IMG/VR virus record: IMGVR_UViG_3300027710_001079
Span: 128,833-192,832 of that record
DNA length: 64,000 bases
Source of the DNA: a virus
Taxonomy: Duplodnaviria; Heunggongvirae; Uroviricota; Caudoviricetes
Direction: 5' to 3' (one strand)
The notes beneath the pieces are model-generated. The model saw only the letters and a program-made list of their open reading frames with translations. It was not told where the DNA came from and did no database searches. Made by a program: the position numbers and the translations under genes. Below, piece by piece: positions 1-64,000 of this stretch; the stretch's first letter is position 1, and each line of letters starts with the position of its first letter.

Positions 1-418
1 GCGGAGTTGCTTCTTGAAAAGCAGTTGATTCCTGCTGTTTAAAATAAGACAGCACATCTTCATACTGCGTAATTTTAGGAAATGTCACAGTAAGTAAGTA
101 TCTATCAGTAGGGTGCAAACTAACTACCTGATGTTGCATTTGAGAATTAAACAAATACCAACGGTGTTTTTCGTATGCTAGTTCAGTTATATTATTAGTG
201 ATCCCCAATCTTTCTTCGTTATTGAACAACGTAAACGCTCGATAGTCATCTAGCACCATATTCATAGAGCATCCAATATCTTTATCTCTGTGCCAATTAT
301 AGATACTATTAGTTGAAAATTTATATAGTCGTAGTACAGGATAAAATTTTTTAGGAATACGTGATAAAAAAGGATCGTGTTTGATTAGGTGTTGGGGTAA
401 ATTTGTTGCCATGTTCAT
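1..418 (-). CDS. hypothetical protein; C-terminal part lies beyond the window start (partial)
   Basis: Hand translation of the minus strand. Open frame from ATG at 418..416 (MNMATNLPQHLIKHDPFLSRIPKK...) with no stop before position 1. In-frame upstream stop near 491..493. Confidence 0.4.
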   Translation of the reverse strand, partial: MNMATNLPQHLIKHDPFLSRIPKKFYPVLRLYKFSTNSIYNWHRDKDIGCSMNMVLDDYRAFTLFNNEERLGITNNITELAYEKHRWYLFNSQMQHQVVSLHPTDRYLLTVTFPKITQYEDVLSYFKQQESTAFQEATP

Positions 419-516
419 ATAAGGCACCCACTCCCATTCAGCCTTTGGCAAAAAATCAAAGACTTTATTCAATATGGTACAACTATTATCTAATTTGTAA
501 AAAAAGTTTTCTGTAT

Positions 517-1059
517 TCATTTTTTGATTGGTCTGTGCATTACTTGAAAAATAGGTTTGTACCCAACTGTTCTTGCAATAGTATCTGTCAACAGGTTATT
601 ATCTAGTCCCATAAAAGAAGTGACGCCGACTCTGCCATGAGACTTGCCAACAACATCAATAAGACTGTGCATTTTTTTGTAAATTCCTTTTTTTCTGTGA
701 CCATCGTTAGTAACTGCAAGTAATATATAAACACTTGATAGAGATTTTTGCAGGTCATAAAAAATACCAGCTACAACTTCATTTTCATCTTCTAATAAAA
801 TTGCACCGTCTATTTGAAATTTCCCCGGAATATGTATTCCTCCCGTGTCCAGGTATTTGTTGTACATATCTTTAAAAATTGATAATATCCTATTGTCACT
901 GATATCATCATTGTCGATATCTAAATCAATACTGAAACAATCATAATGATTAAACGTATACCTTTCGAGTGTTTCTAGTGGTGTTTTCTTAAAAAAGAAT
1001 TGCATATTGCTGTCCTTATAAATATTTATTATCATGTTCCTTGCACACAAAAATTCCAT
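517..1059 (-). CDS. GNAT-like N-acetyltransferase (putative)
   Basis: ORF-track 180 aa. Segment HRKKGIYKKMHSLIDVVG resembles GNAT motif A (R-x-x-G-x-G/A). Confidence 0.35.
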   Translation of the reverse strand: MEFLCARNMIINIYKDSNMQFFFKKTPLETLERYTFNHYDCFSIDLDIDNDDISDNRILSIFKDMYNKYLDTGGIHIPGKFQIDGAILLEDENEVVAGIFYDLQKSLSSVYILLAVTNDGHRKKGIYKKMHSLIDVVGKSHGRVGVTSFMGLDNNLLTDTIARTVGYKPIFQVMHRPIKK

Positions 1060-1861
1060 CGTTTCAAATTATTATGAGCCGCTACCGCAATTCCAAAATC
1101 GCACGGTGCTAGTTAATGACGGTGTGATTAAACTAGTATCTAATGTTTGCCCTCACCAAAAGAGTTTAATATCAACAACTTCGGGGACTGGTAATAGAAC
1201 ATGTCCTTACCATAGTTGGTCATTTGATCTTTCAGGAATTCCAGTAACATCTGGAAGAACTGCTCATTATTGCAAGAATGAGACTCCGTTGACTACTCAA
1301 CCTGTTTATGAATGGAATGGATTATTATTCAGTTCTCCAATTGATTTTGATGTAGATATTAATTTTAAAAATATGCAACTGGTCGAAAAAAGAATTGACA
1401 CAGTTTATAGCAGGCACGAAAACATTATTGATTTATTTTTAGATGTTGATCATATCCCCGGAGTGCATAGGGGAGTGTACGACAAGATTGGTATTTCTAA
1501 TATTGATAATATTGAATGGAAATATTTTAAAAATAGTAATGTACAGTATGTGTATAATGATCATAGAGAAATTAGTGCAGCATGGATTACCGTCTATCCT
1601 AATACAATGATTGAATGGCAACCTGGTGCATTGTTTATAACTGTAGTGCTTCCGTCTACTGACGAGTTATCTAAAGTGATTGTTTACAAATATAAAGATA
1701 CTGATTCGTCTAACGATTCATGGAAACTTAATGAAGAAGTTTGGGAAACAGCATGGTCGCAGGATAAACAGCAAGCAGAAATTATAACAGAATTTAATCA
1801 AGACAATCTAGAAGAATCAAAAATGCATTTTAGGTATTGGCTTAATGATCGAATTAATTAA
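1034..1861 (+). CDS. Rieske [2Fe-2S] non-heme iron oxygenase, alpha-subunit-like
   Basis: CPHQ...(17 aa)...CPYHSW is a Rieske CxH...CxxH motif. DVDHIPGVH matches the mononuclear-iron DxxHxxxxH motif of ring-hydroxylating oxygenases. Confidence 0.65.
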   Translation: MFLAHKNSIVSNYYEPLPQFQNRTVLVNDGVIKLVSNVCPHQKSLISTTSGTGNRTCPYHSWSFDLSGIPVTSGRTAHYCKNETPLTTQPVYEWNGLLFSSPIDFDVDINFKNMQLVEKRIDTVYSRHENIIDLFLDVDHIPGVHRGVYDKIGISNIDNIEWKYFKNSNVQYVYNDHREISAAWITVYPNTMIEWQPGALFITVVLPSTDELSKVIVYKYKDTDSSNDSWKLNEEVWETAWSQDKQQAEIITEFNQDNLEESKMHFRYWLNDRIN

Positions 1862-2756
1862 GGATAATTATCTTCGCGGAACCGGCCATGGTAATTCGTG
1901 GGTAGTAGAAATTGATCCTCCTAAGAGAAAAGTTAAATCTTATTTTGAAGAAACACTAATTGCCGCTGAATACATGTATGAAAATAAAAACGGAAATTTA
2001 TTTTTATTATACAGTGGAGGATTAGATAGTCAGTATGTTTTTAATATATTTTGCTATCTAGGTCTACCCTTTACTCCTGTTATTATTAGACTTACAAATA
2101 AATCTAAAACTGTTGATTATAACTATCACGAGACTCAGTACGCATATGCGTTTTGTAAAGAAAAAAATATAACTCCTAAAACAATATGGTTTGACTACGA
2201 CACGTTTGTTGATAGCGGAGAAATAATTGAAATTGCCGAAACTATATGTTGCGGATCATTTCATTTGCCCGCAACTATGAAAGTTGCAAAAATGCTAGAA
2301 GAATTTGTTGTGTTTGGTAATGATCCGCCTTATATGAAATGCAATAATAATGTATGGCAATTAGAAGAAACTGAAAAGATTCATAGCATTCTAAATTATT
2401 TTAAACATTATAATGTACCAGGTTGTCCTTTTTTATTGTCATTCACTCCTGAACTAATGTTAAGTTTTTTACTAGACCCTACTATGGTGAATTTAGCAAA
2501 TGGACAATTTCCCGGAAGGCTAGGTACAAACTCTACAAAGGTGCATGTGTTTAATAACGGGTCTGGGTTTAATATGCCGAATTACGACTTTGTAAATAAA
2601 ACACGAATTAAATCTACAGGATATGAATTTGTAAATGAACAATTTAAAATACAGCATCCTAATCTTTTTAAGTTTATAGAGCTAGAAAATAAATGGAATG
2701 GAATGTGGTATGAAGACTATCATACAATAGTTCCTAAACTATCAATATACCAATGA
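1845..2756 (+). CDS. PP-loop ATP pyrophosphatase family protein
   Basis: LYSGGLDSQYV is an SGGxDS PP-loop motif. Start overlaps the upstream stop (operon-like). Confidence 0.55.
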   Translation: MIELIKDNYLRGTGHGNSWVVEIDPPKRKVKSYFEETLIAAEYMYENKNGNLFLLYSGGLDSQYVFNIFCYLGLPFTPVIIRLTNKSKTVDYNYHETQYAYAFCKEKNITPKTIWFDYDTFVDSGEIIEIAETICCGSFHLPATMKVAKMLEEFVVFGNDPPYMKCNNNVWQLEETEKIHSILNYFKHYNVPGCPFLLSFTPELMLSFLLDPTMVNLANGQFPGRLGTNSTKVHVFNNGSGFNMPNYDFVNKTRIKSTGYEFVNEQFKIQHPNLFKFIELENKWNGMWYEDYHTIVPKLSIYQ

Positions 2757-3364
2757 CTTACAAATTAATAGAATACACAAATTTATCTTATCCAGATAAA
2801 GAAGACTTTTTTAAATTTTGTTATGAATGTTCATTGGAAGATCAACCGGCTGCTAAAAACATGTGGGAAGATGATTGGTATAATAAAACATATTCCTTAC
2901 CGTATCTATTAGAAATAGAAAAAAGATTTAATAGTCCTAACGGAGCTTTCTTTGTATTATTTGATAACAGTTCTATTGTTGGGTGTAGTGGAGTTTATAA
3001 AAGTTCATTTAATGATAGTATAAGCATTGCCGGAGTTAGAACGTGGACAAGTAAAATGCACAGACATGCAAGTGTTAATAGAGAATATTTTTTTCCTGCA
3101 GAAAAACAATGGGCAATTGATCACGGATACAAGGCTATAGCGTTAACCTTCAACGACTATAACAAAAATCTAATTGAAATTTTTAAAAGAAAAAGATTCG
3201 GCGAAACACTAGACAGGATTAATACTAGAGAACCTAAACATCTATTCTATTCAAATTTTAATCAAGTGCCGTTTGCAGTTGAAATACAGAAAACTCCGCA
3301 ATGGATTATATACGAAACACTAACTGATTTTAATTTTAACTGGGAAGAGATTCGTCATAGATAA
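2753..3364 (+). CDS. hypothetical protein (possible acyltransferase fold)
   Basis: ORF-track 203 aa. ATGA overlap with the upstream gene. No diagnostic motif. Confidence 0.4.
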   Translation: MTYKLIEYTNLSYPDKEDFFKFCYECSLEDQPAAKNMWEDDWYNKTYSLPYLLEIEKRFNSPNGAFFVLFDNSSIVGCSGVYKSSFNDSISIAGVRTWTSKMHRHASVNREYFFPAEKQWAIDHGYKAIALTFNDYNKNLIEIFKRKRFGETLDRINTREPKHLFYSNFNQVPFAVEIQKTPQWIIYETLTDFNFNWEEIRHR

Positions 3365-3953
3365 CGTACTCAGTGTAATGACTTTGAGACTTTTTAAGAA
3401 TCAAATCACTTTCTAACTGTTTTGTTTTTCCAAAATACATAATGAGTATTTTACTATGGCCCATGTACCAGTCAGTGCCGTGGGTCACTTTGTTATCCCA
3501 GTATGCCCATGTATTAGAGTCGTCTGGTAATTTTTGATATTGAATATTATTGTTGATATTGTAGTAAAATGTATCTCGTACATTATTGTCATATAACATC
3601 GACCTTACACTAACCGCAGTCGATTCCTGGTCTCTGTGCGGCAACACTCTGCCAAAACTAGAAACTGCTCTTACAATATCAACATCTATCGGTAACTGGT
3701 CTATGTTTTCAAAAATACAAGGAAATAGTTCTGGGCAATTTAAATTGATTGCTTTATAATGTGTTTCTTTTATAGAGTCAATACCGGGTTTAACATAGAT
3801 ATCAAAACCTCTCCATAATACTCCGTATTGATTGTGATTTTTCTCTACCTTATTTACAATTCGATTTTCTCTGTACCAAAGTTCCCACCATGCGTTCCAG
3901 TCAACAGGTTGTACGTAAGGAAATATTATAGGAGTTGATACTAGATTTTGCAT
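3336..3953 (-). CDS. hypothetical protein
   Basis: ORF-track 205 aa. Contiguous with the minus-strand operon. Confidence 0.4.
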   Translation of the reverse strand: MQNLVSTPIIFPYVQPVDWNAWWELWYRENRIVNKVEKNHNQYGVLWRGFDIYVKPGIDSIKETHYKAINLNCPELFPCIFENIDQLPIDVDIVRAVSSFGRVLPHRDQESTAVSVRSMLYDNNVRDTFYYNINNNIQYQKLPDDSNTWAYWDNKVTHGTDWYMGHSKILIMYFGKTKQLESDLILKKSQSHYTEYVIYDESLPS

Positions 3954-4579
3954 TAGTTGTATACTATATAATTTTTATATTTTTCAAAACTTCGCTGGAT
4001 CATTTCTAAGTGACGATGTTCATCTATTGGGCCTGCAAAAAACATTGTTATTTTTTTATATTTTGGGGGAACTAATAAGGAGCCGTGATATCCAATATGG
4101 TTATTAATCACAAACCAATCAGTTTCTTCGGGTAGTTCAGGATGCACTGGGTTGAACTCGCTAAACGGGCGTGTGTCGTACTGCGTAATTGTTGGATTAG
4201 TTGATTGAGGAAGGAGATAAAATGATTCTAATTTGTCTCGCATCACTAAGTTTTTATATGCAGTAGGTCCTAGAGAACTGTCTACAAGAGATTTAGCAAT
4301 AGGATCTTGATGAGGCCTATTGTACACAACCTGTTCTCTAAAATCTATATGTAGATTATTATCGTAATCTGTAAATGGAAGAGCTCTAAGACAAGTTTCA
4401 ATACCTGGAAAAATGTTAACTAGATCGGCATCAATAGGTTGATTGTATTTTTTAAAATTTACCCAATTCCAATCTTGATGGGGTTCTTTTTTTAAATTAA
4501 AATATTCAAGAACCTTATCTCTATCTAATGATAGCTTAGGTAAGTCTATAGGTAGGAATAATATATTTGTTAAGTCCAT
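3953..4579 (-). CDS. hypothetical protein
   Basis: ORF-track 208 aa. Overlapping start/stop with its neighbours. Confidence 0.4.
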   Translation of the reverse strand: MDLTNILFLPIDLPKLSLDRDKVLEYFNLKKEPHQDWNWVNFKKYNQPIDADLVNIFPGIETCLRALPFTDYDNNLHIDFREQVVYNRPHQDPIAKSLVDSSLGPTAYKNLVMRDKLESFYLLPQSTNPTITQYDTRPFSEFNPVHPELPEETDWFVINNHIGYHGSLLVPPKYKKITMFFAGPIDEHRHLEMIQRSFEKYKNYIVYN

Positions 4580-5982
4580 TGCCGGTTTACTACAGATTTT
4601 AATTTTTGTTTATAATCAGATATGAATTTATCTTTTCGGGCAAGTACTAAAGTTCTAAATTGATTAAATTTAAAATTTGAAACTTCTTCTCTTGAATAAC
4701 CCAGTGTATATAATGAACTTGCATAGAACCCTGACATAGGCCAAGTAGGTGACAAATACCTATTGAATTCTTTTGAAAGTTCTTGATGTAACAGATGATT
4801 ATTTTCAGGGTTTCCTGTTTCTTCCCATCCTAACAAATCTCCGGGAGCTAACCAAGGTTTCCTTGTTAGGTTATATTTTTCTGGATGTTTTCCAAACTCT
4901 GAATCATTTAAGATACGCAACCCTCTGAAGTAGCCTCTTACATAATTATGATCCTTGACCCATTGTACTGACTCTCTTATAGACTCTACTGGTTCTCCGG
5001 GAAGCCCTGATATAAAACTTCCCTCAATACCAACAGTATTATTCCAATGAGTTTCGGCTAATAACGGAATAAAGTCTTTAGCATGTTTTCCATTCCATCC
5101 TTTACCAATTCGTCTGCTAGCTAATGGATGAAAACTTTCAAGACCAAAGTAACATTGATCAAGACCACTCTCTAATAATACCTGATGATTCTTTTGACTC
5201 CATATTAGATCTAGTCGTAAAAATCCAGACCACTTCATTGTGTATCCTAGTCTTTCATTTATTTTTGCAAGATCAGCAATTTTGTCAGGATCTTCATTTA
5301 CTGTATCGTCTAACAGTACATAGTTAGTAGTCCCGAACATTTCTTTATTTCTTGAAATTTCATTTTCAATTAAAGACATATCTCGTATGTAAGATCCTTT
5401 TGCTTTTCCTAGATTAGGGTAAGTGCAAAAACTGCATTTAAATATGCAACCCCTTCCTAATTCTAATGGCAATGCTTCATTTGGCATTATGCAGTCATCT
5501 TCGTGAAATTGATGATCGTTAGTTTTTATATTAAAAAAAGAACCAGGCATGCTCAGACCCATGCTTTGTTCTTGGCACCATTTTAAAAATTGATCCTCAC
5601 CTTCTCCGGTAAAACAATGGTCGAAATGAGTATAATAATTAGTAGCATAAGGCCCACCTACAACAAATTTTAAATTTGGAAATTTTAATTTTAATTTTTG
5701 CATGGCCAATAAAATATTTAAAGGCGGGGTAGTAACTGGAGTAGTTGGAAAGAATACTGAAGACACTGCAACACATACAGTATCCTTGTTAATTAACGGC
5801 TCTGTAAATTCTATTAAAGATGCAGCATTAAACCATTGTAAAAAATCTATCACTTGACATTGGAATCGATTCTTTCTCATCCAATGAGCTAGTGCGTATA
5901 CTGCCATAGGCCTCTGAACTACTGGAGTCATTTCATCTCCTAGTCCCGGCCAGACTCCGCTCCAAAATACAATGTTTTTCAT
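4570..5982 (-). CDS. B12-binding-domain radical SAM enzyme (class B-like)
   Basis: GRGCIFKCSFC is a CxxxCxxC radical SAM cluster motif. The N-terminal ~120 aa look like a Rossmann-type cobalamin-binding domain. Confidence 0.6.
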   Translation of the reverse strand: MKNIVFWSGVWPGLGDEMTPVVQRPMAVYALAHWMRKNRFQCQVIDFLQWFNAASLIEFTEPLINKDTVCVAVSSVFFPTTPVTTPPLNILLAMQKLKLKFPNLKFVVGGPYATNYYTHFDHCFTGEGEDQFLKWCQEQSMGLSMPGSFFNIKTNDHQFHEDDCIMPNEALPLELGRGCIFKCSFCTYPNLGKAKGSYIRDMSLIENEISRNKEMFGTTNYVLLDDTVNEDPDKIADLAKINERLGYTMKWSGFLRLDLIWSQKNHQVLLESGLDQCYFGLESFHPLASRRIGKGWNGKHAKDFIPLLAETHWNNTVGIEGSFISGLPGEPVESIRESVQWVKDHNYVRGYFRGLRILNDSEFGKHPEKYNLTRKPWLAPGDLLGWEETGNPENNHLLHQELSKEFNRYLSPTWPMSGFYASSLYTLGYSREEVSNFKFNQFRTLVLARKDKFISDYKQKLKSVVNRQWT

Positions 5983-6008
5983 TACTTAATCTCTTTAAAT
6001 ATATGTGC

Positions 6009-6932
6009 TCAATCTGGTCGTTGATAGTATCGCAACGATTGCTTCGAAGTTTCTAATTCTTTTATAAACTCAAAATACGGTATTAGTACCGCAGTTTTTC
6101 TATATAAGTTTCCACCAGTTAGTTTTAATTTAGGATTCGACGGTTCATTTTTCATAAAAGGAACATGTTCCCAGCCACCATACTTTGGAAAATATATTAA
6201 TTCATCTTGCCAATACTTTCCGTAGATAATTGGCTTGATGTAAAAATCCCATCTATCAACACTGTCTAGATGGAAGTGTTCTTTATTTAGACCGTTGCCG
6301 TCGAAGTACTGATGTGTATACATTGCAGCCTTATAAACATCATCATTTAAAATGCTGTAAATGAACTCAGTAGGATCACCGTAGGGAATATACTTTCCTT
6401 TACGGTTCAATAGTTCCATTGCTCTTATTCTAGCTACTTCGGGACTATGCAACCCTTGATAAAAATAAAATTTTTCATCTTTTGTAATTCGAACAAACGG
6501 ATCATGAATCATTTGTATAATATCAGCATCATCAGGAAGCAGGCCAGTAAAAATACTTTGCATAATTTGAATAGGATGGATGGCCTCTTTCTCTGCCGTG
6601 ACCATAACTCGTTCTTCGTACTGCATCGGATCTAAGTCGATGACATCGATCCTAACTTGATATTTCTTTTTAACTAACTGAAGTTGTTGATATTCAACTT
6701 CGTTATATCCTGGCATATAAAAGAATACACAATCAATAGGTATGCCTTGGGTATAAAAGCTATGTAGCACACTTTGACTATCGACACCGGAGCTCATGCT
6801 TAAGATTAACTTATTGCTATTATTCGCCAATTCACGAGCACGGTAATCTGACTCTTCTCGCATGTTCCCCGGCACTCTAGTCAATGCTGGAAATTCTATA
6901 TAAAACTGATTGTTTTCAAAGCCATAGTTCAT
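6009..6932 (-). CDS. PP-loop ATP pyrophosphatase family protein (second paralog)
   Basis: LSMSSGVDSQSV is a variant SGGxDS PP-loop motif. Confidence 0.5.
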   Translation of the reverse strand: MNYGFENNQFYIEFPALTRVPGNMREESDYRARELANNSNKLILSMSSGVDSQSVLHSFYTQGIPIDCVFFYMPGYNEVEYQQLQLVKKKYQVRIDVIDLDPMQYEERVMVTAEKEAIHPIQIMQSIFTGLLPDDADIIQMIHDPFVRITKDEKFYFYQGLHSPEVARIRAMELLNRKGKYIPYGDPTEFIYSILNDDVYKAAMYTHQYFDGNGLNKEHFHLDSVDRWDFYIKPIIYGKYWQDELIYFPKYGGWEHVPFMKNEPSNPKLKLTGGNLYRKTAVLIPYFEFIKELETSKQSLRYYQRPD

Positions 6933-6989
6933 GATGGTATTTAAGTCAAAAAAATACCCGCCTAGGCGGGTATTGAATCTACAATCCTA

Positions 6990-8405
6990 TTACAGATCGT
7001 AGCGTGGAACCATGATGGTTTTCATCATGATACCTTCTGGAGTGAATTGATCAGTGTCCGCACTCAAGACCGCTTTCACGATGCTTGGGCTAAAACCACT
7101 AACCAATGCCGCTCCACGTGTGTCATATTTGACAGGCACGTTGTCGCTAGCGTTCAAGTTCCAGAACACAATGTTTGGAACATTGTATCCTGCGTCTGTG
7201 AACTTACGCTTGATCATCTGCATAGCAGAGTCATCGTACTTGGCACAGGCGTCGAACTGCATGTCGCTCAAGATCAACAGCATCTTTGGCATGTCTTCTT
7301 GTGGAACACTACCTTTAACAGCTACACTAAGGATCTTGTCCATAGCCTTAACCAAGTTAGTGTTCATGTCCCACTTAGACTTAACCATTTGTTCTGCCTT
7401 TTGAACCACATTACCCTTCAGAGTCAACAGTTCTGGAGAACCACTGAATGTTAGGAATGTGTCCTTGAACGCACCTTTGTTCTTATCAGCAAGGTACAAG
7501 CCCAAGCTAACAGCAACATCCATACAAGAGAAAGAACTTCCCTTACCTGCTGGTGTGCTCATAGAGCCGCTAACGTCTACCAAAGGTAGGATGCTAGCAT
7601 CGCCAACAAAGTTAGGCAGTGCTTCCCACTGTGCCACAATGTGGTCCAGTTCTGTCTTGCCAAAGTTGACGCCACCGTAGTGGTTAATCACGCCCTTCAA
7701 GACATCGTATGGGTAAACAGCACCAGCATTAACTTTAACACCTGCTTCGCCCTTTGCCAATTTAGCCACGTATTCCGCAAACTTTTCAGTATGGCGGCCG
7801 AAGGCCTTCTTGTAACGTGCTGCCGCAACGCTTGGCACGTGGTTGAAGTTGATGTTGTCCCAGTCGTTGGCACACATTTGTGTTTCAACAACATTAGTCA
7901 ACGCCACAAGACTCTTACGATATTGCTTAGGAGACATACCGAAGAAATCACGGATTTCAGCGGCAATCTTGCCCTTACGAGGAGTCCACTTTGCAGCCAA
8001 GCCATTGCGAGCACGAAGTGCATCGCCTAGCATAGTGAAAGCCTTGGCCTTCAATGCTTTAGACTCGAATACAAACAAGTCGTCCCAACGACCAAGTTCA
8101 GGGATCTTATCCATCAGAACTTCTGCGGCAGCTGGATCATTCTTTTCCAGGTACTTCAAGATGCTACGGAACAGTTCACGTTCACCAGAACCTCCACGGA
8201 CGTCACGAGCCCATTGTGCGACACGCAGGGCTAGATCTTTGTCTTCCACATAAGCGGCAACAAAGTCCTTAGTGATGTCCTTACCACGGCTTGCACCGAT
8301 CTTGAAGAACAGATCAACTACTGCGTTGGCAGTAGATTTACGAGCCTTCATGCCATTGGCAGTACGGGCTTCTTGGTTTTTAACGGCTTCTACAAATGCG
8401 TTCAT
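6990..8405 (-). CDS. rsr: Ro60/Rsr-like ribonucleoprotein (TROVE domain + vWA domain with MIDAS)
   Basis: N-terminus NGMKARKSTANAVVDLFFKIGASRG resembles the Ro60 TROVE entry motif. The C-terminal vWA has a LVDVSGSMS (DxSxS) MIDAS motif. 471 aa. Confidence 0.55.
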   Translation of the reverse strand: MNAFVEAVKNQEARTANGMKARKSTANAVVDLFFKIGASRGKDITKDFVAAYVEDKDLALRVAQWARDVRGGSGERELFRSILKYLEKNDPAAAEVLMDKIPELGRWDDLFVFESKALKAKAFTMLGDALRARNGLAAKWTPRKGKIAAEIRDFFGMSPKQYRKSLVALTNVVETQMCANDWDNINFNHVPSVAAARYKKAFGRHTEKFAEYVAKLAKGEAGVKVNAGAVYPYDVLKGVINHYGGVNFGKTELDHIVAQWEALPNFVGDASILPLVDVSGSMSTPAGKGSSFSCMDVAVSLGLYLADKNKGAFKDTFLTFSGSPELLTLKGNVVQKAEQMVKSKWDMNTNLVKAMDKILSVAVKGSVPQEDMPKMLLILSDMQFDACAKYDDSAMQMIKRKFTDAGYNVPNIVFWNLNASDNVPVKYDTRGAALVSGFSPSIVKAVLSADTDQFTPEGIMMKTIMVPRYDL

Positions 8406-8914
8406 TTTATTTTCCTTCAGGTTACAATTTTAAATATTAAAAAATGCTGTATATAACCTATACAACAGGATGGTCGGAACGGTATTTTATTTTCTGCTTG
8501 CCCCCATCCCCAGTACATCGGTTCAGTTCCACAAGCCTATCGACATTCATGTCGCCTATCTAGTAATTGTGTCTGCTACTAGAAACATAGTATGTCTTTC
8601 CATGCTGTCGTCTATTCCTTGAGCGTCTATTTCTAGAATAGTATTTCTACTATGTCCTGCGACCACTTTCTATAGCTGTAGTTCAGAGTTGATGTTTTAG
8701 TTGCTGTATCCATCCTAGGATATCAAACAGGTTAGTTGTTGACTGCTTTTATTTTACTCAGGCCATCACTCTGAGCTTGTTGGTCTATTTCAATAGACAC
8801 CTTCACAGCACTCGGGCGAACCTCTGTGCTCCAGCGTACTACCATAGGGTCCAACGATTCATAGTTAATGAATGTTGCTGTACCTAACCTTAAAAACTTA
8901 CTGTCTAAGCATTT

Positions 8915-8943
8915 ATTATATAGGATAAATGCTTCTATGTCAA
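8915..8943 (-). promoter_or_regulatory. consensus sigma70 promoter (TTGACA-17-TATAAT) driving a ~500-nt leader and rsr
   Basis: Minus strand reads TTGACAtagaagcatttatcctaTATAAT. -35 at 8938..8943, -10 at 8915..8920, spacer exactly 17. Confidence 0.6.
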
Positions 8944-8974
8944 CACTTTTTTAAACTTTGTTATCCAAAATACT

Positions 8975-9064
8975 TGGCAGTGGGTAAGAGATTCGAACTC
9001 TTGTGTCGCTTTCGCAACCTGCACCTTTCCAAGATGTGCCAATAAACCACTCTGGCAACCCACT
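8975..9064 (-). tRNA. tRNA-Ser: tRNA-Ser(GGA), type II
   Basis: Hand fold. Acceptor AGTGGGT/ACCCACT, 3-bp D stem, anticodon loop TTGGAAA, variable arm GTTGC-GAAA-GCGAC, T loop TTCGAAT, CCA encoded. 90 nt. Confidence 0.65.
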
Positions 9065-9067
9065 ATT

Positions 9068-9289
9068 TTATCGACGTTTTGGAGCTCCGATACGTGAAGC
9101 CTTGTTCCAATCGTAATCAACTCCGTCTGGACACTTGCCATCTTTAACAGAGTCTACTCCAAACATACCACATACTTCAAAATCTGTACCTGCGATAGTT
9201 ACAAACTCGTTCATATGCTTGGCAAGGTTCATTGCTTCAGCTAGTGTAAGCACTTTGAATGTTTCTTCTTTTCCTATTACTTTATACAT
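9068..9289 (-). CDS. hypothetical small protein
   Basis: ORF-track 73 aa between two tRNAs. Confidence 0.3.
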   Translation of the reverse strand: MYKVIGKEETFKVLTLAEAMNLAKHMNEFVTIAGTDFEVCGMFGVDSVKDGKCPDGVDYDWNKASRIGAPKRR

Positions 9290-9334
9290 TGTTAATTTTA
9301 CTTTCTTTTTCTCTCATTACAACAATATCAACAT

Positions 9335-9409
9335 TGGTCCCACCGACAGGAATCGAACCTGTATCTGAGACTTAGGAGGTCCCCGTTCTATCCATTGAAC
9401 TACAGCAGG
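9335..9409 (-). tRNA. tRNA-Arg: tRNA-Arg(CCT)
   Basis: Hand fold. D arm GTTC/GAAC, anticodon loop CTCCTAA, T arm ACAGG-TTCGATT-CCTGT, CCA encoded. 75 nt. Confidence 0.75.
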
Positions 9410-9916
9410 TTACAAAACTCTTTTTAATATTTTCTCTAATTTTAAACTTTCCGATCTTATGCTAATAATATTTTTAAATTGATCTGTAGAATTTACTACG
9501 GTATGCCAGCAATTATATGCATCAAAAATGCAACTGCCATTCTGCATACTCCACTGGTCAACTAATTTTGCATTATTTTCATGTAACAAAGGAATGTTAT
9601 TTTCCTGAAAATTATTATGGAAGGCACTAGTTGTATCAGCTATCTGGTCAAAAATTTCTATTGAAACATTTTCATGACCTATAGGAGACGTTACTAATGA
9701 CCAAATAGCTCCGGTACCATCTAGTCTTTGATCTTTATGTATTATATCCTTTGAGTTTGGGCCTAACCAAATAGAAAGAGTATATACATCATTGATTAAA
9801 TCTTCTAAGCCCAGCATTTTTAAATAAGGTGTAGAATCTACAACACCCCAAAAATTACCAACATTTGGATTTGGATGGAACGAAAATACTCTTTTTGTAG
9901 TTATTGGAATAAAATA
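9410..9916 (-). CDS. hypothetical protein
   Basis: ORF-track 9410..9985. The listed 5' end overlaps the tRNA at 9925..9999, so the start is moved to the internal Met (MYFIPITTKR). Confidence 0.4.
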   Translation of the reverse strand, partial: YFIPITTKRVFSFHPNPNVGNFWGVVDSTPYLKMLGLEDLINDVYTLSIWLGPNSKDIIHKDQRLDGTGAIWSLVTSPIGHENVSIEIFDQIADTTSAFHNNFQENNIPLLHENNAKLVDQWSMQNGSCIFDAYNCWHTVVNSTDQFKNIISIRSESLKLEKILKRVL

Positions 9917-9924
9917 CATAATTT

Positions 9925-9999
9925 TGGCCGGCCATGCAGGAATCGAACCCACACCGCTTGTTTCGAAGACAAGCATGATATCCATTTCACTAATGGCCG
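9925..9999 (-). tRNA. tRNA-Arg: tRNA-Arg(TCG)
   Basis: Hand fold. Acceptor CGGCCAT/ATGGCCG, perfect anticodon stem CTTGT/ACAAG, loop CTTCGAA, T loop TTCGATT, CCA encoded. Confidence 0.7.
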
Positions 10000-10117
10000 C
10001 AGTTGGTGCTCCAGGCTGGTAACGATCCAGCTTCTCATCCTTACCAAGGAAGTGTACTGCCTTTATACTACAGGAGCAAATCTTTTTCTTTTAAATATAC
10101 TTTAATTATACAACATT

Positions 10118-10738
10118 ATGGAAATTCAGTCAAGGATAGATGGTAAACAGATCGTTGTAAATTTACAACAGAATGTGTCTTACGGATTAATGATGTCGGG
10201 CGGGTTAGATAGTGCTGTGTTACTTTATCTAATGCTTAAAGCCTGTCCTACTGCAAGTATACAGCCGTTTTATATTGCCAAGCATGACGGATCGTATGCT
10301 TACATAGACGGCATTATTGAATACATTAACCTATTGTTCAATATTCGTATACCCCAACCTATTAAAGTAGGCTCCCCAGACATACATCATACACAGATCA
10401 ATCAAGCAGGTATTAGGCAGGTGTTATTTAAACACCCCGAAATAGAAAAGTTGTTTATTGGTATTAACCAAAATCCGCCACAACCTTGGGGAGATCCTAA
10501 ATGGGAATTTCCCAATAGGCCCACCTTTAACAGTAATCTCAGAATAGAGATGCCTTTTATGATGCTATACAAGACACATATAGTTGATCTTGTTAATCAA
10601 TTTGAAATTCAGGCACTCGCAAATCTTACGCACACCTGCACCGAACAGGTTACCGGAAGATGTATGAAATGTTTCCAATGTAGCGAACGAGCTTGGGCAT
10701 ACCAAACGCTCGGATTAATAGACCACGGTAAACTTTAA
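10118..10738 (+). CDS. queC: QueC-like PP-loop ATPase (7-cyano-7-deazaguanine synthase family)
   Basis: MMSGGLDSAV PP-loop motif. C-terminal RCMKCFQCSERAWA matches the QueC zinc-binding CxxCxxC motif. Confidence 0.6.
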   Translation: MEIQSRIDGKQIVVNLQQNVSYGLMMSGGLDSAVLLYLMLKACPTASIQPFYIAKHDGSYAYIDGIIEYINLLFNIRIPQPIKVGSPDIHHTQINQAGIRQVLFKHPEIEKLFIGINQNPPQPWGDPKWEFPNRPTFNSNLRIEMPFMMLYKTHIVDLVNQFEIQALANLTHTCTEQVTGRCMKCFQCSERAWAYQTLGLIDHGKL

Positions 10739-11610
10739 GTAGGAGTATCGTAACTCCACTTCCAAGTACGACTATCTTCTAAACCCAATTGTTCACATAG
10801 CTCGTCAGTAAACGTTCCGTCAACTCTAAGTGTATATCGAAATACTGGTTCAGGGTCAACTCCGTGGTAGTCACGGTTATTGAAGAAGTAACTACGAGCG
10901 TCACTATCTAGATAAATCTTTTTCTTAGCCTTTTCGTCCCAAATAAAACTAGGGCGGCTCCCACTTGCAAAAAATAAATTAATATTGTGATCACTGTGTT
11001 CAGCCATAACACTGTCTCGATGTGTTACCACTCCGGCATTTGGATAAGTTGTAAAAAATAAAACTCGACCAATTGTCTTAAACGGCAGTTGATCAATGTA
11101 CTTAACTACCTTGGGGAACAACTTTGCAGCCTCGGTCCATTGCCCGAAGTCTTGTGTCTTTTTCCCAAAATCATTTTTCTTTAAGTACAATGCAAAGAAC
11201 CATGGAATAACTGCACCCATGGCGAAATAAGCATATTTGTACATTGCCTGCATTTCTTTTCCGGGACTACGATCGATAACTTCTTTAAGAGCTTCTCGAT
11301 GTACGCCTGTTGGATCGTACTTGTGTAGTTGTTGAAGCATCTCACTCCAACAATCGTGTCCACCAAACCTAGCAACTTCCTCTGGAGGTAATGCTCCGTA
11401 GGTCATCCCCATTTTATATTCTTCACTCAGTGCAAGACCTTTGCAACATTCGATATGAAGTTCCTGGTCTTGACTGTGATCAATATATTTGTCCATTGAC
11501 AAAATAGGGAGTCGATTCTTACCGACTCCCTTAATGCCATATTCTGTATAAGGATATGATACTATATTCTGCGTATGAAACTTTAAGGATGTGTGTTGCT
11601 GATCTTTCAT
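10735..11610 (-). CDS. cupin/2OG-Fe(II)-oxygenase-like protein (aspartyl beta-hydroxylase-like), putative
   Basis: H-x-D...H arrangement (VVTHRDSVMAEHSDH) in the C-terminal half. Weak. Confidence 0.3.
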   Translation of the reverse strand: MKDQQHTSLKFHTQNIVSYPYTEYGIKGVGKNRLPILSMDKYIDHSQDQELHIECCKGLALSEEYKMGMTYGALPPEEVARFGGHDCWSEMLQQLHKYDPTGVHREALKEVIDRSPGKEMQAMYKYAYFAMGAVIPWFFALYLKKNDFGKKTQDFGQWTEAAKLFPKVVKYIDQLPFKTIGRVLFFTTYPNAGVVTHRDSVMAEHSDHNINLFFASGSRPSFIWDEKAKKKIYLDSDARSYFFNNRDYHGVDPEPVFRYTLRVDGTFTDELCEQLGLEDSRTWKWSYDTPT

Positions 11611-12077
11611 TAGTCTACACTCCTAAAAGTTCGCCAATCATCAATGTTTGGTTTTTCATCTACATCATATGTCCAGCCTAACGCCTTCATCATGCGATGT
11701 TTGACTAATAGATTAGGACTACGGAATCGTCCTGTATCTTCAAAGCCCATCATTACACCAACTTCGCATACTGCACCCGAACGGCAAATGCCAGCAAAGC
11801 AATGCACTACAACATTCATTCGATTCTCTTTTGCGTGTTGCAGTAGGCGAACAAGCTCTGCGGCTTGCTCATGACTGCACTTCATAGCTTCTTCCAGTAC
11901 TTCGTCCTTTTCTTCTACATCCAAGAACTCAAAGTTATGTTGTTCCTTGAACTTGTGGGCAGGAGTAGGACGCCAGCTTGCTGGATCAACAATACTGATC
12001 AGCATCGAATTCTCACCTGCTTCGTGATGAAACCTCTTAGGGATATCATCAGCGGCTACGTTTTCAATCCATGGCAT
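11610..12077 (-). CDS. dual-specificity/tyrosine protein phosphatase
   Basis: HCFAGICRSGAV is the CX5R P-loop of PTP/DSP phosphatases. Confidence 0.7.
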   Translation of the reverse strand: MPWIENVAADDIPKRFHHEAGENSMLISIVDPASWRPTPAHKFKEQHNFEFLDVEEKDEVLEEAMKCSHEQAAELVRLLQHAKENRMNVVVHCFAGICRSGAVCEVGVMMGFEDTGRFRSPNLLVKHRMMKALGWTYDVDEKPNIDDWRTFRSVD

Positions 12078-12093
12078 TTCAATACTCCAAATG

Positions 12094-12273
12094 TTAATTA
12101 GCTCTTAATCGCTCAATTTCGTTTGCGGCTTCTTCTAAAAGGTTTGCAATTTTGTCGGGCTTACCTTCTTCTACTGATTTACGACCTTGAATCTGTCGTC
12201 GAATTTCTGCCCGCTTACGCAAACGGAACACAAGGCTCTGTTCTGCTACAGGTAAATGGCTTTCATCTATCAT
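12094..12273 (-). CDS. hypothetical small coiled-coil protein (59 aa, below ORF-track cutoff)
   Basis: Hand translation MIDESHLPVAEQSLVFRLRKRAEIRRQIQGRKSVEEGKPDKIANLLEEAANEIERLRAN. Fills the minus-strand gap between the phosphatase and the HD hydrolase. Confidence 0.3.
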   Translation of the reverse strand: MIDESHLPVAEQSLVFRLRKRAEIRRQIQGRKSVEEGKPDKIANLLEEAANEIERLRAN

Positions 12274-12382
12274 ACAGTCTCCACAATATAGTATCCCGAA
12301 TTAGGGTAGCGTTCTTGCAACCATTCCAACATGCCCGGTTCATTGGGCAGTTGGATTGAGTTATATTTGTTAGTAATGTACA

Positions 12383-12919
12383 TCATGCACCTACAAACTC
12401 ACTAGCACGAGCATGTAAGCCCGCATCGCCCTTGGTCATCACTGCCAACGCCATACGCTTTTCTTCTAAGTAAGTCTTAGCAAAGGCAGGATCGTGTGCC
12501 ACAATGCTACGACTGTTAGAGATGAAATCGGCTAACTTGATAGTCTGTGCTTCAGCTGGTGCAGATGCAGTGTGTTCACGATCAATTGCCTTACGAACTG
12601 CACGGTTGCCGTCTTCTGGCTTTGACACATCAGTTAACCAACTTACTAATCCTGCAACTTCGGGACCGAAGTTCATGTGGATGTCAGTTAAGGTAACCCC
12701 AGTGTCTTCCACAGTGTCGTGTAACCAAGCAGCCGCAACCATTTCCGGAGTACTATCCGGAACCTCTGCTACGATCCTTGCAACTTCTGCAGGGTGAACA
12801 AAGTAGGGTTCGCCGGTATACTTACGCTTTTGCCCGACCGCACTGTGAGCAGCGATGGCAAAAACTTGGGCCTTGTGTACCAAGTCCATTCCAGTTAATT
12901 CCATAGTAAATCCTTCCAT
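12383..12919 (-). CDS. HD-domain (p)ppGpp hydrolase (SpoT/Mesh1-type small alarmone hydrolase)
   Basis: HSAVGQKRKYTGEPYFVHPAEVA...LHDTVEDT are the RelA/SpoT hydrolase-domain signature motifs (H, HD, ED). Confidence 0.7.
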   Translation of the reverse strand: MEGFTMELTGMDLVHKAQVFAIAAHSAVGQKRKYTGEPYFVHPAEVARIVAEVPDSTPEMVAAAWLHDTVEDTGVTLTDIHMNFGPEVAGLVSWLTDVSKPEDGNRAVRKAIDREHTASAPAEAQTIKLADFISNSRSIVAHDPAFAKTYLEEKRMALAVMTKGDAGLHARASEFVGA

Positions 12920-12945
12920 GCTACTCTCCTTGTTAATAAGTGTAT

Positions 12946-12974
12946 ATTATAGCATGGTTTTACCATACTGTCAA
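12946..12974 (-). promoter_or_regulatory. consensus sigma70 promoter (TTGACA-17-TATAAT)
   Basis: Minus strand reads TTGACAgtatggtaaaaccatgcTATAAT. -35 at 12969..12974, -10 at 12946..12951. Sits upstream of the HD hydrolase start. Confidence 0.6.
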
Positions 12975-13201
12975 CCGGAAGTTTTCAGCACTTTCTGTAT
13001 AGTAATTTCTACTACTAAATGCTTACGAAGAAGCATGAACTTTTTAAACTTGGCTTCTACTTCAGATTGTATATATTCGTCATGATAGGGCACAGTAGCA
13101 ACATCTTCGTAGGGCTCGTCATTTTCATCGAGTGCTATAAATTTCAATGTTACCATGCCCTGCTCGGGCTCTTTAAACAATTTGGCAAGTTTGTTAAACA
13201 T
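12971..13201 (-). CDS. hypothetical protein
   Basis: ORF-track 76 aa. Confidence 0.35.
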   Translation of the reverse strand: MFNKLAKLFKEPEQGMVTLKFIALDENDEPYEDVATVPYHDEYIQSEVEAKFKKFMLLRKHLVVEITIQKVLKTSG

Positions 13202-13209
13202 GCAAATAT

Positions 13210-13758
13210 TTAGTGATGACTTTTGATTTCATTGTCCTTGATCAAGCGGATTGCACGATCCATCGAGATAACGATTTCACCGGTTGAGTCCATACCTACA
13301 TCCATACAACGATATTTTTCCATACCTGTAGTTCCTCCGTGTAAGTGCCCGTGAAAGTGTAATGCTCCCCTGTGCATTTGATCCCATTCAAAAATAGGAT
13401 AGTGAAACATCACAATCTTGTGTCCATCATAGGTAATGTCCAAGTATTCGTGTACTTCTGCAAACGCACTACGGAATGTTTGATCCATCAATGTTTTGCG
13501 ATCATGATTACCACGTACCAAAATCTTTGTACCGTACAAACGATTCACCATACGTCCAGCATCACTGCCGCTCATGAACGCTACATCACCTAAGATGTAT
13601 ACAAGATCTTCCGGAGACACTTTAGCGTTCCATTCTTCCGCCATTGCATTGTTCATGTATGCAACATCGTTATTAAAACGTGCTCGTGTCTGTGGACAGA
13701 AACTCATAATGTTCTTGTGTCCAAAGTGTAAGTCGCTAGTAATCCATGTTTTCATCAA
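13210..13758 (-). CDS. calcineurin-like metallophosphoesterase (Ser/Thr phosphatase family)
   Basis: DLHFGH...GDV...GNHD metallophosphatase motifs. 182 aa. Confidence 0.65.
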   Translation of the reverse strand: MMKTWITSDLHFGHKNIMSFCPQTRARFNNDVAYMNNAMAEEWNAKVSPEDLVYILGDVAFMSGSDAGRMVNRLYGTKILVRGNHDRKTLMDQTFRSAFAEVHEYLDITYDGHKIVMFHYPIFEWDQMHRGALHFHGHLHGGTTGMEKYRCMDVGMDSTGEIVISMDRAIRLIKDNEIKSHH

Positions 13759-13928
13759 TACGTCTCTTTTATAATATCATATAGCTCAGCAGGCCACGCA
13801 GCCTTAAATTCTTCAGTCTTAACATATTCATTGTAGGATTTGGCTTCAAAGAAGACTTTCTTGAATACGCTCATATGCTTACCCTTAGGCAAGATTGTGA
13901 GATAGATTGATTTTGCTTTTCCTGCCAT
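13755..13928 (-). CDS. hypothetical small protein (57 aa, below ORF-track cutoff)
   Basis: Hand translation MAGKAKSIYLTILPKGKHMSVFKKVFFEAKSYNEYVKTEEFKAAWPAELYDIIKETY. Its stop overlaps the next start (ATGA-type coupling). Confidence 0.3.
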   Translation of the reverse strand: MAGKAKSIYLTILPKGKHMSVFKKVFFEAKSYNEYVKTEEFKAAWPAELYDIIKETY

Positions 13929-13956
13929 GATGTTTCCTTAAGTGTAGTAATTATAT

Positions 13957-13985
13957 ATTATACAGTCAAAAGAAAGCCCTGTCAA
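13957..13985 (-). promoter_or_regulatory. consensus sigma70 promoter with the -35 in a terminator-like hairpin
   Basis: Minus strand reads TTGACAgggctttcttttgactgTATAAT. Hairpin gccctgcTTGACAgggc overlaps the -35. Confidence 0.6.
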
Positions 13986-13997
13986 GCAGGGCAGTAA

Positions 13998-14468
13998 TTA
14001 CTGTGCAAACCAAACTTGCGTGAAGCCTTCTTCTACAGTGGGCTCTTCCCAGCTGGCAATCATGCTGGCAACAACATGCTCGGGAATAATCTTACCATCA
14101 TCCCATCGGCTCTCTAATCGCCGCATGAGCTCCTTATGCTCGGGTGTCTTAAACACCACAGCAATATGTTCATAGTTAGGCAACATGTTAAACTTGCGAG
14201 TACGACTTATTAAAGTAGTACTGGTTTGATCCCAGATGATGTCTTTGCCTGCTTCCCGGGCTTCTACTACTTTGTCAGCCATCAACTTTACAGCGGTTGG
14301 CATGTATTCTACAAATACTTCTGAATAGGTCTTACCTTGTTCTCGAGCATAGGCTTCAACAAAATCGTCAGTAGAAACTACTACACAGTCAGGAGCCCAA
14401 TCTTGTTCTTTAATCCAAGTGCTCTTACCTGAAGCAGGCACTCCGACCAATTGATAACATTTTGCCAT
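13998..14468 (-). CDS. P-loop NTPase/kinase (AAA_33 / polynucleotide-kinase-like)
   Basis: LVGVPASGKST Walker A motif. 156 aa. Confidence 0.5.
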   Translation of the reverse strand: MAKCYQLVGVPASGKSTWIKEQDWAPDCVVVSTDDFVEAYAREQGKTYSEVFVEYMPTAVKLMADKVVEAREAGKDIIWDQTSTTLISRTRKFNMLPNYEHIAVVFKTPEHKELMRRLESRWDDGKIIPEHVVASMIASWEEPTVEEGFTQVWFAQ

Positions 14469-14471
14469 TTA

Positions 14472-15221
14472 TTACCTTACTTTGATATTTTTAAATTGTT
14501 GCCTTGAAATAACGATTACCCTAATATCTGCACCAAGCAGATCAATCGGATTAGGAACTTTGTAACCAACTGATTCGAACTGTTCCAAAATACTAACACA
14601 TTCTTTAAAGTCTGAAGTTTTCATTAGCCATGCTTCAAAATGAATAACACTAGGCAGTATAGAAAGACTTAATAAGGATTTTAACAATGAATAGTCAACT
14701 CCATCTAAATCCATTTTTAAATATGCACTGTTTGGTGCAAGATTAAAAATTTCAACTGCGGCTTCGTTACATGTTTTTGGATTTGCAATAGGCAAATTAA
14801 CTGTTATGTCAGCTCTAGTTGTTGTTTTAATTGACGAGGTATCTCCCGACTTATCAAGGTCCACTGTTATATGACTAGGAAAATTGTCACTATCAATAAT
14901 TGACATTTCAACTATATCTATATTAGCATCTAATTGCTCTCTTGTCAATAGTTCTTTTGCAAGATATAGGTATACAGGAACAGCATCGATTAGTATATGC
15001 CTATCCGGATTTACTATTTTTTTTACTTGTGCTGATAGAATACCTAGCCAACACCCCATGTCAACAAAAGTATTGCATCCGTGTGCGGTGTAAAACTCTC
15101 TAATAGTTTCAACTTCTGGATAAGTTGGTTCTCTATTATACTCTGCTCTTTGCTGAGAGACTAGCACTTTCTCTAACCAGCCTGGCGTATTTTTTGGTTT
15201 TGGGTATTGATCTATTTTCAT
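14472..15221 (-). CDS. FkbM-family SAM-dependent methyltransferase
   Basis: FVDMGCWLGILS glycine-rich SAM motif in an FkbM-like context. 249 aa. Confidence 0.45.
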   Translation of the reverse strand: MKIDQYPKPKNTPGWLEKVLVSQQRAEYNREPTYPEVETIREFYTAHGCNTFVDMGCWLGILSAQVKKIVNPDRHILIDAVPVYLYLAKELLTREQLDANIDIVEMSIIDSDNFPSHITVDLDKSGDTSSIKTTTRADITVNLPIANPKTCNEAAVEIFNLAPNSAYLKMDLDGVDYSLLKSLLSLSILPSVIHFEAWLMKTSDFKECVSILEQFESVGYKVPNPIDLLGADIRVIVISRQQFKNIKVR

Positions 15222-15227
15222 ATTAAT

Positions 15228-15301
15228 TGGAGCGGGATAGGAGAATCGAACTCCTGACTAAACCTTGGCAAGGTTTCGTTTGACCATTAAACTAATCCCG
15301 C
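15228..15301 (-). tRNA. tRNA-Gly: tRNA-Gly(GCC)
   Basis: Hand fold. Acceptor GCGGGAT, D arm GTTT-AATGGTC-AAAC, anticodon stem AAACC/GGTTT, loop TTGCCAA, T loop TTCGATT, CCA encoded. 74 nt. Confidence 0.8.
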
Positions 15302-15310
15302 ATACCTTTC

Positions 15311-16081
15311 TTATTTAAGTAACCACTTGAATAAAGTACAAGGGTCATACTCCCAATATTTACCACTAACCCCAGAACCAAAATCAAATGACTTTGGATC
15401 TTTATGGTGATTGTTATGCCATCCTTGGCCCCATGCAAAAATTCCTAAAATAGGAACATTAGTTGACAGGTCTTTTAACTCGAAATTTCTATACCCGGCG
15501 GCAGGAGTATGGCCAAATAAATCTACTAGATTTTCTTGGTGTTGTGCTATGGTCATTGCAATAACAAATCCATATAAGGCTGCTTGCCAGGAAATCAATC
15601 CAACAACTAGCAATGTAATCCAAATGATTTTATTGTAGTGTTTATGTATGAATAAATGAAATGGATCTCTTAACAAGTCAACAGCGTATTTCAAGTTAAC
15701 ATCGGTGGGCTTTAACTTGAATATCCAGCCCATATAGGCACTCCACTTGCCGTGTATAGGGCTGTGGAAATCTTTAACTGTGTCAGCCGATGCATGATGA
15801 TATCCTCTATGCAATGCTACCCAAAATATAGGGCTTCCTTGACATCCAAACATACCTAACACAGCTAATACTTTTTTCTTCCACGGTACAACTGCTAAAG
15901 CATTATGACTTATAATTCTGTGATAGCCAACAGCGATTCCCAGGCCACTAAACAGTGTCCAAAAGATAAAACTGCTCCATAGCCAAATCCAGTCATGCAG
16001 TACAAACATAGTCGTAACTGCTAGAACAAATAGAATATGTATTGGAATAGTAATACTTTTTACATGTTGACTTGTAAACAT
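15311..16081 (-). CDS. membrane fatty-acid (acyl-lipid/acyl-CoA) desaturase
   Basis: Three histidine boxes: HRIISH, HRGYHH, HNNHH. Hydrophobic segments between them. Confidence 0.7.
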   Translation of the reverse strand: MFTSQHVKSITIPIHILFVLAVTTMFVLHDWIWLWSSFIFWTLFSGLGIAVGYHRIISHNALAVVPWKKKVLAVLGMFGCQGSPIFWVALHRGYHHASADTVKDFHSPIHGKWSAYMGWIFKLKPTDVNLKYAVDLLRDPFHLFIHKHYNKIIWITLLVVGLISWQAALYGFVIAMTIAQHQENLVDLFGHTPAAGYRNFELKDLSTNVPILGIFAWGQGWHNNHHKDPKSFDFGSGVSGKYWEYDPCTLFKWLLK

Positions 16082-16090
16082 AATTTATTT

Positions 16091-16687
16091 TTATAAACCT
16101 GCTATTGGTGGTCTGTATTTTTGTTGCAATATGTGATGTCGTACCAGCATGTCTTGCGGCCATACTGCACCTTTCATTAATACAGAATCAAACTCTTTAT
16201 ATTTAGATCTTGTCAGTGCAGGAATTACATGATCAAAATTAATATCATAATGCTTTCTTTCAGGCACTAGATTTCCCCAAATTCGTTCGTGGGATTTTAC
16301 ATATTTTAATGGAATACTACTGTAGTATTCAAACAGCATTTTTTGCTCTGCAAAATTAATTGCATGACTCATTAGTGATGCTATACCTTTCATGGGAATA
16401 GAGGTTACTGCCGTTGCATCATTAACTACTTTTTGTAGATACCAGACTGGTCGACTAGAACTTAATTGCATAATTAAGTAACTTAGTAGGTTATCATTTT
16501 CAAAATATCCCCAGCATAAGTGATCTTCTATATTGTGATCCAATAAAGTATATACAAAGTATGCTTCATTCTTATCCCAGAAATTTATTTTACCTACTTG
16601 ATCGGGAGTTACACCTGCGTGTCTTTCGTGTGAAAGCGTTAATCTTTCGACTAAACTAACATGCTCTAGACCCAGAAGTGTAATCAT
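16091..16687 (-). CDS. hypothetical protein
   Basis: ORF-track 198 aa. Confidence 0.4.
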   Translation of the reverse strand: MITLLGLEHVSLVERLTLSHERHAGVTPDQVGKINFWDKNEAYFVYTLLDHNIEDHLCWGYFENDNLLSYLIMQLSSSRPVWYLQKVVNDATAVTSIPMKGIASLMSHAINFAEQKMLFEYYSSIPLKYVKSHERIWGNLVPERKHYDINFDHVIPALTRSKYKEFDSVLMKGAVWPQDMLVRHHILQQKYRPPIAGL

Positions 16688-16690
16688 GTT

Positions 16691-16918
16691 TCAATAATGT
16701 TCGCTCTTTTTAGGAGGCTTACGAAGTTTTTCCAAATAATTACGACCTACTTTACCTGCTTCAATTTCTCGAAGTGCAGTAACGTTAAATCCGTTATTAC
16801 AAGTAACCATAGGCATATGCCCACGCTTTAGTTCTCTTGCACGAATTGATGCAATTAGTACTAGATCAAAACGATTACCAACCATCTCTACTGCTGCCTG
16901 TGACGTTAAACGTGCCAT
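16691..16918 (-). CDS. rpoZ: DNA-directed RNA polymerase omega subunit homolog
   Basis: [33 protein letters not shown] aligns closely with E. coli RpoZ [33 protein letters not shown]. Confidence 0.7.
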   Translation of the reverse strand: [75 protein letters not shown]

Positions 16919-16951
16919 GTGTTTCCTTGAAGTTAAAGTTAAAATTAAACA

Positions 16952-17065
16952 GGTTCTCTTTTTTACGTGCTACCACTACACCAACGTGAAGACCAACTCA
17001 CGCCTAGGATTCGAACCTAGCCCCTCTTTTTTCAAGAAAGATTATTTTGATTGCTGAAAAGAACC
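16952..17065 (-). ncRNA. yrlA-like: Y-RNA-like tRNA mimic (YrlA-type candidate) #1
   Basis: Minus-strand order: closing stem GGTTCTTTT...AAAAGAGAACC; T arm CTAGG-TTCGAAT-CCTAG; 7-bp acceptor-like stem GCGTGAG/TTCACGT capped by loop TTGGTC instead of open ends; D arm GTGT-AGTGGTA-GCAC. No anticodon arm. Confidence 0.5.
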
Positions 17066-17231
17066 TAAAGGTCAAAACTTACCGAGTAATAAATCTTACT
17101 AGCCGCAACCAGTAATATTTAATTCCTCTAAATGCCGGGAAATCAAATTCTATAAATGATACCGGCTCTTTGGGAATATTGCCGTATGCTTTATCAAGTG
17201 TGTCTTTCGCATTCATATAACATTCCTTTGT

Positions 17232-17306
17232 TGGTGGACCGACGGGGGATCGAACCCCGACCCGAGGCTTGCAAAGCCACTGTGCTCCCATTATCACTAT
17301 CAGCCC
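17232..17306 (-). tRNA. tRNA-Ala: tRNA-Ala(TGC)
   Basis: Hand fold. G3:U70 wobble in the acceptor, anticodon loop TTTGCAA, T arm CGGGG-TTCGATC-CCCCG, CCA encoded. Confidence 0.7.
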
Positions 17307-17310
17307 AAAA

Positions 17311-17384
17311 TGGATGCGGGTGACAGATTCGAACTGCCGATGCACCTGGCTTATGAGACCGGTGTGGTGACCACCCTACCCGCG
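17311..17384 (-). tRNA. tRNA-Met: tRNA-Met(CAT), possibly initiator-like (C1:A72 mismatch)
   Basis: Hand fold. Acceptor CGCGGGT/ACCCGCA with a 1:72 mismatch, anticodon loop CTCATAA, short D arm, T loop TTCGAAT, CCA encoded. Confidence 0.6.
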
Positions 17385-17548
17385 TAATTCTTGTTGATGA
17401 TTATTTTTGTGTCAGGAAACCATCCAACCCCGTGAGAGCAGCCCATCCTGTTTTCGCTTCAGCGGATGCGGAATTTGGATACAGGTCCGCACTAAATTCG
17501 TTTACATACTACTTATCTCATTGTACTCCGTATGTAAGGGAGATTCTT

Positions 17549-17625
17549 TTGGTCGGTGTGACACGATTCGAACATGCGACCACTGCGTCCCAAACGCAGA
17601 GCTCTACCAAGCTGAGCTACACACC
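17549..17625 (-). tRNA. tRNA-Pro: tRNA-Pro(TGG)
   Basis: Hand fold. D arm GCTC-AGCTTGGTA-GAGC, anticodon stem CTGCG/CGCAG, loop TTTGGGA, T loop TTCGAAT, CCA encoded. 77 nt. Confidence 0.75.
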
Positions 17626-17632
17626 GATTATC

Positions 17633-17708
17633 CTGGTACGTCCTGACGGGCTCGAACCGCCGACAGCTGCCGTGTAAAGGCAGAACTCTACCAACTGAGT
17701 TAAGGACG
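17633..17708 (-). tRNA. tRNA-Val: tRNA-Val(TAC)
   Basis: Hand fold. D arm ACTC-AGTTGGTA-GAGT, anticodon stem CTGCC/GGCAG, loop TTTACAC, CCA encoded. Confidence 0.75.
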
Positions 17709-17778
17709 CAAAATACAACAGGCTTCGCTTTTTTTCATTTACAGTGAAATTTTTATTTGCTGAAAGAAGCCTAAAAAT

Positions 17779-17852
17779 TGGAGCGGGGTAAGAGAATCGA
17801 ACTCTCAGCATTAGCTTGGAAGGCTAAGGTATTACCACTATACGAACCCCGC
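17779..17852 (-). tRNA. tRNA-Gly: tRNA-Gly(TCC)
   Basis: Hand fold. Acceptor GCGGGGT/ACCCCGC, D arm GTAT-AGTGGTA-ATAC, anticodon stem TTAGC/GCTAA, loop CTTCCAA, CCA encoded. Confidence 0.8.
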
Positions 17853-18367
17853 ATTAAATCTATTTAGTAAAACACACTAACACCGCTGGCAAAGTAATTA
17901 CATTACTTGATACGAGTACCTAATGTGTTTTAATAAAGTGTCTAGCTACCTACACCACATAGGCCCTAAACTGAGCGGTTTACTCTGTCTCACGTTATCC
18001 CTTATGGTTGGACTATTCGTCTACCTGTGATATTTTCCGTGCTCCTGAAATGAAGCCGTGTAGTAGATCTCACGCACTAAGTTCGTCGTTATGGCAAGGA
18101 AACCACTCGCCCACTTTAATAACGGTCAAGTGTAACCGGGTTTTTAACAGGTTAATACTAGTTTAACGTCCTAGCAGACAGCCATTTTTTTATTGCCGTA
18201 ATTAACCTAAATAGGTTTTTGAGAGACTGACTATCTTTCTTAAGGACTCATCAGGTTGTCTCGAATGAAAGAGTTTATGCAGACCTTGTACAATTCTACT
18301 GGTGTGTCATGCTCAAGAATAGGGCACTAGAATACAAGGGACTCATCTCACCGTCTATCTCAAAACT

Positions 18368-18459
18368 TGGTACCCCCGGCGGGAGTCGAACCCACACTAA
18401 CCAATTATCTGTTGCATACGGGATATAAATCCGCTGTTCTACCATTAAACTACAGGGGC
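18368..18459 (-). tRNA. tRNA, long-variable-arm (type II-like) gene; anticodon loop reads TTTATAT (TAT?), assignment uncertain
   Basis: Acceptor GCCCCTG/CGGGGGT, D arm GTTT-AATGGTA-GAAC, T arm GTGGG-TTCGACT-CCCGC, CCA encoded. There is a ~20-nt variable region. The anticodon stem has an A:C mismatch. 92 nt. Confidence 0.45.
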
Positions 18460-18538
18460 ATAAAATAACAGGATCAACTTTTTATGTTTCAGTATAAATG
18501 AAATTTTTATTATGTTTGCTGAACTGATCCTAAAAACT

Positions 18539-18628
18539 TGGCGGTGCGACTGAGACTCGAACTCAGAACCCGGCTTTCACCGAGCGACGGATTAGCAATC
18601 CGCTCTAATACCATTATAGGACCGCACC
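18539..18628 (-). tRNA. tRNA-Ser: tRNA-Ser(GCT), type II
   Basis: Hand fold. 3-bp D stem, anticodon loop TTGCTAA, variable arm CTCGG-TGAAAG-CCGGG, T arm CTGAG-TTCGAGT-CTCAG, CCA encoded. 90 nt. Confidence 0.75.
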
Positions 18629-18633
18629 ATATT

Positions 18634-18709
18634 TGGCTCCCCAGCGTGGGATCGAACCACGGACACCTTGATTAACAGTCAAGTGCAACTACCGCTGTGC
18701 TACTAGGGA
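18634..18709 (-). tRNA. tRNA-Asn: tRNA-Asn(GTT)
   Basis: Hand fold. Perfect anticodon stem CTTGA/TCAAG, loop CTGTTAA, T arm CGTGG-TTCGATC-CCACG, CCA encoded. Confidence 0.75.
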
Positions 18710-18722
18710 ATATATTCTTTAC

Positions 18723-18956
18723 TTACACACTAGTACTTGCAGTACCGGTGTCATTGGTTACGTAACTAGTACCCTGTGGACGAGGTGCGTTACGATCACG
18801 TTTTTCTGATCTTGGAACAATGCTTGCTGCCACTTGAGCATCAATCATTGCATTTTTAAAACCATGACGGTCTTGTTCATTTTTAAACTTCATCAATGCT
18901 AACATTGTTTTTGTTCGTTTACTCAACTTAAAAGTTGCAGATGTTCTTGATCTCAT
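18723..18956 (-). CDS. hypothetical small basic protein within the tRNA array
   Basis: ORF-track 77 aa. Does not overlap the flanking tRNAs. Confidence 0.3.
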   Translation of the reverse strand: MRSRTSATFKLSKRTKTMLALMKFKNEQDRHGFKNAMIDAQVAASIVPRSEKRDRNAPRPQGTSYVTNDTGTASTSV

Positions 18957-18977
18957 TTTAGTCCTTAATAAAAAATT

Positions 18978-19051
18978 GGTCCGGCGTAGAGGAATCGAAC
19001 CTCTATTAAGACTTTAGAAGAATCCTGTCCTATCCATTGAACGAACGCCAG
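18978..19051 (-). tRNA. tRNA-Arg: tRNA-Arg(TCT)
   Basis: Hand fold. D arm GTTC-AATGGATA-GGAC, anticodon loop CTTCTAA, T arm AGAGG-TTCGATT-CCTCT, CCA encoded. Confidence 0.75.
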
Positions 19052-19060
19052 GTAATTGTT

Positions 19061-19144
19061 TGGTACGAGAGACGGGACTCGAACCCGTATGCCTTTCGAC
19101 GGGAGATTTTAAGTCTCCTGAGTATACCATTTCTCCACTCTCGC
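19061..19144 (-). tRNA. tRNA-Leu: tRNA-Leu(TAA), type II
   Basis: Hand fold. 3-bp D stem, anticodon stem GGAGA/TCTCC, loop CTTAAAA, long variable arm, T arm ACGGG-TTCGAGT-CCCGT, CCA encoded. 84 nt. Confidence 0.75.
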
Positions 19145-19232
19145 ATTCACCATATTAGAACACATTTAAACAGTCCTTCAACGCTAGACGCTATCTCCCC
19201 AACTAGAGGGCGGAACTGTATGTGTTTTAATA

Positions 19233-19316
19233 TGGTGCCCCAGGTCGGACTCGAACCGACACGGATTTCTCCACTGGCTTCTAAGACCAGCGTGGCTACC
19301 ATTACACCACCGGGGC
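19233..19316 (-). tRNA. tRNA-Leu: tRNA-Leu(TAG), type II
   Basis: Hand fold. Anticodon loop CTTAGAA, long variable arm, T arm GTCGG-TTCGAGT-CCGAC, CCA encoded. 84 nt. Confidence 0.7.
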
Positions 19317-19371
19317 AAAATACTGACTTAACTTTTTAATGAACAGTGCTGTGTTAACAGCGTATGTATTA

Positions 19372-19400
19372 ATTATACAGTCTATTTAACAGTGTGTCAA
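19372..19400 (-). promoter_or_regulatory. consensus sigma70 promoter inside the tRNA array
   Basis: Minus strand reads TTGACAcactgttaaatagactgTATAAT. -35 at 19395..19400, -10 at 19372..19377. Points toward the tRNA-Leu/Arg/Asn block. Confidence 0.55.
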
Positions 19401-19420
19401 TAGATATATAAAAATATTTT

Positions 19421-19495
19421 TGGAAGAGCTACGGGGAATCGAACCCCGCTTGCCTGGATGAAAACCAGATGTCCTAACCGATAGACGATAGCTCC
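19421..19495 (-). tRNA. tRNA-Glu: tRNA-Glu(TTC)
   Basis: Hand fold. D arm GTCT-ATCGGTTA-GGAC, anticodon loop TTTTCAT, T arm CGGGG-TTCGATT-CCCCG, CCA encoded. Confidence 0.7.
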
Positions 19496-19637
19496 ATAAA
19501 AAGTGTTAGGTGTGCTACTACGCTAAAAGGGAAACAGTCCTTACCAGTTACGGGGTGACCTATTACTTCCTAGACTATATCTAGGCCCTACTCCTTAGAG
19601 GATGGACGCCTTTAATCCCACCTTCCTAACTATAACT

Positions 19638-19712
19638 TGGTGGTGATGAGTAGAGTCGAACTACCACCTTGCTCCGTATGAAGGAGGTGCACTACCATTA
19701 TGCTACATCACC
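19638..19712 (-). tRNA. tRNA-Met: tRNA-Met(CAT), elongator or Ile2-type
   Basis: Hand fold. Acceptor GGTGATG/CATCACC, D arm GCAT-AATGGTA-GTGC, anticodon loop TTCATAC, T loop TTCGACT, CCA encoded. Confidence 0.7.
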
Positions 19713-19809
19713 ATATGTAAACACACTAAGGTTTATTAAGAGTTATGACTATGTCAAAGAGCTCCTGGGATACCAAACCTGATCTTTTTACAGATTTAAG
19801 TATGTTTAC

Positions 19810-19860
19810 ATATGGTAGGGGCACAGGGAATCGAACCCTGATAGACCGGATCTTTGAAGT
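19810..19860 (-). pseudogene. tRNA 3'-half fragment (T arm + acceptor 3' strand + CCA, no matching 5' half)
   Basis: CAGGG-TTCGATT-CCCTG-TGCCCCT-A-CCA is present. No D arm or complementary acceptor 5' strand lies upstream. Confidence 0.4.
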
Positions 19861-19891
19861 CTTAGATTTTATTTGCTGAGTTTAGCAATAA

Positions 19892-20371
19892 TCATTTGTC
19901 TTTTAATCTGTCCCAAGCACGATCCTGAGTTTGTTGTGCCTTGCGGGCGTATGCTGGATCTTTATCTGCTTGTTTACTTGTTACTCTATCTGCGGCACGA
20001 TTGTGGACCTTGCCTAACTGCTTCTGACCTTTAGCAGTATCACCGTATTCTTCTAAAGAGCCTTCTGATACACCTTGCTCTTTATCCTTCTTTGCTTTTT
20101 CTATTGCGTCCCATTCGGCTCCGGTCTTTTCACCTCGTTTTTTCTTTACAGGAGGTTTAGATGAACGAACACCAGTGTGTTGATTTATATAATCACCGCT
20201 TGGAGTTTTGGTCCAGCCCTCTGCTACTTCTTCGCTTTGGGCATTTTCAATAAGGTTGATATAATCGCGGATAGATTTGTTTGTCATAGTGTAGTATTTA
20301 TGCTTCACGCTTCCAAAATCTAAAAGATTCCGCGAGTTTTTCGCGGATGTATTCTTCTGTTTCGGTATCAC
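19892..20371 (-). CDS. hypothetical Lys/Glu-rich protein
   Basis: ORF-track 159 aa. Low-complexity charged C-terminus. Confidence 0.4.
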   Translation of the reverse strand: MIPKQKNTSAKNSRNLLDFGSVKHKYYTMTNKSIRDYINLIENAQSEEVAEGWTKTPSGDYINQHTGVRSSKPPVKKKRGEKTGAEWDAIEKAKKDKEQGVSEGSLEEYGDTAKGQKQLGKVHNRAADRVTSKQADKDPAYARKAQQTQDRAWDRLKDK

Positions 20372-20443
20372 AAGATGCTAACTCACTATCCACCAAATCG
20401 TGAATTTTTGTCCATAATTCGTTGTATAGGTCTTGTTCATTCA

Positions 20444-21019
20444 TTACTTAACTCCTAACAATCGTTTAGCTCTTGAATAGTTATTACCCTTTGCCGCAAT
20501 ACCTGCCTTAAGCAAACCTTGCCTGATATTATCAGTTTCTTTTAGGCATTGTAGTAAGAACTCATCCGAGACTTCATTTACTCCATTCCTAGATGGTTTG
20601 TTTCTTCCTCGCCAAGTATCAGTAATACTATGGCAGTTCGGACACAATCCTTCTAAGTTTTCTCTACTATTATTAGTAGTGTTGCCATCTTTGTGTTCTA
20701 GTTCAAGCGGAATCTTAAACCCCTGCCATTCACTTACACCGCATCTATTACAGCAATGATTTTGTTCTTCAAACACCCTGCGGCGTCTGTTTTCAGAACC
20801 CAACTCGGCAAACGGTGTAGCATTGTATTTGTCTAATCGTGCTTGCCTAATGTTTGCTTTCCATTGTTCTGGATTTGCCCTAACTGCTGTTCGTCCTGCC
20901 AACTTAGCAGAACGACTTTCATTTATATCTTTACTCCACTCTCTGCTATTGGCACAAGAGCGTGAGCAGTATAAGCCTGCTTTTTCGTGTTCTTTGTTAC
21001 ACTTAGGACATTGTTTCAT
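20444..21019 (-). CDS. HNH homing endonuclease
   Basis: Zinc-finger-like CPKC...CSRSC pair, then ELEHKDGN...NLEGLCPNCH HNH motif. Embedded in the tRNA array. Confidence 0.7.
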   Translation of the reverse strand: MKQCPKCNKEHEKAGLYCSRSCANSREWSKDINESRSAKLAGRTAVRANPEQWKANIRQARLDKYNATPFAELGSENRRRRVFEEQNHCCNRCGVSEWQGFKIPLELEHKDGNTTNNSRENLEGLCPNCHSITDTWRGRNKPSRNGVNEVSDEFLLQCLKETDNIRQGLLKAGIAAKGNNYSRAKRLLGVK

Positions 21020-21156
21020 ATCGTACCTTGTTAAAATATAAAAGTATTTATCTAAGTACGATATAAAACAACATTCTAATGGTGAGGGTGTAGGGTACTG
21101 ACCCCTATTTTACGAGTTAAAAGCTCGTTACTTCACCTTAAAGTTTCACCCCCATA

Positions 21157-21231
21157 TGGTCCCTCCGCTGAGAATTGAACTCAGTCTTCTCGGATTAAGA
21201 GTCCGGTATGCTACCGTAACATCTCGAAGGG
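21157..21231 (-). tRNA. tRNA-Lys: tRNA-Lys(CTT)
   Basis: Hand fold. Acceptor CCCTTCG/CGGAGGG, D arm ATGT-TACGGTA-GCAT, anticodon loop CTCTTAA, T loop TTCAATT, CCA encoded. Confidence 0.6.
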
Positions 21232-21339
21232 ATGGATCGTAAGAATTGTCTTTTACGTGCCATCCAGGACCATACGGGGGTCTAGGATGACACTAACGTT
21301 TACCTGAACGTTTCATGTCGTTCTCCTTTTAAATAAAAT

Positions 21340-21414
21340 TGGCGGTACCAGGGGGTAACGATCCCCCTCCTCAGCAGTGACAGTGCTGTGTGCGTCCATG
21401 AACACCTTGGAACC
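21340..21414 (-). tRNA. tRNA-Asp: tRNA-Asp(GTC)-like with non-canonical T loop (ATCGTTA)
   Basis: Acceptor GGTTCCA/TGGTACC, D arm GTGT-TCATGGAC-GCAC, perfect anticodon stem CAGCA/TGCTG, loop CTGTCAC, CCA encoded. The T loop deviates from TTCRANN and may be degenerate. Confidence 0.45.
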
Positions 21415-21419
21415 TAAAT

Positions 21420-21506
21420 TGGTGGAGACGACTGGAGTCGAACCAGTAGTGCCTTTCGGGCGGCGGATTTACAGTCCACTGGGGTTACCAATTTTCCTAC
21501 ATCTCC
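21420..21506 (-). tRNA. tRNA-Tyr: tRNA-Tyr(GTA), type II
   Basis: Hand fold. Anticodon stem GTGGA/TCCGC, loop CTGTAAA, variable arm CGCCCGAAAGGC, T arm ACTGG-TTCGACT-CCAGT, CCA encoded. 87 nt. Confidence 0.7.
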
Positions 21507-21628
21507 ATTAATTGAATCCTCTACACTATATGCCTATCCTCAACAGCTTTACTCGAGATTACTGTTTATTGAATAAGTTACATAACGTATGATCAAACCT
21601 CTGTGCTTGCAGAGGATTCAATTAATGG
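21505..21628. repeat. perfect 18-bp inverted repeat bracketing the tRNA-Tyr/tRNA-Ile spacer
   Basis: ccattaattgaatcctct at 21505..21522 is the exact reverse complement of agaggattcaattaatgg at 21611..21628. The arms overlap the 5' end of tRNA-Tyr and the CCA end of tRNA-Ile. Confidence 0.75.
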
Positions 21629-21700
21629 TACCCGAAGCAAGATTTGAACTTGCGACCAACGGCTTATCAAGCCGCTGCTCTACCACTGAGCTATCCGGGT
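21626..21700 (-). tRNA. tRNA-Ile: tRNA-Ile(GAT)
   Basis: Hand fold. D arm GCTC-AGTGGTA-GAGC, anticodon loop TTGATAA, T arm GCAAG-TTCAAAT-CTTGC, CCA encoded. Confidence 0.8.
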
Positions 21701-21832
21701 AAACTTTTGATTTAACTTTTTAAAGAACGTTTGTTAATTTCTTAACATGTGTATATTATAGCAAAGTTTTGCCACTTTGTCAAGTTCTTTTTGTGTTGTA
21801 TTTTTACAACATATTTGGCACCCGTTACGGAT

Positions 21833-22486
21833 TTAAACCTTTATAATTCTGCCCTTACTCCACCCATTTGGAATATCATCAGACTTTTTAATTTTTTTAT
21901 TTTCTATGCCGTTAGTAATCCACATAGTTCCAAACTGTGAGCCTTTTTCACCTTTACCTCTCCCAGTTCTTTGCCATGTTAATTTCTTCTTAGCAATTGC
22001 CTCTGGAGAATTAGCTACTGACAACGCAGTCCAGTAATTTGGATTTTTTACAGAAGAGTTTCCAAGTTTACCTAATTGGCTCCGTTCTTCAGGAGTTAAT
22101 TGTGCCATTCTTGATTTTCCGCCCTTCGATGACTCGTTAGGAGTTAACTTAAAATTTTTACTATGCTTATTGATATAATCAAATCCGCCGTAGCCTCCTC
22201 GTCTTTTATTGTAAACATCTGTTCTTAATAAAAATTCTTCGTTTACAATTTCTTTTTCTCGATTAAACATAGACTCTGAAGTATCGAATGTTTCTAATAT
22301 TCTTTTGGAAAAATTTTCAATTCCGAACTCTTTATATGCTTTATGAAGTTCTGAACCAGACCCCATATAACCGTCATCCATATTTTTAGTTTTATGGACT
22401 CCAACATAAATCATATTGTTTATGTTGTTTCTAATTTCGTACAAATAGTAGTATCTCATAAAACTATTTATACTTTGTGTGGGCAA
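21833..22486 (-). CDS. GIY-YIG homing endonuclease
   Basis: N-terminal YYLYEIRN...MIYVGV GIY-YIG motif, then RRGGYGG. Embedded in the tRNA array. Confidence 0.65.
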   Translation of the reverse strand: MPTQSINSFMRYYYLYEIRNNINNMIYVGVHKTKNMDDGYMGSGSELHKAYKEFGIENFSKRILETFDTSESMFNREKEIVNEEFLLRTDVYNKRRGGYGGFDYINKHSKNFKLTPNESSKGGKSRMAQLTPEERSQLGKLGNSSVKNPNYWTALSVANSPEAIAKKKLTWQRTGRGKGEKGSQFGTMWITNGIENKKIKKSDDIPNGWSKGRIIKV

Positions 22487-22568
22487 GTGTGGAATCGAAC
22501 CACCTAGTCTCTCATGTTCGAAAGGGCCTAGAATTTCTTAAGAGTGCGAAACCATTTCGCGTCATGCC
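22478..22568 (-). tRNA. irregular tRNA-like gene (D arm and T arm present; acceptor and anticodon arm imperfect)
   Basis: D arm GCGA-AATGGTT-TCGC and T arm GGTGG-TTCGATT-CCACA in canonical order. The acceptor pairs at only 5/7 positions and no clean 5-7-5 anticodon arm is found. Possible pseudo-tRNA or intron-bearing tRNA. Confidence 0.3.
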
Positions 22569-22574
22569 TATAAT

Positions 22575-22649
22575 TGGTAGTTCCTACTGGGATCGAACCA
22601 GTGACCTTCACAATGTCAATGTGATATTCTACCGCTGAAATAAGGAACT
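22575..22649 (-). tRNA. tRNA-Val: tRNA-Val(GAC)
   Basis: Hand fold. Perfect acceptor AGTTCCT/AGGAACT, perfect anticodon stem TCACA/TGTGA, loop TTGACAT, T arm CACTGG-TTCGATC-CCAGT, CCA encoded. Confidence 0.8.
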
Positions 22650-22655
22650 GTTGTT

Positions 22656-22774
22656 TGGTGGTGACCCCTGGATTCGAACCAGGATCTCGTCCTTATGAAT
22701 GGAATGAAGTAGTTGCTGTATTGTATCCTTGCCAGGATCGCTTTCTACGTGTGCTACCGTTACACCAAGTCACC
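22656..22774 (-). tRNA. 119-nt tRNA with a ~45-nt insertion between D arm and T arm (possible intron or giant variable region)
   Basis: Acceptor GGTGACT/GGTCACC, D arm GTGT-AACGGTA-GCAC, T arm CCTGG-TTCGAAT-CCAGG, CCA encoded. The intervening 66 nt cannot be folded into a single anticodon arm plus normal variable loop. Confidence 0.4.
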
Positions 22775-22775
22775 G

Positions 22776-22853
22776 TGGTACCCTAGGTCGGATTCGAACC
22801 GACACGATTCTCCTTTTGAGAGAGACGCCTCATTCCAATTGGGCTACTAGGGC
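22776..22853 (-). tRNA. tRNA (anticodon loop CTCAAAA, CAA = Leu by anticodon, but short variable arm)
   Basis: Acceptor GCCCTAG/CTAGGGT, 3-bp D stem with long D loop, anticodon stem TCTCT/GGAGA, T arm GTCGG-TTCGAAT-CCGAC, CCA encoded. Confidence 0.5.
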
Positions 22854-22861
22854 ATAAAAAT

Positions 22862-22935
22862 TGGTGCGGGGTAGGAGAATCGAACTCCTGCTTAAACGTT
22901 GGCAACGTCTGGTTCTACCATTTAACTAACCACGC
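22862..22935 (-). tRNA. tRNA-Gly: tRNA-Gly(GCC), second copy
   Basis: Hand fold. Anticodon stem AGACG/CGTTT, loop TTGCCAA, T arm AGGAG-TTCGATT-CTCCT, CCA encoded. Confidence 0.7.
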
Positions 22936-22941
22936 ATTATT

Positions 22942-23019
22942 TGGAATCTGGGGTGAGATTTGAACTCACGGTTTTACGGATTTGCAATCCATTGCATTGG
23001 GCCACTCTGCCACCCAGAC
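22942..23019 (-). tRNA. tRNA-Cys: tRNA-Cys(GCA)
   Basis: Hand fold. Anticodon stem ATGGA/TCCGT, loop TTGCAAA, T arm GTGAG-TTCAAAT-CTCAC, CCA encoded. Confidence 0.7.
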
Positions 23020-23030
23020 ATAATAAAACA

Positions 23031-23144
23031 GGATACTTTTTTTCGATGGCTTGTAAGCCATTGCTCTACCATTGAGCGAATCATTCCATCAGGAATAATG
23101 TTGGAATCGAACCAACGTGTCGTTAGACATTGCTGTAAGTATCC
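23031..23144 (-). ncRNA. yrlA-like: Y-RNA-like tRNA mimic (YrlA-type candidate) #2
   Basis: Minus-strand order: 8-bp closing stem GGATACTT/AAGTATCC; T arm GTTGG-TTCGATT-CCAAC; 7-bp acceptor-like stem ATTATTC/GAATGAT capped by loop CTGATG; D arm GCTC-AATGGTA-GAGC; extra hairpin ATGGC-TTACAA-GCCAT where the anticodon arm would be. Same permuted architecture as element #1. Confidence 0.5.
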
Positions 23145-23150
23145 TTAAAC

Positions 23151-23224
23151 TGGCACTCCCCTAGGGACTCGAACCCCAACGAACGGTTTTGGAGACCGCT
23201 ATGCTGCCATTACATCAGAGAAGT
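23151..23224 (-). tRNA. tRNA-Trp: tRNA-Trp(CCA)
   Basis: Hand fold. Acceptor ACTTCTC/GGGGAGT, D arm ATGT-AATGGCA-GCAT, anticodon loop CTCCAAA, T loop TTCGAGT, CCA encoded. Confidence 0.7.
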
Positions 23225-23229
23225 AAATT

Positions 23230-23314
23230 TGGTGGAAAGCAGAGGAGTCGAACCCCACCCGCCTCTTCAGCAGGACCTAGTTTTCAAGACTAGTCGGGGT
23301 ACCAACACCCCTGC
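23230..23314 (-). tRNA. tRNA-Ser: tRNA-Ser(TGA), type II (acceptor register ambiguous)
   Basis: Perfect anticodon stem CTAGT/ACTAG with loop CTTGAAA, long variable region, T loop TTCGACT. Two alternative acceptor pairings exist. 85 nt. Confidence 0.45.
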
Positions 23315-23330
23315 ATTACTTTCCATAATT

Positions 23331-23406
23331 TGGTACCACAAGCTGGACTCGAACCAGCAACACAAGAATTTTCAGTCCTCTGCTCTACCATTGGAGCTAT
23401 TGTGGC
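23331..23406 (-). tRNA. tRNA-Phe: tRNA-Phe(GAA)
   Basis: Hand fold. D arm GCTC-CAATGGTA-GAGC, anticodon loop CTGAAAA, T arm GCTGG-TTCGAGT-CCAGC, CCA encoded. Confidence 0.8.
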
Positions 23407-23422
23407 AATAAAACTTATTAGG

Positions 23423-23493
23423 GGTGACTATCGGGATTTGAACCCGAACTACCAGAGTCACAGTCTAGGTTGCTACCATTACAACATAGCCAC
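23423..23493 (-). tRNA. tRNA-His: tRNA-His(GTG), CCA not encoded
   Basis: Hand fold. Acceptor GTGGCTA/TAGTCAC, discriminator C, anticodon stem CTAGA/TCTGG, loop CTGTGAC, T arm TCGGG-TTCAAAT-CCCGA. Confidence 0.65.
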
Positions 23494-23510
23494 ACCTAAT
23501 AAGTCTCAAT

Positions 23511-23585
23511 TGGTGCCTCCGTATGGAATCGAACCACAATCCCCGGTTTCGTAGACCAGTGTATTATCCATTATACTACGGAGGC
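23511..23585 (-). tRNA. tRNA-Arg: tRNA-Arg(ACG)
   Basis: Hand fold. Perfect acceptor GCCTCCG/CGGAGGC, D arm GTAT-AATGGATA-ATAC, anticodon loop CTACGAA, T loop TTCGATT, CCA encoded. Confidence 0.8.
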
Positions 23586-23596
23586 AAATTAATTAG

Positions 23597-23670
23597 TGGT
23601 CTGGGTGGCAGGAATCGAACCTGCACCTCAAGTATCCAAGACTCGTCGACTTCCACTATCCTACACCCAG
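23597..23670 (-). tRNA. tRNA-Pro: tRNA-Pro(TGG)-like, second copy
   Basis: Perfect acceptor CTGGGTG/CACCCAG, anticodon stem CGAGT/ACTTG, loop CTTGGAT, T arm GCAGG-TTCGATT-CCTGC, CCA encoded. The D stem is weak. Confidence 0.55.
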
Positions 23671-23794
23671 ATATTGAATTTGTAAGTAGTTGCGTCCCTC
23701 ATATCGCAACCATTTTCCCTTGTAATAAAGCCGGCAGGGTCAAGATACGTCACTTGGGCTTTGTCCAGATGATACTCCAACTGTATTCCGATCT

Positions 23795-23830
23795 TCCGAT
23801 CGGACGGGGATCGAACCCGCTACCTTCTAC
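23795..23830 (-). pseudogene. isolated tRNA T-arm fragment (GCGGG-TTCGATC-CCCGT) with palindromic tail TCCGATCGGA
   Basis: T-arm signature without an identifiable acceptor partner, D arm or anticodon arm in the adjacent ~125 nt. Confidence 0.3.
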
Positions 23831-23891
23831 TGTTTCAGTCCTTCGAAGAAACCTTAACAGCGTGACTCTACTTGCTGACACTTACAAAACT

Positions 23892-23966
23892 TGGTGCCCC
23901 TTGCAGGAATCGAACCCACACACCCTGATTACAAAACAGGACCTCTACCATTAAGGATAAAAGGGC
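23892..23966 (-). tRNA. tRNA-Thr: tRNA-Thr(TGT)
   Basis: Hand fold. Acceptor GCCCTTT/AAGGGGC, anticodon loop TTTGTAA, T arm GTGGG-TTCGATT-CCTGC, CCA encoded. Confidence 0.65.
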
Positions 23967-23973
23967 AAAAATA

Positions 23974-24047
23974 TGGCACCCGGACTAGGGATCGAACCTA
24001 GGCTAACAGAGTCAAAGTCTGTTGTGCTACCATTACACAATCCGGGA
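23974..24047 (-). tRNA. tRNA-Gln: tRNA-Gln(TTG) with weak 1:72 pair
   Basis: Hand fold. D arm GTGT-AATGGTA-GCAC, perfect anticodon stem ACAGA/TCTGT, loop CTTTGAC, T arm CTAGG-TTCGATC-CCTAG, CCA encoded. U1:U72. Confidence 0.7.
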
Positions 24048-24124
24048 ACAAAATAACAGGATGGTTTTTGTCGCTAGACAACCAAAAAGTTTAGCTTTAA
24101 AGTTTGCTGAACCCATCCTAAAAC

Positions 24125-24199
24125 TGGTGGAGGCCGGGGGTATCGAACCCCTCTAGACAAGATGCTTGCAAGGCAACTCCGCAGCCCTCTGCTGCCCCC
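24125..24199 (-). tRNA. tRNA-Ala: tRNA-Ala(TGC)-like, second copy (G3:U70 present; short D arm)
   Basis: Acceptor GGGGGCA/GGCCTCC with G3:U70. Anticodon stem GTTGC/GCATC with the same U:U mismatch as the first Ala copy. Loop CTTGCAA, T loop TTCGATA, CCA encoded. Confidence 0.45.
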
Positions 24200-24206
24200 A
24201 TTATAT

Positions 24207-24285
24207 TGGCTCCGTGTGTGAGGATCGAACTCACCTAATCATTGATTAACAGTCAAGTCCTTGCACCATGCTTGGATTTCACGGA
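24207..24285 (-). tRNA. tRNA-Asn: tRNA-Asn(GTT)-like, second copy
   Basis: Anticodon arm CTTGA-CTGTTAA-TCAAT is nearly identical to the first Asn copy. 3-bp D stem with long D loop, T arm GTGAG-TTCGATC-CTCAC, CCA encoded. Confidence 0.55.
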
Positions 24286-24294
24286 ATAGAAAAC

Positions 24295-24369
24295 TGGCAC
24301 CGCAGACGAGAATCGAACTCGCCTAAGTCGGATAGACAATCCGTTGCCCTCCCAGAGGACTACTGCGGT
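24295..24369 (-). tRNA. tRNA-Asp: tRNA-Asp(GTC)
   Basis: Hand fold. Perfect acceptor ACCGCAG/CTGCGGT, D arm GTCC-TCTGGGA-GGGC, anticodon loop TTGTCTA, T loop TTCGATT, CCA encoded. Confidence 0.75.
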
Positions 24370-24374
24370 ATATT

Positions 24375-24449
24375 TGGTACTCCGAACGGGTTTCGATCCC
24401 GCTTCTCCAACTTGAAAGGCTGGCGTCCTAGCCACTAGACGACCGGAGT
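24375..24449 (-). tRNA. tRNA-Glu: tRNA-Glu(TTC), second copy; T loop ATCGAAA
   Basis: Hand fold. D arm GTCT-AGTGGCTA-GGAC, anticodon stem CCAGC/GTTGG, loop CTTTCAA, CCA encoded. Confidence 0.6.
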
Positions 24450-24525
24450 ATAATTAAACAGGTTGCTTTTTTACGTTTTCAATTAAAAGTTGAATGTATT
24501 ATGTTTGCTGAACGCAACCTAAACT

Positions 24526-24599
24526 TGGTTCCTAGAACAAGAATCGAACTTGTAATGACCGGTTATCAGCCGATTGTTATACCATTTAACTATCCAGGA
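24526..24599 (-). tRNA. tRNA-Ile: tRNA-Ile(GAT), second copy
   Basis: Hand fold. D arm GTTA-AATGGTA-TAAC, anticodon stem ATCGG/CCGGT, loop CTGATAA, T arm ACAAG-TTCGATT-CTTGT, CCA encoded. Confidence 0.7.
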
Positions 24600-24604
24600 A
24601 TAAT

Positions 24605-24693
24605 TGGTGAAGCGTGATAGAATCGAACTACTTGCCAGCCACCCCACTTAATAAAGGCTACCGGGTTACAGCCGGCAATGGGGAACACACTCC
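24605..24693 (-). tRNA. 89-nt type II-like tRNA, isotype unresolved (internal hairpin GCCGG-CTGTAAC-CCGGT)
   Basis: T loop TTCGATT, acceptor GGAGTGT/ACGCTTC, CCA encoded. The D-arm region is too short for a standard fold. Confidence 0.35.
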
Positions 24694-24907
24694 AATTTGT
24701 TAACACTCTCTTTCGAAAGTGCTTATTAAAACAAACTGTTACGCTATGCGTCCTATTCTGATTCAGAGTCAGTAGGTACCAATTTGTTTTAATAACTAGT
24801 ATTTTTTTATCCACATAAGGATAAGCCATCCACTAGTCCGCCCGTTCAGAACATATTTTAAGTGCGTTCCCCGGGCCTCGTTCCCGTAATCTATTGCACT
24901 TTGCGAT

Positions 24908-25069
24908 CTACGACTGCTCTTGAGCAATCTCTCGCTTTCTAACGGCTTTGCTATACACCTTTGCACGTTCAAACTTTTCAAAAATCATCTTGCGAAGATC
25001 TTCTTGGGTTAGAGTGTGTTTGAGTGTAAACTCAGCTTCTCGTTGTTTATTCTTATCTGTCTCTATCAT
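24908..25069 (-). CDS. hypothetical small protein (53 aa, below ORF-track cutoff)
   Basis: Hand translation MIETDKNKQREAEFTLKHTLTQEDLRKMIFEKFERAKVYSKAVRKREIAQEQS, starting immediately downstream of the terminator at 25081..25115. Confidence 0.25.
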   Translation of the reverse strand: MIETDKNKQREAEFTLKHTLTQEDLRKMIFEKFERAKVYSKAVRKREIAQEQS

Positions 25070-25080
25070 TTTTCCGATCT

Positions 25081-25115
25081 AAAAACAAAAAACCCCAGGG
25101 TTGTTAATCCTGGGG
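25081..25115 (-). terminator. rho-independent terminator
   Basis: Minus strand reads CCCCAGGATTAACAACCCTGGGG followed by TTTTTTGTTTTT. Confidence 0.7.
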
Positions 25116-25350
25116 TCCTTAGAAGTTAAAATGTAAACTTGTTACACTTTGGTCTCCTGGGACCCCGGGTAAATCTCTGGTGTGCGATCATATGACAGAC
25201 TTCCACACTCAATAGATAACCAATTGGAGGCTACAAAGCCTGCCTGTTTGGGCATCGTATTAAATTGTTGATGTCTAAAATTCGATTGCATTTTGTTTTC
25301 TCTTTAAAAACTTTCTTTACATTGACAGCACCATTACTGTCTATGTGTTA

Positions 25351-25554
25351 ATTATACAGTTATTTAGTCTTGTTGTCAACCTCTTTTTTGCCTTTTGACA
25401 AAAAAGTTTTTTAACAACCTTTCTAACTAACCTATGTCTTTATTGTACAGTTATTTAGTTCTCTTGTCAACCACTATTTTTAAAGTGGCTAAAAATTTCA
25501 CTATCTAACTTACAACCTAGTCTCTATTGTATAGTGTTTATTTAGTCTTGTCAA
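25351..25554 (-). promoter_or_regulatory. three tandem consensus-like sigma70 promoters ~90 nt apart
   Basis: On the minus strand: (1) TTGACAacaagactaaataactgTATAAT, -35 at 25374..25379, -10 at 25351..25356. (2) TTGACAagagaactaaataactgTACAAT, -35 at 25465..25470, -10 at 25442..25447. (3) TTGACAagactaaataaacactaTACAAT, -35 at 25549..25554, -10 at 25526..25531. All spacers are 17 nt. Confidence 0.6.
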
Positions 25555-25570
25555 GATCTAGTGTTGTTTT

Positions 25571-26167
25571 TTAACAACATTTTTTAAGGATTACCAAAGA
25601 ACCTGCTTTTAATACTTTAGTGTATCCTTGTGTACTTAACCGATGTACTGCTTCTTCTACTGCTGGCCACCTTAACGGATTACTTAACGGCAGGTGCGGC
25701 CTATGATCGTGAAAAATCATCAACCCTCCGTTTTTTAATTTTGGCAACCAGTATTCTAAATTCTTGTTTAGCCCCGGGGCATAATGATCTCCATCATCAA
25801 AATAAACATCTATTGGATCACCGTTCCAATTAAACGACTCTGTATTCAAGAATCGAGATCTATGTAGGAATATATTTGTATATTCCGATAATAGGTTACT
25901 TACTGTTTCGAGATTCCTTGGAACACCCAGACCTAATGATTTTTCTAATAATTCTTCTTTAAACAACGGATCATTGTCTCGGCCGTCATACAGATCATAC
26001 GTATAAATTTTAGCAGTTGGGTTTGAGCTTGCCATAATTGCTGCACTACCGCCCAAGTATGTTCCGACTTCGACAATTATTGGATTTGTTAGTTGTGCAA
26101 TTGCATTATACAATGCGTTTTTTTCTTCCAGAGTTGTTAGACTAAATTCGTGTTCTTTTGGTAACAT
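25571..26167 (-). CDS. class I SAM-dependent methyltransferase (CmcI/TylF-like O-methyltransferase fold)
   Basis: IIVEVGTYLGGSAAIMA is a glycine-rich SAM-binding motif I. 198 aa. Confidence 0.5.
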   Translation of the reverse strand: MLPKEHEFSLTTLEEKNALYNAIAQLTNPIIVEVGTYLGGSAAIMASSNPTAKIYTYDLYDGRDNDPLFKEELLEKSLGLGVPRNLETVSNLLSEYTNIFLHRSRFLNTESFNWNGDPIDVYFDDGDHYAPGLNKNLEYWLPKLKNGGLMIFHDHRPHLPLSNPLRWPAVEEAVHRLSTQGYTKVLKAGSLVILKKCC

Positions 26168-26188
26168 GCCCTTATTTATGTGGTACCG

Positions 26189-26217
26189 TTGTTTTTATAA
26201 TTAAATACAGCTATAAT
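26189..26217 (+). promoter_or_regulatory. sigma70-like promoter for the plus-strand sugar/glycosyltransferase operon
   Basis: TTGTTTttataattaaatacagcTATAAT, spacer 17. The -10 lies 10 nt upstream of the ATG at 26227. Confidence 0.45.
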
Positions 26218-26226
26218 TTTAATACT

Positions 26227-27036
26227 ATGAAACAACACAATTTTATCACACACGCAACATTCGGAGATATCGTTTACAGCCTATGCGTTATGAAAATGAT
26301 CGGCCCGGGCGATATCTATGTAAAACTAAACTATCACGACTACTTTGCTAAAAATGTTTTAGGGTGGCCTAACGCGGGACCTGCATCGGGTAGACTTACA
26401 CAGAAAGACTACGACATTGTGGCACCTTTGTTAGAAGCACAGGACTACATTGGCAAAGTTGCAGTTTGGAAGGACGAGGTAGATGACTTTCCGCAACTAC
26501 TAGATCACTGGAAGCAGCACTTGATCCGAGGTTGGCAAGGTAACCAAACAGAGTGTTATGCATTAGCTATGGGATGGAACATCCATGATCCAGAAATTAA
26601 AAAGAAGCTATTACACGAGCCGTGGCTAACTCCTGTACAACCGATTCACATTCCGGGCAAGCCTGTTATTGTTAACAGAACTGGCAGACATCTTTGGGGT
26701 GCAGAAGGCGGAGAAGGATGGATTGAACAGAAGTTTATCGAAAATCAAATTGGAGAGTACGGTGCGTTTGTTGGAACACCCGATGAACATGCTAGCTTCG
26801 AAGAAACATTCAAAACAAAAATACACTATCAGAAAACAGAAGACTTACTTGAAGTTGCAAGACTTATTCAAGGTAGCGAAATGTTCATTGGAAACCAGAG
26901 TGCCGCATTAAGCATTGCAATTGGTTTAGGCAAGACCTATTGGTGCGAAGTACGTGCTGATTACGAACAGACAAAAACACCACACGGCGGCTACGGGGAC
27001 ACATGGTTTCCTCGTGCTAACGGCTTTTACTTTTAA
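26227..27036 (+). CDS. glycosyltransferase family 9-like (ADP-heptose:LPS heptosyltransferase-like)
   Basis: ORF-track frame 26158..27036 (begins with TTG). Internal ATG at 26227 gives MKQHNFITHATFGDIVYSLCV, which resembles GT9 N-termini (MKILVIRLSSLGDVV). Confidence 0.4.
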   Translation: MKQHNFITHATFGDIVYSLCVMKMIGPGDIYVKLNYHDYFAKNVLGWPNAGPASGRLTQKDYDIVAPLLEAQDYIGKVAVWKDEVDDFPQLLDHWKQHLIRGWQGNQTECYALAMGWNIHDPEIKKKLLHEPWLTPVQPIHIPGKPVIVNRTGRHLWGAEGGEGWIEQKFIENQIGEYGAFVGTPDEHASFEETFKTKIHYQKTEDLLEVARLIQGSEMFIGNQSAALSIAIGLGKTYWCEVRADYEQTKTPHGGYGDTWFPRANGFYF

Positions 27037-27044
27037 GGACATAT

Positions 27045-27695
27045 ATGTACGCAGTTGTAAGTTTAAACGACGAGAAATACCAACCACTTGCTGACCTAAC
27101 TTGGAATCAGAACAAGAAACAATATTGTGAGCGACACGGATACGAAGGTATTAATAAAACTGATAATTTTGTAGGTGGTATCACGATCGGTTTTGAAAAA
27201 ATATTCTTTATTAAAAAACTTATGGAAGACCGTAAGGATATTGAGTGGATCTGGTGGACAGGCACAGATGCTATGATCACAAACCATACAATTAAAATCG
27301 AAGACAAGATCATGCCTGAATATGATTTGATTCTTGCTACAGACTGCAATGAGATCAACAACGACAGCTTCTTAATCAAGAATAGCGATTGGAGTCGTAA
27401 CTACATGCAGAGCATCATCAATGTTATGCCAAAATATGAAAAACACTATTTCTACGAGCAGCAGGCTATGATCGACAGTGTGCCGCTACCAGAGAATAAG
27501 GGCAAGATTAAAATTGTTCCACAGCGATATTTAAATGCATATAAGAATGATCTGTACCCACACCAGAGCAAATATGATCTGTTAGGCAATGATGGAACTT
27601 GGCAAAAGGGCGATTGGTTAATCCACTGGCCGGGTACTGGGCTAGATCTTCGTCTCCAATTAGCTAGACATTTCATGAACGAAGTAGTAAAATAA
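27045..27695 (+). CDS. glycosyltransferase (GT32/GT34-like), putative
   Basis: ORF-track 216 aa. D-x-D-containing segment ILATDCNEINNDSF. Sits inside the sugar operon. Confidence 0.3.
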   Translation: MYAVVSLNDEKYQPLADLTWNQNKKQYCERHGYEGINKTDNFVGGITIGFEKIFFIKKLMEDRKDIEWIWWTGTDAMITNHTIKIEDKIMPEYDLILATDCNEINNDSFLIKNSDWSRNYMQSIINVMPKYEKHYFYEQQAMIDSVPLPENKGKIKIVPQRYLNAYKNDLYPHQSKYDLLGNDGTWQKGDWLIHWPGTGLDLRLQLARHFMNEVVK

Positions 27696-27698
27696 ACT

Positions 27699-29018
27699 AT
27701 GAAAGACATCTTAGACCAAATTCGACAGTTCATCGAAGAAAAACAAAAGAACAAAACTTGGACTGCGGGCAAGGATTTTGTTAACTATGCAGGCCCACAT
27801 TTTAACGCAGACGAATATGTTGCGGCAGCAGAAACATTACTAGGCGGTTGGCTAGTAATGGGCGATAAGAGTTTGAAATTTGAAAAAGAATTCCCTAAGC
27901 AATTTGGCAAAATGAACGGCATCTTAACCAACAGCGGGTCTAGCTCGAACTTGTTGATGATGTCTGCGTTGACCAGTAAGCGTGGATATAACTTGCCTAA
28001 GGGTACTAAGGTACTGATGCCTATCGCAGGCTTCCCTACTACACTTAACCCAACATTACAGGTAGGATTTACTCCTGTATTCTGTGATATTGAAATTGAA
28101 ACACTAAACATTGATTTGAAACATGCAGAACAGTTACTCGAAGCTGATCCAGAAATTCGTGTAATTACATTTGCTCACGTGTTAGGTAATCCTCCAAACA
28201 TGGACAAGGTAATGGAATTGGTAAAGAAGTACAACCTTATCTTGTTAGAAGATTGTTGCGATGCATTAGGCAGCACATATGATGACAAACCATTAGGTAG
28301 CTTTGGAGAAATGGCATCATGCAGTTTCTATCCTGCACACCACATGACAATGGGCGAAGGCGGATACGTTGCATGTAACGATTACCAGCAAGAAGTTATC
28401 TTACGTAGTTTCCGTGAATGGGGTCGCGGTTGCTACTGTGTTGGTCCTGAGGCTAACAAACTAAAGTGCGGCAGTTGCGGTAAACGCTTCCAAGAATGGA
28501 TTCCAGAACTACCTGGGGAAATTTTTGATCACAAATATGTCTATGACGAGATCGGTTATAATCTCAAGCCTATTGAAATTCAAAGTGCAATGGGATTAGT
28601 GCAACTTAACAAGTTGGAAGAAATTCATGCACTTCGTAAACGTAACTATTCATTACTCTTTGAAATCTATTCAAAGTACGAAGACTTCTTTTATTTGCCA
28701 CGTCCGCAAGCTAAAGCAGATCCTAGCTGGTTTGCATTCCCGTTAACCGTTAGAGAAAATGCACCTTTCAAACGTGCAGACATTGTAGACTACCTGGAAG
28801 AAAATTTAATTCAAACTCGTCCTTACTTTGCTGGCAACATTATGTTACAGCCTGCGTACTCGCACATTATGGCACCGCAGAAAGCCAAAGACGACTTCCC
28901 AGTTGCTACTCTGACAATGACTAACACTTACTTCCACGGAACTAGTCCAGTTATCACTCCTGAACAGATTGCTTATATTGGCGAGACTGTTGACGGCTTT
29001 ATGAGTTTATTCAAATGA
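27699..29018 (+). CDS. DegT/ColD/E1-family PMP-dependent sugar 3-dehydratase (His in place of PLP-Lys, 4-Cys cluster)
   Basis: SFYPAHHMTMGEGG matches the ColD/E1 (DdhC) active site, where His replaces the DegT lysine. CYCVGPEANKLKCGSCG suggests a [2Fe-2S] site as in E1. Confidence 0.6.
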   Translation: MKDILDQIRQFIEEKQKNKTWTAGKDFVNYAGPHFNADEYVAAAETLLGGWLVMGDKSLKFEKEFPKQFGKMNGILTNSGSSSNLLMMSALTSKRGYNLPKGTKVLMPIAGFPTTLNPTLQVGFTPVFCDIEIETLNIDLKHAEQLLEADPEIRVITFAHVLGNPPNMDKVMELVKKYNLILLEDCCDALGSTYDDKPLGSFGEMASCSFYPAHHMTMGEGGYVACNDYQQEVILRSFREWGRGCYCVGPEANKLKCGSCGKRFQEWIPELPGEIFDHKYVYDEIGYNLKPIEIQSAMGLVQLNKLEEIHALRKRNYSLLFEIYSKYEDFFYLPRPQAKADPSWFAFPLTVRENAPFKRADIVDYLEENLIQTRPYFAGNIMLQPAYSHIMAPQKAKDDFPVATLTMTNTYFHGTSPVITPEQIAYIGETVDGFMSLFK

Positions 29019-30181
29019 AAAGTTTAAGCCAAGTAACATCTAAGATTGACGGACAGCCAATGTTCAAGTATTTGGACATGGCTAAGGCTTTAGAAGCTAA
29101 AGGTCGGCACCTTATCCATATGGAGATAGGTGAGCCAGACTTTGACACGCCTAAGAATGTTACTTGGGCTGCTGTTCAGTCTTTATCTAACGGTGAAACA
29201 CACTACGGAAGTAGTTACGGTTTACAAGAGTTTAGAGAAGCTGTTCAGTTTGCTACAGAACGTAGCAGAGGATTTAAACCCGATTTAGATCAAGTGCTGA
29301 TTACGCCAGGTGCTAATATTGCTATCTACTATGCAGTATTCTGTTTAGTCGATCCGGGATTCGAAGTTATTGTTCCAGATCCCGGCTTCAGTACATATTA
29401 TAGTAATATCAAAATGTGTGGTGCGGTTCCAGTTCGTGTGCCGTTAAAAGAAGAAAACGAATTCCGTATGAACCCTGATGATATTGAAGCGGCTATTACA
29501 GACAAGACCCGCTTGATTATTATTAACAGTCCGCAAAATCCTACAGGCAGTGTGTTAACCACTGACGAAGTAAAACGCATTTACGAAATTGCCAAGAAGC
29601 ACGACATCTACATTTATAGTGATGAAATTTATGCACGTATGAACTATGAGCCAATTGGCTTTGCAAGTCCTAGCATTTATGATCATTGTAAAGAACATGT
29701 TATCCTTAGTAACGGTTTTAGTAAAGCGTTTGCTATGACTGGCTGGCGTCTAGGTACACTTATCGGTCCCGCAAATGTTATTGAACGTATGGCGGCACTA
29801 TTACAGACTACATCAAGTTGTGTAAGTCCGTTTGTTCAACGTGCTGGCATTGAAGCTATTCGTGGCAGTCAAGAAGCAGTTACAAACATGATGGCAGAAT
29901 ATCGAGCACGTAGAGATTTGTTAGTTGACGGACTTAATCGTGTTAAGGGTATCACTTGTCTAAAACCCGGCGGTGCTTTTTATGTATTTCCTAATATCAA
30001 AGGAACCGGACTAACAAGTGATCAAGTTGTTGATAAACTAATGGATGCGGGTGTAGTAACACTGCCCGGTCATTGCTTCGGAGAACACGGCGACGGTTAT
30101 ATTAGATTGTGCTATGCAACCAGTCGTGAAAATATTCAAGAAGCATTGAATAGAATTTACAAAGCATTGGGGACAAAATGA
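29015..30181 (+). CDS. class I/II PLP-dependent aminotransferase
   Basis: SNGFSKAFAMTGWRLG carries the PLP-lysine motif of aspartate-aminotransferase-fold enzymes. 388 aa. Confidence 0.7.
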   Translation: MKSLSQVTSKIDGQPMFKYLDMAKALEAKGRHLIHMEIGEPDFDTPKNVTWAAVQSLSNGETHYGSSYGLQEFREAVQFATERSRGFKPDLDQVLITPGANIAIYYAVFCLVDPGFEVIVPDPGFSTYYSNIKMCGAVPVRVPLKEENEFRMNPDDIEAAITDKTRLIIINSPQNPTGSVLTTDEVKRIYEIAKKHDIYIYSDEIYARMNYEPIGFASPSIYDHCKEHVILSNGFSKAFAMTGWRLGTLIGPANVIERMAALLQTTSSCVSPFVQRAGIEAIRGSQEAVTNMMAEYRARRDLLVDGLNRVKGITCLKPGGAFYVFPNIKGTGLTSDQVVDKLMDAGVVTLPGHCFGEHGDGYIRLCYATSRENIQEALNRIYKALGTK

Positions 30182-31185
30182 GAGTATGTGAATGGATAGC
30201 TGATTATCTAAAATCAATCGGTGTTGAACGTGTACACGGATTGATGGGCGGTGGAGCAAGCGGACTCAATGATGGGTTCATTAAGCAGGGTATGCCTTAC
30301 ATTTGTTATCACCATGAACAGGGTGCCGGACATGCAGCAACTGCCGAAAGTAAGTTTACAGGCAAACTTGCTGTAGTTAATCCTACAACAGGATGTGCAG
30401 GTACTAACTGTGCAACTAGTGTATTGAACGCATGGCAAGACAGTGTTCCTGTTTTATTTTTGTCCGGCAATGTTAGATTAGCTACTTGTAGCGGACACAT
30501 TAATAAAAAGAATCATATTAAAATTAGAAAGTATGGTATTCAGGAACATCACATTGTTGATACTTACGAGTCTATGACCAAGTTTAGTTACTTCATCGAT
30601 AATGTTGATGATGTTGCGTATGTCTTACAGTATGCTATTCACACTGCTACTAGTGGTAGACATGGACCTGTATGGATTGATATTCCAGGAGATATACAAA
30701 CTGCACAGATGCCTGAAAAGTATAAAGAGTATCAGCCTGTAGAACTAGTTAAACCATTAGCAGACTTTAGTCGAATCAAAGAAGCGATTGCTAAAGCAGA
30801 ACGTCCTATTGTGTTAGCAGGTTACGGAATTCGTCAAAGCAACACTGTTGAAGATTTTGTTAAGTTTATCGAACATTATCAAATTCCTTATGTTAGTACA
30901 TACGGAGCAAGAGATTACACAGCTAATGATCACAAATTAAGTATCGGTGCTATAGGTATTAAAGGTAGTCGTGCAGGTAACTTTGCTTTACAGAATGCAG
31001 ACTTGTTAATTGTTTTAGGTAGCAGTTTAGGATCAAGTGTAATTGGATATGATCCTGCACAGTTTAGTCCTGCAAGTTACAAAATTATTGTAGACTTAGA
31101 TATCAACGAATTAAAAAAAGATATCGTTAAAATTGACGAGAAGTATAACGTTAACTTAGAAAAATTCTTTAGGAGCATGGTATGA
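30178..31185 (+). CDS. ThDP-dependent enzyme, N-terminal Pyr + middle domains (AHAS/YerE-like), split gene part 1
   Basis: GGASGLNDGF...HEQGAGHAATAESKFTG is the TPP_enzyme_N signature. Confidence 0.65.
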   Translation: MRVCEWIADYLKSIGVERVHGLMGGGASGLNDGFIKQGMPYICYHHEQGAGHAATAESKFTGKLAVVNPTTGCAGTNCATSVLNAWQDSVPVLFLSGNVRLATCSGHINKKNHIKIRKYGIQEHHIVDTYESMTKFSYFIDNVDDVAYVLQYAIHTATSGRHGPVWIDIPGDIQTAQMPEKYKEYQPVELVKPLADFSRIKEAIAKAERPIVLAGYGIRQSNTVEDFVKFIEHYQIPYVSTYGARDYTANDHKLSIGAIGIKGSRAGNFALQNADLLIVLGSSLGSSVIGYDPAQFSPASYKIIVDLDINELKKDIVKIDEKYNVNLEKFFRSMV

Positions 31186-31928
31186 ACAGACAAGAATGGA
31201 TAGACAAATGCGATCACTGGAAAGCTATCTGGCCAGTAATGCAGGAGGAATATCGTCCAACTGATAATCAATTCCAATTAAACATCTATGCTGTACTAGA
31301 TGCAATCAATCAGCATAGTTCAGCTGATGATATTTTAATGGGAGATGCGGGCAGTATTAGCTATGCAGGCCCTGTAGCACTTAATGCCAAACAAGGTCAG
31401 CGTTTTATTTTTAGCCCTGCTCAAGCAGACATGGGATGGGCGTTGCCGGCGGCTGTTGGTGCAAGCCTAGCCAGTAATCAGCCTGTAATCAGCATCATAG
31501 GCGATGGCAGTTTTATGAGCAATGTTCAAGAGTTAGCTGTGGCCAAACAACACGAATTAGATATTAAATTTGTTATATTAAATAATAACGGTTACTTGAG
31601 CATTAAAAATACACAACAAAAATATTTCAATGGCAGAGTACACGGCACTAGCGGTGAAACTGGTCTTTGGTTCCCTAGCATGAAAAATATTGCTACGGCA
31701 TTCGGAATGCCTTGTGTGGATATTAGAACAAAAGAGGATCTGCGACTACACTTTCCTAACGCTCTTAAGAAAAAAGGTCCAGTTATTATCGACTGCCAGT
31801 GCCTGTCTGAACAAGAAATTCTGCCAGCACAAGCATTAAAGGATGGGAAGCAAGCCGGGCTCCACGACATGACTCCGTTCTTAAGTAATGAAGAACTTGC
31901 CCGAGAAATGATTGTTAAGATTACATGA
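31182..31928 (+). CDS. ThDP-dependent enzyme, C-terminal PP domain, split gene part 2
   Basis: GDGSFMSNVQELAVAKQHELDIKFVILNNNGY is the GDG-x24-NN ThDP-binding motif. ATGA overlap with part 1. Confidence 0.65.
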   Translation: MNRQEWIDKCDHWKAIWPVMQEEYRPTDNQFQLNIYAVLDAINQHSSADDILMGDAGSISYAGPVALNAKQGQRFIFSPAQADMGWALPAAVGASLASNQPVISIIGDGSFMSNVQELAVAKQHELDIKFVILNNNGYLSIKNTQQKYFNGRVHGTSGETGLWFPSMKNIATAFGMPCVDIRTKEDLRLHFPNALKKKGPVIIDCQCLSEQEILPAQALKDGKQAGLHDMTPFLSNEELAREMIVKIT

Positions 31929-32710
31929 AGATAGCAGTGTTAGGTGCAGGCGGATTCTTAGGCAAAATTATTTGTGAATACCTAAGAAGTAATGGACATA
32001 CTGTATTTGCTGTTACTCGTCGAGAGTTGACATTAACTGACTATCTATCTGTACAAAAATGGCTAGAGCAAACGTTACCAGATGCTGTTGTTAATTGTGC
32101 AACTTCGGGCGGTAAGCAAAGGATGGGTGATGCTCTGCTAGATGATGTACAGAACAATTTAACTATTTTCCTAAATTTTTATAATAATAGTCAATACTTT
32201 GACAAGTTTATTAATGTAGGGTCTGGTGCAGAGTTTGATCATTCTGCTAACATAGACCTTGCAAAAGAAGATCATATACTTAATGTATTTCCCAAAGACG
32301 GGTATGGGTATGCAAAAAATACGATTTCAAGATTATGTTTAGAACATTCTAAATTTTATACTCTAAGATTGTTTGGGTGCTTTGATAGTAGTGATCCAGA
32401 CTTTAGACTTTTTAAAAAATTTCTTAATAATGATCCGTTAGATCTTGTTGATCGTAAATTTGATTATTTCAGTGCTCAAGATTTTTGTCAAGTAATAGAC
32501 CACTACTTAAATAATCAAGTTGAATACCGCGATATCAATTGCGTGTATAAAGATAAACTTTATCTAAGTGAAATATTAAACAAGTTCAAGCCTGTAGAGA
32601 TTTTAAAAAAATCAAATAATAATTATACCGGTGACGGAAGTAGATTAGCTAAATTAAAATTAAAACTAAACGGATTAGATAAATCTATAAAGGAATATAA
32701 AGCGTTATGA
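31925..32710 (+). CDS. NAD(P)-dependent sugar epimerase/reductase (RmlD-like)
   Basis: MKIAVLGAGGFLGKII Rossmann motif. YGYAK catalytic YxxxK. Confidence 0.55.
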   Translation: MKIAVLGAGGFLGKIICEYLRSNGHTVFAVTRRELTLTDYLSVQKWLEQTLPDAVVNCATSGGKQRMGDALLDDVQNNLTIFLNFYNNSQYFDKFINVGSGAEFDHSANIDLAKEDHILNVFPKDGYGYAKNTISRLCLEHSKFYTLRLFGCFDSSDPDFRLFKKFLNNDPLDLVDRKFDYFSAQDFCQVIDHYLNNQVEYRDINCVYKDKLYLSEILNKFKPVEILKKSNNNYTGDGSRLAKLKLKLNGLDKSIKEYKAL

Positions 32711-33645
32711 AAAAGATTGTGTACGTTACTGGATGTTTGGGATTCATTGGTTATCATGTAACTAAAGCATGTTTAGACAAAGGTTGGTATGTGCGAGGCA
32801 TCGACAAGGGAACTTACGCTGCTAATTGGAATCTATTGCCTGAATTAAAAAAGTATGATACGTTTACTTTTGAACACAAAGATATTAACGACTTAGACAG
32901 GATTTACGACTGTGACTATTTTATTAATACAGCCGCCGAAACTCATGTTGATAACAGTTTAGAAGAAAGCGACACCTTTGTTCACAGCAACATTAACGGT
33001 GTCCATCATATTTTAAAATTAATCAACCAAAAGAAATACCGCAGGCCTATCTTGTTACACTTTAGCACTGATGAAGTCTACGGTGATATTGATGAAGGAA
33101 GTCATTCAGAAGAGGATCTACTGTGTCCTAGTAATCCATACTCAGCAACTAAAGCAGCAGCAGACATGTTGATTATGGCATGGGGACGTAGTCATAAACT
33201 ACCTTACGTTATTGTTCGTCCTACTAACAATTACGGTATTGGACAGTATGTAGAAAAACTTATTCCCAAGACTTGTAAGTTTTTAACTGTGGGTAAAAAG
33301 ATTGATCTTCATAATAACGGAACTCCGGTGCGTACTTGGTTGCACGCCAGCGATACTGCTAATGCAGTTATTACTATTATTGAAGCCGGAGTAGTTAACG
33401 AAATTTACAATATTAGTGGTGCTTATCAGACAGAGAATATTAATGTTGTAAAGAAGATTCTTGAACTATTCAAAGTAAAAGGATCATATGAAAACTACAT
33501 CACTCATATGGATCGTCAGGGACAGGACGTTAGATACAGTATTGACGACAGTAAGTTACAGGCACTAGGTTGGAAACCAAAAGCTGTATTTGATAAAGAA
33601 TTAAAGAAAATTGTTAAGTATTACAAAGACAACTTTATTTGGTAA
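32707..33645 (+). CDS. NDP-hexose 4,6-dehydratase (extended SDR, RmlB/DdhB-like)
   Basis: VYVTGCLGFIGYHV Rossmann motif. YSATKAAAD YxxxK. 312 aa. Confidence 0.6.
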   Translation: MKKIVYVTGCLGFIGYHVTKACLDKGWYVRGIDKGTYAANWNLLPELKKYDTFTFEHKDINDLDRIYDCDYFINTAAETHVDNSLEESDTFVHSNINGVHHILKLINQKKYRRPILLHFSTDEVYGDIDEGSHSEEDLLCPSNPYSATKAAADMLIMAWGRSHKLPYVIVRPTNNYGIGQYVEKLIPKTCKFLTVGKKIDLHNNGTPVRTWLHASDTANAVITIIEAGVVNEIYNISGAYQTENINVVKKILELFKVKGSYENYITHMDRQGQDVRYSIDDSKLQALGWKPKAVFDKELKKIVKYYKDNFIW

Positions 33646-34144
33646 AGCCGTTATTGTAGTTAACATTATCAAACTCTATTAAACTTGCACGAGGATTTTT
33701 AATCCAAAAGTCAACAGCACTAACAACCTGTTGATATGGTATTGAATCATACTGTGTCCAGTTTTCAAGGAATCCCATTTTCAATAACAACATTGGAAAT
33801 TGGGATTCTTTTTTTAATTTCTTGTGTTCAATTTCAATAAGTTTTTTTGCAGTAGCATAACGAATAATGTCTGGATTCGGATAGTCCGCAGCCATTGATC
33901 CGCAAGTTATAATAGAAGTTTTATTATGTAACCGTTTTAGAAAGTCGTATTGTATAGTATGTATATGTAAATTGTTAATGAACAGATCAGCAGTCTCTGC
34001 TAAGTTAACAACTTCTTCAAACTTTTCAGGCAGGTTATAACCATTTGATCTAGACACACCTACAACCTCATGACCTGATTGTGTTAAGTAATTGAAAAAG
34101 GCGAGCCCGAGCCCGCCTGTGTGTCCTGTGATTACAACTCGCAT
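33635..34144 (-). CDS. short-chain dehydrogenase/reductase (truncated SDR fold)
   Basis: VITGHTGGLGLAF (TGxxxGxG) and YATAKK (YxxxK). Confidence 0.5.
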   Translation of the reverse strand: MRVVITGHTGGLGLAFFNYLTQSGHEVVGVSRSNGYNLPEKFEEVVNLAETADLFINNLHIHTIQYDFLKRLHNKTSIITCGSMAADYPNPDIIRYATAKKLIEIEHKKLKKESQFPMLLLKMGFLENWTQYDSIPYQQVVSAVDFWIKNPRASLIEFDNVNYNNGFTK

Positions 34145-34650
34145 CAGCTATTTAAAACTTTTGCCACCGAGTTCATAACAGAAGCGATTCTACCAATATC
34201 ACGTAACTGTTCTACAGTGTAGCCTTCGGTCTTCAATGTTTCGTAATGTGCTTTCACACAGAAATGGCATTTGCCTACAATACTAGCTGCTAAACTAAAT
34301 GCTTCAAAGTTTGACTTAGTAGTTCCACCGTGGTTTGCAATAGCGTTCATACGTAGCTGTGCTGGCAATCCTTTGAGTGCAGGATCATCGGCCATTTCAA
34401 CATATGGATACCACACATTGTTCTGTGCCATGATACTTGCCGCAGTCATTGCCGACTCAGCATGTACAGGTGCATCTGCTAGTAAAATGCTTAATACTTT
34501 ACCGTTGCCAGTTGCAGCCAAAGCAGCCACAGCACAACCTAGGGCAACATCGGCATCTAGCGTACTTCGTACTAATACTGCATCTAGATTTAACTTAGTG
34601 TCCTTAGCATAATCAGGTAATGCACCTTTAATTGTATCAATAAAACTCAT
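34144..34650 (-). CDS. ahpD: AhpD-like alkylhydroperoxidase / carboxymuconolactone decarboxylase family
   Basis: KCHFCVKAHYE is a CxxHC-type AhpD core motif. Lies adjacent to AhpC. Confidence 0.5.
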   Translation of the reverse strand: MSFIDTIKGALPDYAKDTKLNLDAVLVRSTLDADVALGCAVAALAATGNGKVLSILLADAPVHAESAMTAASIMAQNNVWYPYVEMADDPALKGLPAQLRMNAIANHGGTTKSNFEAFSLAASIVGKCHFCVKAHYETLKTEGYTVEQLRDIGRIASVMNSVAKVLNS

Positions 34651-35081
34651 TTTGTCATCTCCGCTAATTGTTTATATCCATTGTATGTAGGATGTACCTT
34701 ATCTTTCGATAGCTCCGGAATTGTCAAAATAGTGTCACCGTAACTGTTAGCAATGATTCTAACAATATCTTGAACTGACGGTTTGATAGGCGGCATAACC
34801 CACATCACTTTTTTTGCATAAATCTGTTGACGCAACAATAATAGTTCTTTAAAACTATTCATAGTGTCCGGGTCGTTAGTTCCAAGACTGATAATAACAG
34901 TGTTGGCAGATAAATCATTAACAATATTTCTATTGTTCCAGGTACGACTGTTAATACCGCTCTTAACAATAGCAACACATTCTTTACGAATTGTGCTAAT
35001 GCCATGAGCGATACTATCGCCTAAGATAAGGCAATCTAACATTACAGAGTCTCGCCGCCTACTGTACGGTTGCAAGCACAC
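34647..35081 (-). CDS. SGNH/GDSL-family hydrolase
   Basis: CLILGDSIAHGI block I GDS(x) motif. Confidence 0.45.
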   Translation of the reverse strand: MCLQPYSRRRDSVMLDCLILGDSIAHGISTIRKECVAIVKSGINSRTWNNRNIVNDLSANTVIISLGTNDPDTMNSFKELLLLRQQIYAKKVMWVMPPIKPSVQDIVRIIANSYGDTILTIPELSKDKVHPTYNGYKQLAEMTK

Positions 35082-35581
35082 AGTTCGCCTGTTTGCAATG
35101 CGTCCAATACACGAAGTGTTTCTTCTGGACTACGACCAACGTTCAAGTTGTTGACAGTAACGTGTTGGATAACGTTTTCTGGGTCAACAATGAATGTTGC
35201 ACGAAGTGCGGCACCTGCTGGAGCGTACATAACGCCCAACTGTTCAATCAAACTCAACTCACCACGCTGTGTGTCTGCGAATTGATTGTGGGTAATCTTA
35301 ACTAGATCACTGTGACTCTTTTGCCATGCTACTTTGCAGAACTCATTGTCTGTACTGCCTGTTAGCAGAACTGCATCACGATCCGCAAAATCACCTGTTA
35401 GCTTGTCGTAGGCTACAATTTCTGTAGGGCAAACAAACGTAAAGTCCTTAGGATAGTAAACGATTACTTTCCACTTGCCTTCAAAGCTCTGGTCTGTAAT
35501 TGTAAAGAATGCATCTTCTGGTTGTCCTGGCTTAACGCCTGTGACTGCAAATGGGGCTAATTTATCGCCGACTGTTTTCAT
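35042..35581 (-). CDS. ahpC: peroxiredoxin (AhpC/TSA 2-Cys family)
   Basis: YPKDFTFVCPTEI peroxidatic-Cys motif. 179 aa. Confidence 0.75.
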   Translation of the reverse strand: MKTVGDKLAPFAVTGVKPGQPEDAFFTITDQSFEGKWKVIVYYPKDFTFVCPTEIVAYDKLTGDFADRDAVLLTGSTDNEFCKVAWQKSHSDLVKITHNQFADTQRGELSLIEQLGVMYAPAGAALRATFIVDPENVIQHVTVNNLNVGRSPEETLRVLDALQTGELCACNRTVGGETL

Positions 35582-35639
35582 ATCTTCTCCTGTGTGTTAA
35601 ATGAAAAAACTTCTGTACATCTTCTGTACTGTACAGTTT

Positions 35640-35668
35640 ATTGTACATATATTTACAATAGAAATCAA
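35640..35668 (-). promoter_or_regulatory. sigma70 promoter for ahpC (TTGATT-17-TACAAT), followed by a TGTACA-repeat operator candidate
   Basis: Minus strand reads TTGATTtctattgtaaatatatgTACAAT. Downstream, at 35610..35640, ACTGTACAGTACAGAAGATGTACAGAAG has three TGTACA palindromes and two TACAGAAG direct repeats. Confidence 0.45.
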
Positions 35669-35772
35669 CTAAAAACTCATGGTTTACCATTGTATTTTCC
35701 TATGACTGTAATAGGTTATTAAGTACCAAGTTTTAAAAATTATATACCCAGTAAATACGATTACACTACAAC

Positions 35773-36072
35773 TTGGGACTAGGAGTAAAAATGGGCGATA
35801 TTTTTAAAATTATCGGCGATCTTGGTATGCCTGTTGCGGCAGCACTTGCTGGTGGGTACTTTGTGTACTTGACTATCAAGCTGTTGTTGCAGGGCGTTCT
35901 TGGATCAATAAAAGGAATGGCTGGTATTATTACAGCACTTGATAATCGTGTTAAGACCATGAATCACGATGTTATACGTATTGACACAATCGTATCTAAT
36001 GCACTAGGTCTACGTCCTGACGCAGATCGTATTGCTCGTGCAGACGGTAAAAACGATGCAAGGAGAGACTAA
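35773..36072 (+). CDS. small membrane protein (holin-like candidate)
   Basis: ORF-track 99 aa. N-terminal hydrophobic helix GMPVAAALAGGYFVYLTIKLLL. Confidence 0.35.
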   Translation: MGLGVKMGDIFKIIGDLGMPVAAALAGGYFVYLTIKLLLQGVLGSIKGMAGIITALDNRVKTMNHDVIRIDTIVSNALGLRPDADRIARADGKNDARRD

Positions 36073-36266
36073 TGTTGCACCTTGAATACAATTGGGATCT
36101 GCACCCGGACAAAATTATACTAGATGACGAACTAAACACTGATCGGCTAGGTTGGAAGGGCGGAGACATTTTTAAATTCATCAATGTTGACGGTAAGCAA
36201 ATGCTGGTCAAAATGGATCCCCTAGTTGCTTTTGTTAAAGGCTTTAAGGTGAACTGCAATGAGTAA
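36072..36266 (+). CDS. hypothetical small protein
   Basis: ORF-track 64 aa. Its start overlaps the previous stop. Confidence 0.3.
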   Translation: MLHLEYNWDLHPDKIILDDELNTDRLGWKGGDIFKFINVDGKQMLVKMDPLVAFVKGFKVNCNE

Positions 36267-36406
36267 ATGGAATACTTGGTATGACAACTTGCCAGAGCAT
36301 ACAAAACAATATTTAAAATCTCAACCAATTTGGCACGACATTGACATGTGGAAAGCTGGCATATTGGGTGCAGTAGTAGGGTTCATTCTAGGAGTAATAT
36401 TATAAT
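36263..36406 (+). CDS. hypothetical small membrane protein (47 aa, hand-called)
   Basis: ATG at 36263 overlaps the upstream stop. MSKWNTWYDNLPEHTKQYLKSQPIWHDIDMWKAGILGAVVGFILGVIL. Confidence 0.25.
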
Positions 36407-36740
36407 GGATGTCGTTGAATTAGTAAACAAATATGGCTTCCCTATTGTTATGGCAGTAGGGATGGGATTCATTATCAAGTATGTGTGGGAATGGGCCACT
36501 AAGGAAGTGAAGCCAGTTATATCAGATGCCAACACAGTGTTGATTGCACTGATTGATCGAATACGTATGTTAGACAATGACCTTATCAGACTTAACCAAA
36601 AAGTTAATACAGTATTACATCTACGTGGTAAGACCATTGAGTTTGAACGTGTAGAAGCAGAGAAAGCAATTAATAAGATAGACCGCCCTAAAAGCGAGGG
36701 TAACGAAGATACTAAGTCAGCTGCCTCAGGTGAAAGTTGA
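36407..36740 (+). CDS. small membrane/coiled-coil protein
   Basis: ORF-track frame 36348..36740. Probable start at the internal MDVVELVNKYGFPIVMAVGMGFII (hydrophobic N-terminus). Confidence 0.35.
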
Positions 36741-37212
36741 TTTGAGAAAGTTTTGCTAGATTGTGAAGCCATACGACACCCTCTACGGAGGGTGATCTTA
36801 TGATGTTTGCTGAGTTGCTCTGCACACACTTGACAGTAGGTATTTGATCTTCACTCTTCTGGGCTCTGTACCTTACCCCACCTACTACGACTTTTAAAGG
36901 AACTGCGGTGTCACTGCTCCTATGAGAGTATAGAAAATCTTTTCAACTATTATGACAATCCAAACGTTTCGTGCCAGTGGGCAGACGTTTAAGCATCCTC
37001 TCGGGTAGTGGATTGAAACTGCCTTCGCAATGAGGCTAGGTCAGTGGGTCACACGTCAGAACCTTGACCAACAGAAAGTTACCGGTGCTGTCTCACCTTA
37101 AGTTGCGAATAGTGGGAGTGTGAATGTAAGTGTGTAACTTACATTATACAGGTTATCCAAAATGATCGCGACCGAAATGGCGATCTATTTTGGATTAGTA
37201 GTCCTGTAGATA

Positions 37213-39285
37213 TTACTTACTTGTGGCTATGAATACGCCGTTCCAATCAGCTGGTAGTACTTGTGTCTTTTGGAACTCACAGCGTTCTATCCACATGTCG
37301 TAGTATTTTTTCATTTGCCCGTCGAACTCATGTTTAAGTTCTTCGCACAGCTGAATAGCATCGTCCCATTTCTGCTGTCTATAACACAGGTGCATTTCAT
37401 TGTGAGTCTCTTGTGCTAACAAATATTCAGCAGCAACAGTTACATCAGGATCAAGAACTGTATAGATAGCAACTCCTACTGACTTACCTTTAACAGCTAG
37501 GTCGTCGATCTTAAGGAAGAAGAATTCGTTAGCACAACGTTCAACGGTTGCACCGCCTACTAATAACAAGCATCCGTATTCTTTACACTTACTTTCAATT
37601 CGTGCCGCAGTACTAACAGCATCGCCTAGTACATCGTAACTGTGTCTAGCAGTACTGCCCATCTCACCAATGTAGCCCAGTCCTGTATTAATACCTGCAC
37701 CCATACCAACTGGAGGACGTCCTTGCGGAACAATCACATCTCGGTTAAATGTATCTACAGCTTTAAGCATTTTCAATCCTGTGCGAACTGCTGTTGAAGG
37801 ATGATTAAGATCTTCAATAGGTGCATTGTGTATGTGCATACTAGCATCGCCAATGTACTTGATGATCATACCATCTGCATCTAATACAGGTTGTGTAATA
37901 GCATCCATGTAGCCGTTCATTATTTTTGTAAGTCCTGCAACATCATCGCCGAATGATTCACCTAAGGGTGTAAAACCACGTAAGTCCGAGAACAGTATGC
38001 TGACTTCTTTTTTAACACCTTTCTTGATCAAGTCTGGGTTTTCTTGTAGCAGTCTAACCACTGTAGGACTAGCGTAGCCTGCAAACTGTTTCTTGATTGC
38101 CTGCTTTTGTAAGAATTCGCTTACGAATTTAACTCCGTATGCATGTAATGCCACAAGCAATATGCCACTGACAAAAGCAGTAGCATCAAACAAATAAAGA
38201 TACTGGCTATAAGCATACATGCTGACAGCAACACCACCCACAGAAAGAGCAACCACTGTTCCAAGTCCAACATATACCCACCTTGTTAAAAATAATAATA
38301 GTACACCTGCTGCTAGGAGTACAATAATTTCTACACCATCTGCATAATCCGGACGCTGAATGGTTACATTGTTAATCATTGTGCCTATTACTGCGGCCTG
38401 TACTTCGTGTGGAAATACTGCACCCTTACTAGTAGGTAAAGGATTTGCAATGCCTGCGGCTGTTGGGCCCACGATTACAATCGCACCTGCTAGGTCTTTT
38501 GGAAGATTTAACATACTGACTGATTGACTGGTCTGACTCCAATCAATCCATATGCGACCTAAGTTGTCTGTTGCCACAGGACCAAACTTTGGAATACGCA
38601 TTTTTTCAACGCCACCTTCAAACAGTTTGACCTGGAACGTTGTATCGCCTGCCGCTACGCGGAGTGTCTCCATAGCTAAACTAGGATATAACTTACCGTC
38701 CACTGTGACAATTAACGGCAATCTGCGATTAACACCATCTACTTCTGGCAGTGTGTTTACAATACCAATACCTGCTGCTGCGTTTTCTAACACAGGCACG
38801 TTAGCAATTAGACCTGGATACTGTATGATTTGATCTAAGTGTTCTGGACCTAATACTGCTGAGCCAGGATTACGAGGTTCGTTCTTAGTCTTTTGTGCAG
38901 GAATGCTGCCCAATACTACTGGATATTCTTTTAGAGTTTTACCCAGTTGACTGTCACCACCTGTACGATCTGATTCTGGCATGAGTACGTTGAGTACCAC
39001 AAGGCCCGCTCCCCTCTGATATAAATCTCGTATAAGTCGGGAATACTCAACACGAGGTAACGGCCATTGTCCATATTTGTCTAAGCTCCCTTCATCAATG
39101 TTTACTGTAACAATGTTGTTAACAGTAGTTTCTTTAGCGGTGATTAGCGTATCAAAATAGCGTAGTCTTATACTTTCTACAAAGACAGGATCAGCAATTC
39201 TTATACTTAAAATAAGTGCCAATGTCAGCAGTGCTGTCCATGGACTAGTTAAAATTTTTTTAATTTTTGACATTAGCAGTTCCAA
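37213..39285 (-). CDS. membrane-anchored class III adenylate/guanylate cyclase with CHASE2-like sensor region
   Basis: N-terminal TM, ~350-aa extracytoplasmic region, second TM cluster, then FSDLRGFT...IKYIGDASM cyclase-homology-domain motifs. 690 aa. Confidence 0.65.
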   Translation of the reverse strand: MELLMSKIKKILTSPWTALLTLALILSIRIADPVFVESIRLRYFDTLITAKETTVNNIVTVNIDEGSLDKYGQWPLPRVEYSRLIRDLYQRGAGLVVLNVLMPESDRTGGDSQLGKTLKEYPVVLGSIPAQKTKNEPRNPGSAVLGPEHLDQIIQYPGLIANVPVLENAAAGIGIVNTLPEVDGVNRRLPLIVTVDGKLYPSLAMETLRVAAGDTTFQVKLFEGGVEKMRIPKFGPVATDNLGRIWIDWSQTSQSVSMLNLPKDLAGAIVIVGPTAAGIANPLPTSKGAVFPHEVQAAVIGTMINNVTIQRPDYADGVEIIVLLAAGVLLLFLTRWVYVGLGTVVALSVGGVAVSMYAYSQYLYLFDATAFVSGILLVALHAYGVKFVSEFLQKQAIKKQFAGYASPTVVRLLQENPDLIKKGVKKEVSILFSDLRGFTPLGESFGDDVAGLTKIMNGYMDAITQPVLDADGMIIKYIGDASMHIHNAPIEDLNHPSTAVRTGLKMLKAVDTFNRDVIVPQGRPPVGMGAGINTGLGYIGEMGSTARHSYDVLGDAVSTAARIESKCKEYGCLLLVGGATVERCANEFFFLKIDDLAVKGKSVGVAIYTVLDPDVTVAAEYLLAQETHNEMHLCYRQQKWDDAIQLCEELKHEFDGQMKKYYDMWIERCEFQKTQVLPADWNGVFIATSK

Positions 39286-39557
39286 CGACTTAATGCTTTG
39301 GCTTTTGGAGTAGGGCGTCCCTTCTCGTCTTTCATTGGTCCTTTGTTACCCGACATACGAGCACAGAAACTCTTACGGCGTTTTGCATCCTTGCTGCCTG
39401 CTTTTAATTTACTAGGCTTAGTAGTAACTGCTGTTTTTAATTTACTACCTGGATTCTCTCTACGATAAGCATTAACAGCTTTTTGACTTAGGCCGTCTGT
39501 CTTATCTTTTCTATTGACTTTATTCCAGTCTTCATTAATAAATTCGTGTGCTCTCAT
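39273..39557 (-). CDS. hypothetical basic protein
   Basis: ORF-track 94 aa. Lys/Arg-rich. Confidence 0.35.
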   Translation of the reverse strand: MRAHEFINEDWNKVNRKDKTDGLSQKAVNAYRRENPGSKLKTAVTTKPSKLKAGSKDAKRRKSFCARMSGNKGPMKDEKGRPTPKAKALSRWNC

Positions 39558-40099
39558 TGTCTTAAATCCTGCGGTGAACTGTTGGGAACATGATTAGGAC
39601 CATAACTGATCCTGCTGCCCGTAATCTTTTCCAATGCAACATGCAGACTTGGTCCGGTTAAATTCTTACGTAACCATTTCTCTGCTAGGTTGTTAATAAT
39701 CTTTTCATTACTTTGTGCTCTTCCGGGGCTCTTACTATGAACATATGCGTGATATGCTTCGTGTACTGCTACTCCAATATCACTCGCGGCATGACTTTCA
39801 AGATTTGGCAAATTAATGCTACCGCCCTCACCTTGATCACCTGTGGCTCTAAACATAGGAGGCTCCGAACTTTGATACACATAGTACATACCTGGTTCTA
39901 ATTCGTCCTCGTCGTCTGTGACATTACCGGCACCTAGTATGTTTTTGATTGCATCTATACAAGACCATAAGGTAGGTGCAGGTTGTCTCGGTAATTGAGT
40001 AGTTGGTAACATAGGCTTGTCTTCGGGATCAAAGTCACCCCAGCGTTGCCTTAATTCCGCATCACTTGCTTCTGCTTCTAGTAGTTCTTGTATTCGCAT
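39554..40099 (-). CDS. putative zinc metallopeptidase (HExxH)
   Basis: VAVHEAYHAYVH contains an HExxH motif. 181 aa. Confidence 0.3.
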   Translation of the reverse strand: MRIQELLEAEASDAELRQRWGDFDPEDKPMLPTTQLPRQPAPTLWSCIDAIKNILGAGNVTDDEDELEPGMYYVYQSSEPPMFRATGDQGEGGSINLPNLESHAASDIGVAVHEAYHAYVHSKSPGRAQSNEKIINNLAEKWLRKNLTGPSLHVALEKITGSRISYGPNHVPNSSPQDLRQ

Positions 40100-40106
40100 G
40101 ATGTAT

Positions 40107-40976
40107 TTACTTTAATTTTGTATCCAAATACAGTGCTGCACCCACACTTGATCCGGCATCGCCTGGATTTTTTGGAACATAGGTATGTTTAAATGTAGAT
40201 GAAAGTAGACGTTTTGCAGGCACATTATAAGCACAACCGCCTGTAAAAACGCAGGAATTACTGTGAAAAGATGCAAGTTTAAAGCAATTTTTTATCTGTT
40301 CCATGAACACACGCTGTACGCTGGCAGCTACGTCTGCACGATCTTTTTCTGCTACTTCCCAATCCCAAATTCCTTTGTGTAGATTCTTTGTTAGATAGCT
40401 GCTGACTTTTAAGTAGTTTGGTTCCCAGTCTCCAGAAGTTGCAAGTGCAGTTAGTTTACTTTCTTCTTGGACGGGTTTAAATCCCAGTAACTCTGTAAAT
40501 GCTGTATAAAATAAACCGAGACTAAAAGGATAACTTTTTGAAAATACTTTTTTAAATTTTTGATCTCGATAATGCCAGATACTCACAGTATCCCACTCGC
40601 CGATTGCATCAGCTACTACAACCGCAGTTTCTGTTAATCCACTTTCATATACAGCATTTGCTGCATGACTTAAATGATGCGGCACACAGTAGATTGGAAC
40701 AGATGGTATATTAAATTTTTTTAGGTAGAAGTATGGCAACTGATTGATACTAAATGCATCTCTGTATTGTCCTGCATATAGTTGTCTTGATTTTTTAATC
40801 CAAGGTTGTTCGTACCAAGCAATTGCATCTATTGGAGCATATGACAATGCACGAGCAACTATTTCTGGACATAAGTCGACTCCGCAGAGAGAGCGTTCAT
40901 GATGTAGTATTTGACCGTCGTGAATAACTGCAACACTTGCATCGTGATTTAGAGCATTTATTCCTAGTATATTCAT
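40107..40976 (-). CDS. carbamoyltransferase N-terminal (Kae1/NodU-like) domain protein
   Basis: MNILGINALNHDASVAV...VPHHLSHAANA matches the NodU/CmcH N-domain. 289 aa (about half the length of full carbamoyltransferases). Confidence 0.45.
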   Translation of the reverse strand: MNILGINALNHDASVAVIHDGQILHHERSLCGVDLCPEIVARALSYAPIDAIAWYEQPWIKKSRQLYAGQYRDAFSINQLPYFYLKKFNIPSVPIYCVPHHLSHAANAVYESGLTETAVVVADAIGEWDTVSIWHYRDQKFKKVFSKSYPFSLGLFYTAFTELLGFKPVQEESKLTALATSGDWEPNYLKVSSYLTKNLHKGIWDWEVAEKDRADVAASVQRVFMEQIKNCFKLASFHSNSCVFTGGCAYNVPAKRLLSSTFKHTYVPKNPGDAGSSVGAALYLDTKLK

Positions 40977-41082
40977 TTGTAAATGAAAGGGTCTCGTTTG
41001 CGAAACTCTTTTAATTTCTTACGTATACGCCTACGCTCTTGAAAATGACGATATAGAGATATAATAAAATTCATATCTCTAT

Positions 41083-42837
41083 TTATTGTTGTTTAACTGT
41101 GGTGTTACATCCTGATAAAATTGCACAACTCTGTATTAGAGTAAAGTTCTTGCCGCCGCCTTGTTCTAGATCAACAGTTGCTGCACCGCCAGCATTAGTT
41201 ACATCAATCTGTGCATTGTTTGCATTTGCACCATATTGATTAACTTTTACATTATGCCCGTTACCAGTCATTCTAACATCAAGGTAGTGTTGGCCTGCAC
41301 CTGATTGAGTAGTAGTTAGGGTGTTGCTATCACCGTTGACTGTGCTAAACAACAATCTGTTATTGTTATTATTCTGCGTATGATTTACAGAGTTGTTATT
41401 ACCGTTAATAGTAGTTTCGGCATAGTTAGTACCAATAGTATTTGTTTGATTGGTAGTAAGACTATTTTGATAACCATTAACATCTGCTTTAAGATAGTTT
41501 GATCCAATCTGTGTAAGATTTAAATTATTAGTGCCAGCTCCGTCCAAAGTTAGTTCTACTCTGTTCTTTGTGCCAGACAACGAGATAGTTACGTTATTAT
41601 TATCCCCACCTATCTGATCAACATACACTGCATTGCTGTATGGTGCTGGACTATTAGCCCAAGTATTGATTCTAGTTTGTTGTGATGTTCTGCTAGAATT
41701 ATTGACATAAGTACCGCCACTTTGTATAGTTTGATTTGAAGGTGCGTTAGTCTGAGTGATTGTTCCGCCTACTACTGTTGGACCGCAATCGGCACAGATA
41801 CTGCCGGATGTTCCTGGATTGCTCGGAGTACCTCCTGATCCAGTAGCTGTTGAAGTTACTCCGTCATTTAGATCGTAATAAAAAGTGACTTCAGCAATCT
41901 GCATACTGTCGCAATTTAATCCACACCCATCGCCTGACTTAGTTGTGGGAAATAATATAAAATAGTAAACATAGGCATTTGTATTTGCTACCATGATTTC
42001 TGGACTTGTCCAAAAACGTTGCTCACTTAAAGTCACAGTGTCTTGTTTGATCAATACCCAATTAACCCCGTCATTACTGCCGTAGAGTTTATAGCTGGTA
42101 GGATCTCGTCCACTGAAGTCATTAGCAGTGGTCAATGTGAATTTTTGTACTACACGACCTTGACTTAATTTAACAGTAACACCTGCGTTTTTCTTATCAA
42201 AGTTCAAATACTTAGTTCCAGAGTTTCCGTCAAATGCTTGTGTTGCACCTTCGCCGGCAGGGCTATTATTACTTGTTGGATAGATGTTACTGATCACAAC
42301 TGGGGAGCTAGTAGTTCTAATAGGTTGCCAGTTGACTGTTGGAGTCGGCGGTGCTGCTGTCTGTCCTGCTGCTAGTGGAGTTGAACTAGCATAGGTATAA
42401 TTGTTTAAGTCTGTGCTAGTAACACTAGTATCCATATTAGTAAAACTAGCACTCGAACCGTAGCTGTAGCCTTGGGCGGTAGTAATAACATTGCCAAAGA
42501 ATCCACTACCAATGTAAAAAATAGCACCATTACCCAAGGCAGTGATATCACCGTGATCGTGTACAATGCTATGCTGTGTGCCGTTGCTGTTCATTAACTT
42601 TAATCCGTGCTTACCCGGATTAGTTGTGCTGTCAAAGAATTGAAAGTATTGACCTGCGGTAACCGTTACTGTTTGAAAGTTTTTATTGTAAGGTGCAATG
42701 AAGTTACTGGCGTTTAAAGTAGTGCCGCTCCAATAATATTGTACATCAAATATTTGATTGATACCAAACTTGCCGTCAGTGATGGCACCAAAGGCATTAG
42801 AGCATAACAGTAACAGTGCTAGAAATATTTTCTTCAT
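41083..42837 (-). CDS. secreted protein with discoidin (F5/8 type C) domain and C-terminal curlin-like Q/N-rich repeats
   Basis: Signal peptide. GEGATQAFDGNSGTKYLNFD...YKLYGSNDGVNWVL is discoidin-like. The C-terminus has TQIGSNY/NGYQNS/INGNNNS repeats. Confidence 0.5.
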   Translation of the reverse strand: MKKIFLALLLLCSNAFGAITDGKFGINQIFDVQYYWSGTTLNASNFIAPYNKNFQTVTVTAGQYFQFFDSTTNPGKHGLKLMNSNGTQHSIVHDHGDITALGNGAIFYIGSGFFGNVITTAQGYSYGSSASFTNMDTSVTSTDLNNYTYASSTPLAAGQTAAPPTPTVNWQPIRTTSSPVVISNIYPTSNNSPAGEGATQAFDGNSGTKYLNFDKKNAGVTVKLSQGRVVQKFTLTTANDFSGRDPTSYKLYGSNDGVNWVLIKQDTVTLSEQRFWTSPEIMVANTNAYVYYFILFPTTKSGDGCGLNCDSMQIAEVTFYYDLNDGVTSTATGSGGTPSNPGTSGSICADCGPTVVGGTITQTNAPSNQTIQSGGTYVNNSSRTSQQTRINTWANSPAPYSNAVYVDQIGGDNNNVTISLSGTKNRVELTLDGAGTNNLNLTQIGSNYLKADVNGYQNSLTTNQTNTIGTNYAETTINGNNNSVNHTQNNNNNRLLFSTVNGDSNTLTTTQSGAGQHYLDVRMTGNGHNVKVNQYGANANNAQIDVTNAGGAATVDLEQGGGKNFTLIQSCAILSGCNTTVKQQ

Positions 42838-43949
42838 CGTTGTGTTATAGTAATAATAGTATTACCGCCCGAATTTACTCTATTACTAAATTCAATACTA
42901 CCTTGAATTTGTGTAATTAAACTATTTTGAGTCAACGGAGTAGTTACACACTGTATGTCACTGCCGTTGTCGCGGCATAGACCAATTTGTCCTTCATCCT
43001 TAGTTACAATAATACCGCTGCTTCGTCTCCAATCTGGTAGCACACTGTCCACATCGTCTTTTAAGTAATCTTCATCTAGCCCACTGCCTATAATATCAAA
43101 TAGACTATCTAGAAAATGATTTTCTAGAAAGTTACGACTTAGTCGATCTTGAAAAAATTGTGCGTTTTGTTTTTCCAAGGCATTTTCGTCTAGCCCTGAG
43201 AATTTTAAAAAGTCAATATCTAGCAAACTTCGTTGTTCGTAATCACTGCGTCTAGTTTCAGTTAGTTCTCTCGGCGGACTTAAAATAAGAATATTGCTGA
43301 TAGCATCTTCGGACAAGTTCAATATTACTGGGGTCCTAGGAACTTGACTTCTACTGGCCACAGTAGTTGCTTGAAATGCCTGATTCATTATGACTTGACC
43401 AACATCTGTTTCAACAATAATAGTGCCCACTACACAGTTGCTGTTAACTTCGTCTCTGTTACGTACTGGTTTGTCATTGGGACAACTTGGTAACAGAATA
43501 ATAGTGCTGGCCCCTACTTCATCTACTGTGGCGGTAAAATCAGTACCACGAACTGAGATAGTAGCAGTAGGTGTATTAACGGCAACGTTTTGCGGGCTGT
43601 TCTTGGCAATTTGTCCACTGGCATATCTAACAGTGCCCAATGCAACCTTAACACCCAGCTTACCGGATTTTGATTTTGGATCATAAACAAAGTCGTCGAT
43701 TACTAATCTCGAATTCTCATTGACCTGTACTCGAGTCTGATCTTCGAATGTTATGCCTACCTTGCCCACTGCTGTTTTCACAGAGTCGTTCATTTCCACT
43801 CCCGTGCCCTTGGCTCCGGTCAGTGTGGCATTCTTCCGCTGTATACTGGGAGGGGTGTTCAGCAACTCTGTCACTGTTCCGATACTGGCTTGACTGTTCA
43901 GCGAGGTACTGATCAATAAGCCTAATAAGATTAAGCGACATAGTTTCAT
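42834..43949 (-). CDS. secreted protein (FecR-like beta-sandwich?)
   Basis: Signal peptide MKLCRLILLGLLISTSLNSQA. 371 aa. Confidence 0.3.
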   Translation of the reverse strand: MKLCRLILLGLLISTSLNSQASIGTVTELLNTPPSIQRKNATLTGAKGTGVEMNDSVKTAVGKVGITFEDQTRVQVNENSRLVIDDFVYDPKSKSGKLGVKVALGTVRYASGQIAKNSPQNVAVNTPTATISVRGTDFTATVDEVGASTIILLPSCPNDKPVRNRDEVNSNCVVGTIIVETDVGQVIMNQAFQATTVASRSQVPRTPVILNLSEDAISNILILSPPRELTETRRSDYEQRSLLDIDFLKFSGLDENALEKQNAQFFQDRLSRNFLENHFLDSLFDIIGSGLDEDYLKDDVDSVLPDWRRSSGIIVTKDEGQIGLCRDNGSDIQCVTTPLTQNSLITQIQGSIEFSNRVNSGGNTIITITQR

Positions 43950-43957
43950 TTCACACC

Positions 43958-44737
43958 TTAATTACCAGTGGTAATGCTGTATGTGTTTCCGCTTCCTGCT
44001 ACAGCAAGATTAACATTGGTATTGATACTACCACTCTGTACAACTGTGGTATTGTTATTTGATCCATTGATATTCAATGTTGCAATGTGACCATCGGCAC
44101 CACCACCACTTTGGGTAATGTTAGTTGCGTTACTAGCACCTAATATAGTTAAATCTACTGTGCCTTTTGCACCAGTTAAATTTAACGTAGTGTTGTTTGC
44201 AGTTCCACCAGTCTTATTAATGTTTACACTAACTTGATCCGCATTGATTGTAGCAACGATTTGATTCAAGTTGCCGTCTGTTACAGCACTAAAGGTGTTG
44301 TTAGATCCTAGCATATTAAGATTGGCAATAGTATTGTCACCTGTTTGATCAATAGAAACAGTGTTACTATTTGCAGTACCCTGTTCGCTATTGTTCATAT
44401 TGATTGTACCAATACCGTTATTACCAGTTACTCGATATAGAATACTAGTATCAACGCCGCCACTAGCTGTGGCAGTTACAACGCCTAGATTTAAAATGTT
44501 ACCACTACCAACTTGTTCAACAGTCAAAGTTACGTTGTCGCCTTTGATTTTTGACGGGGTAGTGTTGCCCGTGCCCGTGCCTTGAATTCCTCGGATACGG
44601 TTTGTTGCACCATCCTGTAGCATGGTGATAACAGAGTTGTCGCCTGTTTGATCAATATAGATACTATTGTCTGCTGCGAAAACTTGTGAAGCGAACAACA
44701 TCACGATCGCTGTCATTACTTGATTTAGCTTCTTCAT
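43958..44737 (-). CDS. curlin-repeat amyloid subunit (CsgA/CsgB-like)
   Basis: Signal peptide. Repeated (S/I)-x-Q-x-G-x-x-N units, e.g. IDQTGDNSV, VEQVGSGNI, SIDQTGDNTI. Confidence 0.55.
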   Translation of the reverse strand: MKKLNQVMTAIVMLFASQVFAADNSIYIDQTGDNSVITMLQDGATNRIRGIQGTGTGNTTPSKIKGDNVTLTVEQVGSGNILNLGVVTATASGGVDTSILYRVTGNNGIGTINMNNSEQGTANSNTVSIDQTGDNTIANLNMLGSNNTFSAVTDGNLNQIVATINADQVSVNINKTGGTANNTTLNLTGAKGTVDLTILGASNATNITQSGGGADGHIATLNINGSNNNTTVVQSGSINTNVNLAVAGSGNTYSITTGN

Positions 44738-44794
44738 ATATTTCTTCAGTTCTTTTGAAACTGCTCCTTGGGGTGTTATTTGTTGCTCCCCGAT

Positions 44795-45709
44795 TTACTT
44801 GGCCCTAACTTCTTTGCTTCCTCCAGCATCTTTCTCGTTGCTGGGCTGTGTCGTTGCGGCTGTGCCTTGTGGGGCTCTTTCGCTTTCGGTGTTCTTTTGA
44901 ACCAACTCATTTTTTTCTCCCTTATAGTCCCAAAGCCCTTTACGAGCTCCTTCTTTAATAAGTTCAACCACGCCTGCTTCAATTGCTGATTTTACAGCAT
45001 ATGTTCCCGGCTCGTTTATTGTAAATCCTGCTTCACCTTCGAATGCTCTGGTGCCCATGTCAAAGAATTTAAGAGCAGTTACAGCATCGGCAGAACTGAG
45101 AATAGTTTTCTGTACAGTCACTGACGCTAATATTTTACCAGTATTAACACTCACCGCTCTTATACTGATAGTCACAACATCTTGACTCCACTGTGTTTGC
45201 TTACCGATGCCGAACACTCTAGCACCGAGGCCGCCGCTTTTTGTTGAGCTATCATAGCCCACAATACCACCTTCAATAATCATTCCAGCAAATTGCATTG
45301 GCATCAAAGGTTTAGCACTTGGCCCCTCATACGCTTCACGCATCTGTCTAATGATTAATCTTTCTTTGGTTAAATTATCAAGCCCTACACGCTCAACAAC
45401 ATCAAACCATTGTCCTTTGCCTACATCCTGTAATGCCTTGATCAAAAACGATTCTGCACCCTGTGTCACTGCCATTGACAAACTAGCAATGTTACTCTGC
45501 GGACGTCTCTGTCCTGTCATATCTCTAAAACTGTATACAGCCACACTCACAGGTTTGCCGCCAGCCGGTGCAGGAATAGTATCAAATTCTTTCTGCATCA
45601 TTACTTTTGCTACTTCAGGCTTGTCTGCCTCCACTAAAGGATTATTTTGATGTATTGCACAGCCAGACAACAGTGTTACGATCGCCAGTGTTAATAATGT
45701 CTTTTTCAT
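44795..45709 (-). CDS. csgG: curli production assembly/transport lipoprotein CsgG
   Basis: Lipobox LLSGCA. IPAPAGGKPVSVAVYSF..TGQ, WFDVVERVGLDNL..ER.IIR and GYDSSTKSGGLGARVFGIGKQTQ...VNTGKILASV...KTILS align block-by-block with E. coli CsgG. Confidence 0.85.
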   Translation of the reverse strand: MKKTLLTLAIVTLLSGCAIHQNNPLVEADKPEVAKVMMQKEFDTIPAPAGGKPVSVAVYSFRDMTGQRRPQSNIASLSMAVTQGAESFLIKALQDVGKGQWFDVVERVGLDNLTKERLIIRQMREAYEGPSAKPLMPMQFAGMIIEGGIVGYDSSTKSGGLGARVFGIGKQTQWSQDVVTISIRAVSVNTGKILASVTVQKTILSSADAVTALKFFDMGTRAFEGEAGFTINEPGTYAVKSAIEAGVVELIKEGARKGLWDYKGEKNELVQKNTESERAPQGTAATTQPSNEKDAGGSKEVRAK

Positions 45710-45710
45710 A

Positions 45711-46190
45711 TTATTTTCCTGGAATTACAAATTGGCTTAGGGGAATATCAATAGTTGTATTAATATCAGGACCAACTACGGTTAAACGAATCATATCTCC
45801 GTTCACCAAATCAGAAATTTTTTCCCACTTGATTTTACTTCCTTGGAAGTCTACTTCACCTGAACAAGTTGTTGACGTTGTAGTGCAACCACTGTTGGCA
45901 AACATAGCTGTAGCTACGTTTTGACTAATCTGTGCATAAATTCTAGATTCTAAGTTGTTTAAAAACTTAGCTAAGTTAGTATTCTTTTTATCAGCGGCTT
46001 CTTTATCAATGGCCGCTTGGATTTTGTCTTGAAGAGCTTTACGACGAGTAGCTTCTTGATTCTCAATCGTCAAGACGTGACTGCTATATCCTATGCCGTT
46101 GAAAGCAGGACTTTTAAAAGTAAAGTCGTTTATTGGTGCAGCCTGTGCAGTCATCGCAGACAAGGCCAGGCTGAGAATTAAAAATCGCAT
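45711..46190 (-). CDS. csgF: curli assembly protein CsgF-like
   Basis: Signal peptide, then TFKSPAFNGIGYSS (compare E. coli TFQFRNPNFGGNPNNG). Size ~140 aa mature, immediately upstream of csgG. Confidence 0.55.
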   Translation of the reverse strand: MRFLILSLALSAMTAQAAPINDFTFKSPAFNGIGYSSHVLTIENQEATRRKALQDKIQAAIDKEAADKKNTNLAKFLNNLESRIYAQISQNVATAMFANSGCTTTSTTCSGEVDFQGSKIKWEKISDLVNGDMIRLTVVGPDINTTIDIPLSQFVIPGK

Positions 46191-46266
46191 CCTAAGTCCC
46201 CAGTGTAGTGTATTAGTATTTACTAGGGTGGAATGAGAAATTTAAGCAGCAGTTTATTAATCTAGA

Positions 46267-47913
46267 TTAAATTCCTGGTTTAATACCAGTTTGTGGTGCG
46301 GGAGTTGTGCCTAGTGTACCTTTAGACTGAACTGGTGCACCTATTTTAGGTTTGCTTACTGCTAGTGCAGGCTGCTTTGGTGCCGCTACAGTGGGTTTAA
46401 CCGCAGGTTGTTTTGCAGCTAATTTATTAACAGGCTGTGGCTGTTTAGCCTGTTGCTCTATGTGATTTTCAATATCAGCAATGTTTTTCAGCAACGACCC
46501 CATACCTAACATGTTACGAATAGATCCATCTTTTAATTGCGATGTCAAATCTACTAGTTTACTATTAGCATCTTTTCTTCCCGGAACATACTTCTTTGCA
46601 ATACTGCCTACCGGAAATCCGTAAATTGAAATATTAAAAGAAGAAGCTCTATCAGATTCTGTAACGACTAATTGTAATTGTTTTAATGCTTGATAAAACG
46701 CTGGACCAAAATCTAGTTCTTTAAAGGCTTTCTTGTCATCAGGATCTAAAATAACCATTTCAACACCTTCTTCGTGTCTAGTTAAGTGATGCAATAATCC
46801 TTGATAAACATCTTCAACTAAATTTGCCTGATCAGTCGCTGCCCTAGATTTCAGCTGTTTAAATGCTGTACTAAAGGCACTACTAACACCGTTGTTAAAG
46901 TTATGTTCCTTTTGGTCAGAAGTATCGCGTGTACCCGGGCGAATATCGTAGAAATATTTCTTTAGAGTAGGTGGCAAAGTTACACCCACAGCATTGAAAA
47001 ATTCACTAACGTGTTCAAAATTTGCACCAGTAACTTGTCCAAATTGTGCTACGTTTCCTGCTTTAATGCTTAGTAATCTCTTTGCAGATTCTTTGCCGTC
47101 GATTAAAATTTTTAAATCTACTTTAGTACTGCTTTGATTTTCTTTCTCGCCACCATCGCTGATAACGTCAACTTTGTTTTGTTGAGGATCATTTGCTGCT
47201 TCTTGAATAGCTGCCTGTACTCTTTTCGAAGTATTTGCATATTCAATTGCAGTTCTAGCACGTCTTTCAATCAATGCGATCGACTCAGCAGGTACGTTGT
47301 AATCTTGTAAAGATCGACCACGACTATCTTCGTTCAACCAAGCATAAAACGCTTTCTTATCCATAAAAGGAATTGACACTTTAAAAATAAGTTTATCTTT
47401 TCCTGCGGTTGTTTCGATATAGCCTTTATTACGAGCAATCTGTTTGCCCATAGACACTAGTTGCTGTTCTGTTACTGGCTTGCCGCCTGATGCAAATTTT
47501 GCAGCTACTGCACATCCTAATAACGCTTCGGAGATATTGCCCATGTTAGGCTTTAGTTCTCCCTTGATTTTTTCATCTTTAAAAATGCTGTTAATAGGAA
47601 CGTTTTCAATAACTCTTCCAGTTGAGTTTCCGTCCTCATCAACTTCTGCTACTGAAAATTTAATTTTTGCGGCGGCGAAATCTTTTTGATCCCAATCTGC
47701 AACAGCATCTCCAACAGCCTGTCTAACTAGTTCGGGATTTTGGATAATTCCCTCAAACCTGTTTCCTTTTGGAAATTCGAAAGCATATACTTGTTGATTT
47801 TCTAATCCATCAATGAAACTATCAATGTATTTCTCTTTCATCCATTCGCTATTGGTCATCATTCCTTCTTTAAGAAATGATCTTGATTCTTTTAAAAATT
47901 CACGTGCTCGCAT
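46267..47913 (-). CDS. hypothetical protein with Pro/Ala/Lys-rich C-terminal tail
   Basis: ORF-track 548 aa. Confidence 0.4.
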   Translation of the reverse strand: MRAREFLKESRSFLKEGMMTNSEWMKEKYIDSFIDGLENQQVYAFEFPKGNRFEGIIQNPELVRQAVGDAVADWDQKDFAAAKIKFSVAEVDEDGNSTGRVIENVPINSIFKDEKIKGELKPNMGNISEALLGCAVAAKFASGGKPVTEQQLVSMGKQIARNKGYIETTAGKDKLIFKVSIPFMDKKAFYAWLNEDSRGRSLQDYNVPAESIALIERRARTAIEYANTSKRVQAAIQEAANDPQQNKVDVISDGGEKENQSSTKVDLKILIDGKESAKRLLSIKAGNVAQFGQVTGANFEHVSEFFNAVGVTLPPTLKKYFYDIRPGTRDTSDQKEHNFNNGVSSAFSTAFKQLKSRAATDQANLVEDVYQGLLHHLTRHEEGVEMVILDPDDKKAFKELDFGPAFYQALKQLQLVVTESDRASSFNISIYGFPVGSIAKKYVPGRKDANSKLVDLTSQLKDGSIRNMLGMGSLLKNIADIENHIEQQAKQPQPVNKLAAKQPAVKPTVAAPKQPALAVSKPKIGAPVQSKGTLGTTPAPQTGIKPGI

Positions 47914-47919
47914 AATAAG

Positions 47920-48588
47920 TTATTTACCAATTTCAGGGAACAGCACTTGATCAACAAACTGCCGAATAGTTGTTTCTGGAACGCCCATTGCAATCATACT
48001 GCGGTACACATGCGGATTCTGTTTCTGATTTTGACAGTAGTAATTTTGCCGCTCAGTAACATCAACTCCGTTAATCCTGTCTCCTATATTATGCAGGTAG
48101 TAATCTAGGGTTTTAATCCCTAAATCAACAAGATTATCTAATTCTGTTTGCTCACTGATGTTGCCCGCGGCTACCATTGCAGGACTAAAAATATTGCGGG
48201 CCCATTCCGGTAGTTCGCGTTGTTTATTCCAGGTTATGCTACTGGCAGTTTCTTTAAACCATTCGTGCATATAATGACTGTCGTTTACAAGACTAAAGTC
48301 GTGAAACGCACCAGTAATCTTATTCTTACCACAAACGGCATCAAATCCCCAAATAGGACTAGGATCGTCTACGTGTGGGAACACTGTTGCATGTAGAATA
48401 TATATTCCGTGTGTTGCAGTTTTATCTACTACTTCAACGTGCCCTCTACGGAACAGGTTGCTGTGGTATACGTGATTTTCCCAGTCGTATTGATCTAAGC
48501 TAGGATCTTCTGCTCTGTAACCTGCATGTTCCATCATAGACTGCATCGTTTCGGCACACTGCCGCATCTGTGTCCATACTGTGCTCAT
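47920..48588 (-). CDS. ferredoxin-dependent bilin reductase (FDBR; PebB/PcyX-like)
   Basis: VDKTATHGIYILHATVFPHVDDPSPIWGFDAVCGKNKITGAFHDFS is the FDBR core. Paralog of the adjacent gene. Confidence 0.6.
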   Translation of the reverse strand: MSTVWTQMRQCAETMQSMMEHAGYRAEDPSLDQYDWENHVYHSNLFRRGHVEVVDKTATHGIYILHATVFPHVDDPSPIWGFDAVCGKNKITGAFHDFSLVNDSHYMHEWFKETASSITWNKQRELPEWARNIFSPAMVAAGNISEQTELDNLVDLGIKTLDYYLHNIGDRINGVDVTERQNYYCQNQKQNPHVYRSMIAMGVPETTIRQFVDQVLFPEIGK

Positions 48589-49301
48589 TGATGTACTCCT
48601 ATCTTAGGAAATAGGCAGTCCTGTATAAACACACGAACGTCTTCTGGATTTAGTCCTAATGCAGTCATCACCTTAGGAGTGTGGGGATTCTGTCTTTGAT
48701 TTTCACAGTAGTAATCTTGCGAAGGTCCGGTGTCTAATGCAGTACCGTTAGTTTCACCTACAGCACTAATATAATGCTTCAAGTTATTAATAGCAGTAAA
48801 ATACAGTTGTTGAAGCTCCTCTGGATCATTGACATTTCCTGCACTGATCATACTGGGAGTAAAGATACGTTCTGCCCAGTCTGGTAAACGTCTAACTTTG
48901 TTCCATTCTAATTTTTGTGCTTCGTCTGCAAAGTAATCTAACATAGGATGCTCAGGATCACCTGCAGGACTAAAGTCGTGAAATGCACCTGTTACTTTGT
49001 TTCTGCCAGCTACTACATCGAACCCAAAGATAGGTGCAGGATTATGAGTATGCGGAAACACACAACAATGCATCATCCAGAGACCTCGAGTTTCTCTAGC
49101 ATCAACAACATCTATATGTGCTCGGCGATATAATTTACTGGTCCAGACTTTGTTGTACCAACTAAATCTTTCTAGGCCTGGCTCTTGTATTTCTGTTCCA
49201 CTGAGATTGAATTGTCTTTCAAACTCAGTTTGTATATCAATTAGACTGTTCCAGACCAAGCTCATTGTTATATGACTCCATAATTTTGATAGCCCATTCA
49301 A
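48585..49301 (-). CDS. ferredoxin-dependent bilin reductase (FDBR; PebA/PebS-like)
   Basis: VDARETRGLWMMHCCVFPHTHNPAPIFGFDVVAGRNKVTGAFHDFS FDBR core. Confidence 0.6.
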   Translation of the reverse strand: MNGLSKLWSHITMSLVWNSLIDIQTEFERQFNLSGTEIQEPGLERFSWYNKVWTSKLYRRAHIDVVDARETRGLWMMHCCVFPHTHNPAPIFGFDVVAGRNKVTGAFHDFSPAGDPEHPMLDYFADEAQKLEWNKVRRLPDWAERIFTPSMISAGNVNDPEELQQLYFTAINNLKHYISAVGETNGTALDTGPSQDYYCENQRQNPHTPKVMTALGLNPEDVRVFIQDCLFPKIGVHQ

Positions 49302-49788
49302 AAGCTACATTGGCTTCATCGCCCATGCTGTCATCTAACTTAGCACGAATGTTAGTTTTTAATGTGTTAGCATCTTCAAATTCTAAATTGCGGTGTGGAC
49401 CTGGAACAATTTTCTTGATCATTTGTCCACCAAACATATCTCCCATGTGCCACACATATAAATGTGCCATAATTTTATTAGGGTCTTGACTGATGCTTAA
49501 AATATAATTGTAATAATCAATAACTAATGATCGATATGAATGACGAGGATACCCCTCATTCATATCGTTGTAGTCCATGTTTAGATAAAATGCTCTACGC
49601 AGATCTGGAAGATCTCCTAGCAATCTATTAGCACCTGCTGCTCCTTCAATTGCACCGTAAAATAATGACTTCTGTAAAGTCCAATCTGTCCATACTTCTC
49701 TTGGTAATGTTTTTGCAAACACTGCCTTCATAAAAGGTGTGTGTTCTGCTCTATCATGATTTTCTGCTGTTAGTTCTTTAAGACTCAT
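49237..49788 (-). CDS. ho1: heme oxygenase
   Basis: LKELTAENHDRAEHTPFMK and KIMAHLYVWHMGDMFGGQMIKK align with the HO-1 motifs LKEATKEVHTQAENAEFMR and [22 protein letters not shown]. Confidence 0.8.
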   Translation of the reverse strand: MSLKELTAENHDRAEHTPFMKAVFAKTLPREVWTDWTLQKSLFYGAIEGAAGANRLLGDLPDLRRAFYLNMDYNDMNEGYPRHSYRSLVIDYYNYILSISQDPNKIMAHLYVWHMGDMFGGQMIKKIVPGPHRNLEFEDANTLKTNIRAKLDDSMGDEANVAFEWAIKIMESYNNELGLEQSN

Positions 49789-51015
49789 TTAATCCTCGTA
49801 ACGTTCTAATACTGCACAAGCGGCCCTGCCACCAAATGCAAAATTATTCTTTATCGCATACTTAGCCACTATTGCGGTAGCCTTAGTGGGGATATTGATT
49901 CCTACATCAATTGGGTTAATTAAATTTACAGTAGGAGGTGATATTTGATCTCGTAGTGCTAACACAGTATAGATAGTTTCAACAATCCCACTGGCTGCTA
50001 ATGTGTGTCCAATTTGACCTTTATTTGCAGTCATTGTAGTGCCTGGCAATAAGTCACGCATAGCATAGAATTCAATGTCGTCGCCTGCTTTTGTTCCAGT
50101 AGCATGTGCATTAATATAACCGACATCTGCTAACTGTATGCCTGCTTGCTTTATTGCTCTGGTTACTGCTAATTTTGCAGCATCACCATTTTTATCCGGT
50201 GCAGTATCATTATTGCCACATGTGGCAATTCCTACAGACTTGATTATTCCGTAAATCTTTGCACCTCGTGCCTTAGCTTTATCTAACGGTTCGACAATTA
50301 GTGTGCCAGCGGCTTCTCCTACTACAAATCCTGATCTATCTTTGTCAAAAGGTCTACTTGCAATTTCTGCTGGTTGTAAACTTAATGCACCGAGATTTTG
50401 AAAGTAGTATACTTGGAAGCCTTCAATCGGTACATCGGCACCTCCCACAATGACAGCATCGAGATCGTCATTGAATTCTAGTTGCTTAATAGCATAATCA
50501 AGACCAGTCAGTCCAGTTGAACATGCAGAGTGCATCGAAGTTGACCCACCGTTACATTCGTATATTCTAGCAATCAATCCGCTAATGTAATCCGCAGTTG
50601 CCTGTATTACTTGCCTCGGGGAAACTCTCTCGCGACCATCTTCTAGTTGCCGCATCATGTATGCTCTACTATGTAAACTTCCGCCGGTGGTACTAAACAC
50701 TACTGAAACATTTTTGCTAGTAAGACTGCTGTCTCTGATAGCATCTCTAGCAGTGTGCATTGATATTTTAACACACGGATCCCAATACTGGTGATGTCCT
50801 CCGAATTCTGTTTCTTCAAACGCAGGCAGCGGGCACGGTGCCCCAGAAGAGACAATTAAAGATTTATGTGTTCTTGGAAATTTTGTTGGATCATCTTCGG
50901 GCCACTTGATTTGTTTAATTGCAGTTTCCCCTGCTAACAAATTCAGCCAATTTTCCTGTACGCTTGCTCCAAGACCGTTGATAATTCCCATTCCGGTAAT
51001 GGCGTACTGTTTCAT
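49789..51015 (-). CDS. beta-ketoacyl-ACP synthase (KAS I/II, FabF/FabB-like)
   Basis: Active-site Cys in SMHSACSTG, then HATGTKAGD and GHTLAASG (the Cys-His-His triad region). Confidence 0.7.
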   Translation of the reverse strand: MKQYAITGMGIINGLGASVQENWLNLLAGETAIKQIKWPEDDPTKFPRTHKSLIVSSGAPCPLPAFEETEFGGHHQYWDPCVKISMHTARDAIRDSSLTSKNVSVVFSTTGGSLHSRAYMMRQLEDGRERVSPRQVIQATADYISGLIARIYECNGGSTSMHSACSTGLTGLDYAIKQLEFNDDLDAVIVGGADVPIEGFQVYYFQNLGALSLQPAEIASRPFDKDRSGFVVGEAAGTLIVEPLDKAKARGAKIYGIIKSVGIATCGNNDTAPDKNGDAAKLAVTRAIKQAGIQLADVGYINAHATGTKAGDDIEFYAMRDLLPGTTMTANKGQIGHTLAASGIVETIYTVLALRDQISPPTVNLINPIDVGINIPTKATAIVAKYAIKNNFAFGGRAACAVLERYED

Positions 51016-51320
51016 TCTTCTTCGATCCTTACTGCTAGCGGCCAGCCATTTTGTCTAGCAAGCATTGTGCTTTCTACACCTTTTTGCTCTGCGACTTCAT
51101 ATGTATAAACACCGGCAATACCTGCACCTTGTTCGTGTACCTGCATTGTTATTTCCCTTGCCTTTGCCTCACTGTGCTTAAACACATGCATCAACAATGC
51201 AATGACAAAATCCATTGGGGTGTGATCATCATTTAGTACAATCACTTTATACATGCCGGGCGTTATAATGTCGAAATCTTCTTCAATATCAACAATATCT
51301 TTGGTTTTGGTATTTGCCAT
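51012..51320 (-). CDS. clpS: ATP-dependent Clp protease adaptor ClpS
   Basis: MYKVIVLNDDHTPMDFVIALLMHVFKH is the canonical ClpS core. 102 aa. Confidence 0.8.
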   Translation of the reverse strand: MANTKTKDIVDIEEDFDIITPGMYKVIVLNDDHTPMDFVIALLMHVFKHSEAKAREITMQVHEQGAGIAGVYTYEVAEQKGVESTMLARQNGWPLAVRIEEE

Positions 51321-51356
51321 ATAGACTTTCTAAAAAGGGGGCCGGAGCCCCCGGGC

Positions 51357-51782
51357 TTACTTGATGGCGATCAAGCGAGGCTTGAGTGCTTCAGGTACTA
51401 CTCGTGTAAGTTTAACACGAAGAATACCGTTTGTCAACTCTGCATCGCCCACAATCATGTAGTCTGCCAGTGTAAAGCTTCGCTCAAAATCACGAGCAGC
51501 TAGCCCACGATGTAGGTATTTGCTAGCATCGTCTTCTTTTAACCGATTGCCTTTAATGGTCAGTAGATTTTGATCCACTTCCACAGTAACGTCCTCTCGA
51601 TCAAAGCCTGCCACAGCGATTTCGATCTCAAAGTGATCGTCATCGTGTTTCAGAACATTGTACGGAGGGTAGTTGGTTTGTACGGAGTTTGCAAATCGCT
51701 TTTCAACATCGTTAAAAAGGCTGTCAAATCCAATAAGTGCTCTGTTTAGAGCCTGAGTGTCAAATCGTGTTAATGCGTTCAT
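51357..51782 (-). CDS. ibpA: small heat-shock protein (Hsp20/IbpA family)
   Basis: PPYNVLKHDDDHFEIEIAVAGFDREDVTVEVDQNLLTIKG alpha-crystallin domain. Start set at the internal MNALTRF. Confidence 0.75.
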   Translation of the reverse strand: MNALTRFDTQALNRALIGFDSLFNDVEKRFANSVQTNYPPYNVLKHDDDHFEIEIAVAGFDREDVTVEVDQNLLTIKGNRLKEDDASKYLHRGLAARDFERSFTLADYMIVGDAELTNGILRVKLTRVVPEALKPRLIAIK

Positions 51783-51861
51783 AGTTTTCTCCTTAATAAG
51801 CAAGAACGTTTTGGGCACCATGCCCATTTTGTAGAACCCTAACGGCGTCCTACAAAATTAT

Positions 51862-52647
51862 TTATCCCGAGATTTTCGAGATTTCTTCACAAGTGGGCGA
51901 ATAATTTCCGCGATGTTGCACAGTAATACTGGCCGCCTTGTTTGCATATATTATAGCTTTTTCTATATCTTTTGTATATAGATATTCAGTAGTTAGGGCG
52001 GCTAAAAATGTATCTCCGCAGCCACATACATCCATAACTTCTACTCGATTAGTTGGGTACCTGACCCCGTTATACTCTGCACCCTCGTCGCCTTTAGTCA
52101 CGATCAAATTAGTGGGTTTACTCGTTGCAAGTTTGGATTCTGCATCATTAATCTTAACATAAACTCTAGGGTCTTGTCCAAAGAATGCTAGATCTTTTTT
52201 CTTAGTATCAATGAATACCGGGCACTTTGACATTTCGACTAGATACCTAATAGATTCGTATGTTAGAAAACCCTTGTCATAATCCGATATGATAATTGCA
52301 TCATATTCATGCGGCGGGGAGAGAAGACGTTTGCTCCATGGAGTTAACGAATGCTCCTGATCCATTCTTAATAAATGCTGCCCAGATTTTTTGTCAATAA
52401 ACCTAGTTTTAGTAATAGTTTCATCGTTGCTAACAAAGTCTGGGTTAACGCCTAGTGCTACAAAGTTGTTGAGTACGTTAGCACTCATACCGGCTAATGA
52501 GTATGTTTCTACTAATTTGAAAACTGGCACAGGTGCTTCGGGACTCAGTCTATCAACCGTGCCTATTTTATATTCATCTATACACCTATCACCGATCAGC
52601 AATACGTTGAATAATGTTGGTAGTTGAGTAGTCTCCGACTCTGTCAT
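51862..52647 (-). CDS. PfkB-family sugar kinase (HldE/RfaE kinase-domain-like; heptose-7-phosphate kinase candidate)
   Basis: DVCGCGDTFLAAL is the PfkB GxGD anion-hole motif. Confidence 0.6.
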   Translation of the reverse strand: MTESETTQLPTLFNVLLIGDRCIDEYKIGTVDRLSPEAPVPVFKLVETYSLAGMSANVLNNFVALGVNPDFVSNDETITKTRFIDKKSGQHLLRMDQEHSLTPWSKRLLSPPHEYDAIIISDYDKGFLTYESIRYLVEMSKCPVFIDTKKKDLAFFGQDPRVYVKINDAESKLATSKPTNLIVTKGDEGAEYNGVRYPTNRVEVMDVCGCGDTFLAALTTEYLYTKDIEKAIIYANKAASITVQHRGNYSPTCEEISKISG

Positions 52648-52987
52648 AATAAATTACTTCTTTTGAATATTGGTGGGCAGTTCCAGTGCTAGATTTCCAG
52701 TCACTGCCCTTTACATAAATGTCAGGTTGCCAGCCTTGCATGATTTCTATCAACTCTTCTTTAGAGTCAAAAAATAATACATAATCAACAGCTTTGAGAT
52801 TTTCTAAATGAAATTTACGATCCTCTTGATTATTAATAGGACGATCTGGGCCCTTTAGTTCTTTGACACGGCGGTCAGTGTCAATGGCAACTAACAATAC
52901 ATAACCTTGACTCTTAGCAAAGTTTAACAGTTCAATGTGCCCACGATGTAAGATATCAAACGTGCCATTAACCATTACCCGTTTCAT
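52589..52987 (-). CDS. cytidylyl/adenylyltransferase (HldE/RfaE domain II-like; heptose-1-phosphate adenylyltransferase candidate)
   Basis: NGTFDILHRGHIELL is the (H/T)xGH nucleotidyltransferase motif. Confidence 0.6.
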   Translation of the reverse strand: MKRVMVNGTFDILHRGHIELLNFAKSQGYVLLVAIDTDRRVKELKGPDRPINNQEDRKFHLENLKAVDYVLFFDSKEELIEIMQGWQPDIYVKGSDWKSSTGTAHQYSKEVIYYDRVGDYSTTNIIQRIADR

Positions 52988-53343
52988 TTTTGACTATCAC
53001 CTTTGCCTACACGGTAGTTGTCTTCTACGCTGTCAGGAGTAGAAACTTCAATAACTGTACCAGCTTCGATACATTCTAATTGATGCGGCATGCACGGTGT
53101 ATTATGCCATACTGCACCTTCACGAATTTCTTTTTCGTGCAGCTCGGCAGTGTTAGTGTCAATCCATCGAACAATAAACTTACCTGATTGTATGTACCAA
53201 GTTTCCTCTTTGTCTTTATGGAAGTGCATACTGAACTTAGCACCTGCGTTAAAGTTCATAAACTTACCGCAGTACTTGTCGTTAGTGGCCCAGATAAATT
53301 CTGAGCCCCAACCTTTTGGAACTAGACCTTTTAATTGTGTCAT
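52984..53343 (-). CDS. cupin-domain protein
   Basis: WHNTPCMPHQLECIEAGTVIEV cupin motif-2-like. 119 aa. Confidence 0.35.
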   Translation of the reverse strand: MTQLKGLVPKGWGSEFIWATNDKYCGKFMNFNAGAKFSMHFHKDKEETWYIQSGKFIVRWIDTNTAELHEKEIREGAVWHNTPCMPHQLECIEAGTVIEVSTPDSVEDNYRVGKGDSQK

Positions 53344-53344
53344 G

Positions 53345-54037
53345 TTATTTTCCTATTAACTTGATATTTAATCTTACACCGTCACCTGGATAGTTTTTTA
53401 CAACAGTTGCCAGCTTCACTCCAAACTCTAAATTTTGAGCGGGCAGAAAATGGTTTCGTGTTTCATTTTTTTTCCATACGGCTGATTGTTGAAGATCAAT
53501 CAAAGGTATTGACATAGTAATACCTCTTGAAAATATATGGTTATTATAGTCTCCTCGAAAACAAAAAAAATGTACAACTTTTTCTATGTTATTGTCGACG
53601 GCAATTTTATCTATTTCATTAAACCATTGCTGGTAAGCCCAAAGATGAAAATTCTCGCAAATAATATATTCATAATATCCCCTTGCTGCCTTAATAAAAT
53701 TTTCTGATGGACTCTTTACCCCTAATGGATTCCAAATATCTCCAAGCTCAACACTTTTTGTATTGAGGGACAATGCATCGTCATTAGGTATCCTAAATGG
53801 TTCTGTGTGACATACTACTAATACCTTAACAGGATTAATAAGTAATTCGTCTAATAATTTTTTTCGGGCTGACCACCAACTTGCCCCGCCATACCCTTGC
53901 CCTCTAGGAAGTTGATCTTTTTCAAATTTATTTCCTGTTAGATGTAAAGTAAATATCTGTGGCCAATCGACGGGCATAGTACGTTCTGCACAGAAACTAT
54001 CCCCTACGATTAATATATCGTTCCATTCATATGTCAT
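53345..54037 (-). CDS. SGNH/GDSL-like hydrolase, putative
   Basis: ILIVGDSFC near the N-terminus. Confidence 0.3.
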   Translation of the reverse strand: MTYEWNDILIVGDSFCAERTMPVDWPQIFTLHLTGNKFEKDQLPRGQGYGGASWWSARKKLLDELLINPVKVLVVCHTEPFRIPNDDALSLNTKSVELGDIWNPLGVKSPSENFIKAARGYYEYIICENFHLWAYQQWFNEIDKIAVDNNIEKVVHFFCFRGDYNNHIFSRGITMSIPLIDLQQSAVWKKNETRNHFLPAQNLEFGVKLATVVKNYPGDGVRLNIKLIGK

Positions 54038-54330
54038 AACTCTTTGAACCGTCTAATATCTTTATGTTTTACAATTATAAAATTATAAATTTTGTCTTGA
54101 TATTTAAGGGGCAAGTCTAAGTGGATGGTTACTTCCGGACCAGTGATATGATTAATTAGTCGGTCGTTTCCTACAGTACCCACGAAAGGAATCTTATGCC
54201 ATTTACCTATGACACGATCTCCTATGTCATATGTATGTTTGTATCCAATTTTATTAAAGTAATCAGTTTGATTGCCCATCTGATTCTCCAAAAATATACT
54301 CTGCCATTTTACGCTCGGCAGTCTTTTCAT
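54034..54330 (-). CDS. hypothetical protein
   Basis: ORF-track 98 aa. Confidence 0.35.
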   Translation of the reverse strand: MKRLPSVKWQSIFLENQMGNQTDYFNKIGYKHTYDIGDRVIGKWHKIPFVGTVGNDRLINHITGPEVTIHLDLPLKYQDKIYNFIIVKHKDIRRFKEL

Positions 54331-54454
54331 CCTTCATAGCACAGTCAAAACAAATCTGTTCATCATTTGGACCATAAGGGCGGCACTCTGCAATTATGCC
54401 GCACAGTTCACAAGCCTGGTCTGGCTCGGGTGCAATAAATCCACGTCCGCTCAT
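54263..54454 (-). CDS. hypothetical zinc-ribbon protein
   Basis: CELCG...CFDC pair of CxxC motifs. 63 aa. Confidence 0.3.
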   Translation of the reverse strand: MSGRGFIAPEPDQACELCGIIAECRPYGPNDEQICFDCAMKDEKTAERKMAEYIFGESDGQSN

Positions 54455-54723
54455 TTACCACCTGCCTTCTTTAACAAATACATAGTAACCTCCGGACCGT
54501 CAACTTTGACTAAGTCGCTGGGATATTTGTTACTACCAGTATACCACTTACTTGGGCCATGCCCAGCTTCCCAAACTTTAACCATCTTTGGATTAAGTTT
54601 CTTTACCGTACCCAATTCTAAACTATTATGACTAGGATAGCACACAGCATCTCCTACCGCTAACAATTTACCTAATTTATCTCTATGCTCGAGCGGTACT
54701 TTTGTTGTTTTCTCTGCTGCCAT
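54451..54723 (-). CDS. hypothetical protein
   Basis: ORF-track 90 aa. Confidence 0.35.
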   Translation of the reverse strand: MAAEKTTKVPLEHRDKLGKLLAVGDAVCYPSHNSLELGTVKKLNPKMVKVWEAGHGPSKWYTGSNKYPSDLVKVDGPEVTMYLLKKAGGK

Positions 54724-55016
54724 CAGTGTGTTCCATTTTCTTCATCATAAATGTAGTAACGACCTGCTTCATTATTCCAATGACGATTGTCATATAAGTT
54801 AAAGTTGAACGTATATCCTAGCAAGCCTACGTCAATGTTTACACCGGCGTGATCTGTACGTGTAGCAAGTTTAAAACTAAAGGATAAAATGGTACTATCC
54901 TTAAACACTTCAAGTTCGATGTACTTGTTAGGGTGCGGAGTATTGTAAACACGATTCCAAATGTTCGTCCAACGCTTGCTCCAAGGGTTGGTAATATTAA
55001 AGCAGAAATAAATCAT
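54723..55016 (-). CDS. hypothetical protein
   Basis: ORF-track 97 aa. Confidence 0.35.
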   Translation of the reverse strand: MIYFCFNITNPWSKRWTNIWNRVYNTPHPNKYIELEVFKDSTILSFSFKLATRTDHAGVNIDVGLLGYTFNFNLYDNRHWNNEAGRYYIYDEENGTH

Positions 55017-55321
55017 TCGTCGTTTTCCTCTTGCAGTTGGTCTCGGAATAACTCTAATTGTTTGATTAGATTGTCAATGCCGCCTGCATTTAAAGTAATT
55101 TCGCTGTAGCCCATAGCAAAACTAACTCTGTTGTTATTAGTCATTCCCAGCCGGTAATAGGTCATAGCAGGCTTTTCTTCTTTAGGCGGCACTACTTCGG
55201 GTACTGGAAAAGGAATCACTTTTTTCATATCATTGCCAATCTTTTCCATATCAGTAGGAGGCGGAACATCTGCCCAAGTAGGGTATTCACGACGACCAAT
55301 ATTTTTAAACCATTCAAACAT
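55013..55321 (-). CDS. hypothetical protein
   Basis: ORF-track 102 aa. Confidence 0.35.
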   Translation of the reverse strand: MFEWFKNIGRREYPTWADVPPPTDMEKIGNDMKKVIPFPVPEVVPPKEEKPAMTYYRLGMTNNNRVSFAMGYSEITLNAGGIDNLIKQLELFRDQLQEENDE

Positions 55322-55531
55322 TTACTTACTCCTTACACAACGGTAGTTTTCTGTCTTCAATCCAAGCTGACGAGCAGCATCTTCGCACATTTCTTGTGCT
55401 GTCTTTTTACCCATACGACCTTCTTCCATATGAAACTCACCAAGCGGCCGCCAATCATGATATGCCTTCATAGATCCGCCTCGACTGTCGCTGGCTCCTA
55501 CTACAGTCCAAATTAGTAGAATGTAAATCAT
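55322..55531 (-). CDS. hypothetical small protein
   Basis: ORF-track 69 aa. Confidence 0.3.
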   Translation of the reverse strand: MIYILLIWTVVGASDSRGGSMKAYHDWRPLGEFHMEEGRMGKKTAQEMCEDAARQLGLKTENYRCVRSK

Positions 55532-55713
55532 ACTTCCACCTTTTCAATACACTGTTCCACATCCTGTAGGATACGCTTGAGTTCGTCAATGTTGATTTCA
55601 AGGTACTTAATTGCTACTTTATCAATAACACGGCGGGAGTTGAGATTAGACAGCATGTATTCCTTGCCGGCGATTGTGTTACGCAGGTTGTCTGCTACGG
55701 TTTGGATGTTCAT
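55528..55713 (-). CDS. hypothetical small protein
   Basis: ORF-track 61 aa. Confidence 0.3.
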   Translation of the reverse strand: MNIQTVADNLRNTIAGKEYMLSNLNSRRVIDKVAIKYLEINIDELKRILQDVEQCIEKVEV

Positions 55714-55982
55714 TCTTCAACTCCGAAATGTTGTTTAATCATTGTAGCACAACTATCAGCCGTTGCTTTAGTTTTGCGAGCCATTTCACCCGTGTTAGTG
55801 ATTGTAGCCATATTAGCAACAAACTCGCACTTACTGGTACATTCCCGAACAATCAACTCGGCGAACTTTTGATCACATCGTTCCCATTGTTCTCGAGCCT
55901 CATACAGTTCGCCACGATCTCGTTCTTCATTGGATACTAAGGTCCAAGCCTGTTCTCTCAGTTGTCGAATTCGTTCGTTCAT
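55710..55982 (-). CDS. hypothetical protein
   Basis: ORF-track 90 aa. First gene downstream of the promoter at 56015..56043. Confidence 0.35.
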   Translation of the reverse strand: MNERIRQLREQAWTLVSNEERDRGELYEAREQWERCDQKFAELIVRECTSKCEFVANMATITNTGEMARKTKATADSCATMIKQHFGVEE

Positions 55983-56014
55983 ATCAATCTCTCAGTGTGT
56001 GTTGAACATATGTT

Positions 56015-56050
56015 ATTATAGCACAAAAGAAAAGGGCCGTCAAGGCCCTT
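56015..56050 (-). promoter_or_regulatory. terminator-promoter cassette: intrinsic terminator hairpin whose loop carries the -35 (TTGACG-17-TATAAT)
   Basis: Minus strand reads AAGGGCC-TTGAC-GGCCCTT followed by TTCTTTTGTGC, then TATAAT. -35 at 56038..56043, -10 at 56015..56020. Confidence 0.6.
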
Positions 56051-56068
56051 GTTCTTCTTATTGCTTAA

Positions 56069-56872
56069 TCAGCGACCGCTAATGTTACCCAGAGCAGTCA
56101 TGTTGCTTGGAACAACAATGGTCTGTACCTTACCGTTCTTGATACCTTCGGAGATATTCAATTCAGCCTGTGCCCGCATAAACGCAATGCTACTAGTTGA
56201 GTTGTTAGCCAATGCCGCCATACGACGTGATTCAGCTTCAGCAGTCTTGACTTCAATTTCCTTCTGTTTCAACTCATTCTTGGACTTAACCAATTCGTTA
56301 GCACTGGCCACAACTGAGTCTGCCGGAACTACGTTACGAATCAATACCTGACTGATAGTAATCGAACCGTCCAACTTTTCTTCAGTAAGGTTGCGAATAA
56401 CTTCTTCTTTAATGAAGTTTTCCATTTCGCCTCGATTATCAGCCATGTCCAGAGCTTCGTACTTACGTGCGGCCTTGTAGATAGCATTACGAGCGTTCTG
56501 AACAATGTAATTATACATCACGTAGGTATCGCCCTTGAACTCTGCGTGGAAGCTCTTGTTCTTAGTCGAATACAGTTCTGCTACTTGTGCAGGGTTGATG
56601 TTGTAAACAACCACAGCATCAAAGTCCTTCATTGTGCTGTTATCTTTGGCAACGGGTGTCATGTCGTTGAGCGACACGTTAACGTCCTTGATTGGAAACG
56701 TAAGGATAGTACCAATCAAACTTTGGTTGAACGAACCTGGCAACAGCTCACCCGGCTGTACCTGCTTGTCAAAACCAACTCGAACACCAACTTCGCCAGT
56801 CTCAATTCGAGTACATGCACTAGTCAATGCAACTGCGGCGATAACAAAACCCAATTTAATCAAACGATTCAT
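56069..56872 (-). CDS. SPFH/band-7 (prohibitin/flotillin-like) lipoprotein
   Basis: Start set at the internal MNRLIKLGFVIAAVALTSAC (lipobox LTSAC). SPFH-like core follows. Confidence 0.5.
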   Translation of the reverse strand: MNRLIKLGFVIAAVALTSACTRIETGEVGVRVGFDKQVQPGELLPGSFNQSLIGTILTFPIKDVNVSLNDMTPVAKDNSTMKDFDAVVVYNINPAQVAELYSTKNKSFHAEFKGDTYVMYNYIVQNARNAIYKAARKYEALDMADNRGEMENFIKEEVIRNLTEEKLDGSITISQVLIRNVVPADSVVASANELVKSKNELKQKEIEVKTAEAESRRMAALANNSTSSIAFMRAQAELNISEGIKNGKVQTIVVPSNMTALGNISGR

Positions 56873-56968
56873 TTTAAATAACTCCAGTAGAAAAAAGAAA
56901 GAAACAAACACTAAACCCAAGAACAAAATACAGTGGCCGAAGCAACACATCATTGATCATATAAGTCC

Positions 56969-57145
56969 TTAAAAAATAATTACAATTCCAAACATTAGCA
57001 ACATTGCTATTGTTGCACTAATTATAGCATACATTCCTGTCTTAGTCAAGAACAATGCCTGGGCACCTGTCATCTTTTGGACTCCGCGAATGCCAAAATA
57101 AATCAGCACCGCGAGAACCAAAAAGAGTAAAATTACTCCAATCAT
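56969..57145 (-). CDS. small two-TM membrane protein (NfeD/YqiJ-like partner of the SPFH protein?)
   Basis: Hand translation MIGVILLFLVLAVLIYFGIRGVQKMTGAQALFLTKTGMYAIISATIAMLLMFGIVIIF (58 aa). Confidence 0.3.
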   Translation of the reverse strand: MIGVILLFLVLAVLIYFGIRGVQKMTGAQALFLTKTGMYAIISATIAMLLMFGIVIIF

Positions 57146-57148
57146 TTA

Positions 57149-58225
57149 TCAACTCCGAGTCGGGAAGGGCCACTGTACAGATTGTGCAGTGAAGGTAGTT
57201 CCTGGAGGAGGACTTACCTTACCATCTGCGTTGCGAGTCCAACCTGCCGGAGTAGCAGGTGCCTTGGCCTGATAACGCCAGCGTTCTGGAGCACCGTCAT
57301 CGCGATCCTCACAGCCCAAATTGTAGCCGTTGTCGTAGTTGTCGTAGTCCTTACCAACATAAGTGTTGTGATAGTCCAAGTTCATAAAACCATTGCTATA
57401 ACCCTTCTTAAAGGCACTGTCGCCAATACGCACTTCCGGAGTAGCCTGCGGTGCTTGAGTAGTACCGTTGGCATTGCTTTGGACACTACGATCAAAAGCC
57501 TTGTCTGGGTCAACGTTCAGTTCGCCGATAACTTCATAGCGGCAAGCACGACCTTTGGCATCGTTGTAGTCACTTGGAATGCTAACAACATCGCGTGGGT
57601 TGATCTTAACGATCACAGTACGCTCGCCACCAAAGTGACTCAGGTAACTCATACCGCAGAAGTGCAGGCCAGTAGAGCAGGTTTGATCCTTGTTGTCGTC
57701 AACTTGGTTACGTTCCATCTCCACAACACAGCCAGGTGCGTTCAGCATGGTATTGCTGTGTACGTCCATAAATGTGTCACGCACTTTCTTGTAGGCAAGG
57801 AAGTGACCGTCTGGAGTGATTGGCAACTGATTCTTTTCCAAGAAGCCATACAGTTCAGTTACGGCTCGTTTGCTAGGGTTAGCATACAAGTTTTCCATAA
57901 AGTTAACCATTGGCTCAATTGGAAAGCCTTCCTGCAACATTTCGATCATGCGTCGAGCAAGACCAGTGTTGAGCACTTCGCCCTTCCAGTACAGAGTCTC
58001 ACCTTGGATGCTGACATTGCCGGCACCGTAGTTCAACACAACCTTTTTGGGTTCGATGATGTCTTTAACAGTATCCCAATCTCCAGCCTTAATGGCATCG
58101 AGCACCTTTTGATAGGTAATATGGGTTTTGGAAACAGTGTGTGACTTATTTCCGATTACAACAACAATGTTTGATCCTTGGATCAAGAATGGATAACTCA
58201 TTTTAAATGCCTTTCTTTGCGTCAA
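57149..58225 (-). CDS. hypothetical protein
   Basis: ORF-track 358 aa. GC-rich Pro/Gly C-terminus. Confidence 0.4.
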   Translation of the reverse strand: MTQRKAFKMSYPFLIQGSNIVVVIGNKSHTVSKTHITYQKVLDAIKAGDWDTVKDIIEPKKVVLNYGAGNVSIQGETLYWKGEVLNTGLARRMIEMLQEGFPIEPMVNFMENLYANPSKRAVTELYGFLEKNQLPITPDGHFLAYKKVRDTFMDVHSNTMLNAPGCVVEMERNQVDDNKDQTCSTGLHFCGMSYLSHFGGERTVIVKINPRDVVSIPSDYNDAKGRACRYEVIGELNVDPDKAFDRSVQSNANGTTQAPQATPEVRIGDSAFKKGYSNGFMNLDYHNTYVGKDYDNYDNGYNLGCEDRDDGAPERWRYQAKAPATPAGWTRNADGKVSPPPGTTFTAQSVQWPFPTRS

Positions 58226-60377
58226 TCAAATTAACATATTCAGCAATATCGCTTGCTTCAACGCGGTAGGTGCTCAACTTACTCAACAACGGATACCTAC
58301 GGTTCACTTCGTCAACTTCTTTCTGATACTTGATCACAAGTGCTTCTGGGCTAAGGTTAGCAGTAGGAGCAAACTTGCGGAACAGTCTATCTATATTATA
58401 GCGGTTTCCTTGAAACTTGTCAACCTTTTCAAACACTGTGACCAGTTTTGCGTAAGGACTATTTGCATCAATTTCGCCAACAATGCTACGGTTATTGTAA
58501 CTAAACAGGTCTGAACGTTCCAAACCACTCTTAACCAAACTCATCAACAGTTTGGAATTGTCCTTGGCGTTCAACTTGTCCACAACATAGTCTTCGAAGT
58601 TCTTCCAGTTTGGCTTCTTCTTGATATCTTCAATGTCGCTCTTACGAACACCGTAGATCTCACCGTTGAACAAACCACTCAGGCTCTTAACATCGTCATG
58701 CAATTCCTTGCCACTAGTATAACCTTTGGCACTCAGCATAGTGAAGCCGCTCAATGGCACATAGTAGTAGGTTTCTGTGTCAACAAACTTGCTAGTATCA
58801 CCAGCGGCACGCCAAACCATATCTTGCTCATCACGACGATAGCCACCACCACCTCGACGTTCCAACTTGAGAATTGACACATTCTTGCCCATGTTCTCAC
58901 GTTCACGTTGCTTCAATGTACTTGCGGCAAAGCGTCGAGCAGTAGGCGGTTCTTGGATAGCGGCAAAGAATGCTGTCAAATCCATATCCTTACTCTTGTC
59001 TGCCTTTTCCAAAATCCAGATAGCACGGCTGTAGACATCGCAACCGACTTCCTTGTAGTGGTAACGAGCACGTTCGGCAGCACCTGTCTTCAAGTCGTTG
59101 ATGATAAAGTGGCAAGTGTCGTCTACAGGAATCTGCCATTCTTGCCAAGTGATGTAATGACCATTGGCATCTTTAGCATTGTTAGCGGCATACTCAGTAA
59201 CACTCTTGCCTGTGCTGATAACCTTAGCATGACGGCTTTGCGACAACAAGCGGATCTGAATGTTCCAGTCCTTGGCAAGTTCTTCAACTTTGAAATTGAA
59301 CTTCTTCAATCGGTTCCATTGCTTGTCATCGTAAGTAGACAGTTGGGTGTCCTGTACATACTTGCTCACAGCCGCAGTCCACAAGCGGTGTTCTTTCTTC
59401 TTGTACAAGAACACAGCACGGTCCCACAGGTTATCAATAGCATCTGCTTCTTTAGCCAAGACCACAGTCAATGCGGCATTGAGTTGTTCCAACTTAGATT
59501 TGATAGCGGCAATAGTTGAAGGGATGTAACTCAAACCTTCACGGCTTGCTTGGAAGTCCAATTCGCCAATACCGAAGTGGATTTCCAACCCACAGCCCAA
59601 CAATGCCCGCACATCAGCAGGGATAGTTTGATCAGCGGCAGGGATATCGATTGGGTAAGCAATATTACCCATAACGGCTGTACTACCACGGCCACCTTTG
59701 ACAGCATGAACACCTGCGATGATATCGCGGCTTTCGTAGTCAATCAAGTCAAAGCGGAAGTCGTTGTTACCACTGACCACAGGCTTCAAACTGAAGTGTG
59801 TATAGACTTGACGTGCTTCTTGACGGAACTTGTCAAAGTCATAACGATCGTTGACTGAAAATTTAACTTCAACACCTGCTGGCTCGTCAGTAACTTCCAT
59901 CATCATCAGTGCAATGCTGGGCACACCTTCGCCGTTGATGAACGCAGAGTAGATACCTTTCTGGCCATCCTTGATAGCGGTTACTGTGAAGTTATCCGTG
60001 TAACTAAATGGTGACTTTGAGCCAAGACCAAGAGCACCAATAAAAGCATTAGAACCAGTTTTAGTAGATTCGAAGTACGTTGTATAAATGCTAGTAACTT
60101 GTTCATGTGTCAATCCTGTACCGTAGTCGCGAATAGCAAAGTGCGGCTCCAAAGCATTTGGAAGATGCACATCAAAAGGAGTGTCTGCTTTACCTGCGGC
60201 CACGTGTGAGTCAACTGCGTTGCAACTCAATTCACGGATGATAGCACGGACCTTGTTGGCGTACAAGCCACTGGACAAGATGCTGAACGCTTTGGCAGAG
60301 TTGCGAATACGGAATTCTCCAATTTCTGCTACGTTAGAAACAATGGCTTCGTGTTGTGGAGCATTGTTGAGAATCAT
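58203..60377 (-). CDS. GHKL-family ATPase, Hsp90 (HtpG)-like N-terminal domain
   Basis: KVRAIIRELSCNAVDSHVAAGK resembles the HtpG motif EIFLRELISNASDAADK (N box). IRDYGTGLT is the G1 box and IGALGLGSKS the G2 box. 724 aa. Confidence 0.5.
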   Translation of the reverse strand: MILNNAPQHEAIVSNVAEIGEFRIRNSAKAFSILSSGLYANKVRAIIRELSCNAVDSHVAAGKADTPFDVHLPNALEPHFAIRDYGTGLTHEQVTSIYTTYFESTKTGSNAFIGALGLGSKSPFSYTDNFTVTAIKDGQKGIYSAFINGEGVPSIALMMMEVTDEPAGVEVKFSVNDRYDFDKFRQEARQVYTHFSLKPVVSGNNDFRFDLIDYESRDIIAGVHAVKGGRGSTAVMGNIAYPIDIPAADQTIPADVRALLGCGLEIHFGIGELDFQASREGLSYIPSTIAAIKSKLEQLNAALTVVLAKEADAIDNLWDRAVFLYKKKEHRLWTAAVSKYVQDTQLSTYDDKQWNRLKKFNFKVEELAKDWNIQIRLLSQSRHAKVISTGKSVTEYAANNAKDANGHYITWQEWQIPVDDTCHFIINDLKTGAAERARYHYKEVGCDVYSRAIWILEKADKSKDMDLTAFFAAIQEPPTARRFAASTLKQRERENMGKNVSILKLERRGGGGYRRDEQDMVWRAAGDTSKFVDTETYYYVPLSGFTMLSAKGYTSGKELHDDVKSLSGLFNGEIYGVRKSDIEDIKKKPNWKNFEDYVVDKLNAKDNSKLLMSLVKSGLERSDLFSYNNRSIVGEIDANSPYAKLVTVFEKVDKFQGNRYNIDRLFRKFAPTANLSPEALVIKYQKEVDEVNRRYPLLSKLSTYRVEASDIAEYVNLIDAKKGI

Positions 60378-60411
60378 TTGAAACCTTTCAGTAGTGTGTC
60401 TGTATGTATAT

Positions 60412-60440
60412 ATTATACAGCGGTTTTACCTGTTTGTCAA
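60412..60440 (-). promoter_or_regulatory. consensus sigma70 promoter (TTGACA-17-TATAAT)
   Basis: Minus strand reads TTGACAaacaggtaaaaccgctgTATAAT. Directly upstream of the GHKL ATPase start. Confidence 0.6.
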
Positions 60441-60443
60441 CCA

Positions 60444-60815
60444 CTAATCCAATTTAGTTATGTTTAATTTTTTAATTTGGATAACTTCGTTGATATATTT
60501 TTCCAATTCCGAAGCACGAGTATCCTTAATCCATTCACTAAGTGCTCGGATTTCAGCACATCGTTTAACTTTAAAATATTTGAGCACTTGCCGTTCAAGC
60601 CAGCGAATTTCCTTTTCGTCCCCTATCCAAGTTGCTTCAAATTGAAAAGCATAGTCCGGACCCACTGCCTGCTGATAGTCAGCATTACGAGAATCTAAAC
60701 TTTTTGCAATTCCAACTTTTGAGCTACACTTTCCAGTGTATTGTTGAATAGGCAACAAGGTTTCAAAAATGTAAAGATTATAGGACACGGTTAGTTGCCT
60801 TTGAAAAGTCCACAC
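60444..60815 (-). CDS. hypothetical protein
   Basis: ORF-track 123 aa. Confidence 0.35.
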   Translation of the reverse strand: MWTFQRQLTVSYNLYIFETLLPIQQYTGKCSSKVGIAKSLDSRNADYQQAVGPDYAFQFEATWIGDEKEIRWLERQVLKYFKVKRCAEIRALSEWIKDTRASELEKYINEVIQIKKLNITKLD

Positions 60816-61899
60816 CTGAAGGAATAAGGATACCGGATTTGGGATTCTTTTTATTCCACATATACGCTAGTCCCAACATGACCTGATTGTTGTGGTCAAG
60901 TGTAACTGTGCTCATGTTGGCAACAGGATCATATGTAACTTCTGAAAAAGCTTCTTTAATAAAGTCGTCTGCCATTTCGATAATTTTAAATTTATCTTTC
61001 AACATTTCTGCTAATTTGTCTTGATTGGCAACAGACCATTTATTTTTACGAGCATGTTCACGATGCATAAGCAAACCAAATGCGGCACTCAAGCAAGGGT
61101 CAACTGTTTCGTCTTTCCAATTACGTTTCCACCAACGCATTGCAGTTTCCAATGCGGCACCAGTCTTGTCCAAATTCCACAAAAAGTGGATATCATTTAA
61201 GTTATGAATAGACATTTCGGAAGTGGCATTTTGTTTAACTTTAAAGCCTAATGGGGCAACTACATTATGAATATCAACTTCTGGAGATTGTTGTTGCACT
61301 ACTGCAATTCGATAAATGTCAAACTTGCTAGGCTTCTTGACGTTCTTAGAGTTAAGACTCAGGAAGATTTCTCCAGCAATTTCCATTGCCAATTGCAGAG
61401 TATCTTCAAAGTTACCTTGGTCTGGGACATCTGCAATTTCAAAAGGAATATCAGTTTCACCACGGATAATTCGAGCCACACTAGTATGGCCGCTGTCTGC
61501 CGGCAGTACAATGGATCCATACTTTGCAGGCATCCGAACTCCCTTTCCACTGCGGGCACATGGCTCAAACCAATTTATAACAATGTTTGAAACGTTATTA
61601 GCATAGGTGTTACGTTGGAACATCCAATGGGTGAAAATTGAAGTAACAGGAACTAGTTCGCCCGAAAAGCATTTAATAGCATAGTTATTGTACTTGCCGC
61701 CAATTGGGTTTGAAATTTTGTGCTGAACTAGAATCTTAACACCTTCTGCAATATCCACTAGAGGCACTAGCTCATTTGGATAGTTTGCACCCATTTCTTC
61801 AATGTCGACTGTCTCACCAATAGTAAATTGATGTTTAAACTTTGCTTTGAATGCACTCATTTGTTGTTGCATTAAGAATTGTTTATTGATCTTTGCCAT
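60778..61899 (-). CDS. hypothetical protein
   Basis: ORF-track 373 aa. Confidence 0.4.
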   Translation of the reverse strand: MAKINKQFLMQQQMSAFKAKFKHQFTIGETVDIEEMGANYPNELVPLVDIAEGVKILVQHKISNPIGGKYNNYAIKCFSGELVPVTSIFTHWMFQRNTYANNVSNIVINWFEPCARSGKGVRMPAKYGSIVLPADSGHTSVARIIRGETDIPFEIADVPDQGNFEDTLQLAMEIAGEIFLSLNSKNVKKPSKFDIYRIAVVQQQSPEVDIHNVVAPLGFKVKQNATSEMSIHNLNDIHFLWNLDKTGAALETAMRWWKRNWKDETVDPCLSAAFGLLMHREHARKNKWSVANQDKLAEMLKDKFKIIEMADDFIKEAFSEVTYDPVANMSTVTLDHNNQVMLGLAYMWNKKNPKSGILIPSGVDFSKATNRVL

Positions 61900-61927
61900 A
61901 CGGGCCTCTGTGTGTTAATATATGTAT

Positions 61928-61968
61928 ATTATACAAGAAAAAACCAGTCCTGTCAAGAACTGGTTTTT
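61928..61968 (-). promoter_or_regulatory. terminator-promoter cassette (hairpin AACCAGTTCTTGACAGGACTGGTT + T-run, then TATAAT)
   Basis: -35 TTGACA at 61951..61956 sits inside the terminator hairpin at 61940..61968. -10 at 61928..61933, spacer 17. Confidence 0.6.
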
Positions 61969-61991
61969 ATTAAGTTAATCCAAATTATGGA

Positions 61992-63083
61992 TTAAAAAGC
62001 GTCCATGTAGTTGTAGCTACGATCTTTAACCTTGCTCAAAACCAATTGTACGCCTTCCGAATTGGCAAAAACAAACTTGCCAGATTGGCTGTCAATTTTC
62101 TTGATATGGCTAGGATCAAACTTAATGTTGTTCCAGTTCCAATCAAAGTCGCCGTCTTCGTCCTTTTCGTCTTCGTACTCTTTAACATGGACGCTGACTT
62201 GTCCTTGAAGAGGGTTACCGCTCCATTCAATTCGTTCCATGTCAGTTTCCTTGACTTCTTCGCCGTCCTTGATAACTTTCATAGTGAACTTATTGCCCGA
62301 GTCAAACTCTGGCTTGACGTTCAGCATACGCAGAGCATCTTGAGGTTCTTCGTTGTAGCGATTCATTTCTTCAACAACTGCTTTCAACATGTCAAAGTTA
62401 AATTGTGCAAACAAGCTGGCAATTTGGCACAGCTTTTCAGCGTGATGCTGAAGATCTGCTTTCAAGTTGTCGGCACAATACTCCATAATGAAGCCAGCAT
62501 CCAAACCTTTGTAGTCCAACATGTAGTACAATCGTCCAGGACGATTACGCATGTGTTGGTCGATACGCCACTTGTCGTTACAAGTCAACACAAACAATTT
62601 CTTAGATGGAAACACACCATCTAGCAAAGTCAATGCCTTTTCTTGGTCATCGCTATCGTAGACCTTTTCAAATTCATCAAACAATACCATACAAGGCTGT
62701 TCAATCATCTGCATGAACGCATTGAACTTGTCACCGACCCATGGGGCATTAATAACAATGCATGGAATCTCCATACGCTTTGCGGCTTCAATGGCCAAGT
62801 TCTTAGCCAACAGTGATTTACCGGAACCCTTTTCACCTGCCAGCATAACACCAGTAGAGGCTGTACGATCCATGAACGTATTCAAGATACGATCAGTGTT
62901 CTTGTCCAAGTCACCGTAACGCTTGCCTTTGATCTCGAAAGATTCAATGTGCTCCAGGTATAGAGGACCATCCATGGGCATCTCTTTAACCACGTAGTTA
63001 CCTGCTGGCAATGTATCGTGAAGGTCCATAGCTTCTTTTGTAGAAACTCGGAATGTATTACCAGATTTTAGAAAATATGACAT
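61992..63083 (-). CDS. AAA+ / P-loop ATPase
   Basis: VMLAGEKGSGKSLLAKN Walker A. MVLFDEFEK Walker B. Confidence 0.55.
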   Translation of the reverse strand: MSYFLKSGNTFRVSTKEAMDLHDTLPAGNYVVKEMPMDGPLYLEHIESFEIKGKRYGDLDKNTDRILNTFMDRTASTGVMLAGEKGSGKSLLAKNLAIEAAKRMEIPCIVINAPWVGDKFNAFMQMIEQPCMVLFDEFEKVYDSDDQEKALTLLDGVFPSKKLFVLTCNDKWRIDQHMRNRPGRLYYMLDYKGLDAGFIMEYCADNLKADLQHHAEKLCQIASLFAQFNFDMLKAVVEEMNRYNEEPQDALRMLNVKPEFDSGNKFTMKVIKDGEEVKETDMERIEWSGNPLQGQVSVHVKEYEDEKDEDGDFDWNWNNIKFDPSHIKKIDSQSGKFVFANSEGVQLVLSKVKDRSYNYMDAF

Positions 63084-63117
63084 TGTACTTCTTTCAATGT
63101 GTTGTTGCTATGCGTAA

Positions 63118-63156
63118 ATTATACAGTAAAAACAAGGGGTTGTAAAGCCCCTTGTT
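63118..63156 (-). promoter_or_regulatory. terminator-promoter cassette (hairpin CAAGGGGCTTTACAACCCCTTG + T-run; TTTACA-17-TATAAT)
   Basis: -35 TTTACA at 63141..63146 sits in the hairpin loop. -10 at 63118..63123. Confidence 0.55.
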
Positions 63157-63161
63157 ACATC

Positions 63162-64000
63162 TTACTTGCGAGCGTTAGCTCGAACTTCTTCAAATGTGTA
63201 TTCTTTTTCAAGAGTACCATCCCAGAACACTGGCACTAGAGCCTTGGTCCAGCCTCGGTCAGCCCATTGCTTGGGTTCATCAACACTGGATACATATTCT
63301 CCAGTACCGTTGGTCCAAAGTGTAACACGACCCGCCTTTGACTTCTTACCGGGGTCAGTAATGGGGTCCTTAACAACATCAAACCATTCGGTTTTAAAAC
63401 CTGATCCGAGATCACCGTCTTCGACCCAAACATCTCGACTCATTGCACTGCACTTCATAGCAAACTTCTGAGTATCGCGATCCACGATTTGAAGCAGGGC
63501 ACCTCCCATGCCAAAAGCAATGTTATCGGCACTCCAGCCCATGGCCATAAAAGCACCAAGGATACTGCGAACAGTAAGTTCGTTGATGCCATCACCTTGA
63601 ATCAATCGTACATTGTTGAGTACTTTGAAGCCCTTGCTATTGGTTGTGTAACCAAACTTGCTACCAAGGATCTCAATCAACTTGCGGTTGACTTCAACAG
63701 GATCACCACTGTCAGGACGAATAACAACAGTGGCACCACTATCGATAACCTGTTGGTGAAGTTCTTCGCCCCACAGCTTAGAGGCTGCGTTGTAGATATC
63801 ATAACTATCACTGACAACAGCGAGGATAGTACCGGGACGAGCGAATTGAGTGAGCATGTTTCTGTAAGCATCAACTTCTCCTTCACGACCCCAACTTGTT
63901 ACTGTGCTGTGTTCCATTGCTGGGATACTAAAGCCAGCGATGCCGGCATTGTAATACTCACGAGCAAACAAAATACCACTAATAGTATCAGTGCCCATAA
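63162..64000 (-). CDS. nadV: nicotinamide phosphoribosyltransferase (NAMPT/NadV), N-terminal part beyond window end (partial)
   Basis: C-terminal half matches the NAMPT family (GTDTISGILFAREYY...RPDSGDP...QGDGIN...FGMGGALLQ). The ORF continues past position 64000. Confidence 0.65.
   Translation of the reverse strand, partial: MGTDTISGILFAREYYNAGIAGFSIPAMEHSTVTSWGREGEVDAYRNMLTQFARPGTILAVVSDSYDIYNAASKLWGEELHQQVIDSGATVVIRPDSGDPVEVNRKLIEILGSKFGYTTNSKGFKVLNNVRLIQGDGINELTVRSILGAFMAMGWSADNIAFGMGGALLQIVDRDTQKFAMKCSAMSRDVWVEDGDLGSGFKTEWFDVVKDPITDPGKKSKAGRVTLWTNGTGEYVSSVDEPKQWADRGWTKALVPVFWDGTLEKEYTFEEVRANARK

Follow-up and report, generated by a model that had tools for sequence, protein, structure and literature searches.

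A conserved short ORF encoding all 20 amino acids and a predicted antiterminator–terminator switch upstream of a phage tRNA cluster

In an attempt to understand why three strong promoters should precede a short interval with no sizeable gene in a phage genome, it is necessary to establish what they transcribe and what lies downstream. We analyzed a 64,000-nucleotide stretch of phage DNA (hereafter, the window), in which an earlier note had described three tandem consensus promoters, a transcript of about 260 nucleotides and a strong intrinsic terminator, and had proposed an abundant sRNA or a tiny anti-host or anti-defence protein as the product, with read-through into a tRNA array. The results confirmed that the promoters, the short ORF and the terminator are present on the minus strand at the positions given in that note. 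However, the interpretation was only partly supported: the tandem promoters, the short transcript ending at an intrinsic terminator, the small ORF and the read-through into the tRNA array are all there, whereas the idea of a free-standing abundant sRNA or mini-protein gene was not supported as stated. Our analysis, which is computational only, instead suggests that the unit is the leader of the tRNA operon.

Architecture and conservation of the locus

We first examined the promoters. The three sites are located at 25526..25554 (P1, TTGACA-17-TACAAT, 11/12), 25442..25470 (P2, TTGACA-17-TACAAT, 11/12) and 25351..25379 (P3, TTGACA-17-TATAAT, 12/12), and thus have the hexamers and spacing of sigma-70-type promoters. 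At the low threshold of 9/12, the scan showed no enrichment (31 sites vs. 30.6 in shuffled sequences), but only four sites of 11/12 or better occurred in 12 kb, and three of these lay within 204 bp; we estimate that about 0.1–0.2 such sites would be expected by chance in that stretch. The spacers are also alike (ACTAAATAAC). The predicted 5′ UTR of the P3 transcript is about 53 nt and begins with a stem-loop at 25324..25341 (GACAGUAAUGGUGCUGUC), followed by an A/U-rich unstructured stretch that carries the RBS. A hairpin 0–5 nt from the predicted start was found in 51 of 51 distinct UTRs, with 37 different hairpin sequences and dG values from −6 to −17, and we infer that it is likely to be an mRNA stabilizer. 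A Shine-Dalgarno-like AAAGAG lies at 25300..25305, 8 nt before the ATG, and a GAGAAA or GGAAA motif is conserved in relatives. The earlier note considered the RBS weak, but its duplex energy (−2.9 kcal/mol) is typical of the long ORFs of this phage (median −3.1 kcal/mol).

The ORF occupies 25142..25291 and consists of 49 codons plus UAA (MQSNFRHQQFNTMPKQAGFVASNWLSIECGSLSYDRTPEIYPGSQETKV), rather than the 50 aa reported in the note, and, as the note stated, no ORF of 60 aa or more lies in the interval. The terminator, at about 25081..25120, is formed by AAGGACCCCAGG, a 9-nt loop and CCUGGGGUUUUUUGUUUUU, i.e., a 12-bp hairpin followed by U6GU5, with a dG of −18 kcal/mol and a z score of −2.9. 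Our consensus scan missed this terminator only because its loop limit was 8. The terminator motif occurs once in the window, and no second copy of the element was found there.

The regulated genes would lie immediately downstream on the same strand. The first is ORF2 (24908..25069, 53 aa), which starts 11 nt after the U-tract and is conserved in about 40 of 57 loci. It has no PHROG family and no Pfam family above the curated cutoff, with only one weak sub-threshold hit (CTK3). The first RNA gene is an unannotated tRNA-like gene at 24608..24694, which has a GUA (Tyr) anticodon loop and an encoded CCA, a weak Rfam hit and covariation in 21 loci. The tRNA array itself extends over 8975..24599, contains 37 tRNAs detected by ARAGORN plus tRNA-Lys(UUU) at 21083–21153, and covers all 20 amino acids. 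The first 17 tRNAs (24599 down to 22575) have no consensus promoter of their own: no promoter-like site of 9/12 or better lies on the minus strand between 25080 and 22964, and the next strong promoter (10/12 or better) is at 21783. However, the array has internal promoters at 21783, 19400 and elsewhere, and 18 of 57 related loci have another strong promoter within 700 nt after the terminator (39 of 57 have none), so a gate at this position would control only part of the tRNA output.

The unit is conserved in more than 150 uncultured large-phage contigs. Two or three promoters at about 59, 150 and 245 nt from the ATG were present in 56 of 57 unique loci; P2 is conserved in 56 of 57, a promoter at the P1 position is present in most related loci, and the −10 element of P3 ends 59 nt before the ATG in the window and 48–66 nt before it in relatives. 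In all 38 loci scanned, the element lies 400–900 nt upstream of a same-strand array of 13–26 tRNAs. Read-through into the tRNAs is therefore probably the regulated output, and not a side effect.

No known family accounts for the element. The peptide had no match in Pfam or PHROGs, and Rfam gave no match in the element with permissive filters (24000–26500) or at the gathering threshold (whole window). No relative was found among 50,697 phage records, either by a blastn search for distant matches with 801 bp or by a tblastn search with the peptide, i.e., no cultured phage carried it, and the closest rIIA was only 32% identical (PA5oct). A search for related loci with the upstream methyltransferase found no relatives. 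The exact peptide of the window is not on record as a called gene, and all 65 homologous protein clusters are unnamed or “hypothetical,” indicating that the ORF is called as a gene only inconsistently.

Composition of the leader peptide

We next asked whether the ORF is likely to be translated. The ATG and the open frame are kept in 125 of 125 unique sequences, whereas the other five frames carry 1.3–4.5 stops, indels are in-frame, and third codon positions are the most variable. These results argue against the reading that the ORF is incidental and that an abundant non-coding RNA, such as an sRNA or RNA decoy of 260 nt, acts in trans. This reading is favored by the stable fold of the whole transcript (z = −4.1), the covariation of several stems and the existence of attenuator-derived sRNAs such as rnTrpL (PMC6614838), but, considering also that no Rfam family matches and that the composition described below exists only in frame 0, we consider it very unlikely. 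A second role in trans for the terminated leader RNA is not excluded, but it cannot be the whole story.

The peptide of the window contains all 20 amino acids and uses 36 distinct codons. Of 122 unique homologous peptides (42–58 aa), 109 contain all 20 amino acids, whereas random 48-mers reach 2.5–3.3%, real 48-aa protein windows 2.8%, and even a uniform composition only 13%; the other frames of the same loci give 0–4 of 125. The property is also found in cluster representatives (40 of 49 at 70% identity and 12 of 20 at 50% identity). Thirteen of the 122 peptides lack one or two amino acids. Cys, Trp, His and Tyr occur exactly once in 102, 111, 99 and 100 of the 122 peptides and are absent in 3, 0, 0 and 1, respectively, although a Poisson count with a mean near 1.1 would leave about 30% of peptides with none. 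The rare residues relocate rather than disappear: Cys occupies eight different alignment columns, and Tyr is at column 36 or column 24 in perfect complementarity (47 + 9 = 56). When residues were permuted within columns, 27.4 ± 2.8 peptides contained all 20 amino acids, against 55 of 56 observed. In 110 of 154 sequences, all 20 amino acids already lie in the ∼38 codons upstream of the antiterminator described below. In the remaining 44, one or more amino acids, most often Val, occur only in the tail that overlaps it, where a stall should favor termination rather than read-through.

Codon diversity gave only modest additional evidence, because the average of 36.7 of 48 is about 1.4 SD above a uniform random draw (33.4 ± 2.3), although it is far above that of real genes (28.6). 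Matching the codons to the phage tRNAs had no power, because the array decodes nearly every codon.

These observations bear on the possibility that the locus is a stand-alone, very highly expressed early gene for an anti-host or anti-defence peptide, with hairpins that only stabilize the mRNA and a position next to the tRNAs that is genomic habit. The conserved ORF, the strong promoters and the 5′ hairpin are consistent with this reading, as is the high conservation of residues such as W24 and S-Y-D-R-T-P-E-I. However, the C-terminal 7–10 residues change reading frame among close relatives while the DNA is conserved, identity falls below 40% between groups while composition is preserved, and the drifting position of Cys is hard to reconcile with a folded or binding peptide; the conserved property of the peptide is its composition rather than its sequence. 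Nor does this reading explain the covariation between the 3′ end of the ORF and the 5′ arm of the terminator, and we consider it unlikely.

The codons for D-R-T-P-E-I correspond to an 18-mer at 25172..25189 (GAUCGYACACCRGAGAUU), which is invariant in 57 sequences except for two third-position sites. Since it is otherwise invariant even at synonymous sites, the constraint acts on nucleotides. The 18-mer forms a small hairpin just before the antiterminator, with a C-G to U-G change, and its role as an RNA polymerase pause site or as the last sensing codons is inferred. The first seven tRNAs in the window are Ile, Glu, Asp, Gln, Thr, Pro and Arg, but the idea that the 18-mer mirrors the first tRNAs of the array was rejected because tRNA order differs between loci. 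A scan of genome contigs with the 18-mer returned 41 hits, about the chance number (our estimate is about 69), of which only one also carried the terminator motif. A second small hairpin inside the ORF (25228..25241, AGGC-loop-GCCU) was predicted by RNAalifold with compensatory changes (AU to UG or GU; CG to UG or AU), and its role, possibly a pause, is likewise inferred.

Alternative RNA structures at the end of the ORF

The ORF runs into a three-tier hairpin at 25112..25166, which we interpret as an antiterminator. Its P-A stem is formed by GGGGUCC paired with GGACCCC, its P-B stem by GGAG paired with CUUC, and its apical stem-loop holds the stop codon. The same fold appears in 57 of 57 sequences (mean dG −24), and the hairpin closes fully in 89 of 94 further unique sequences, with a closing pair that is A:U, G:C or G:U and never A:C. 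Twelve of 18 pairs show compensatory changes, and the covariation score is 0.384 against 0.167 in shuffles (0 of 500 reach it), although in the key P-A stem only one of seven pairs varies. A MAFFT alignment of the whole leader analyzed with RNAalifold recovered only the terminator state, because indels mis-register the antiterminator, and we therefore relied on folding of each sequence and on a covariance-model alignment, in which a residual 1-nt mis-register explains 24 apparently unpaired cells in two P-A columns.

The 3′ arm of this hairpin (GGACCCY in the family, where it pairs with RGGGUCC) is also the 5′ arm of the terminator, with ACCCC shared in the window and ACCCY in the family, so that the two structures exclude each other. 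The terminator, in which AAGGACCCCAGG pairs with CCUGGGGUU, is 100% paired in 84 distinct sequences, but it is invariant and carries no covariation evidence, and its invariance in that larger set was imposed, at least in part, by the search pattern used. The UAA stop codon (25142..25144) lies on the 5′ strand of the apical stem, 22 nt after the start of the antiterminator and 24 nt before the GGACCCC arm. In all homologues, the stop codon lies 15–28 nt into the antiterminator (mostly 21–25), even though the 5′ arm, conserved as nucleotides, is read in three different frames.

We then examined the folding energetics, which suggest that the terminator is conditional, since in the naked RNA the competing hairpin is the minimum-energy fold. 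The nascent RNA made before the 3′ arm of the terminator carries the antiterminator in 99% of cases, and the antiterminator state is more stable than the terminator state in 53 of 57 sequences, although the gap is small (about 3 kcal/mol). With a ribosome footprint imposed at the stop codon, the terminator forms in 57 of 57 sequences, and with a ribosome stalled at codon 20, the antiterminator forms in 85%. By inspection of the alignments and folds, no segment complementary to the 5′ arm of the antiterminator, i.e., no anti-antiterminator, was seen, and an untranslated leader would consequently be fully “on.”

A model for the control of the phage tRNA operon

Based on these results, we favor, with reasonable but not high confidence, the interpretation that the element is a ribosome-mediated transcription attenuator whose leader peptide contains every amino acid and which gates the viral tRNA operon. 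In this view, if no ribosome follows the polymerase, or if the ribosome stalls anywhere in the first ∼38 codons because some aminoacyl-tRNA is scarce, the antiterminator forms first, the terminator cannot form, and the polymerase reads on into ORF2 and the tRNA genes. If translation is smooth, the ribosome would melt the 5′ arm and park at the stop codon inside the hairpin, GGACCCYAGG would be free to pair with CCUGGGGUU, and transcription would end. The phage would thus make its own tRNAs in proportion to need. Our computations establish the conservation of the element, its synteny with tRNA arrays, the all-20 composition, the covariation of the antiterminator, the mutual exclusivity of the two folds and the geometry of the stop codon. 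In contrast, promoter activity, translation of the ORF, the choice of fold by ribosome position in vivo, tRNA supply as the signal, a response of read-through to charged tRNA and pausing at the 18-mer are all inferred. The phage is known only from metagenomes, so that coupling of transcription and translation in its host is assumed, and because more tRNA does not cure amino-acid starvation, the physiological signal is a guess.

An alternative is that the two structures act as a constitutive valve or as a sensor of general translation status, setting a fixed or globally modulated ratio of leader RNA to read-through that might respond to ribosome availability, translation inhibitors or the stage of infection, with the all-20 composition as a by-product. 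The synteny, the alternative structures and the folding results are equally compatible with this reading, antibiotic-inducible attenuators of the erm and cat type also sense ribosome stalling in general, and codon diversity is not far above random. However, it does not explain why rare residues are kept at exactly one copy and relocate, or why 110 of 154 leaders pack all 20 amino acids into the ∼38 codons ahead of the antiterminator, and we consider it unlikely.

The closest known systems are the leader-peptide attenuators of amino-acid biosynthetic operons in Enterobacteria (trpL, hisL, leuL, thrL, ilvL and pheL), in which a short translated ORF and an intrinsic terminator precede the regulated genes, an antiterminator that uses the 5′ arm of the terminator is transcribed first and pre-empts it kinetically, and the ORF ends at or in the antiterminator, so that ribosome position chooses the fold. 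The arrangement predicted here corresponds in these features, but the classical leaders carry a run of codons for one cognate amino acid (or two or three), whereas here no amino acid is repeated in tandem and all 20 are present, mostly once each. Further, the downstream genes are tRNAs (plus a 53-aa ORF) rather than biosynthetic enzymes, no 1:2 anti-antiterminator is evident, the full-length antiterminator state is, in this family, as stable as or more stable than the terminator state, the element is phage-encoded with two or three tandem consensus promoters, and no sequence or Rfam similarity to the classical leaders was found. T-box riboswitches of Gram-positive aminoacyl-tRNA synthetase and amino-acid genes also couple tRNA status to a terminator/antiterminator decision, but they bind one uncharged tRNA directly through a specifier codon and the T-box bulge, need no translation and regulate protein genes. 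Here there is a conserved ORF that is predicted to be translated, neither Rfam scan detected a T-box (RF00230) or any other leader family, and sensing would go through the ribosome and cover all tRNAs. In the stalling-dependent attenuators of resistance genes (ermC, cat and mef/mel leaders; e.g., PMC4335068), a ribosome stalled in a short leader ORF remodels a downstream RNA structure and switches on the downstream genes, but they respond to a drug acting together with a specific nascent peptide. No such ligand is implied here, where the conserved feature is codon and amino-acid coverage. By analogy, tandem near-consensus sigma-70 promoters with A/T-rich upstream regions also feed stable-RNA genes in the E. 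coli rrn operons (P1-P2) and among the strong early promoters of phage T5, but rrn leaders use Nus-factor antitermination (boxA) and have no translated leader, whereas in this family the promoters would feed a translated gate first.

A more speculative possibility, which we consider doubtful but not excluded, is that the leader is a universal tRNA-shortage alarm used as counter-defence. Because its sensing window holds one codon for every amino acid, cleavage or depletion of any single host tRNA, whether by anticodon nucleases such as PrrC, RloC, PARIS AriB, retron-associated PtuAB or colicin-like enzymes or by phage-induced host RNA decay, would stall the ribosome, keep the antiterminator closed and switch on the complete replacement tRNA set of the phage. 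That would be the first described regulator of viral tRNA genes and the first attenuator tuned to the whole tRNA pool rather than to one amino acid.

Large phages often carry dozens of tRNA genes, and why they carry them and how they express them is debated, with codon-usage matching, compensation for host tRNA decay and escape from tRNA-cleaving defences as candidate explanations. Our literature searches found no description of a pan-amino-acid leader, of attenuation of tRNA operons or of any regulatory logic for such arrays. The promoters, RBS and terminator of the element are of the standard sigma-70 and intrinsic type. Short ORFs that keep exactly one copy of each rare residue while their positions drift provide a bioinformatic criterion that could uncover analogous sensors in other phages and bacteria. 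A translated gate that samples all 20 amino acids would show that the phage measures the decoding capacity of the cell and adjusts its own tRNA supply, and would extend classical attenuation from sensing one amino acid to sensing the entire tRNA pool.

Promoters, terminator and genomic context

We first examined the minus strand around the putative transcription unit, and the scan identified three sigma-70-type promoters, at 25554..25526 (TTGACA-17-TACAAT), 25470..25442 (TTGACA-17-TACAAT) and 25379..25351 (TTGACA-17-TATAAT), exactly where the earlier note had placed them. At the loose threshold of the scan, the region was not enriched in such sites (31 sites against 30.6 in shuffles). However, only four sites in 12 kb reached 11/12 or better, and three of these lay within 204 bp and shared their spacer sequence. 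The whole window holds nine perfect 12/12 TTGACA-17-TATAAT promoters, all on the minus strand (8943, 12974, 13985, 19400, 21783, 25379, 58423, 60440, and 61956), several of which have TGn-extended -10 elements and several of which lie inside the tRNA array. About 0.01 would be expected by chance according to our estimate, so this is the host-polymerase promoter class of the phage, and the nine sites form a coherent host-sigma-70 early promoter set. The terminator (AAGGACCCCAGG, a 9-nt loop, then CCUGGGGUUUUUUGUUUUU) lies at 25081-25120 and folds at -18 kcal/mol; the pattern scan missed it only because its loop limit was 8 nt. The ORF at 25142-25291 has 49 codons, rather than the 50 amino acids given in the note. 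In these respects, the observation of tandem promoters, a short frame and a strong terminator held.

The window is a piece of an uncultured large phage from a JGI lake metagenome contig. No DNA match was found in 50,697 phage records, and its rIIA is 32% identical to that of PA5oct. ARAGORN detected 37 tRNAs, and Rfam detected one more that was absent from the ARAGORN list, tRNA-Lys(UUU) at 21083-21153 (minus strand), whose anticodon loop, CUUUUAA, was read directly. With it, the array has 38 canonical tRNAs and covers all 20 amino acids. Two minus-strand ORFs with weak GIY-YIG and HNH endonuclease similarity (21833-22486 and 20444-21019) lie inside the array, and are probably homing endonucleases that split it into sub-clusters. 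A weak local Rfam tmRNA hit (24125-24199, minus strand; 16 bits, E 8e-4, matching both ends of the model) was found in a 250-nt gap between tRNA-Gln and tRNA-Asp, and may represent another non-canonical tRNA-like element. Beside the array, a 471-aa ORF (6990-8405, minus strand) matches phrog_850 “RNA-binding protein” over its full length (E 2.5e-141), and may be a Ro60/TROVE-type protein. In the region 25571-33645, a Methyltransf_24 gene ends just upstream of the distal promoter, and on the opposite strand lies a cluster encoding a glycosyltransferase, a DegT-type and a class I/II aminotransferase, and a TPP enzyme, which suggests a sugar or nucleotide-modification pathway.

We next analyzed the conservation of the element. 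Back-translated pieces of the 49-aa frame retrieved 73 related loci from IMG/VR, and a scan with the terminator motif alone retrieved at least 118 more stretches. From promoter to U-tract, the element aligns at the DNA level. In every one of the 38 loci scanned, a same-strand array of 13-26 tRNAs starts 400-900 nt downstream, and almost nothing tRNA-like lies upstream. In seven related loci (L015, L017, L047, L048, L053, L059, and L065 in our numbering), ARAGORN called permuted (two-piece) tmRNA genes, with tags such as ANANTFEYFKVPASVAFSANDADFAMAA, 1-3 kb upstream of the leader, whereas none was found in the window; the leader, tRNAs and tmRNA form a “translation island” in these phages. Two or three tandem promoters sit at about 59, 150 and 245 nt from the ATG in 56 of 57 unique loci, and 39 of 57 loci have no strong promoter in the 700 nt after the terminator. 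In the window, no promoter-like site of 9/12 or better lies on the minus strand between 25080 and 22964, and the next strong promoter (10/12 or better) is at 21783. The first 17 tRNAs would therefore depend on read-through. The unit is the head of the tRNA operon, not an isolated gene, so that the interpretation in the earlier note, an abundant sRNA or a tiny anti-host or anti-defence protein with read-through continuing into the tRNA array, was only partly supported.

The leader ORF and its amino-acid composition

To verify that the ORF is real, we compared all frames of the related sequences. The ATG and an open frame of 42-58 codons are kept in 125 of 125 unique sequences, whereas the other five frames carry 1.3-4.5 stops each. 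Indels within the first 40 codons are in-frame, and third codon positions vary most (24 of 40 sites, against 18 and 17). The Shine-Dalgarno strength (-2.9 kcal/mol) equals the median of the long ORFs of the phage (-3.1 kcal/mol), so the ribosome-binding site that the note had called weak is normal here. The peptide sequence, however, is not what is conserved. After TPEI, the peptide reads YPGSQETKV, TRVREGWDG or RRVRETVV in close relatives, and these are three frames of one conserved nucleotide string, GGGUCC-GGGAGACC. The 18 nt encoding DRTPEI are invariant even at synonymous sites, apart from CGC/CGU and CCA/CCG. The 3' third of the ORF is thus constrained as RNA. We also considered a stand-alone small protein and a pure sRNA, each of which has its difficulties; we regard the former as unlikely and the latter as very unlikely.

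The peptide in the window contains all 20 amino acids. This was also true of 55 of 57 unique peptides in the first set, and of 54 of 66 in the much more divergent second set, which was found without reference to the peptide. Overall, 109 of 122 peptides contain all 20 amino acids, ten contain 19, and three contain 18. The expected frequencies are far lower: 2.5-3.3% for random 46-48-mers with the amino-acid composition of the phage, 2.8% for real 48-residue windows of its proteins, 13% even with a uniform composition, 3-4% for random DNA of the same base composition, and 0-4 of 125 in each of the other five frames of the same DNA. When only cluster representatives were counted, 40 of 49 (70% identity), 12 of 20 (50%), and 5 of 10 (40%) contained all 20.

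The counts of the individual residues are under-dispersed. Cys, Trp, His and Tyr occur exactly once in 102, 111, 99 and 100 of 122 peptides, and are missing in 3, 0, 0 and 1, respectively, whereas a Poisson count with the same mean would leave about 30% of peptides empty. The single copies move between positions: Cys occupies eight different alignment columns, and Tyr is at column 36 in 47 sequences and at column 24 in the other 9, never both absent. Seven sequences have two Cys and none has zero, which suggests gain before loss. Permuting residues within columns gave 27.4 ± 2.8 all-20 peptides (maximum 36 of 5000 permutations), against 55 of 56 observed. This control ignores phylogeny and therefore overstates significance, but the cluster-level numbers do not have that problem. 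In 110 of 154 sequences, all 20 amino acids already lie in the ∼38 codons that end at least 9 nt before the antiterminator arm. Codon diversity is also high (36.7 distinct codons of 48, against 28.6 ± 2.6 in the genes of the phage), but because this is only about 1.4 SD above a uniform random draw, we treat it as secondary evidence.

The predicted RNA switch and neighboring elements

From the R of RGGGUCC to the Y of GGACCCY, the sequences fold into the same three-tier hairpin, consisting of P-A (7 bp), P-B (GGAG paired with CUYC), and a variable apical stem-loop that contains the stop codon. The mean dG is -24.3 kcal/mol, against -16.3 kcal/mol for the terminator hairpin alone. The fold appears in 57 of 57 sequences of the first set, and the hairpin closes fully in 89 of 94 unique sequences of the second set. 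The closing pair is A:U, G:C or G:U (38, 16 and 3 in the first set, and 31, 56 and 2 in the second), and is never A:C. On a covariance-model alignment of 84 distinct sequences, 90.7% of cells pair (77.7% in shuffles), 12 of 18 pairs show compensatory changes, and the covariation score is 0.384 against 0.167 in shuffles (0 of 500 reach it). Sliding the partner by 1-3 columns drops the score to 0.086 or less. Covariation in the decisive P-A stem is limited, however, and 24 unpaired cells in two P-A columns are a 1-nt mis-register of one subgroup. GGACCCY is also the 5' half of the terminator stem, in which GGACCCYAGG is paired with CCUGGGGUUU. That stem is 100% paired but invariant, partly by construction of the search. 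The two helices cannot coexist.

The stop codon lies 15-28 nt (mostly 21-25) after the start of the hairpin and roughly 24-35 nt before GGACCC, a distance that we derived from the hairpin lengths and stop offsets. A terminating ribosome would therefore cover P-B and the apical stem and hold the two P-A arms apart, while leaving both terminator arms free. Constrained folding agrees with this geometry. Nascent RNA made before the 3' arm of the terminator carries the antiterminator in 99% of cases, and the full leader favors the antiterminator state in 53 of 57 sequences (mean -64.7 against -61.7 kcal/mol). With the RNA held single-stranded up to 13 nt past the stop codon, the terminator forms in 57 of 57, and with a ribosome stalled at codon 20, the antiterminator forms in 85%.

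Other parts of the leader were also examined. All 51 distinct 5' UTRs begin with a hairpin 0-5 nt from the predicted start, with 37 different sequences and dG from -6 to -17, and an A/U-rich open stretch follows, which is the layout of a stabilized and well-translated mRNA. A small internal hairpin (AGGC paired with GCCU) shows compensatory changes. The invariant 18-mer can form a short hairpin just before the antiterminator, and it might be a pause site that lets the ribosome catch up, although this is merely a suggestion without evidence.

Downstream, ORF2 (24908-25069, minus strand) starts 11 nt after the U-tract and encodes a charged, helical-looking peptide of 53 aa (MIETDKNKQREAEFTLKHTL...KREIAQEQS). 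It is conserved in about 40 of 57 related loci, has no PHROG family and only a weak sub-threshold Pfam hit, and would be expressed only from read-through transcripts. It is followed by a non-coding module of about 130 nt (24780-24905, minus strand), located between ORF2 and a tRNA-like gene, which is conserved by blastn in many related loci, folds moderately well (z -2.5), and has no Rfam match. The tRNA-like gene (24608-24694, minus strand) is the first RNA gene after the putative attenuator. It is conserved but missed by ARAGORN, and Rfam gave only a 20-bit tRNA-Sec hit. It has an 8-9 bp acceptor stem with covariation, a T arm (GGUUCGAUUCC), an encoded CCA, and an anticodon-type loop, CUGUAAC (GUA, Tyr), on a 12-bp composite arm, but no canonical D arm. 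Fourteen of 24 pairs are compensatory across 21 loci.

Possible attenuation of the tRNA operon

The anatomy meets the structural criteria of a leader-peptide attenuator: a leader ORF, a terminator, a competing antiterminator, and an ORF that ends inside the antiterminator. It fails the one criterion that gives classical attenuators their specificity, a run of codons for one amino acid. In its place is one codon for each amino acid, upstream of genes for tRNAs of all 20 specificities. No match to the element was found in Rfam, in Pfam and PHROGs (for the leader peptide), in cultured phages, or in full-text literature searches, and the 65 homologous protein clusters are all unnamed or “hypothetical.” Among 185,579 reference genomes, the only hit carrying both the invariant 18-mer and the terminator motif was a 6.2-kb contig (JBBAKF010000113.1) binned as a Polynucleobacter sp. 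MAG, which is either a mis-binned phage contig or a hint that the host is Polynucleobacter, a freshwater betaproteobacterium. The class of mechanism is already known, whereas the pan-amino-acid leader, the tRNA-gene target and the phage setting are new.

Structure and composition are what our analysis shows by computation, whereas the steps from these to regulation by tRNA supply are inference, made from sequence alone and without any expression data. We consider ribosome-mediated attenuation of the tRNA operon to be more likely than not, and are somewhat less confident that tRNA supply is the specific signal. A non-specific translation-status valve, which also has its difficulties, is an unlikely alternative. 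In the most economical reading, any shortage of a decodable aminoacyl-tRNA would stall the ribosome in the sensing window, the antiterminator would persist, and the polymerase would proceed into the tRNA array, whereas smooth translation would terminate transcription.

Follow-up and report, generated by a model that had tools for sequence, protein, structure and literature searches.

A CHASE2-type class III cyclase encoded at the end of a curli-like secretion module in a T4-like phage

The window analysed here, a 64,000-nt stretch of viral DNA, encodes a membrane-bound nucleotidyl cyclase, which raises the question of what such an enzyme does for a phage: whether it acts on the signalling of the host at large, on cyclic-nucleotide-based antiphage defence, or on functions encoded beside it. 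The first two roles had been put forward in a preliminary description of the locus. The evidence presented below makes the third fairly likely, namely that a receptor-type class III adenylate cyclase serves the phage as the signalling arm of its type VIII secretion (curli-like) module, with a FecR-domain protein as its partner.

The cyclase gene and its phage

The source of the window is a T4-like myophage and the cyclase is phage-encoded, as had been assumed. The window contains rIIA (58203-60377), rIIB (57149-58225) and 37 tRNA genes, the nearest cultured relatives are Kyanoviridae, and relatives of the cyclase are encoded at 408 IMG/VR viral loci; a bacterial origin of the window is ruled out by rIIA/rIIB, the tRNA array and the viral contigs. 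Homologs from Methylophilales phage Melnitz (QZI94833, full-length, 51.5% identity) and Pelagibacter phage HTVC008M (AGE60353, 34.5% identity over aa 32-608) are already annotated as cyclases, and the nearest cellular relatives are alphaproteobacterial CHASE2-cyclases with at most 34% identity. Melnitz and HTVC008M are, like the window phage, T4-like (Kyanoviridae-type), but the window phage represents a distinct lineage marked by its 37 tRNAs and by related contigs that reach 190-380 kb. Megablast of the region against cultured phages returned just a 65-nt match at chance level.

The frame is open without interruption over 37213..39285 on the minus strand and yields the 690 aa originally reported when read from a TTG at 39285. 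The frame stands, but the start is probably another: the likelier coding sequence begins at ATG 39273 (Table 1), because the stop codon of the upstream DUF6321 gene overlaps this ATG as TAATG and because the resulting 686-aa form is present as a 100% identical protein in public metagenomes. Residues of the cyclase are numbered here in the 690-aa frame, except R664, W677, G679 and K686, which follow the 686-aa numbering.

Table 1. Features of the cyclase gene and of the curli-like module in the window
Feature	Position	Strand	Evidence and remarks
CsgF	45711..46190	-	Pfam PF10614, E 5.9e-08
CsgG, outer-membrane secretion channel lipoprotein	44795..45709	-	PF03783, E 2.3e-49; lipobox LSGC
Curlin-repeat (CsgA/B-like) secreted protein p259, 259 aa	43958..44737	-	Signal peptide; profile match to PDB 8c50
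FecR-domain protein, 371 aa	42834..43949	-	PF04773, E 1.3e-10; signal peptide by inspection
Secreted lectin/curlin-like protein p584, 584 aa	41083..42837	-	Signal peptide; F5/8 type C (discoidin-like) domain
Carbamoyltransferase N-terminal-domain protein, 289 aa	40107..40976	-	Shorter than 528-position PHROG profile; lineage-specific insert
Protein p181, 181 aa	39554..40099	-	No family match; lineage-specific insert
DUF6321 protein, 94 aa	39273..39557	-	Lineage-specific insert
CHASE2-class III adenylate cyclase (predicted product cAMP), CDS	37213..39273	-	686 aa from ATG 39273; terminal gene of module
CHASE2 sensor domain (predicted periplasmic)	38302..39222	-	aa 22-328; preceded by TM1 at aa ~16-34
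Three TM helices, returning the chain to the cytoplasm	38128..38337	-	aa ~317-386; hydropathy, AlphaFold2 model
Class III cyclase catalytic domain	37480..38013	-	aa 425-602
Conserved C-terminal extension	37216..37458	-	Three helices and terminal motif (...DW.GV..AT.K)

The protein comprises, in order, a first transmembrane helix (TM1), the CHASE2 domain, three further transmembrane helices, the class III cyclase domain and a conserved C-terminal extension. The combination of a CHASE2-like sensor with a class III cyclase, proposed in the preliminary description, was borne out by Pfam, in which PF05226 matched with E 3.3e-39 (135.4 bits against a cutoff of 26.3) over profile positions 3-256 of 257 and Guanylate_cyc (PF00211) matched with E 1.9e-15 (57.4 bits against a cutoff of 21.9); NCBIfam gave no match for the protein. 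The two transmembrane regions flanking a large extracytoplasmic domain were likewise recovered by hydropathy, the second of them resolving into three helices with peaks at 317-335, 337-359 and 364-386, and this CHASE2 topology, with one helix ahead of the domain and three behind it, recurs as helices in the AlphaFold2 model (mean pLDDT 90.4). The roughly 280 aa between TM1 and the three-helix block are modelled as a mixed alpha/beta domain with high pLDDT. Beyond the transmembrane block come a long helix and a segment resembling a transducer, FAGYASPTVVRLLQENPDLIKKG (aa 401-423), and the linker aligns to 6fht/Cya2. The C-terminal extension, with helices modelled at 615-668, is shared with bacterial CHASE2-cyclases in full-length alignments, and R664, W677, G679 and K686 within it are near-invariant.

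Comparison of the cyclase with its relatives gave dN/dS values of 0.06-0.15, indicating purifying selection, with values of 0.05-0.2 across the sensor, catalytic and C-terminal parts and the strongest constraint on the catalytic domain in close comparisons (omega about 0.05). A decaying pseudogene is ruled out by the whole-gene values together with the invariant catalytic residues described below.

Active site and predicted product

The catalytic motifs lie where the preliminary description had seen them, FSDLRGFT at 432-439 and IGDA at 478-481, and provide both metal-binding Asp residues, D434 (FSD) and D480 (IGD). The cyclase is matched by 39 PDB cyclase sequences at E<=1e-3, and the model of its catalytic domain superposes on CyaB (3r5g), Cya2 (2w01) and CyaC (1wc0) with TM-scores of 0.89, 0.86 and 0.84, respectively (Foldseek range for the three, TM-score 0.83-0.89 and rmsd 2.2-2.8 A). 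CyaC of Spirulina and CyaB of P. aeruginosa are soluble class IIIb adenylate cyclases with solved structures, and Cya2 is a guanylate cyclase; all three share the fold, the metal-binding Asp, the Lys and the Arg with the phage protein, but lack CHASE2 and a membrane anchor.

Substrate preference in this family is read from a purine-specifying pair of residues, to which is added an Asn that contacts the ribose (PMC3591389). The pattern taken to indicate an adenylate cyclase was Lys plus Asp (or Thr/Ser) at the purine positions, as against Glu plus Cys/Ser/Gly for a guanylate cyclase. Aligned to CyaC, CyaB and Cya2, the phage protein has K476 and D551 at these positions, and the predicted product is more likely to be cAMP than cGMP because this is the ATP-type (adenine) pair; guanylate cyclase specificity was set aside on this basis. 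The choice between ATP and GTP, for which the preliminary description had pointed to these residues, thereby falls on the side of ATP. The transition-state Arg is also present (R562), while the ribose-contacting Asn is replaced by S558.

All 87 viral homologs retain D434, K476, D480 and R562, and in a set of 141 diverse representatives the two Asp residues and R562 are invariant throughout, with K476 conserved in 140. The two remaining positions vary among the representatives. At position 551, 104 of them have Ser, 31 have Thr and 6 have Asp; at position 558, 133 have Asn, 6 have Ser and 2 have Asp. Asp551 is never seen without Ser558, nor Ser558 without Asp551, and the sequences with this pair make up a single clade of a rough NJ tree, so that one viral clade bears a coupled active-site change from Ser/Thr+Asn to Asp+Ser, and S558 is found in 85 of the 87 viral sequences. 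HTVC008M differs from the window and Melnitz-like sequences in having the ancestral Ser+Asn pocket and in lacking the C-terminal extension. In CyaC and CyaB the second specificity residue is Thr, in Cya2 it is Gly, and Asn occupies the ribose position in these enzymes.

Substituting the ribose-contacting Asn strongly reduces kcat in mammalian adenylate cyclase, and Ser558 in place of the canonical Asn could lower the activity of the phage enzyme or alter its chemistry. The linked residues of this clade, together with the replacement of the residue that normally contacts the ribose, invite the reading that its members are not standard adenylate cyclases, either forming another cyclic nucleotide or being so strongly attenuated that sensing or scaffolding becomes the main role of the protein. 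This is improbable, since class IIIa cyclases classically specify ATP by Lys/Asp, the metal-binding Asp residues and the Arg do not vary, and Ser can still donate a hydrogen bond; the catalytic domain is also strongly constrained, and the near-fixation of the variant among viral sequences is unlike decay.

Position within a curli-like secretion module

The cyclase gene closes a co-directional cluster in the order CsgF, CsgG, curlin-repeat protein, FecR-domain protein, lectin/curlin-like protein and cyclase, in which all partner proteins carry a signal peptide or a lipobox. The first of the fibre-like proteins, p259, has Pfam Curlin_rpt matches below threshold in 4 stretches, and a profile built from 21 of its phage homologs matches the 'Curlin associated repeat-containing protein' of PDB 8c50 with E 9.6e-11. 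Its single-sequence AlphaFold2 model is poor (pLDDT 49.7) and consists entirely of short beta-strands. Judged by its profile match, p259 is a genuine curlin-repeat protein. The second, p584, ends in an Asn/Gln/Gly-rich repeat region with sub-threshold Curlin_rpt matches, has a homolog in 44 of 64 loci, and occupies the module's variable 'second fibre/adhesin' slot.

Melnitz, HTVC008M, the window and independent metagenome contigs all have the same module gene order, with the cyclase last after CsgF, CsgG, curlin, FecR and a second curlin-like gene. The window differs from the two cultured phages in having three extra, unrelated genes (the inserts of Table 1) ahead of the cyclase, parting it from the rest of the module. 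Wittmers et al. published such a module in 2022 as a viral type VIII secretion system whose putative regulators are FecR and an adenylate cyclase (PMC9599517). The novelty implied in the preliminary description was therefore overstated, given this publication and the existing annotation of the HTVC008M and Melnitz homologs, and the cyclase is a further divergent member of a published viral curli-module gene class, not a discovery. Podophage versions of the module were not found in the cultured-phage collection.

The genes of the module are tightly packed, suggesting that it is expressed as one co-directional block. Scans of 36300-47000 gave 26 sigma-70 promoter sites, against 26.2 in shuffled sequence, and 5 intrinsic terminators, against 6.9 in shuffled sequence; neither count is an excess, and the scans therefore do not bear on operon structure.

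The association extends well beyond the cultured phages. Of the 64 related viral loci that extend 6 kb or more upstream, 62 have CsgF, CsgG and FecR ahead of the cyclase on the same strand. In one of the two exceptions (L053) the cluster still adjoins the cyclase but is inverted, and in the other (L041) the cyclase has no detectable Csg or FecR genes upstream.

The preliminary description had proposed that the enzyme manipulates catabolite or virulence signalling of the host. In its general form this would make the cyclase a host-takeover enzyme, raising host cAMP to reprogram catabolite/CRP-type regulation, with its adjacency to the secretion genes a result of hitch-hiking in a hypervariable region. 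Its residues are those of a competent adenylate cyclase as far as alignment can predict, pelagimyophages are described as hypervariable between their replication and structural modules (PMC7029224), and both the three inserts in the window and the solitary cyclase of L041 would fit a loose association. Host takeover is nonetheless rather unlikely. Synteny with CsgF, CsgG and FecR is retained in phages of different hosts by cyclases with as little as about 35% identity, and hitch-hiking is hard to square with this because it is kept in a region otherwise without synteny. The adjacency of FecR and CHASE2 recurs independently in bacteria, and a periplasmic sensor held under purifying selection implies an output that is regulated, not constitutive. 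The terminal place of the cyclase in a conserved curli-like cluster with a FecR partner argues instead for a sensory or regulatory role in the module, not for free-standing host manipulation.

The other role proposed earlier, interference with cyclic-nucleotide-based antiphage signalling, would have the cyclase flood or mimic the signals of Pycsar- or CBASS-type immunity as a counter-defence device, and is very improbable. PADLOC PycC models do match the catalytic domain (best E 6.4e-14, 49.8 bits), but this reflects the class III fold that the two proteins have in common and scores below the Pfam cyclase model; three other proteins (FecR, p181 and p548) gave no PADLOC match. Unlike PycC, the phage cyclase has a periplasmic sensor, a secretion-module context and adenine-type residues, which predict cAMP and not the cCMP or cUMP of Pycsar. 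Neither a defence nor an anti-defence gene adjoins it, and a periplasm-facing sensor in fixed association with secretion genes would have no rationale in such a device. Membership of a Pycsar or CBASS system is itself ruled out, since the neighbours (DUF6321, p181 and the carbamoyltransferase fragment) include no cNMP-binding effector of the TM or TIR type.

The FecR-CHASE2 pairing and its proposed role

The identification of the sensor domain of the viral module cyclase as CHASE2 is new here. Wittmers et al. (PMC9599517) did not identify this domain and took FecR as an iron regulator. The FecR-domain protein is probably the periplasmic partner of the sensor, not an iron regulator, because FecR-domain genes also flank bacterial CHASE2-cyclases: a FecR-domain ORF occurs within 8 kb of the cyclase at 28 of 77 bacterial loci, lies within 300 bp at 20 of these 28, and was confirmed by Pfam in all six bacterial neighbours tested. 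That only 36% of the sampled loci have this neighbour weighs against the pairing.

Two cellular systems resemble this arrangement. In Sinorhizobium meliloti, CyaD1, CyaD2 and CyaK have the same CHASE2 plus class III cyclase architecture and signal via the CRP-like Clr, and the FecR-domain gene SMc02177 lies beside cyaD1 (SMc02176), judging by locus-tag numbering; cAMP is produced constitutively once CHASE2 is removed from CyaD1, whereas SMc02177 is dispensable for perceiving the only plant signal examined (PMC5498481), which tells against FecR as a co-sensor in the best-studied system. The CyaD system differs from the phage module in being cellular, in answering a plant signal, in controlling root infection and in having no linkage to type VIII secretion. 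The 'BiofilmReg' operon of Burkholderia encodes a response regulator, a LysM/FecR periplasmic protein, a CHASE2 histidine kinase and a DUF4136 protein (PMC5192318), so that here too a secreted FecR-domain protein is paired with a CHASE2 membrane sensor, their genes being immediate neighbours. It is tied to a surface/biofilm phenotype, but is bacterial, has a histidine kinase output and lacks curli genes.

As the signalling arm of the module, the cyclase would be placed by the phage into the inner membrane of the host with CHASE2 facing the periplasm, where the secreted FecR-domain protein would be its partner or would present the ligand to it. CHASE2 would be expected to keep the enzyme off until signalled, as the analogy with Sinorhizobium CyaD1 suggests, with the state of the envelope or of fibre export setting its activity. 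The cytoplasmic catalytic domain would then convert ATP to cAMP, presumably as a homodimer whose subunits form two active sites between them, the arrangement of all class III enzymes, and the cAMP would act on a host or phage cAMP receptor. S. meliloti encodes its dedicated receptor Clr beside the cyclase, whereas a weak search, with an approximate E. coli CRP query, detected no CRP-like cAMP receptor among the ORFs of the window (best E 1.8), which spans 64 kb of the 190 kb or more that make up the genome.

A broader and more speculative reading, which we hold as a tentative possibility, is that FecR and CHASE2 form a widespread, unrecognised two-part periplasmic sensor that monitors the export of surface fibres and adhesins and has interchangeable outputs (cyclase or histidine kinase). 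Phages would have captured the pair together with curli-type secretion and would use it to time late events of infection through a cAMP pulse that reports on the envelope or on fibre export, and Asp551/Ser558 would be a retuned or product-shifted pocket of this viral lineage.

Phage curli-type modules are abundant in aquatic viruses, accounting for an estimated 0.1% or so of assembled viral proteins in GOV2.0 (PMC9599517), and the module hosts studied so far (Pelagibacter and OM43) have no curli genes of their own; clumping was not seen in the Melnitz study (PMC9004378). Reading the cyclase as a CHASE2 receptor, probably partnered in the periplasm by FecR, supplies the module with a concrete, testable regulatory logic and ties it to two experimentally tractable systems, CyaD1/Clr of Sinorhizobium and the FecR/CHASE2-kinase pair of Burkholderia. 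What CHASE2 domains bind is a long-standing puzzle, and a phage module this compact, with so few partners, could be well suited to solving it.

A structured RNA of about 360 nt, supported by covariation and without a match in Rfam, lies just downstream of the cyclase gene.

Architecture and catalytic pocket of the cyclase

The ORF that the preliminary description assigned to a phage-encoded cyclase is present as described (37213-39285, minus strand, 690 aa) and starts with TTG. An ATG at 39273 forms codon 5, its A doubling as the final base of the TAA of the upstream gene (TAATG), and 37213-39273 is the more likely gene because the 686-aa product from this ATG has a 100% identical copy among public metagenome proteins. 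Pfam recovered both proposed domains, CHASE2-like and class III cyclase, far over the curated cutoffs: aa 22-328 matched CHASE2 (PF05226; E 3.3e-39), and aa 425-602 matched the cyclase family (PF00211; E 1.9e-15). The two proposed TM regions correspond in hydropathy to a single N-terminal helix and, beyond CHASE2, a group of three TM helices. An AlphaFold2 model from 26 diverse homologs had a mean pLDDT of 90.4, and superposing its catalytic domain on class III cyclases of known structure gave TM-scores of 0.83-0.89.

Catalytic positions (690-aa frame) were assigned by alignment to Spirulina CyaC, P. aeruginosa CyaB and Synechocystis Cya2, with residue roles as summarised in PMC3591389. Both metal-binding aspartates are present (D434 and D480), as is the transition-state arginine (R562), and the ribose-contacting position, Asn as a rule, is S558. 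The purine-specifying pair is K476 and D551; since Lys/Asp is the adenine-type pair, the predicted product is cAMP, and specificity for ATP holds at this level. D434, K476, D480 and R562 are invariant in 87 viral homologs, and D551 and S558 are each found in 85 of them. In the CHASE2-cyclase family at large, sampled by 141 representatives, 135 have Ser or Thr and 6 have Asp at position 551; at position 558, 133 have Asn and 6 have Ser. The Asp551 and Ser558 sets consist of the same six sequences. These form one clade, nested among sequences of ~680 aa with the ancestral state, and Ser/Thr with Asn is retained in phage HTVC008M and in one rearranged locus (L053). This co-occurrence and the viral fixation indicate, from alignment, that Asp551/Ser558 is a fixed, coupled pocket change. 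Decay as its source was rejected on the same grounds and on dN/dS values against relatives of 0.06-0.15 overall, the catalytic domain giving ~0.05 in close comparisons. That the Asp/Ser pocket alters the product or attenuates catalysis is considered unlikely.

The C-terminal ~80 aa past the cyclase domain (aa 610-690, window 37216-37458) comprise three helices and a terminal ...DW.GV..AT.K motif, and matched no family in Pfam. In the alignment of cyclase homologs (A1) this region is conserved from phages to Bradyrhizobium and is missing from HTVC008M. Between the window gene and its homolog at locus L009 (2950-5016), dS is ~1.4 in the CHASE2/TM half and ~0.27 in the catalytic/C-terminal half, a mosaic divergence which suggests recombination exchanging sensor halves among lineages.

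The T8SS cluster and the FecR-CHASE2 pairing

In phages Melnitz and HTVC008M, the cyclase closes a type VIII secretion (T8SS, curli-like) cluster of CsgF, CsgG, curlin-repeat, FecR-domain (or hypothetical) and curlin-repeat (or hypothetical) genes, and the window carries this cluster too, on the cyclase strand (Table). A signal peptide or lipobox is present at the start of all five envelope proteins of the cluster. A profile of phage homologs of the repeat protein p259 matched 8c50, a solved 'Curlin associated repeat-containing protein' (E 9.6e-11), by which p259 is identified as a curli-like fibre subunit encoded in the cluster, contradicting the statement on a fibre subunit in the Melnitz paper (PMC9004378). 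Sixty-four viral loci extend 6 kb or more upstream of the cyclase; in 62 of them this upstream sequence has CsgF, CsgG and FecR on the cyclase strand, and in one exception the cluster still adjoins the cyclase but is inverted. Homologs of p259 occur in 53 and of p584 in 44 of these loci. One of the inserts, a carbamoyltransferase homolog having the N-terminal domain only (289 aa against a 528-position PHROG profile), is confined to the window's sublineage.

Coordinates of the T8SS cluster, the cyclase and other features of the window
Feature	Position	Strand	Remarks
Beta-ketoacyl-ACP synthase	49789-51015	-	FabF/B-like, both Pfam domains
Heme oxygenase and two ferredoxin-dependent bilin reductases	47920-49788	-	Upstream of T8SS cluster
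p548	46267-47913		Unannotated; between CsgF and heme oxygenase/bilin reductase genes
CsgF	45711-46190	-
CsgG	44795-45709	-
p259	43958-44737	-	259-aa repeat protein
FecR-domain protein	42834-43949	-
p584	41083-42837	-	584 aa; F5/8 type C domain, Asn/Gln/Gly-rich repeats
Three lineage-specific inserts	39273-40976	-
Carbamoyltransferase homolog	40107-40976	-	One of the inserts; between T8SS genes and cyclase
Cyclase	37213-39273	-
Candidate RNA core	36748-37103	-	~360 nt
AhpC/TSA peroxiredoxin, then carboxymuconolactone-decarboxylase (AhpD-like) family protein	34144-35581	-	Kept in close relatives
Sugar/LPS-modification-type genes	26158-33645	+	Strand opposite to T8SS cluster
tRNA array	8975-24599	-	16 kb
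471-aa protein	6990-8405	-	Edge of tRNA array

Bacterial neighbourhoods of 77 CHASE2-cyclase loci were scanned over an 8-kb range with HMMs built from the phage proteins. A FecR-domain ORF was found within 8 kb of the cyclase at 28 loci, lying within 300 bp in 20 and directly upstream and co-directional in 12, and Pfam confirmed the domain in all six neighbours tested. The same HMMs detected no CsgG, CsgF or curlin-like genes in these loci, so the pairing of FecR with the CHASE2-cyclase is old and cellular, its union with T8SS being seen only in phages in this sample. Other bacterial cases fit such a pairing. In Bradyrhizobium lablabi (L087, 3335-7888), FecR is fused into a 1517-aa cadherin-like/Big_9/RTX adhesin-type protein beside the CHASE2-cyclase, which echoes the phage order, where a secreted lectin/repeat protein comes after FecR; giant FecR ORFs of a similar kind are found at other Bradyrhizobium loci (L089, L103 and L157). 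In S. meliloti, the FecR-domain gene SMc02177 adjoins, by locus-tag numbering, the CHASE2 cyclase gene cyaD1 (SMc02176); CyaD1 lacking CHASE2 produces cAMP constitutively, and SMc02177 was dispensable for the single signal tested (PMC5498481). A CHASE2 histidine kinase shares operons with a LysM/FecR protein in Burkholderia (PMC5192318). On this adjacency and these cases, the reading that fits FecR best is that of a periplasmic partner to the CHASE2 sensor.

The cyclase would probably act as a receptor-type adenylate cyclase that does the signalling for the phage T8SS module, with the FecR-domain protein as co-sensor and cAMP as the output signal. The domain call of the preliminary description stands, as does the predicted ATP specificity, but the context, a T8SS module, does not point to its proposed biology. 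Host manipulation through cAMP, as a generic takeover unrelated to T8SS, is rather improbable given the viral synteny and the independent adjacency of FecR in bacteria. The suggested interference with antiphage signalling, a counter-defence role, is very improbable, as the match to PycC is at fold level only and effector or defence neighbours are absent.

The viral gene class has already been described, and the window cyclase is a further member in a divergent lineage. The gene was annotated as adenylate/guanylate cyclase in the HTVC008M (2013) and Melnitz (2021) records, and Wittmers et al. 2022 (PMC9599517) reported the viral T8SS module from podo- and myoviruses among the pelagiphages, with FecR, histidine kinase and adenylate cyclase as non-canonical, putatively regulatory members and with module expression in metatranscriptomes. 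Their cyclase phylogeny pointed to Alphaproteobacteria, with which the homolog search agrees, the nearest cellular homologs (at most 34% identity) being mostly alphaproteobacterial. That study never named CHASE2 and read FecR via iron regulation, and the Melnitz and pelagimyophage (PMC7029224) papers discussed curli genes and left the cyclase unmentioned. Modest new points are the recognition of the sensor as CHASE2, its pairing with FecR and the clade with the Asp/Ser pocket.

Phage lineage and neighbouring genes

The window is phage, as previously described: it encodes rIIA, rIIB and 37 tRNA genes, and relatives of the cyclase occur at 408 IMG/VR viral loci, on contigs of up to 364 kb. Among cultured phages, the cyclase has its closest relatives in Melnitz (51.5% identity) and HTVC008M (34.5%), T4-like phages of the Kyanoviridae. 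A 193-kb contig encodes an identical protein, and contigs of 229 and 381 kb encode proteins 97% identical to it. No nucleotide-level similarity to cultured phages was found for the window; the source lineage is divergent, probably within a group of large, tRNA-rich T4-like phages. Permuted tmRNA genes of betaproteobacterial type are present on related viral contigs (L172 5917-6379, L173 2676-3154; 110 bits, gathering score 84), which hints that the group infects Betaproteobacteria-type hosts, like Melnitz.

ARAGORN predicted the 37 genes of the tRNA array and Rfam 34, covering 19 of 20 amino acids, with tRNA-Ile(tat) included and tRNA-His absent. Several predictions are unusually long at 90-95 nt (Pro 8975-9064, Ile 18368-18459 and Ser 23230-23324). 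Along its entire length, the 471-aa protein beside the array matched phrog_850 'RNA-binding protein' (E 2.5e-141). The heme oxygenase and bilin reductase genes are a cassette for pigment biosynthesis, carried here by a phage that does not resemble a cyanophage. This association is common among relatives, with heme oxygenase present in 41 and bilin reductase in 46 of the 64 related loci. The sugar/LPS-modification block comprises DegT-type aminotransferases, a split TPP-dependent enzyme, two epimerase/dehydratases and a GT34 glycosyltransferase, and GC content falls at 32-34 kb. The AhpC/TSA and AhpD-like genes look like a phage-borne peroxide-detoxification pair.

A candidate structured RNA downstream of the cyclase

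From the cyclase stop to the convergent gene runs a non-coding stretch of ~470 nt whose conservation exceeds that of the genes on either side (wider conserved stretch 36741-37195). It is 92.7% identical to related locus L040, whose cyclase protein is only 67% identical, and an exact 22-mer from it is common to at least 13 viral contigs. An alignment of 12 sequences over the core gave 12 helices and 63 pairs. Covariation support for this structure is strong: 95.7% of cells are paired (37-43% with slid partners), both sides have changed in 29 pairs (3-9 for the slid controls), and none of 500 shuffles reached these values. The consensus fold is -47.0 kcal/mol on the cyclase-sense strand and -34.2 on the other. 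Searches of the window and nine homolog loci against Rfam 15 matched no family, the best being Polynucleobacter-1 RNA at a non-significant E of 0.41, and the core looks like a candidate undescribed structured RNA of this phage group. It lies 0-870 nt past the cyclase stop in six loci and among tRNA genes at the remaining loci, two of which place it near betaproteobacterial-type tmRNA genes.
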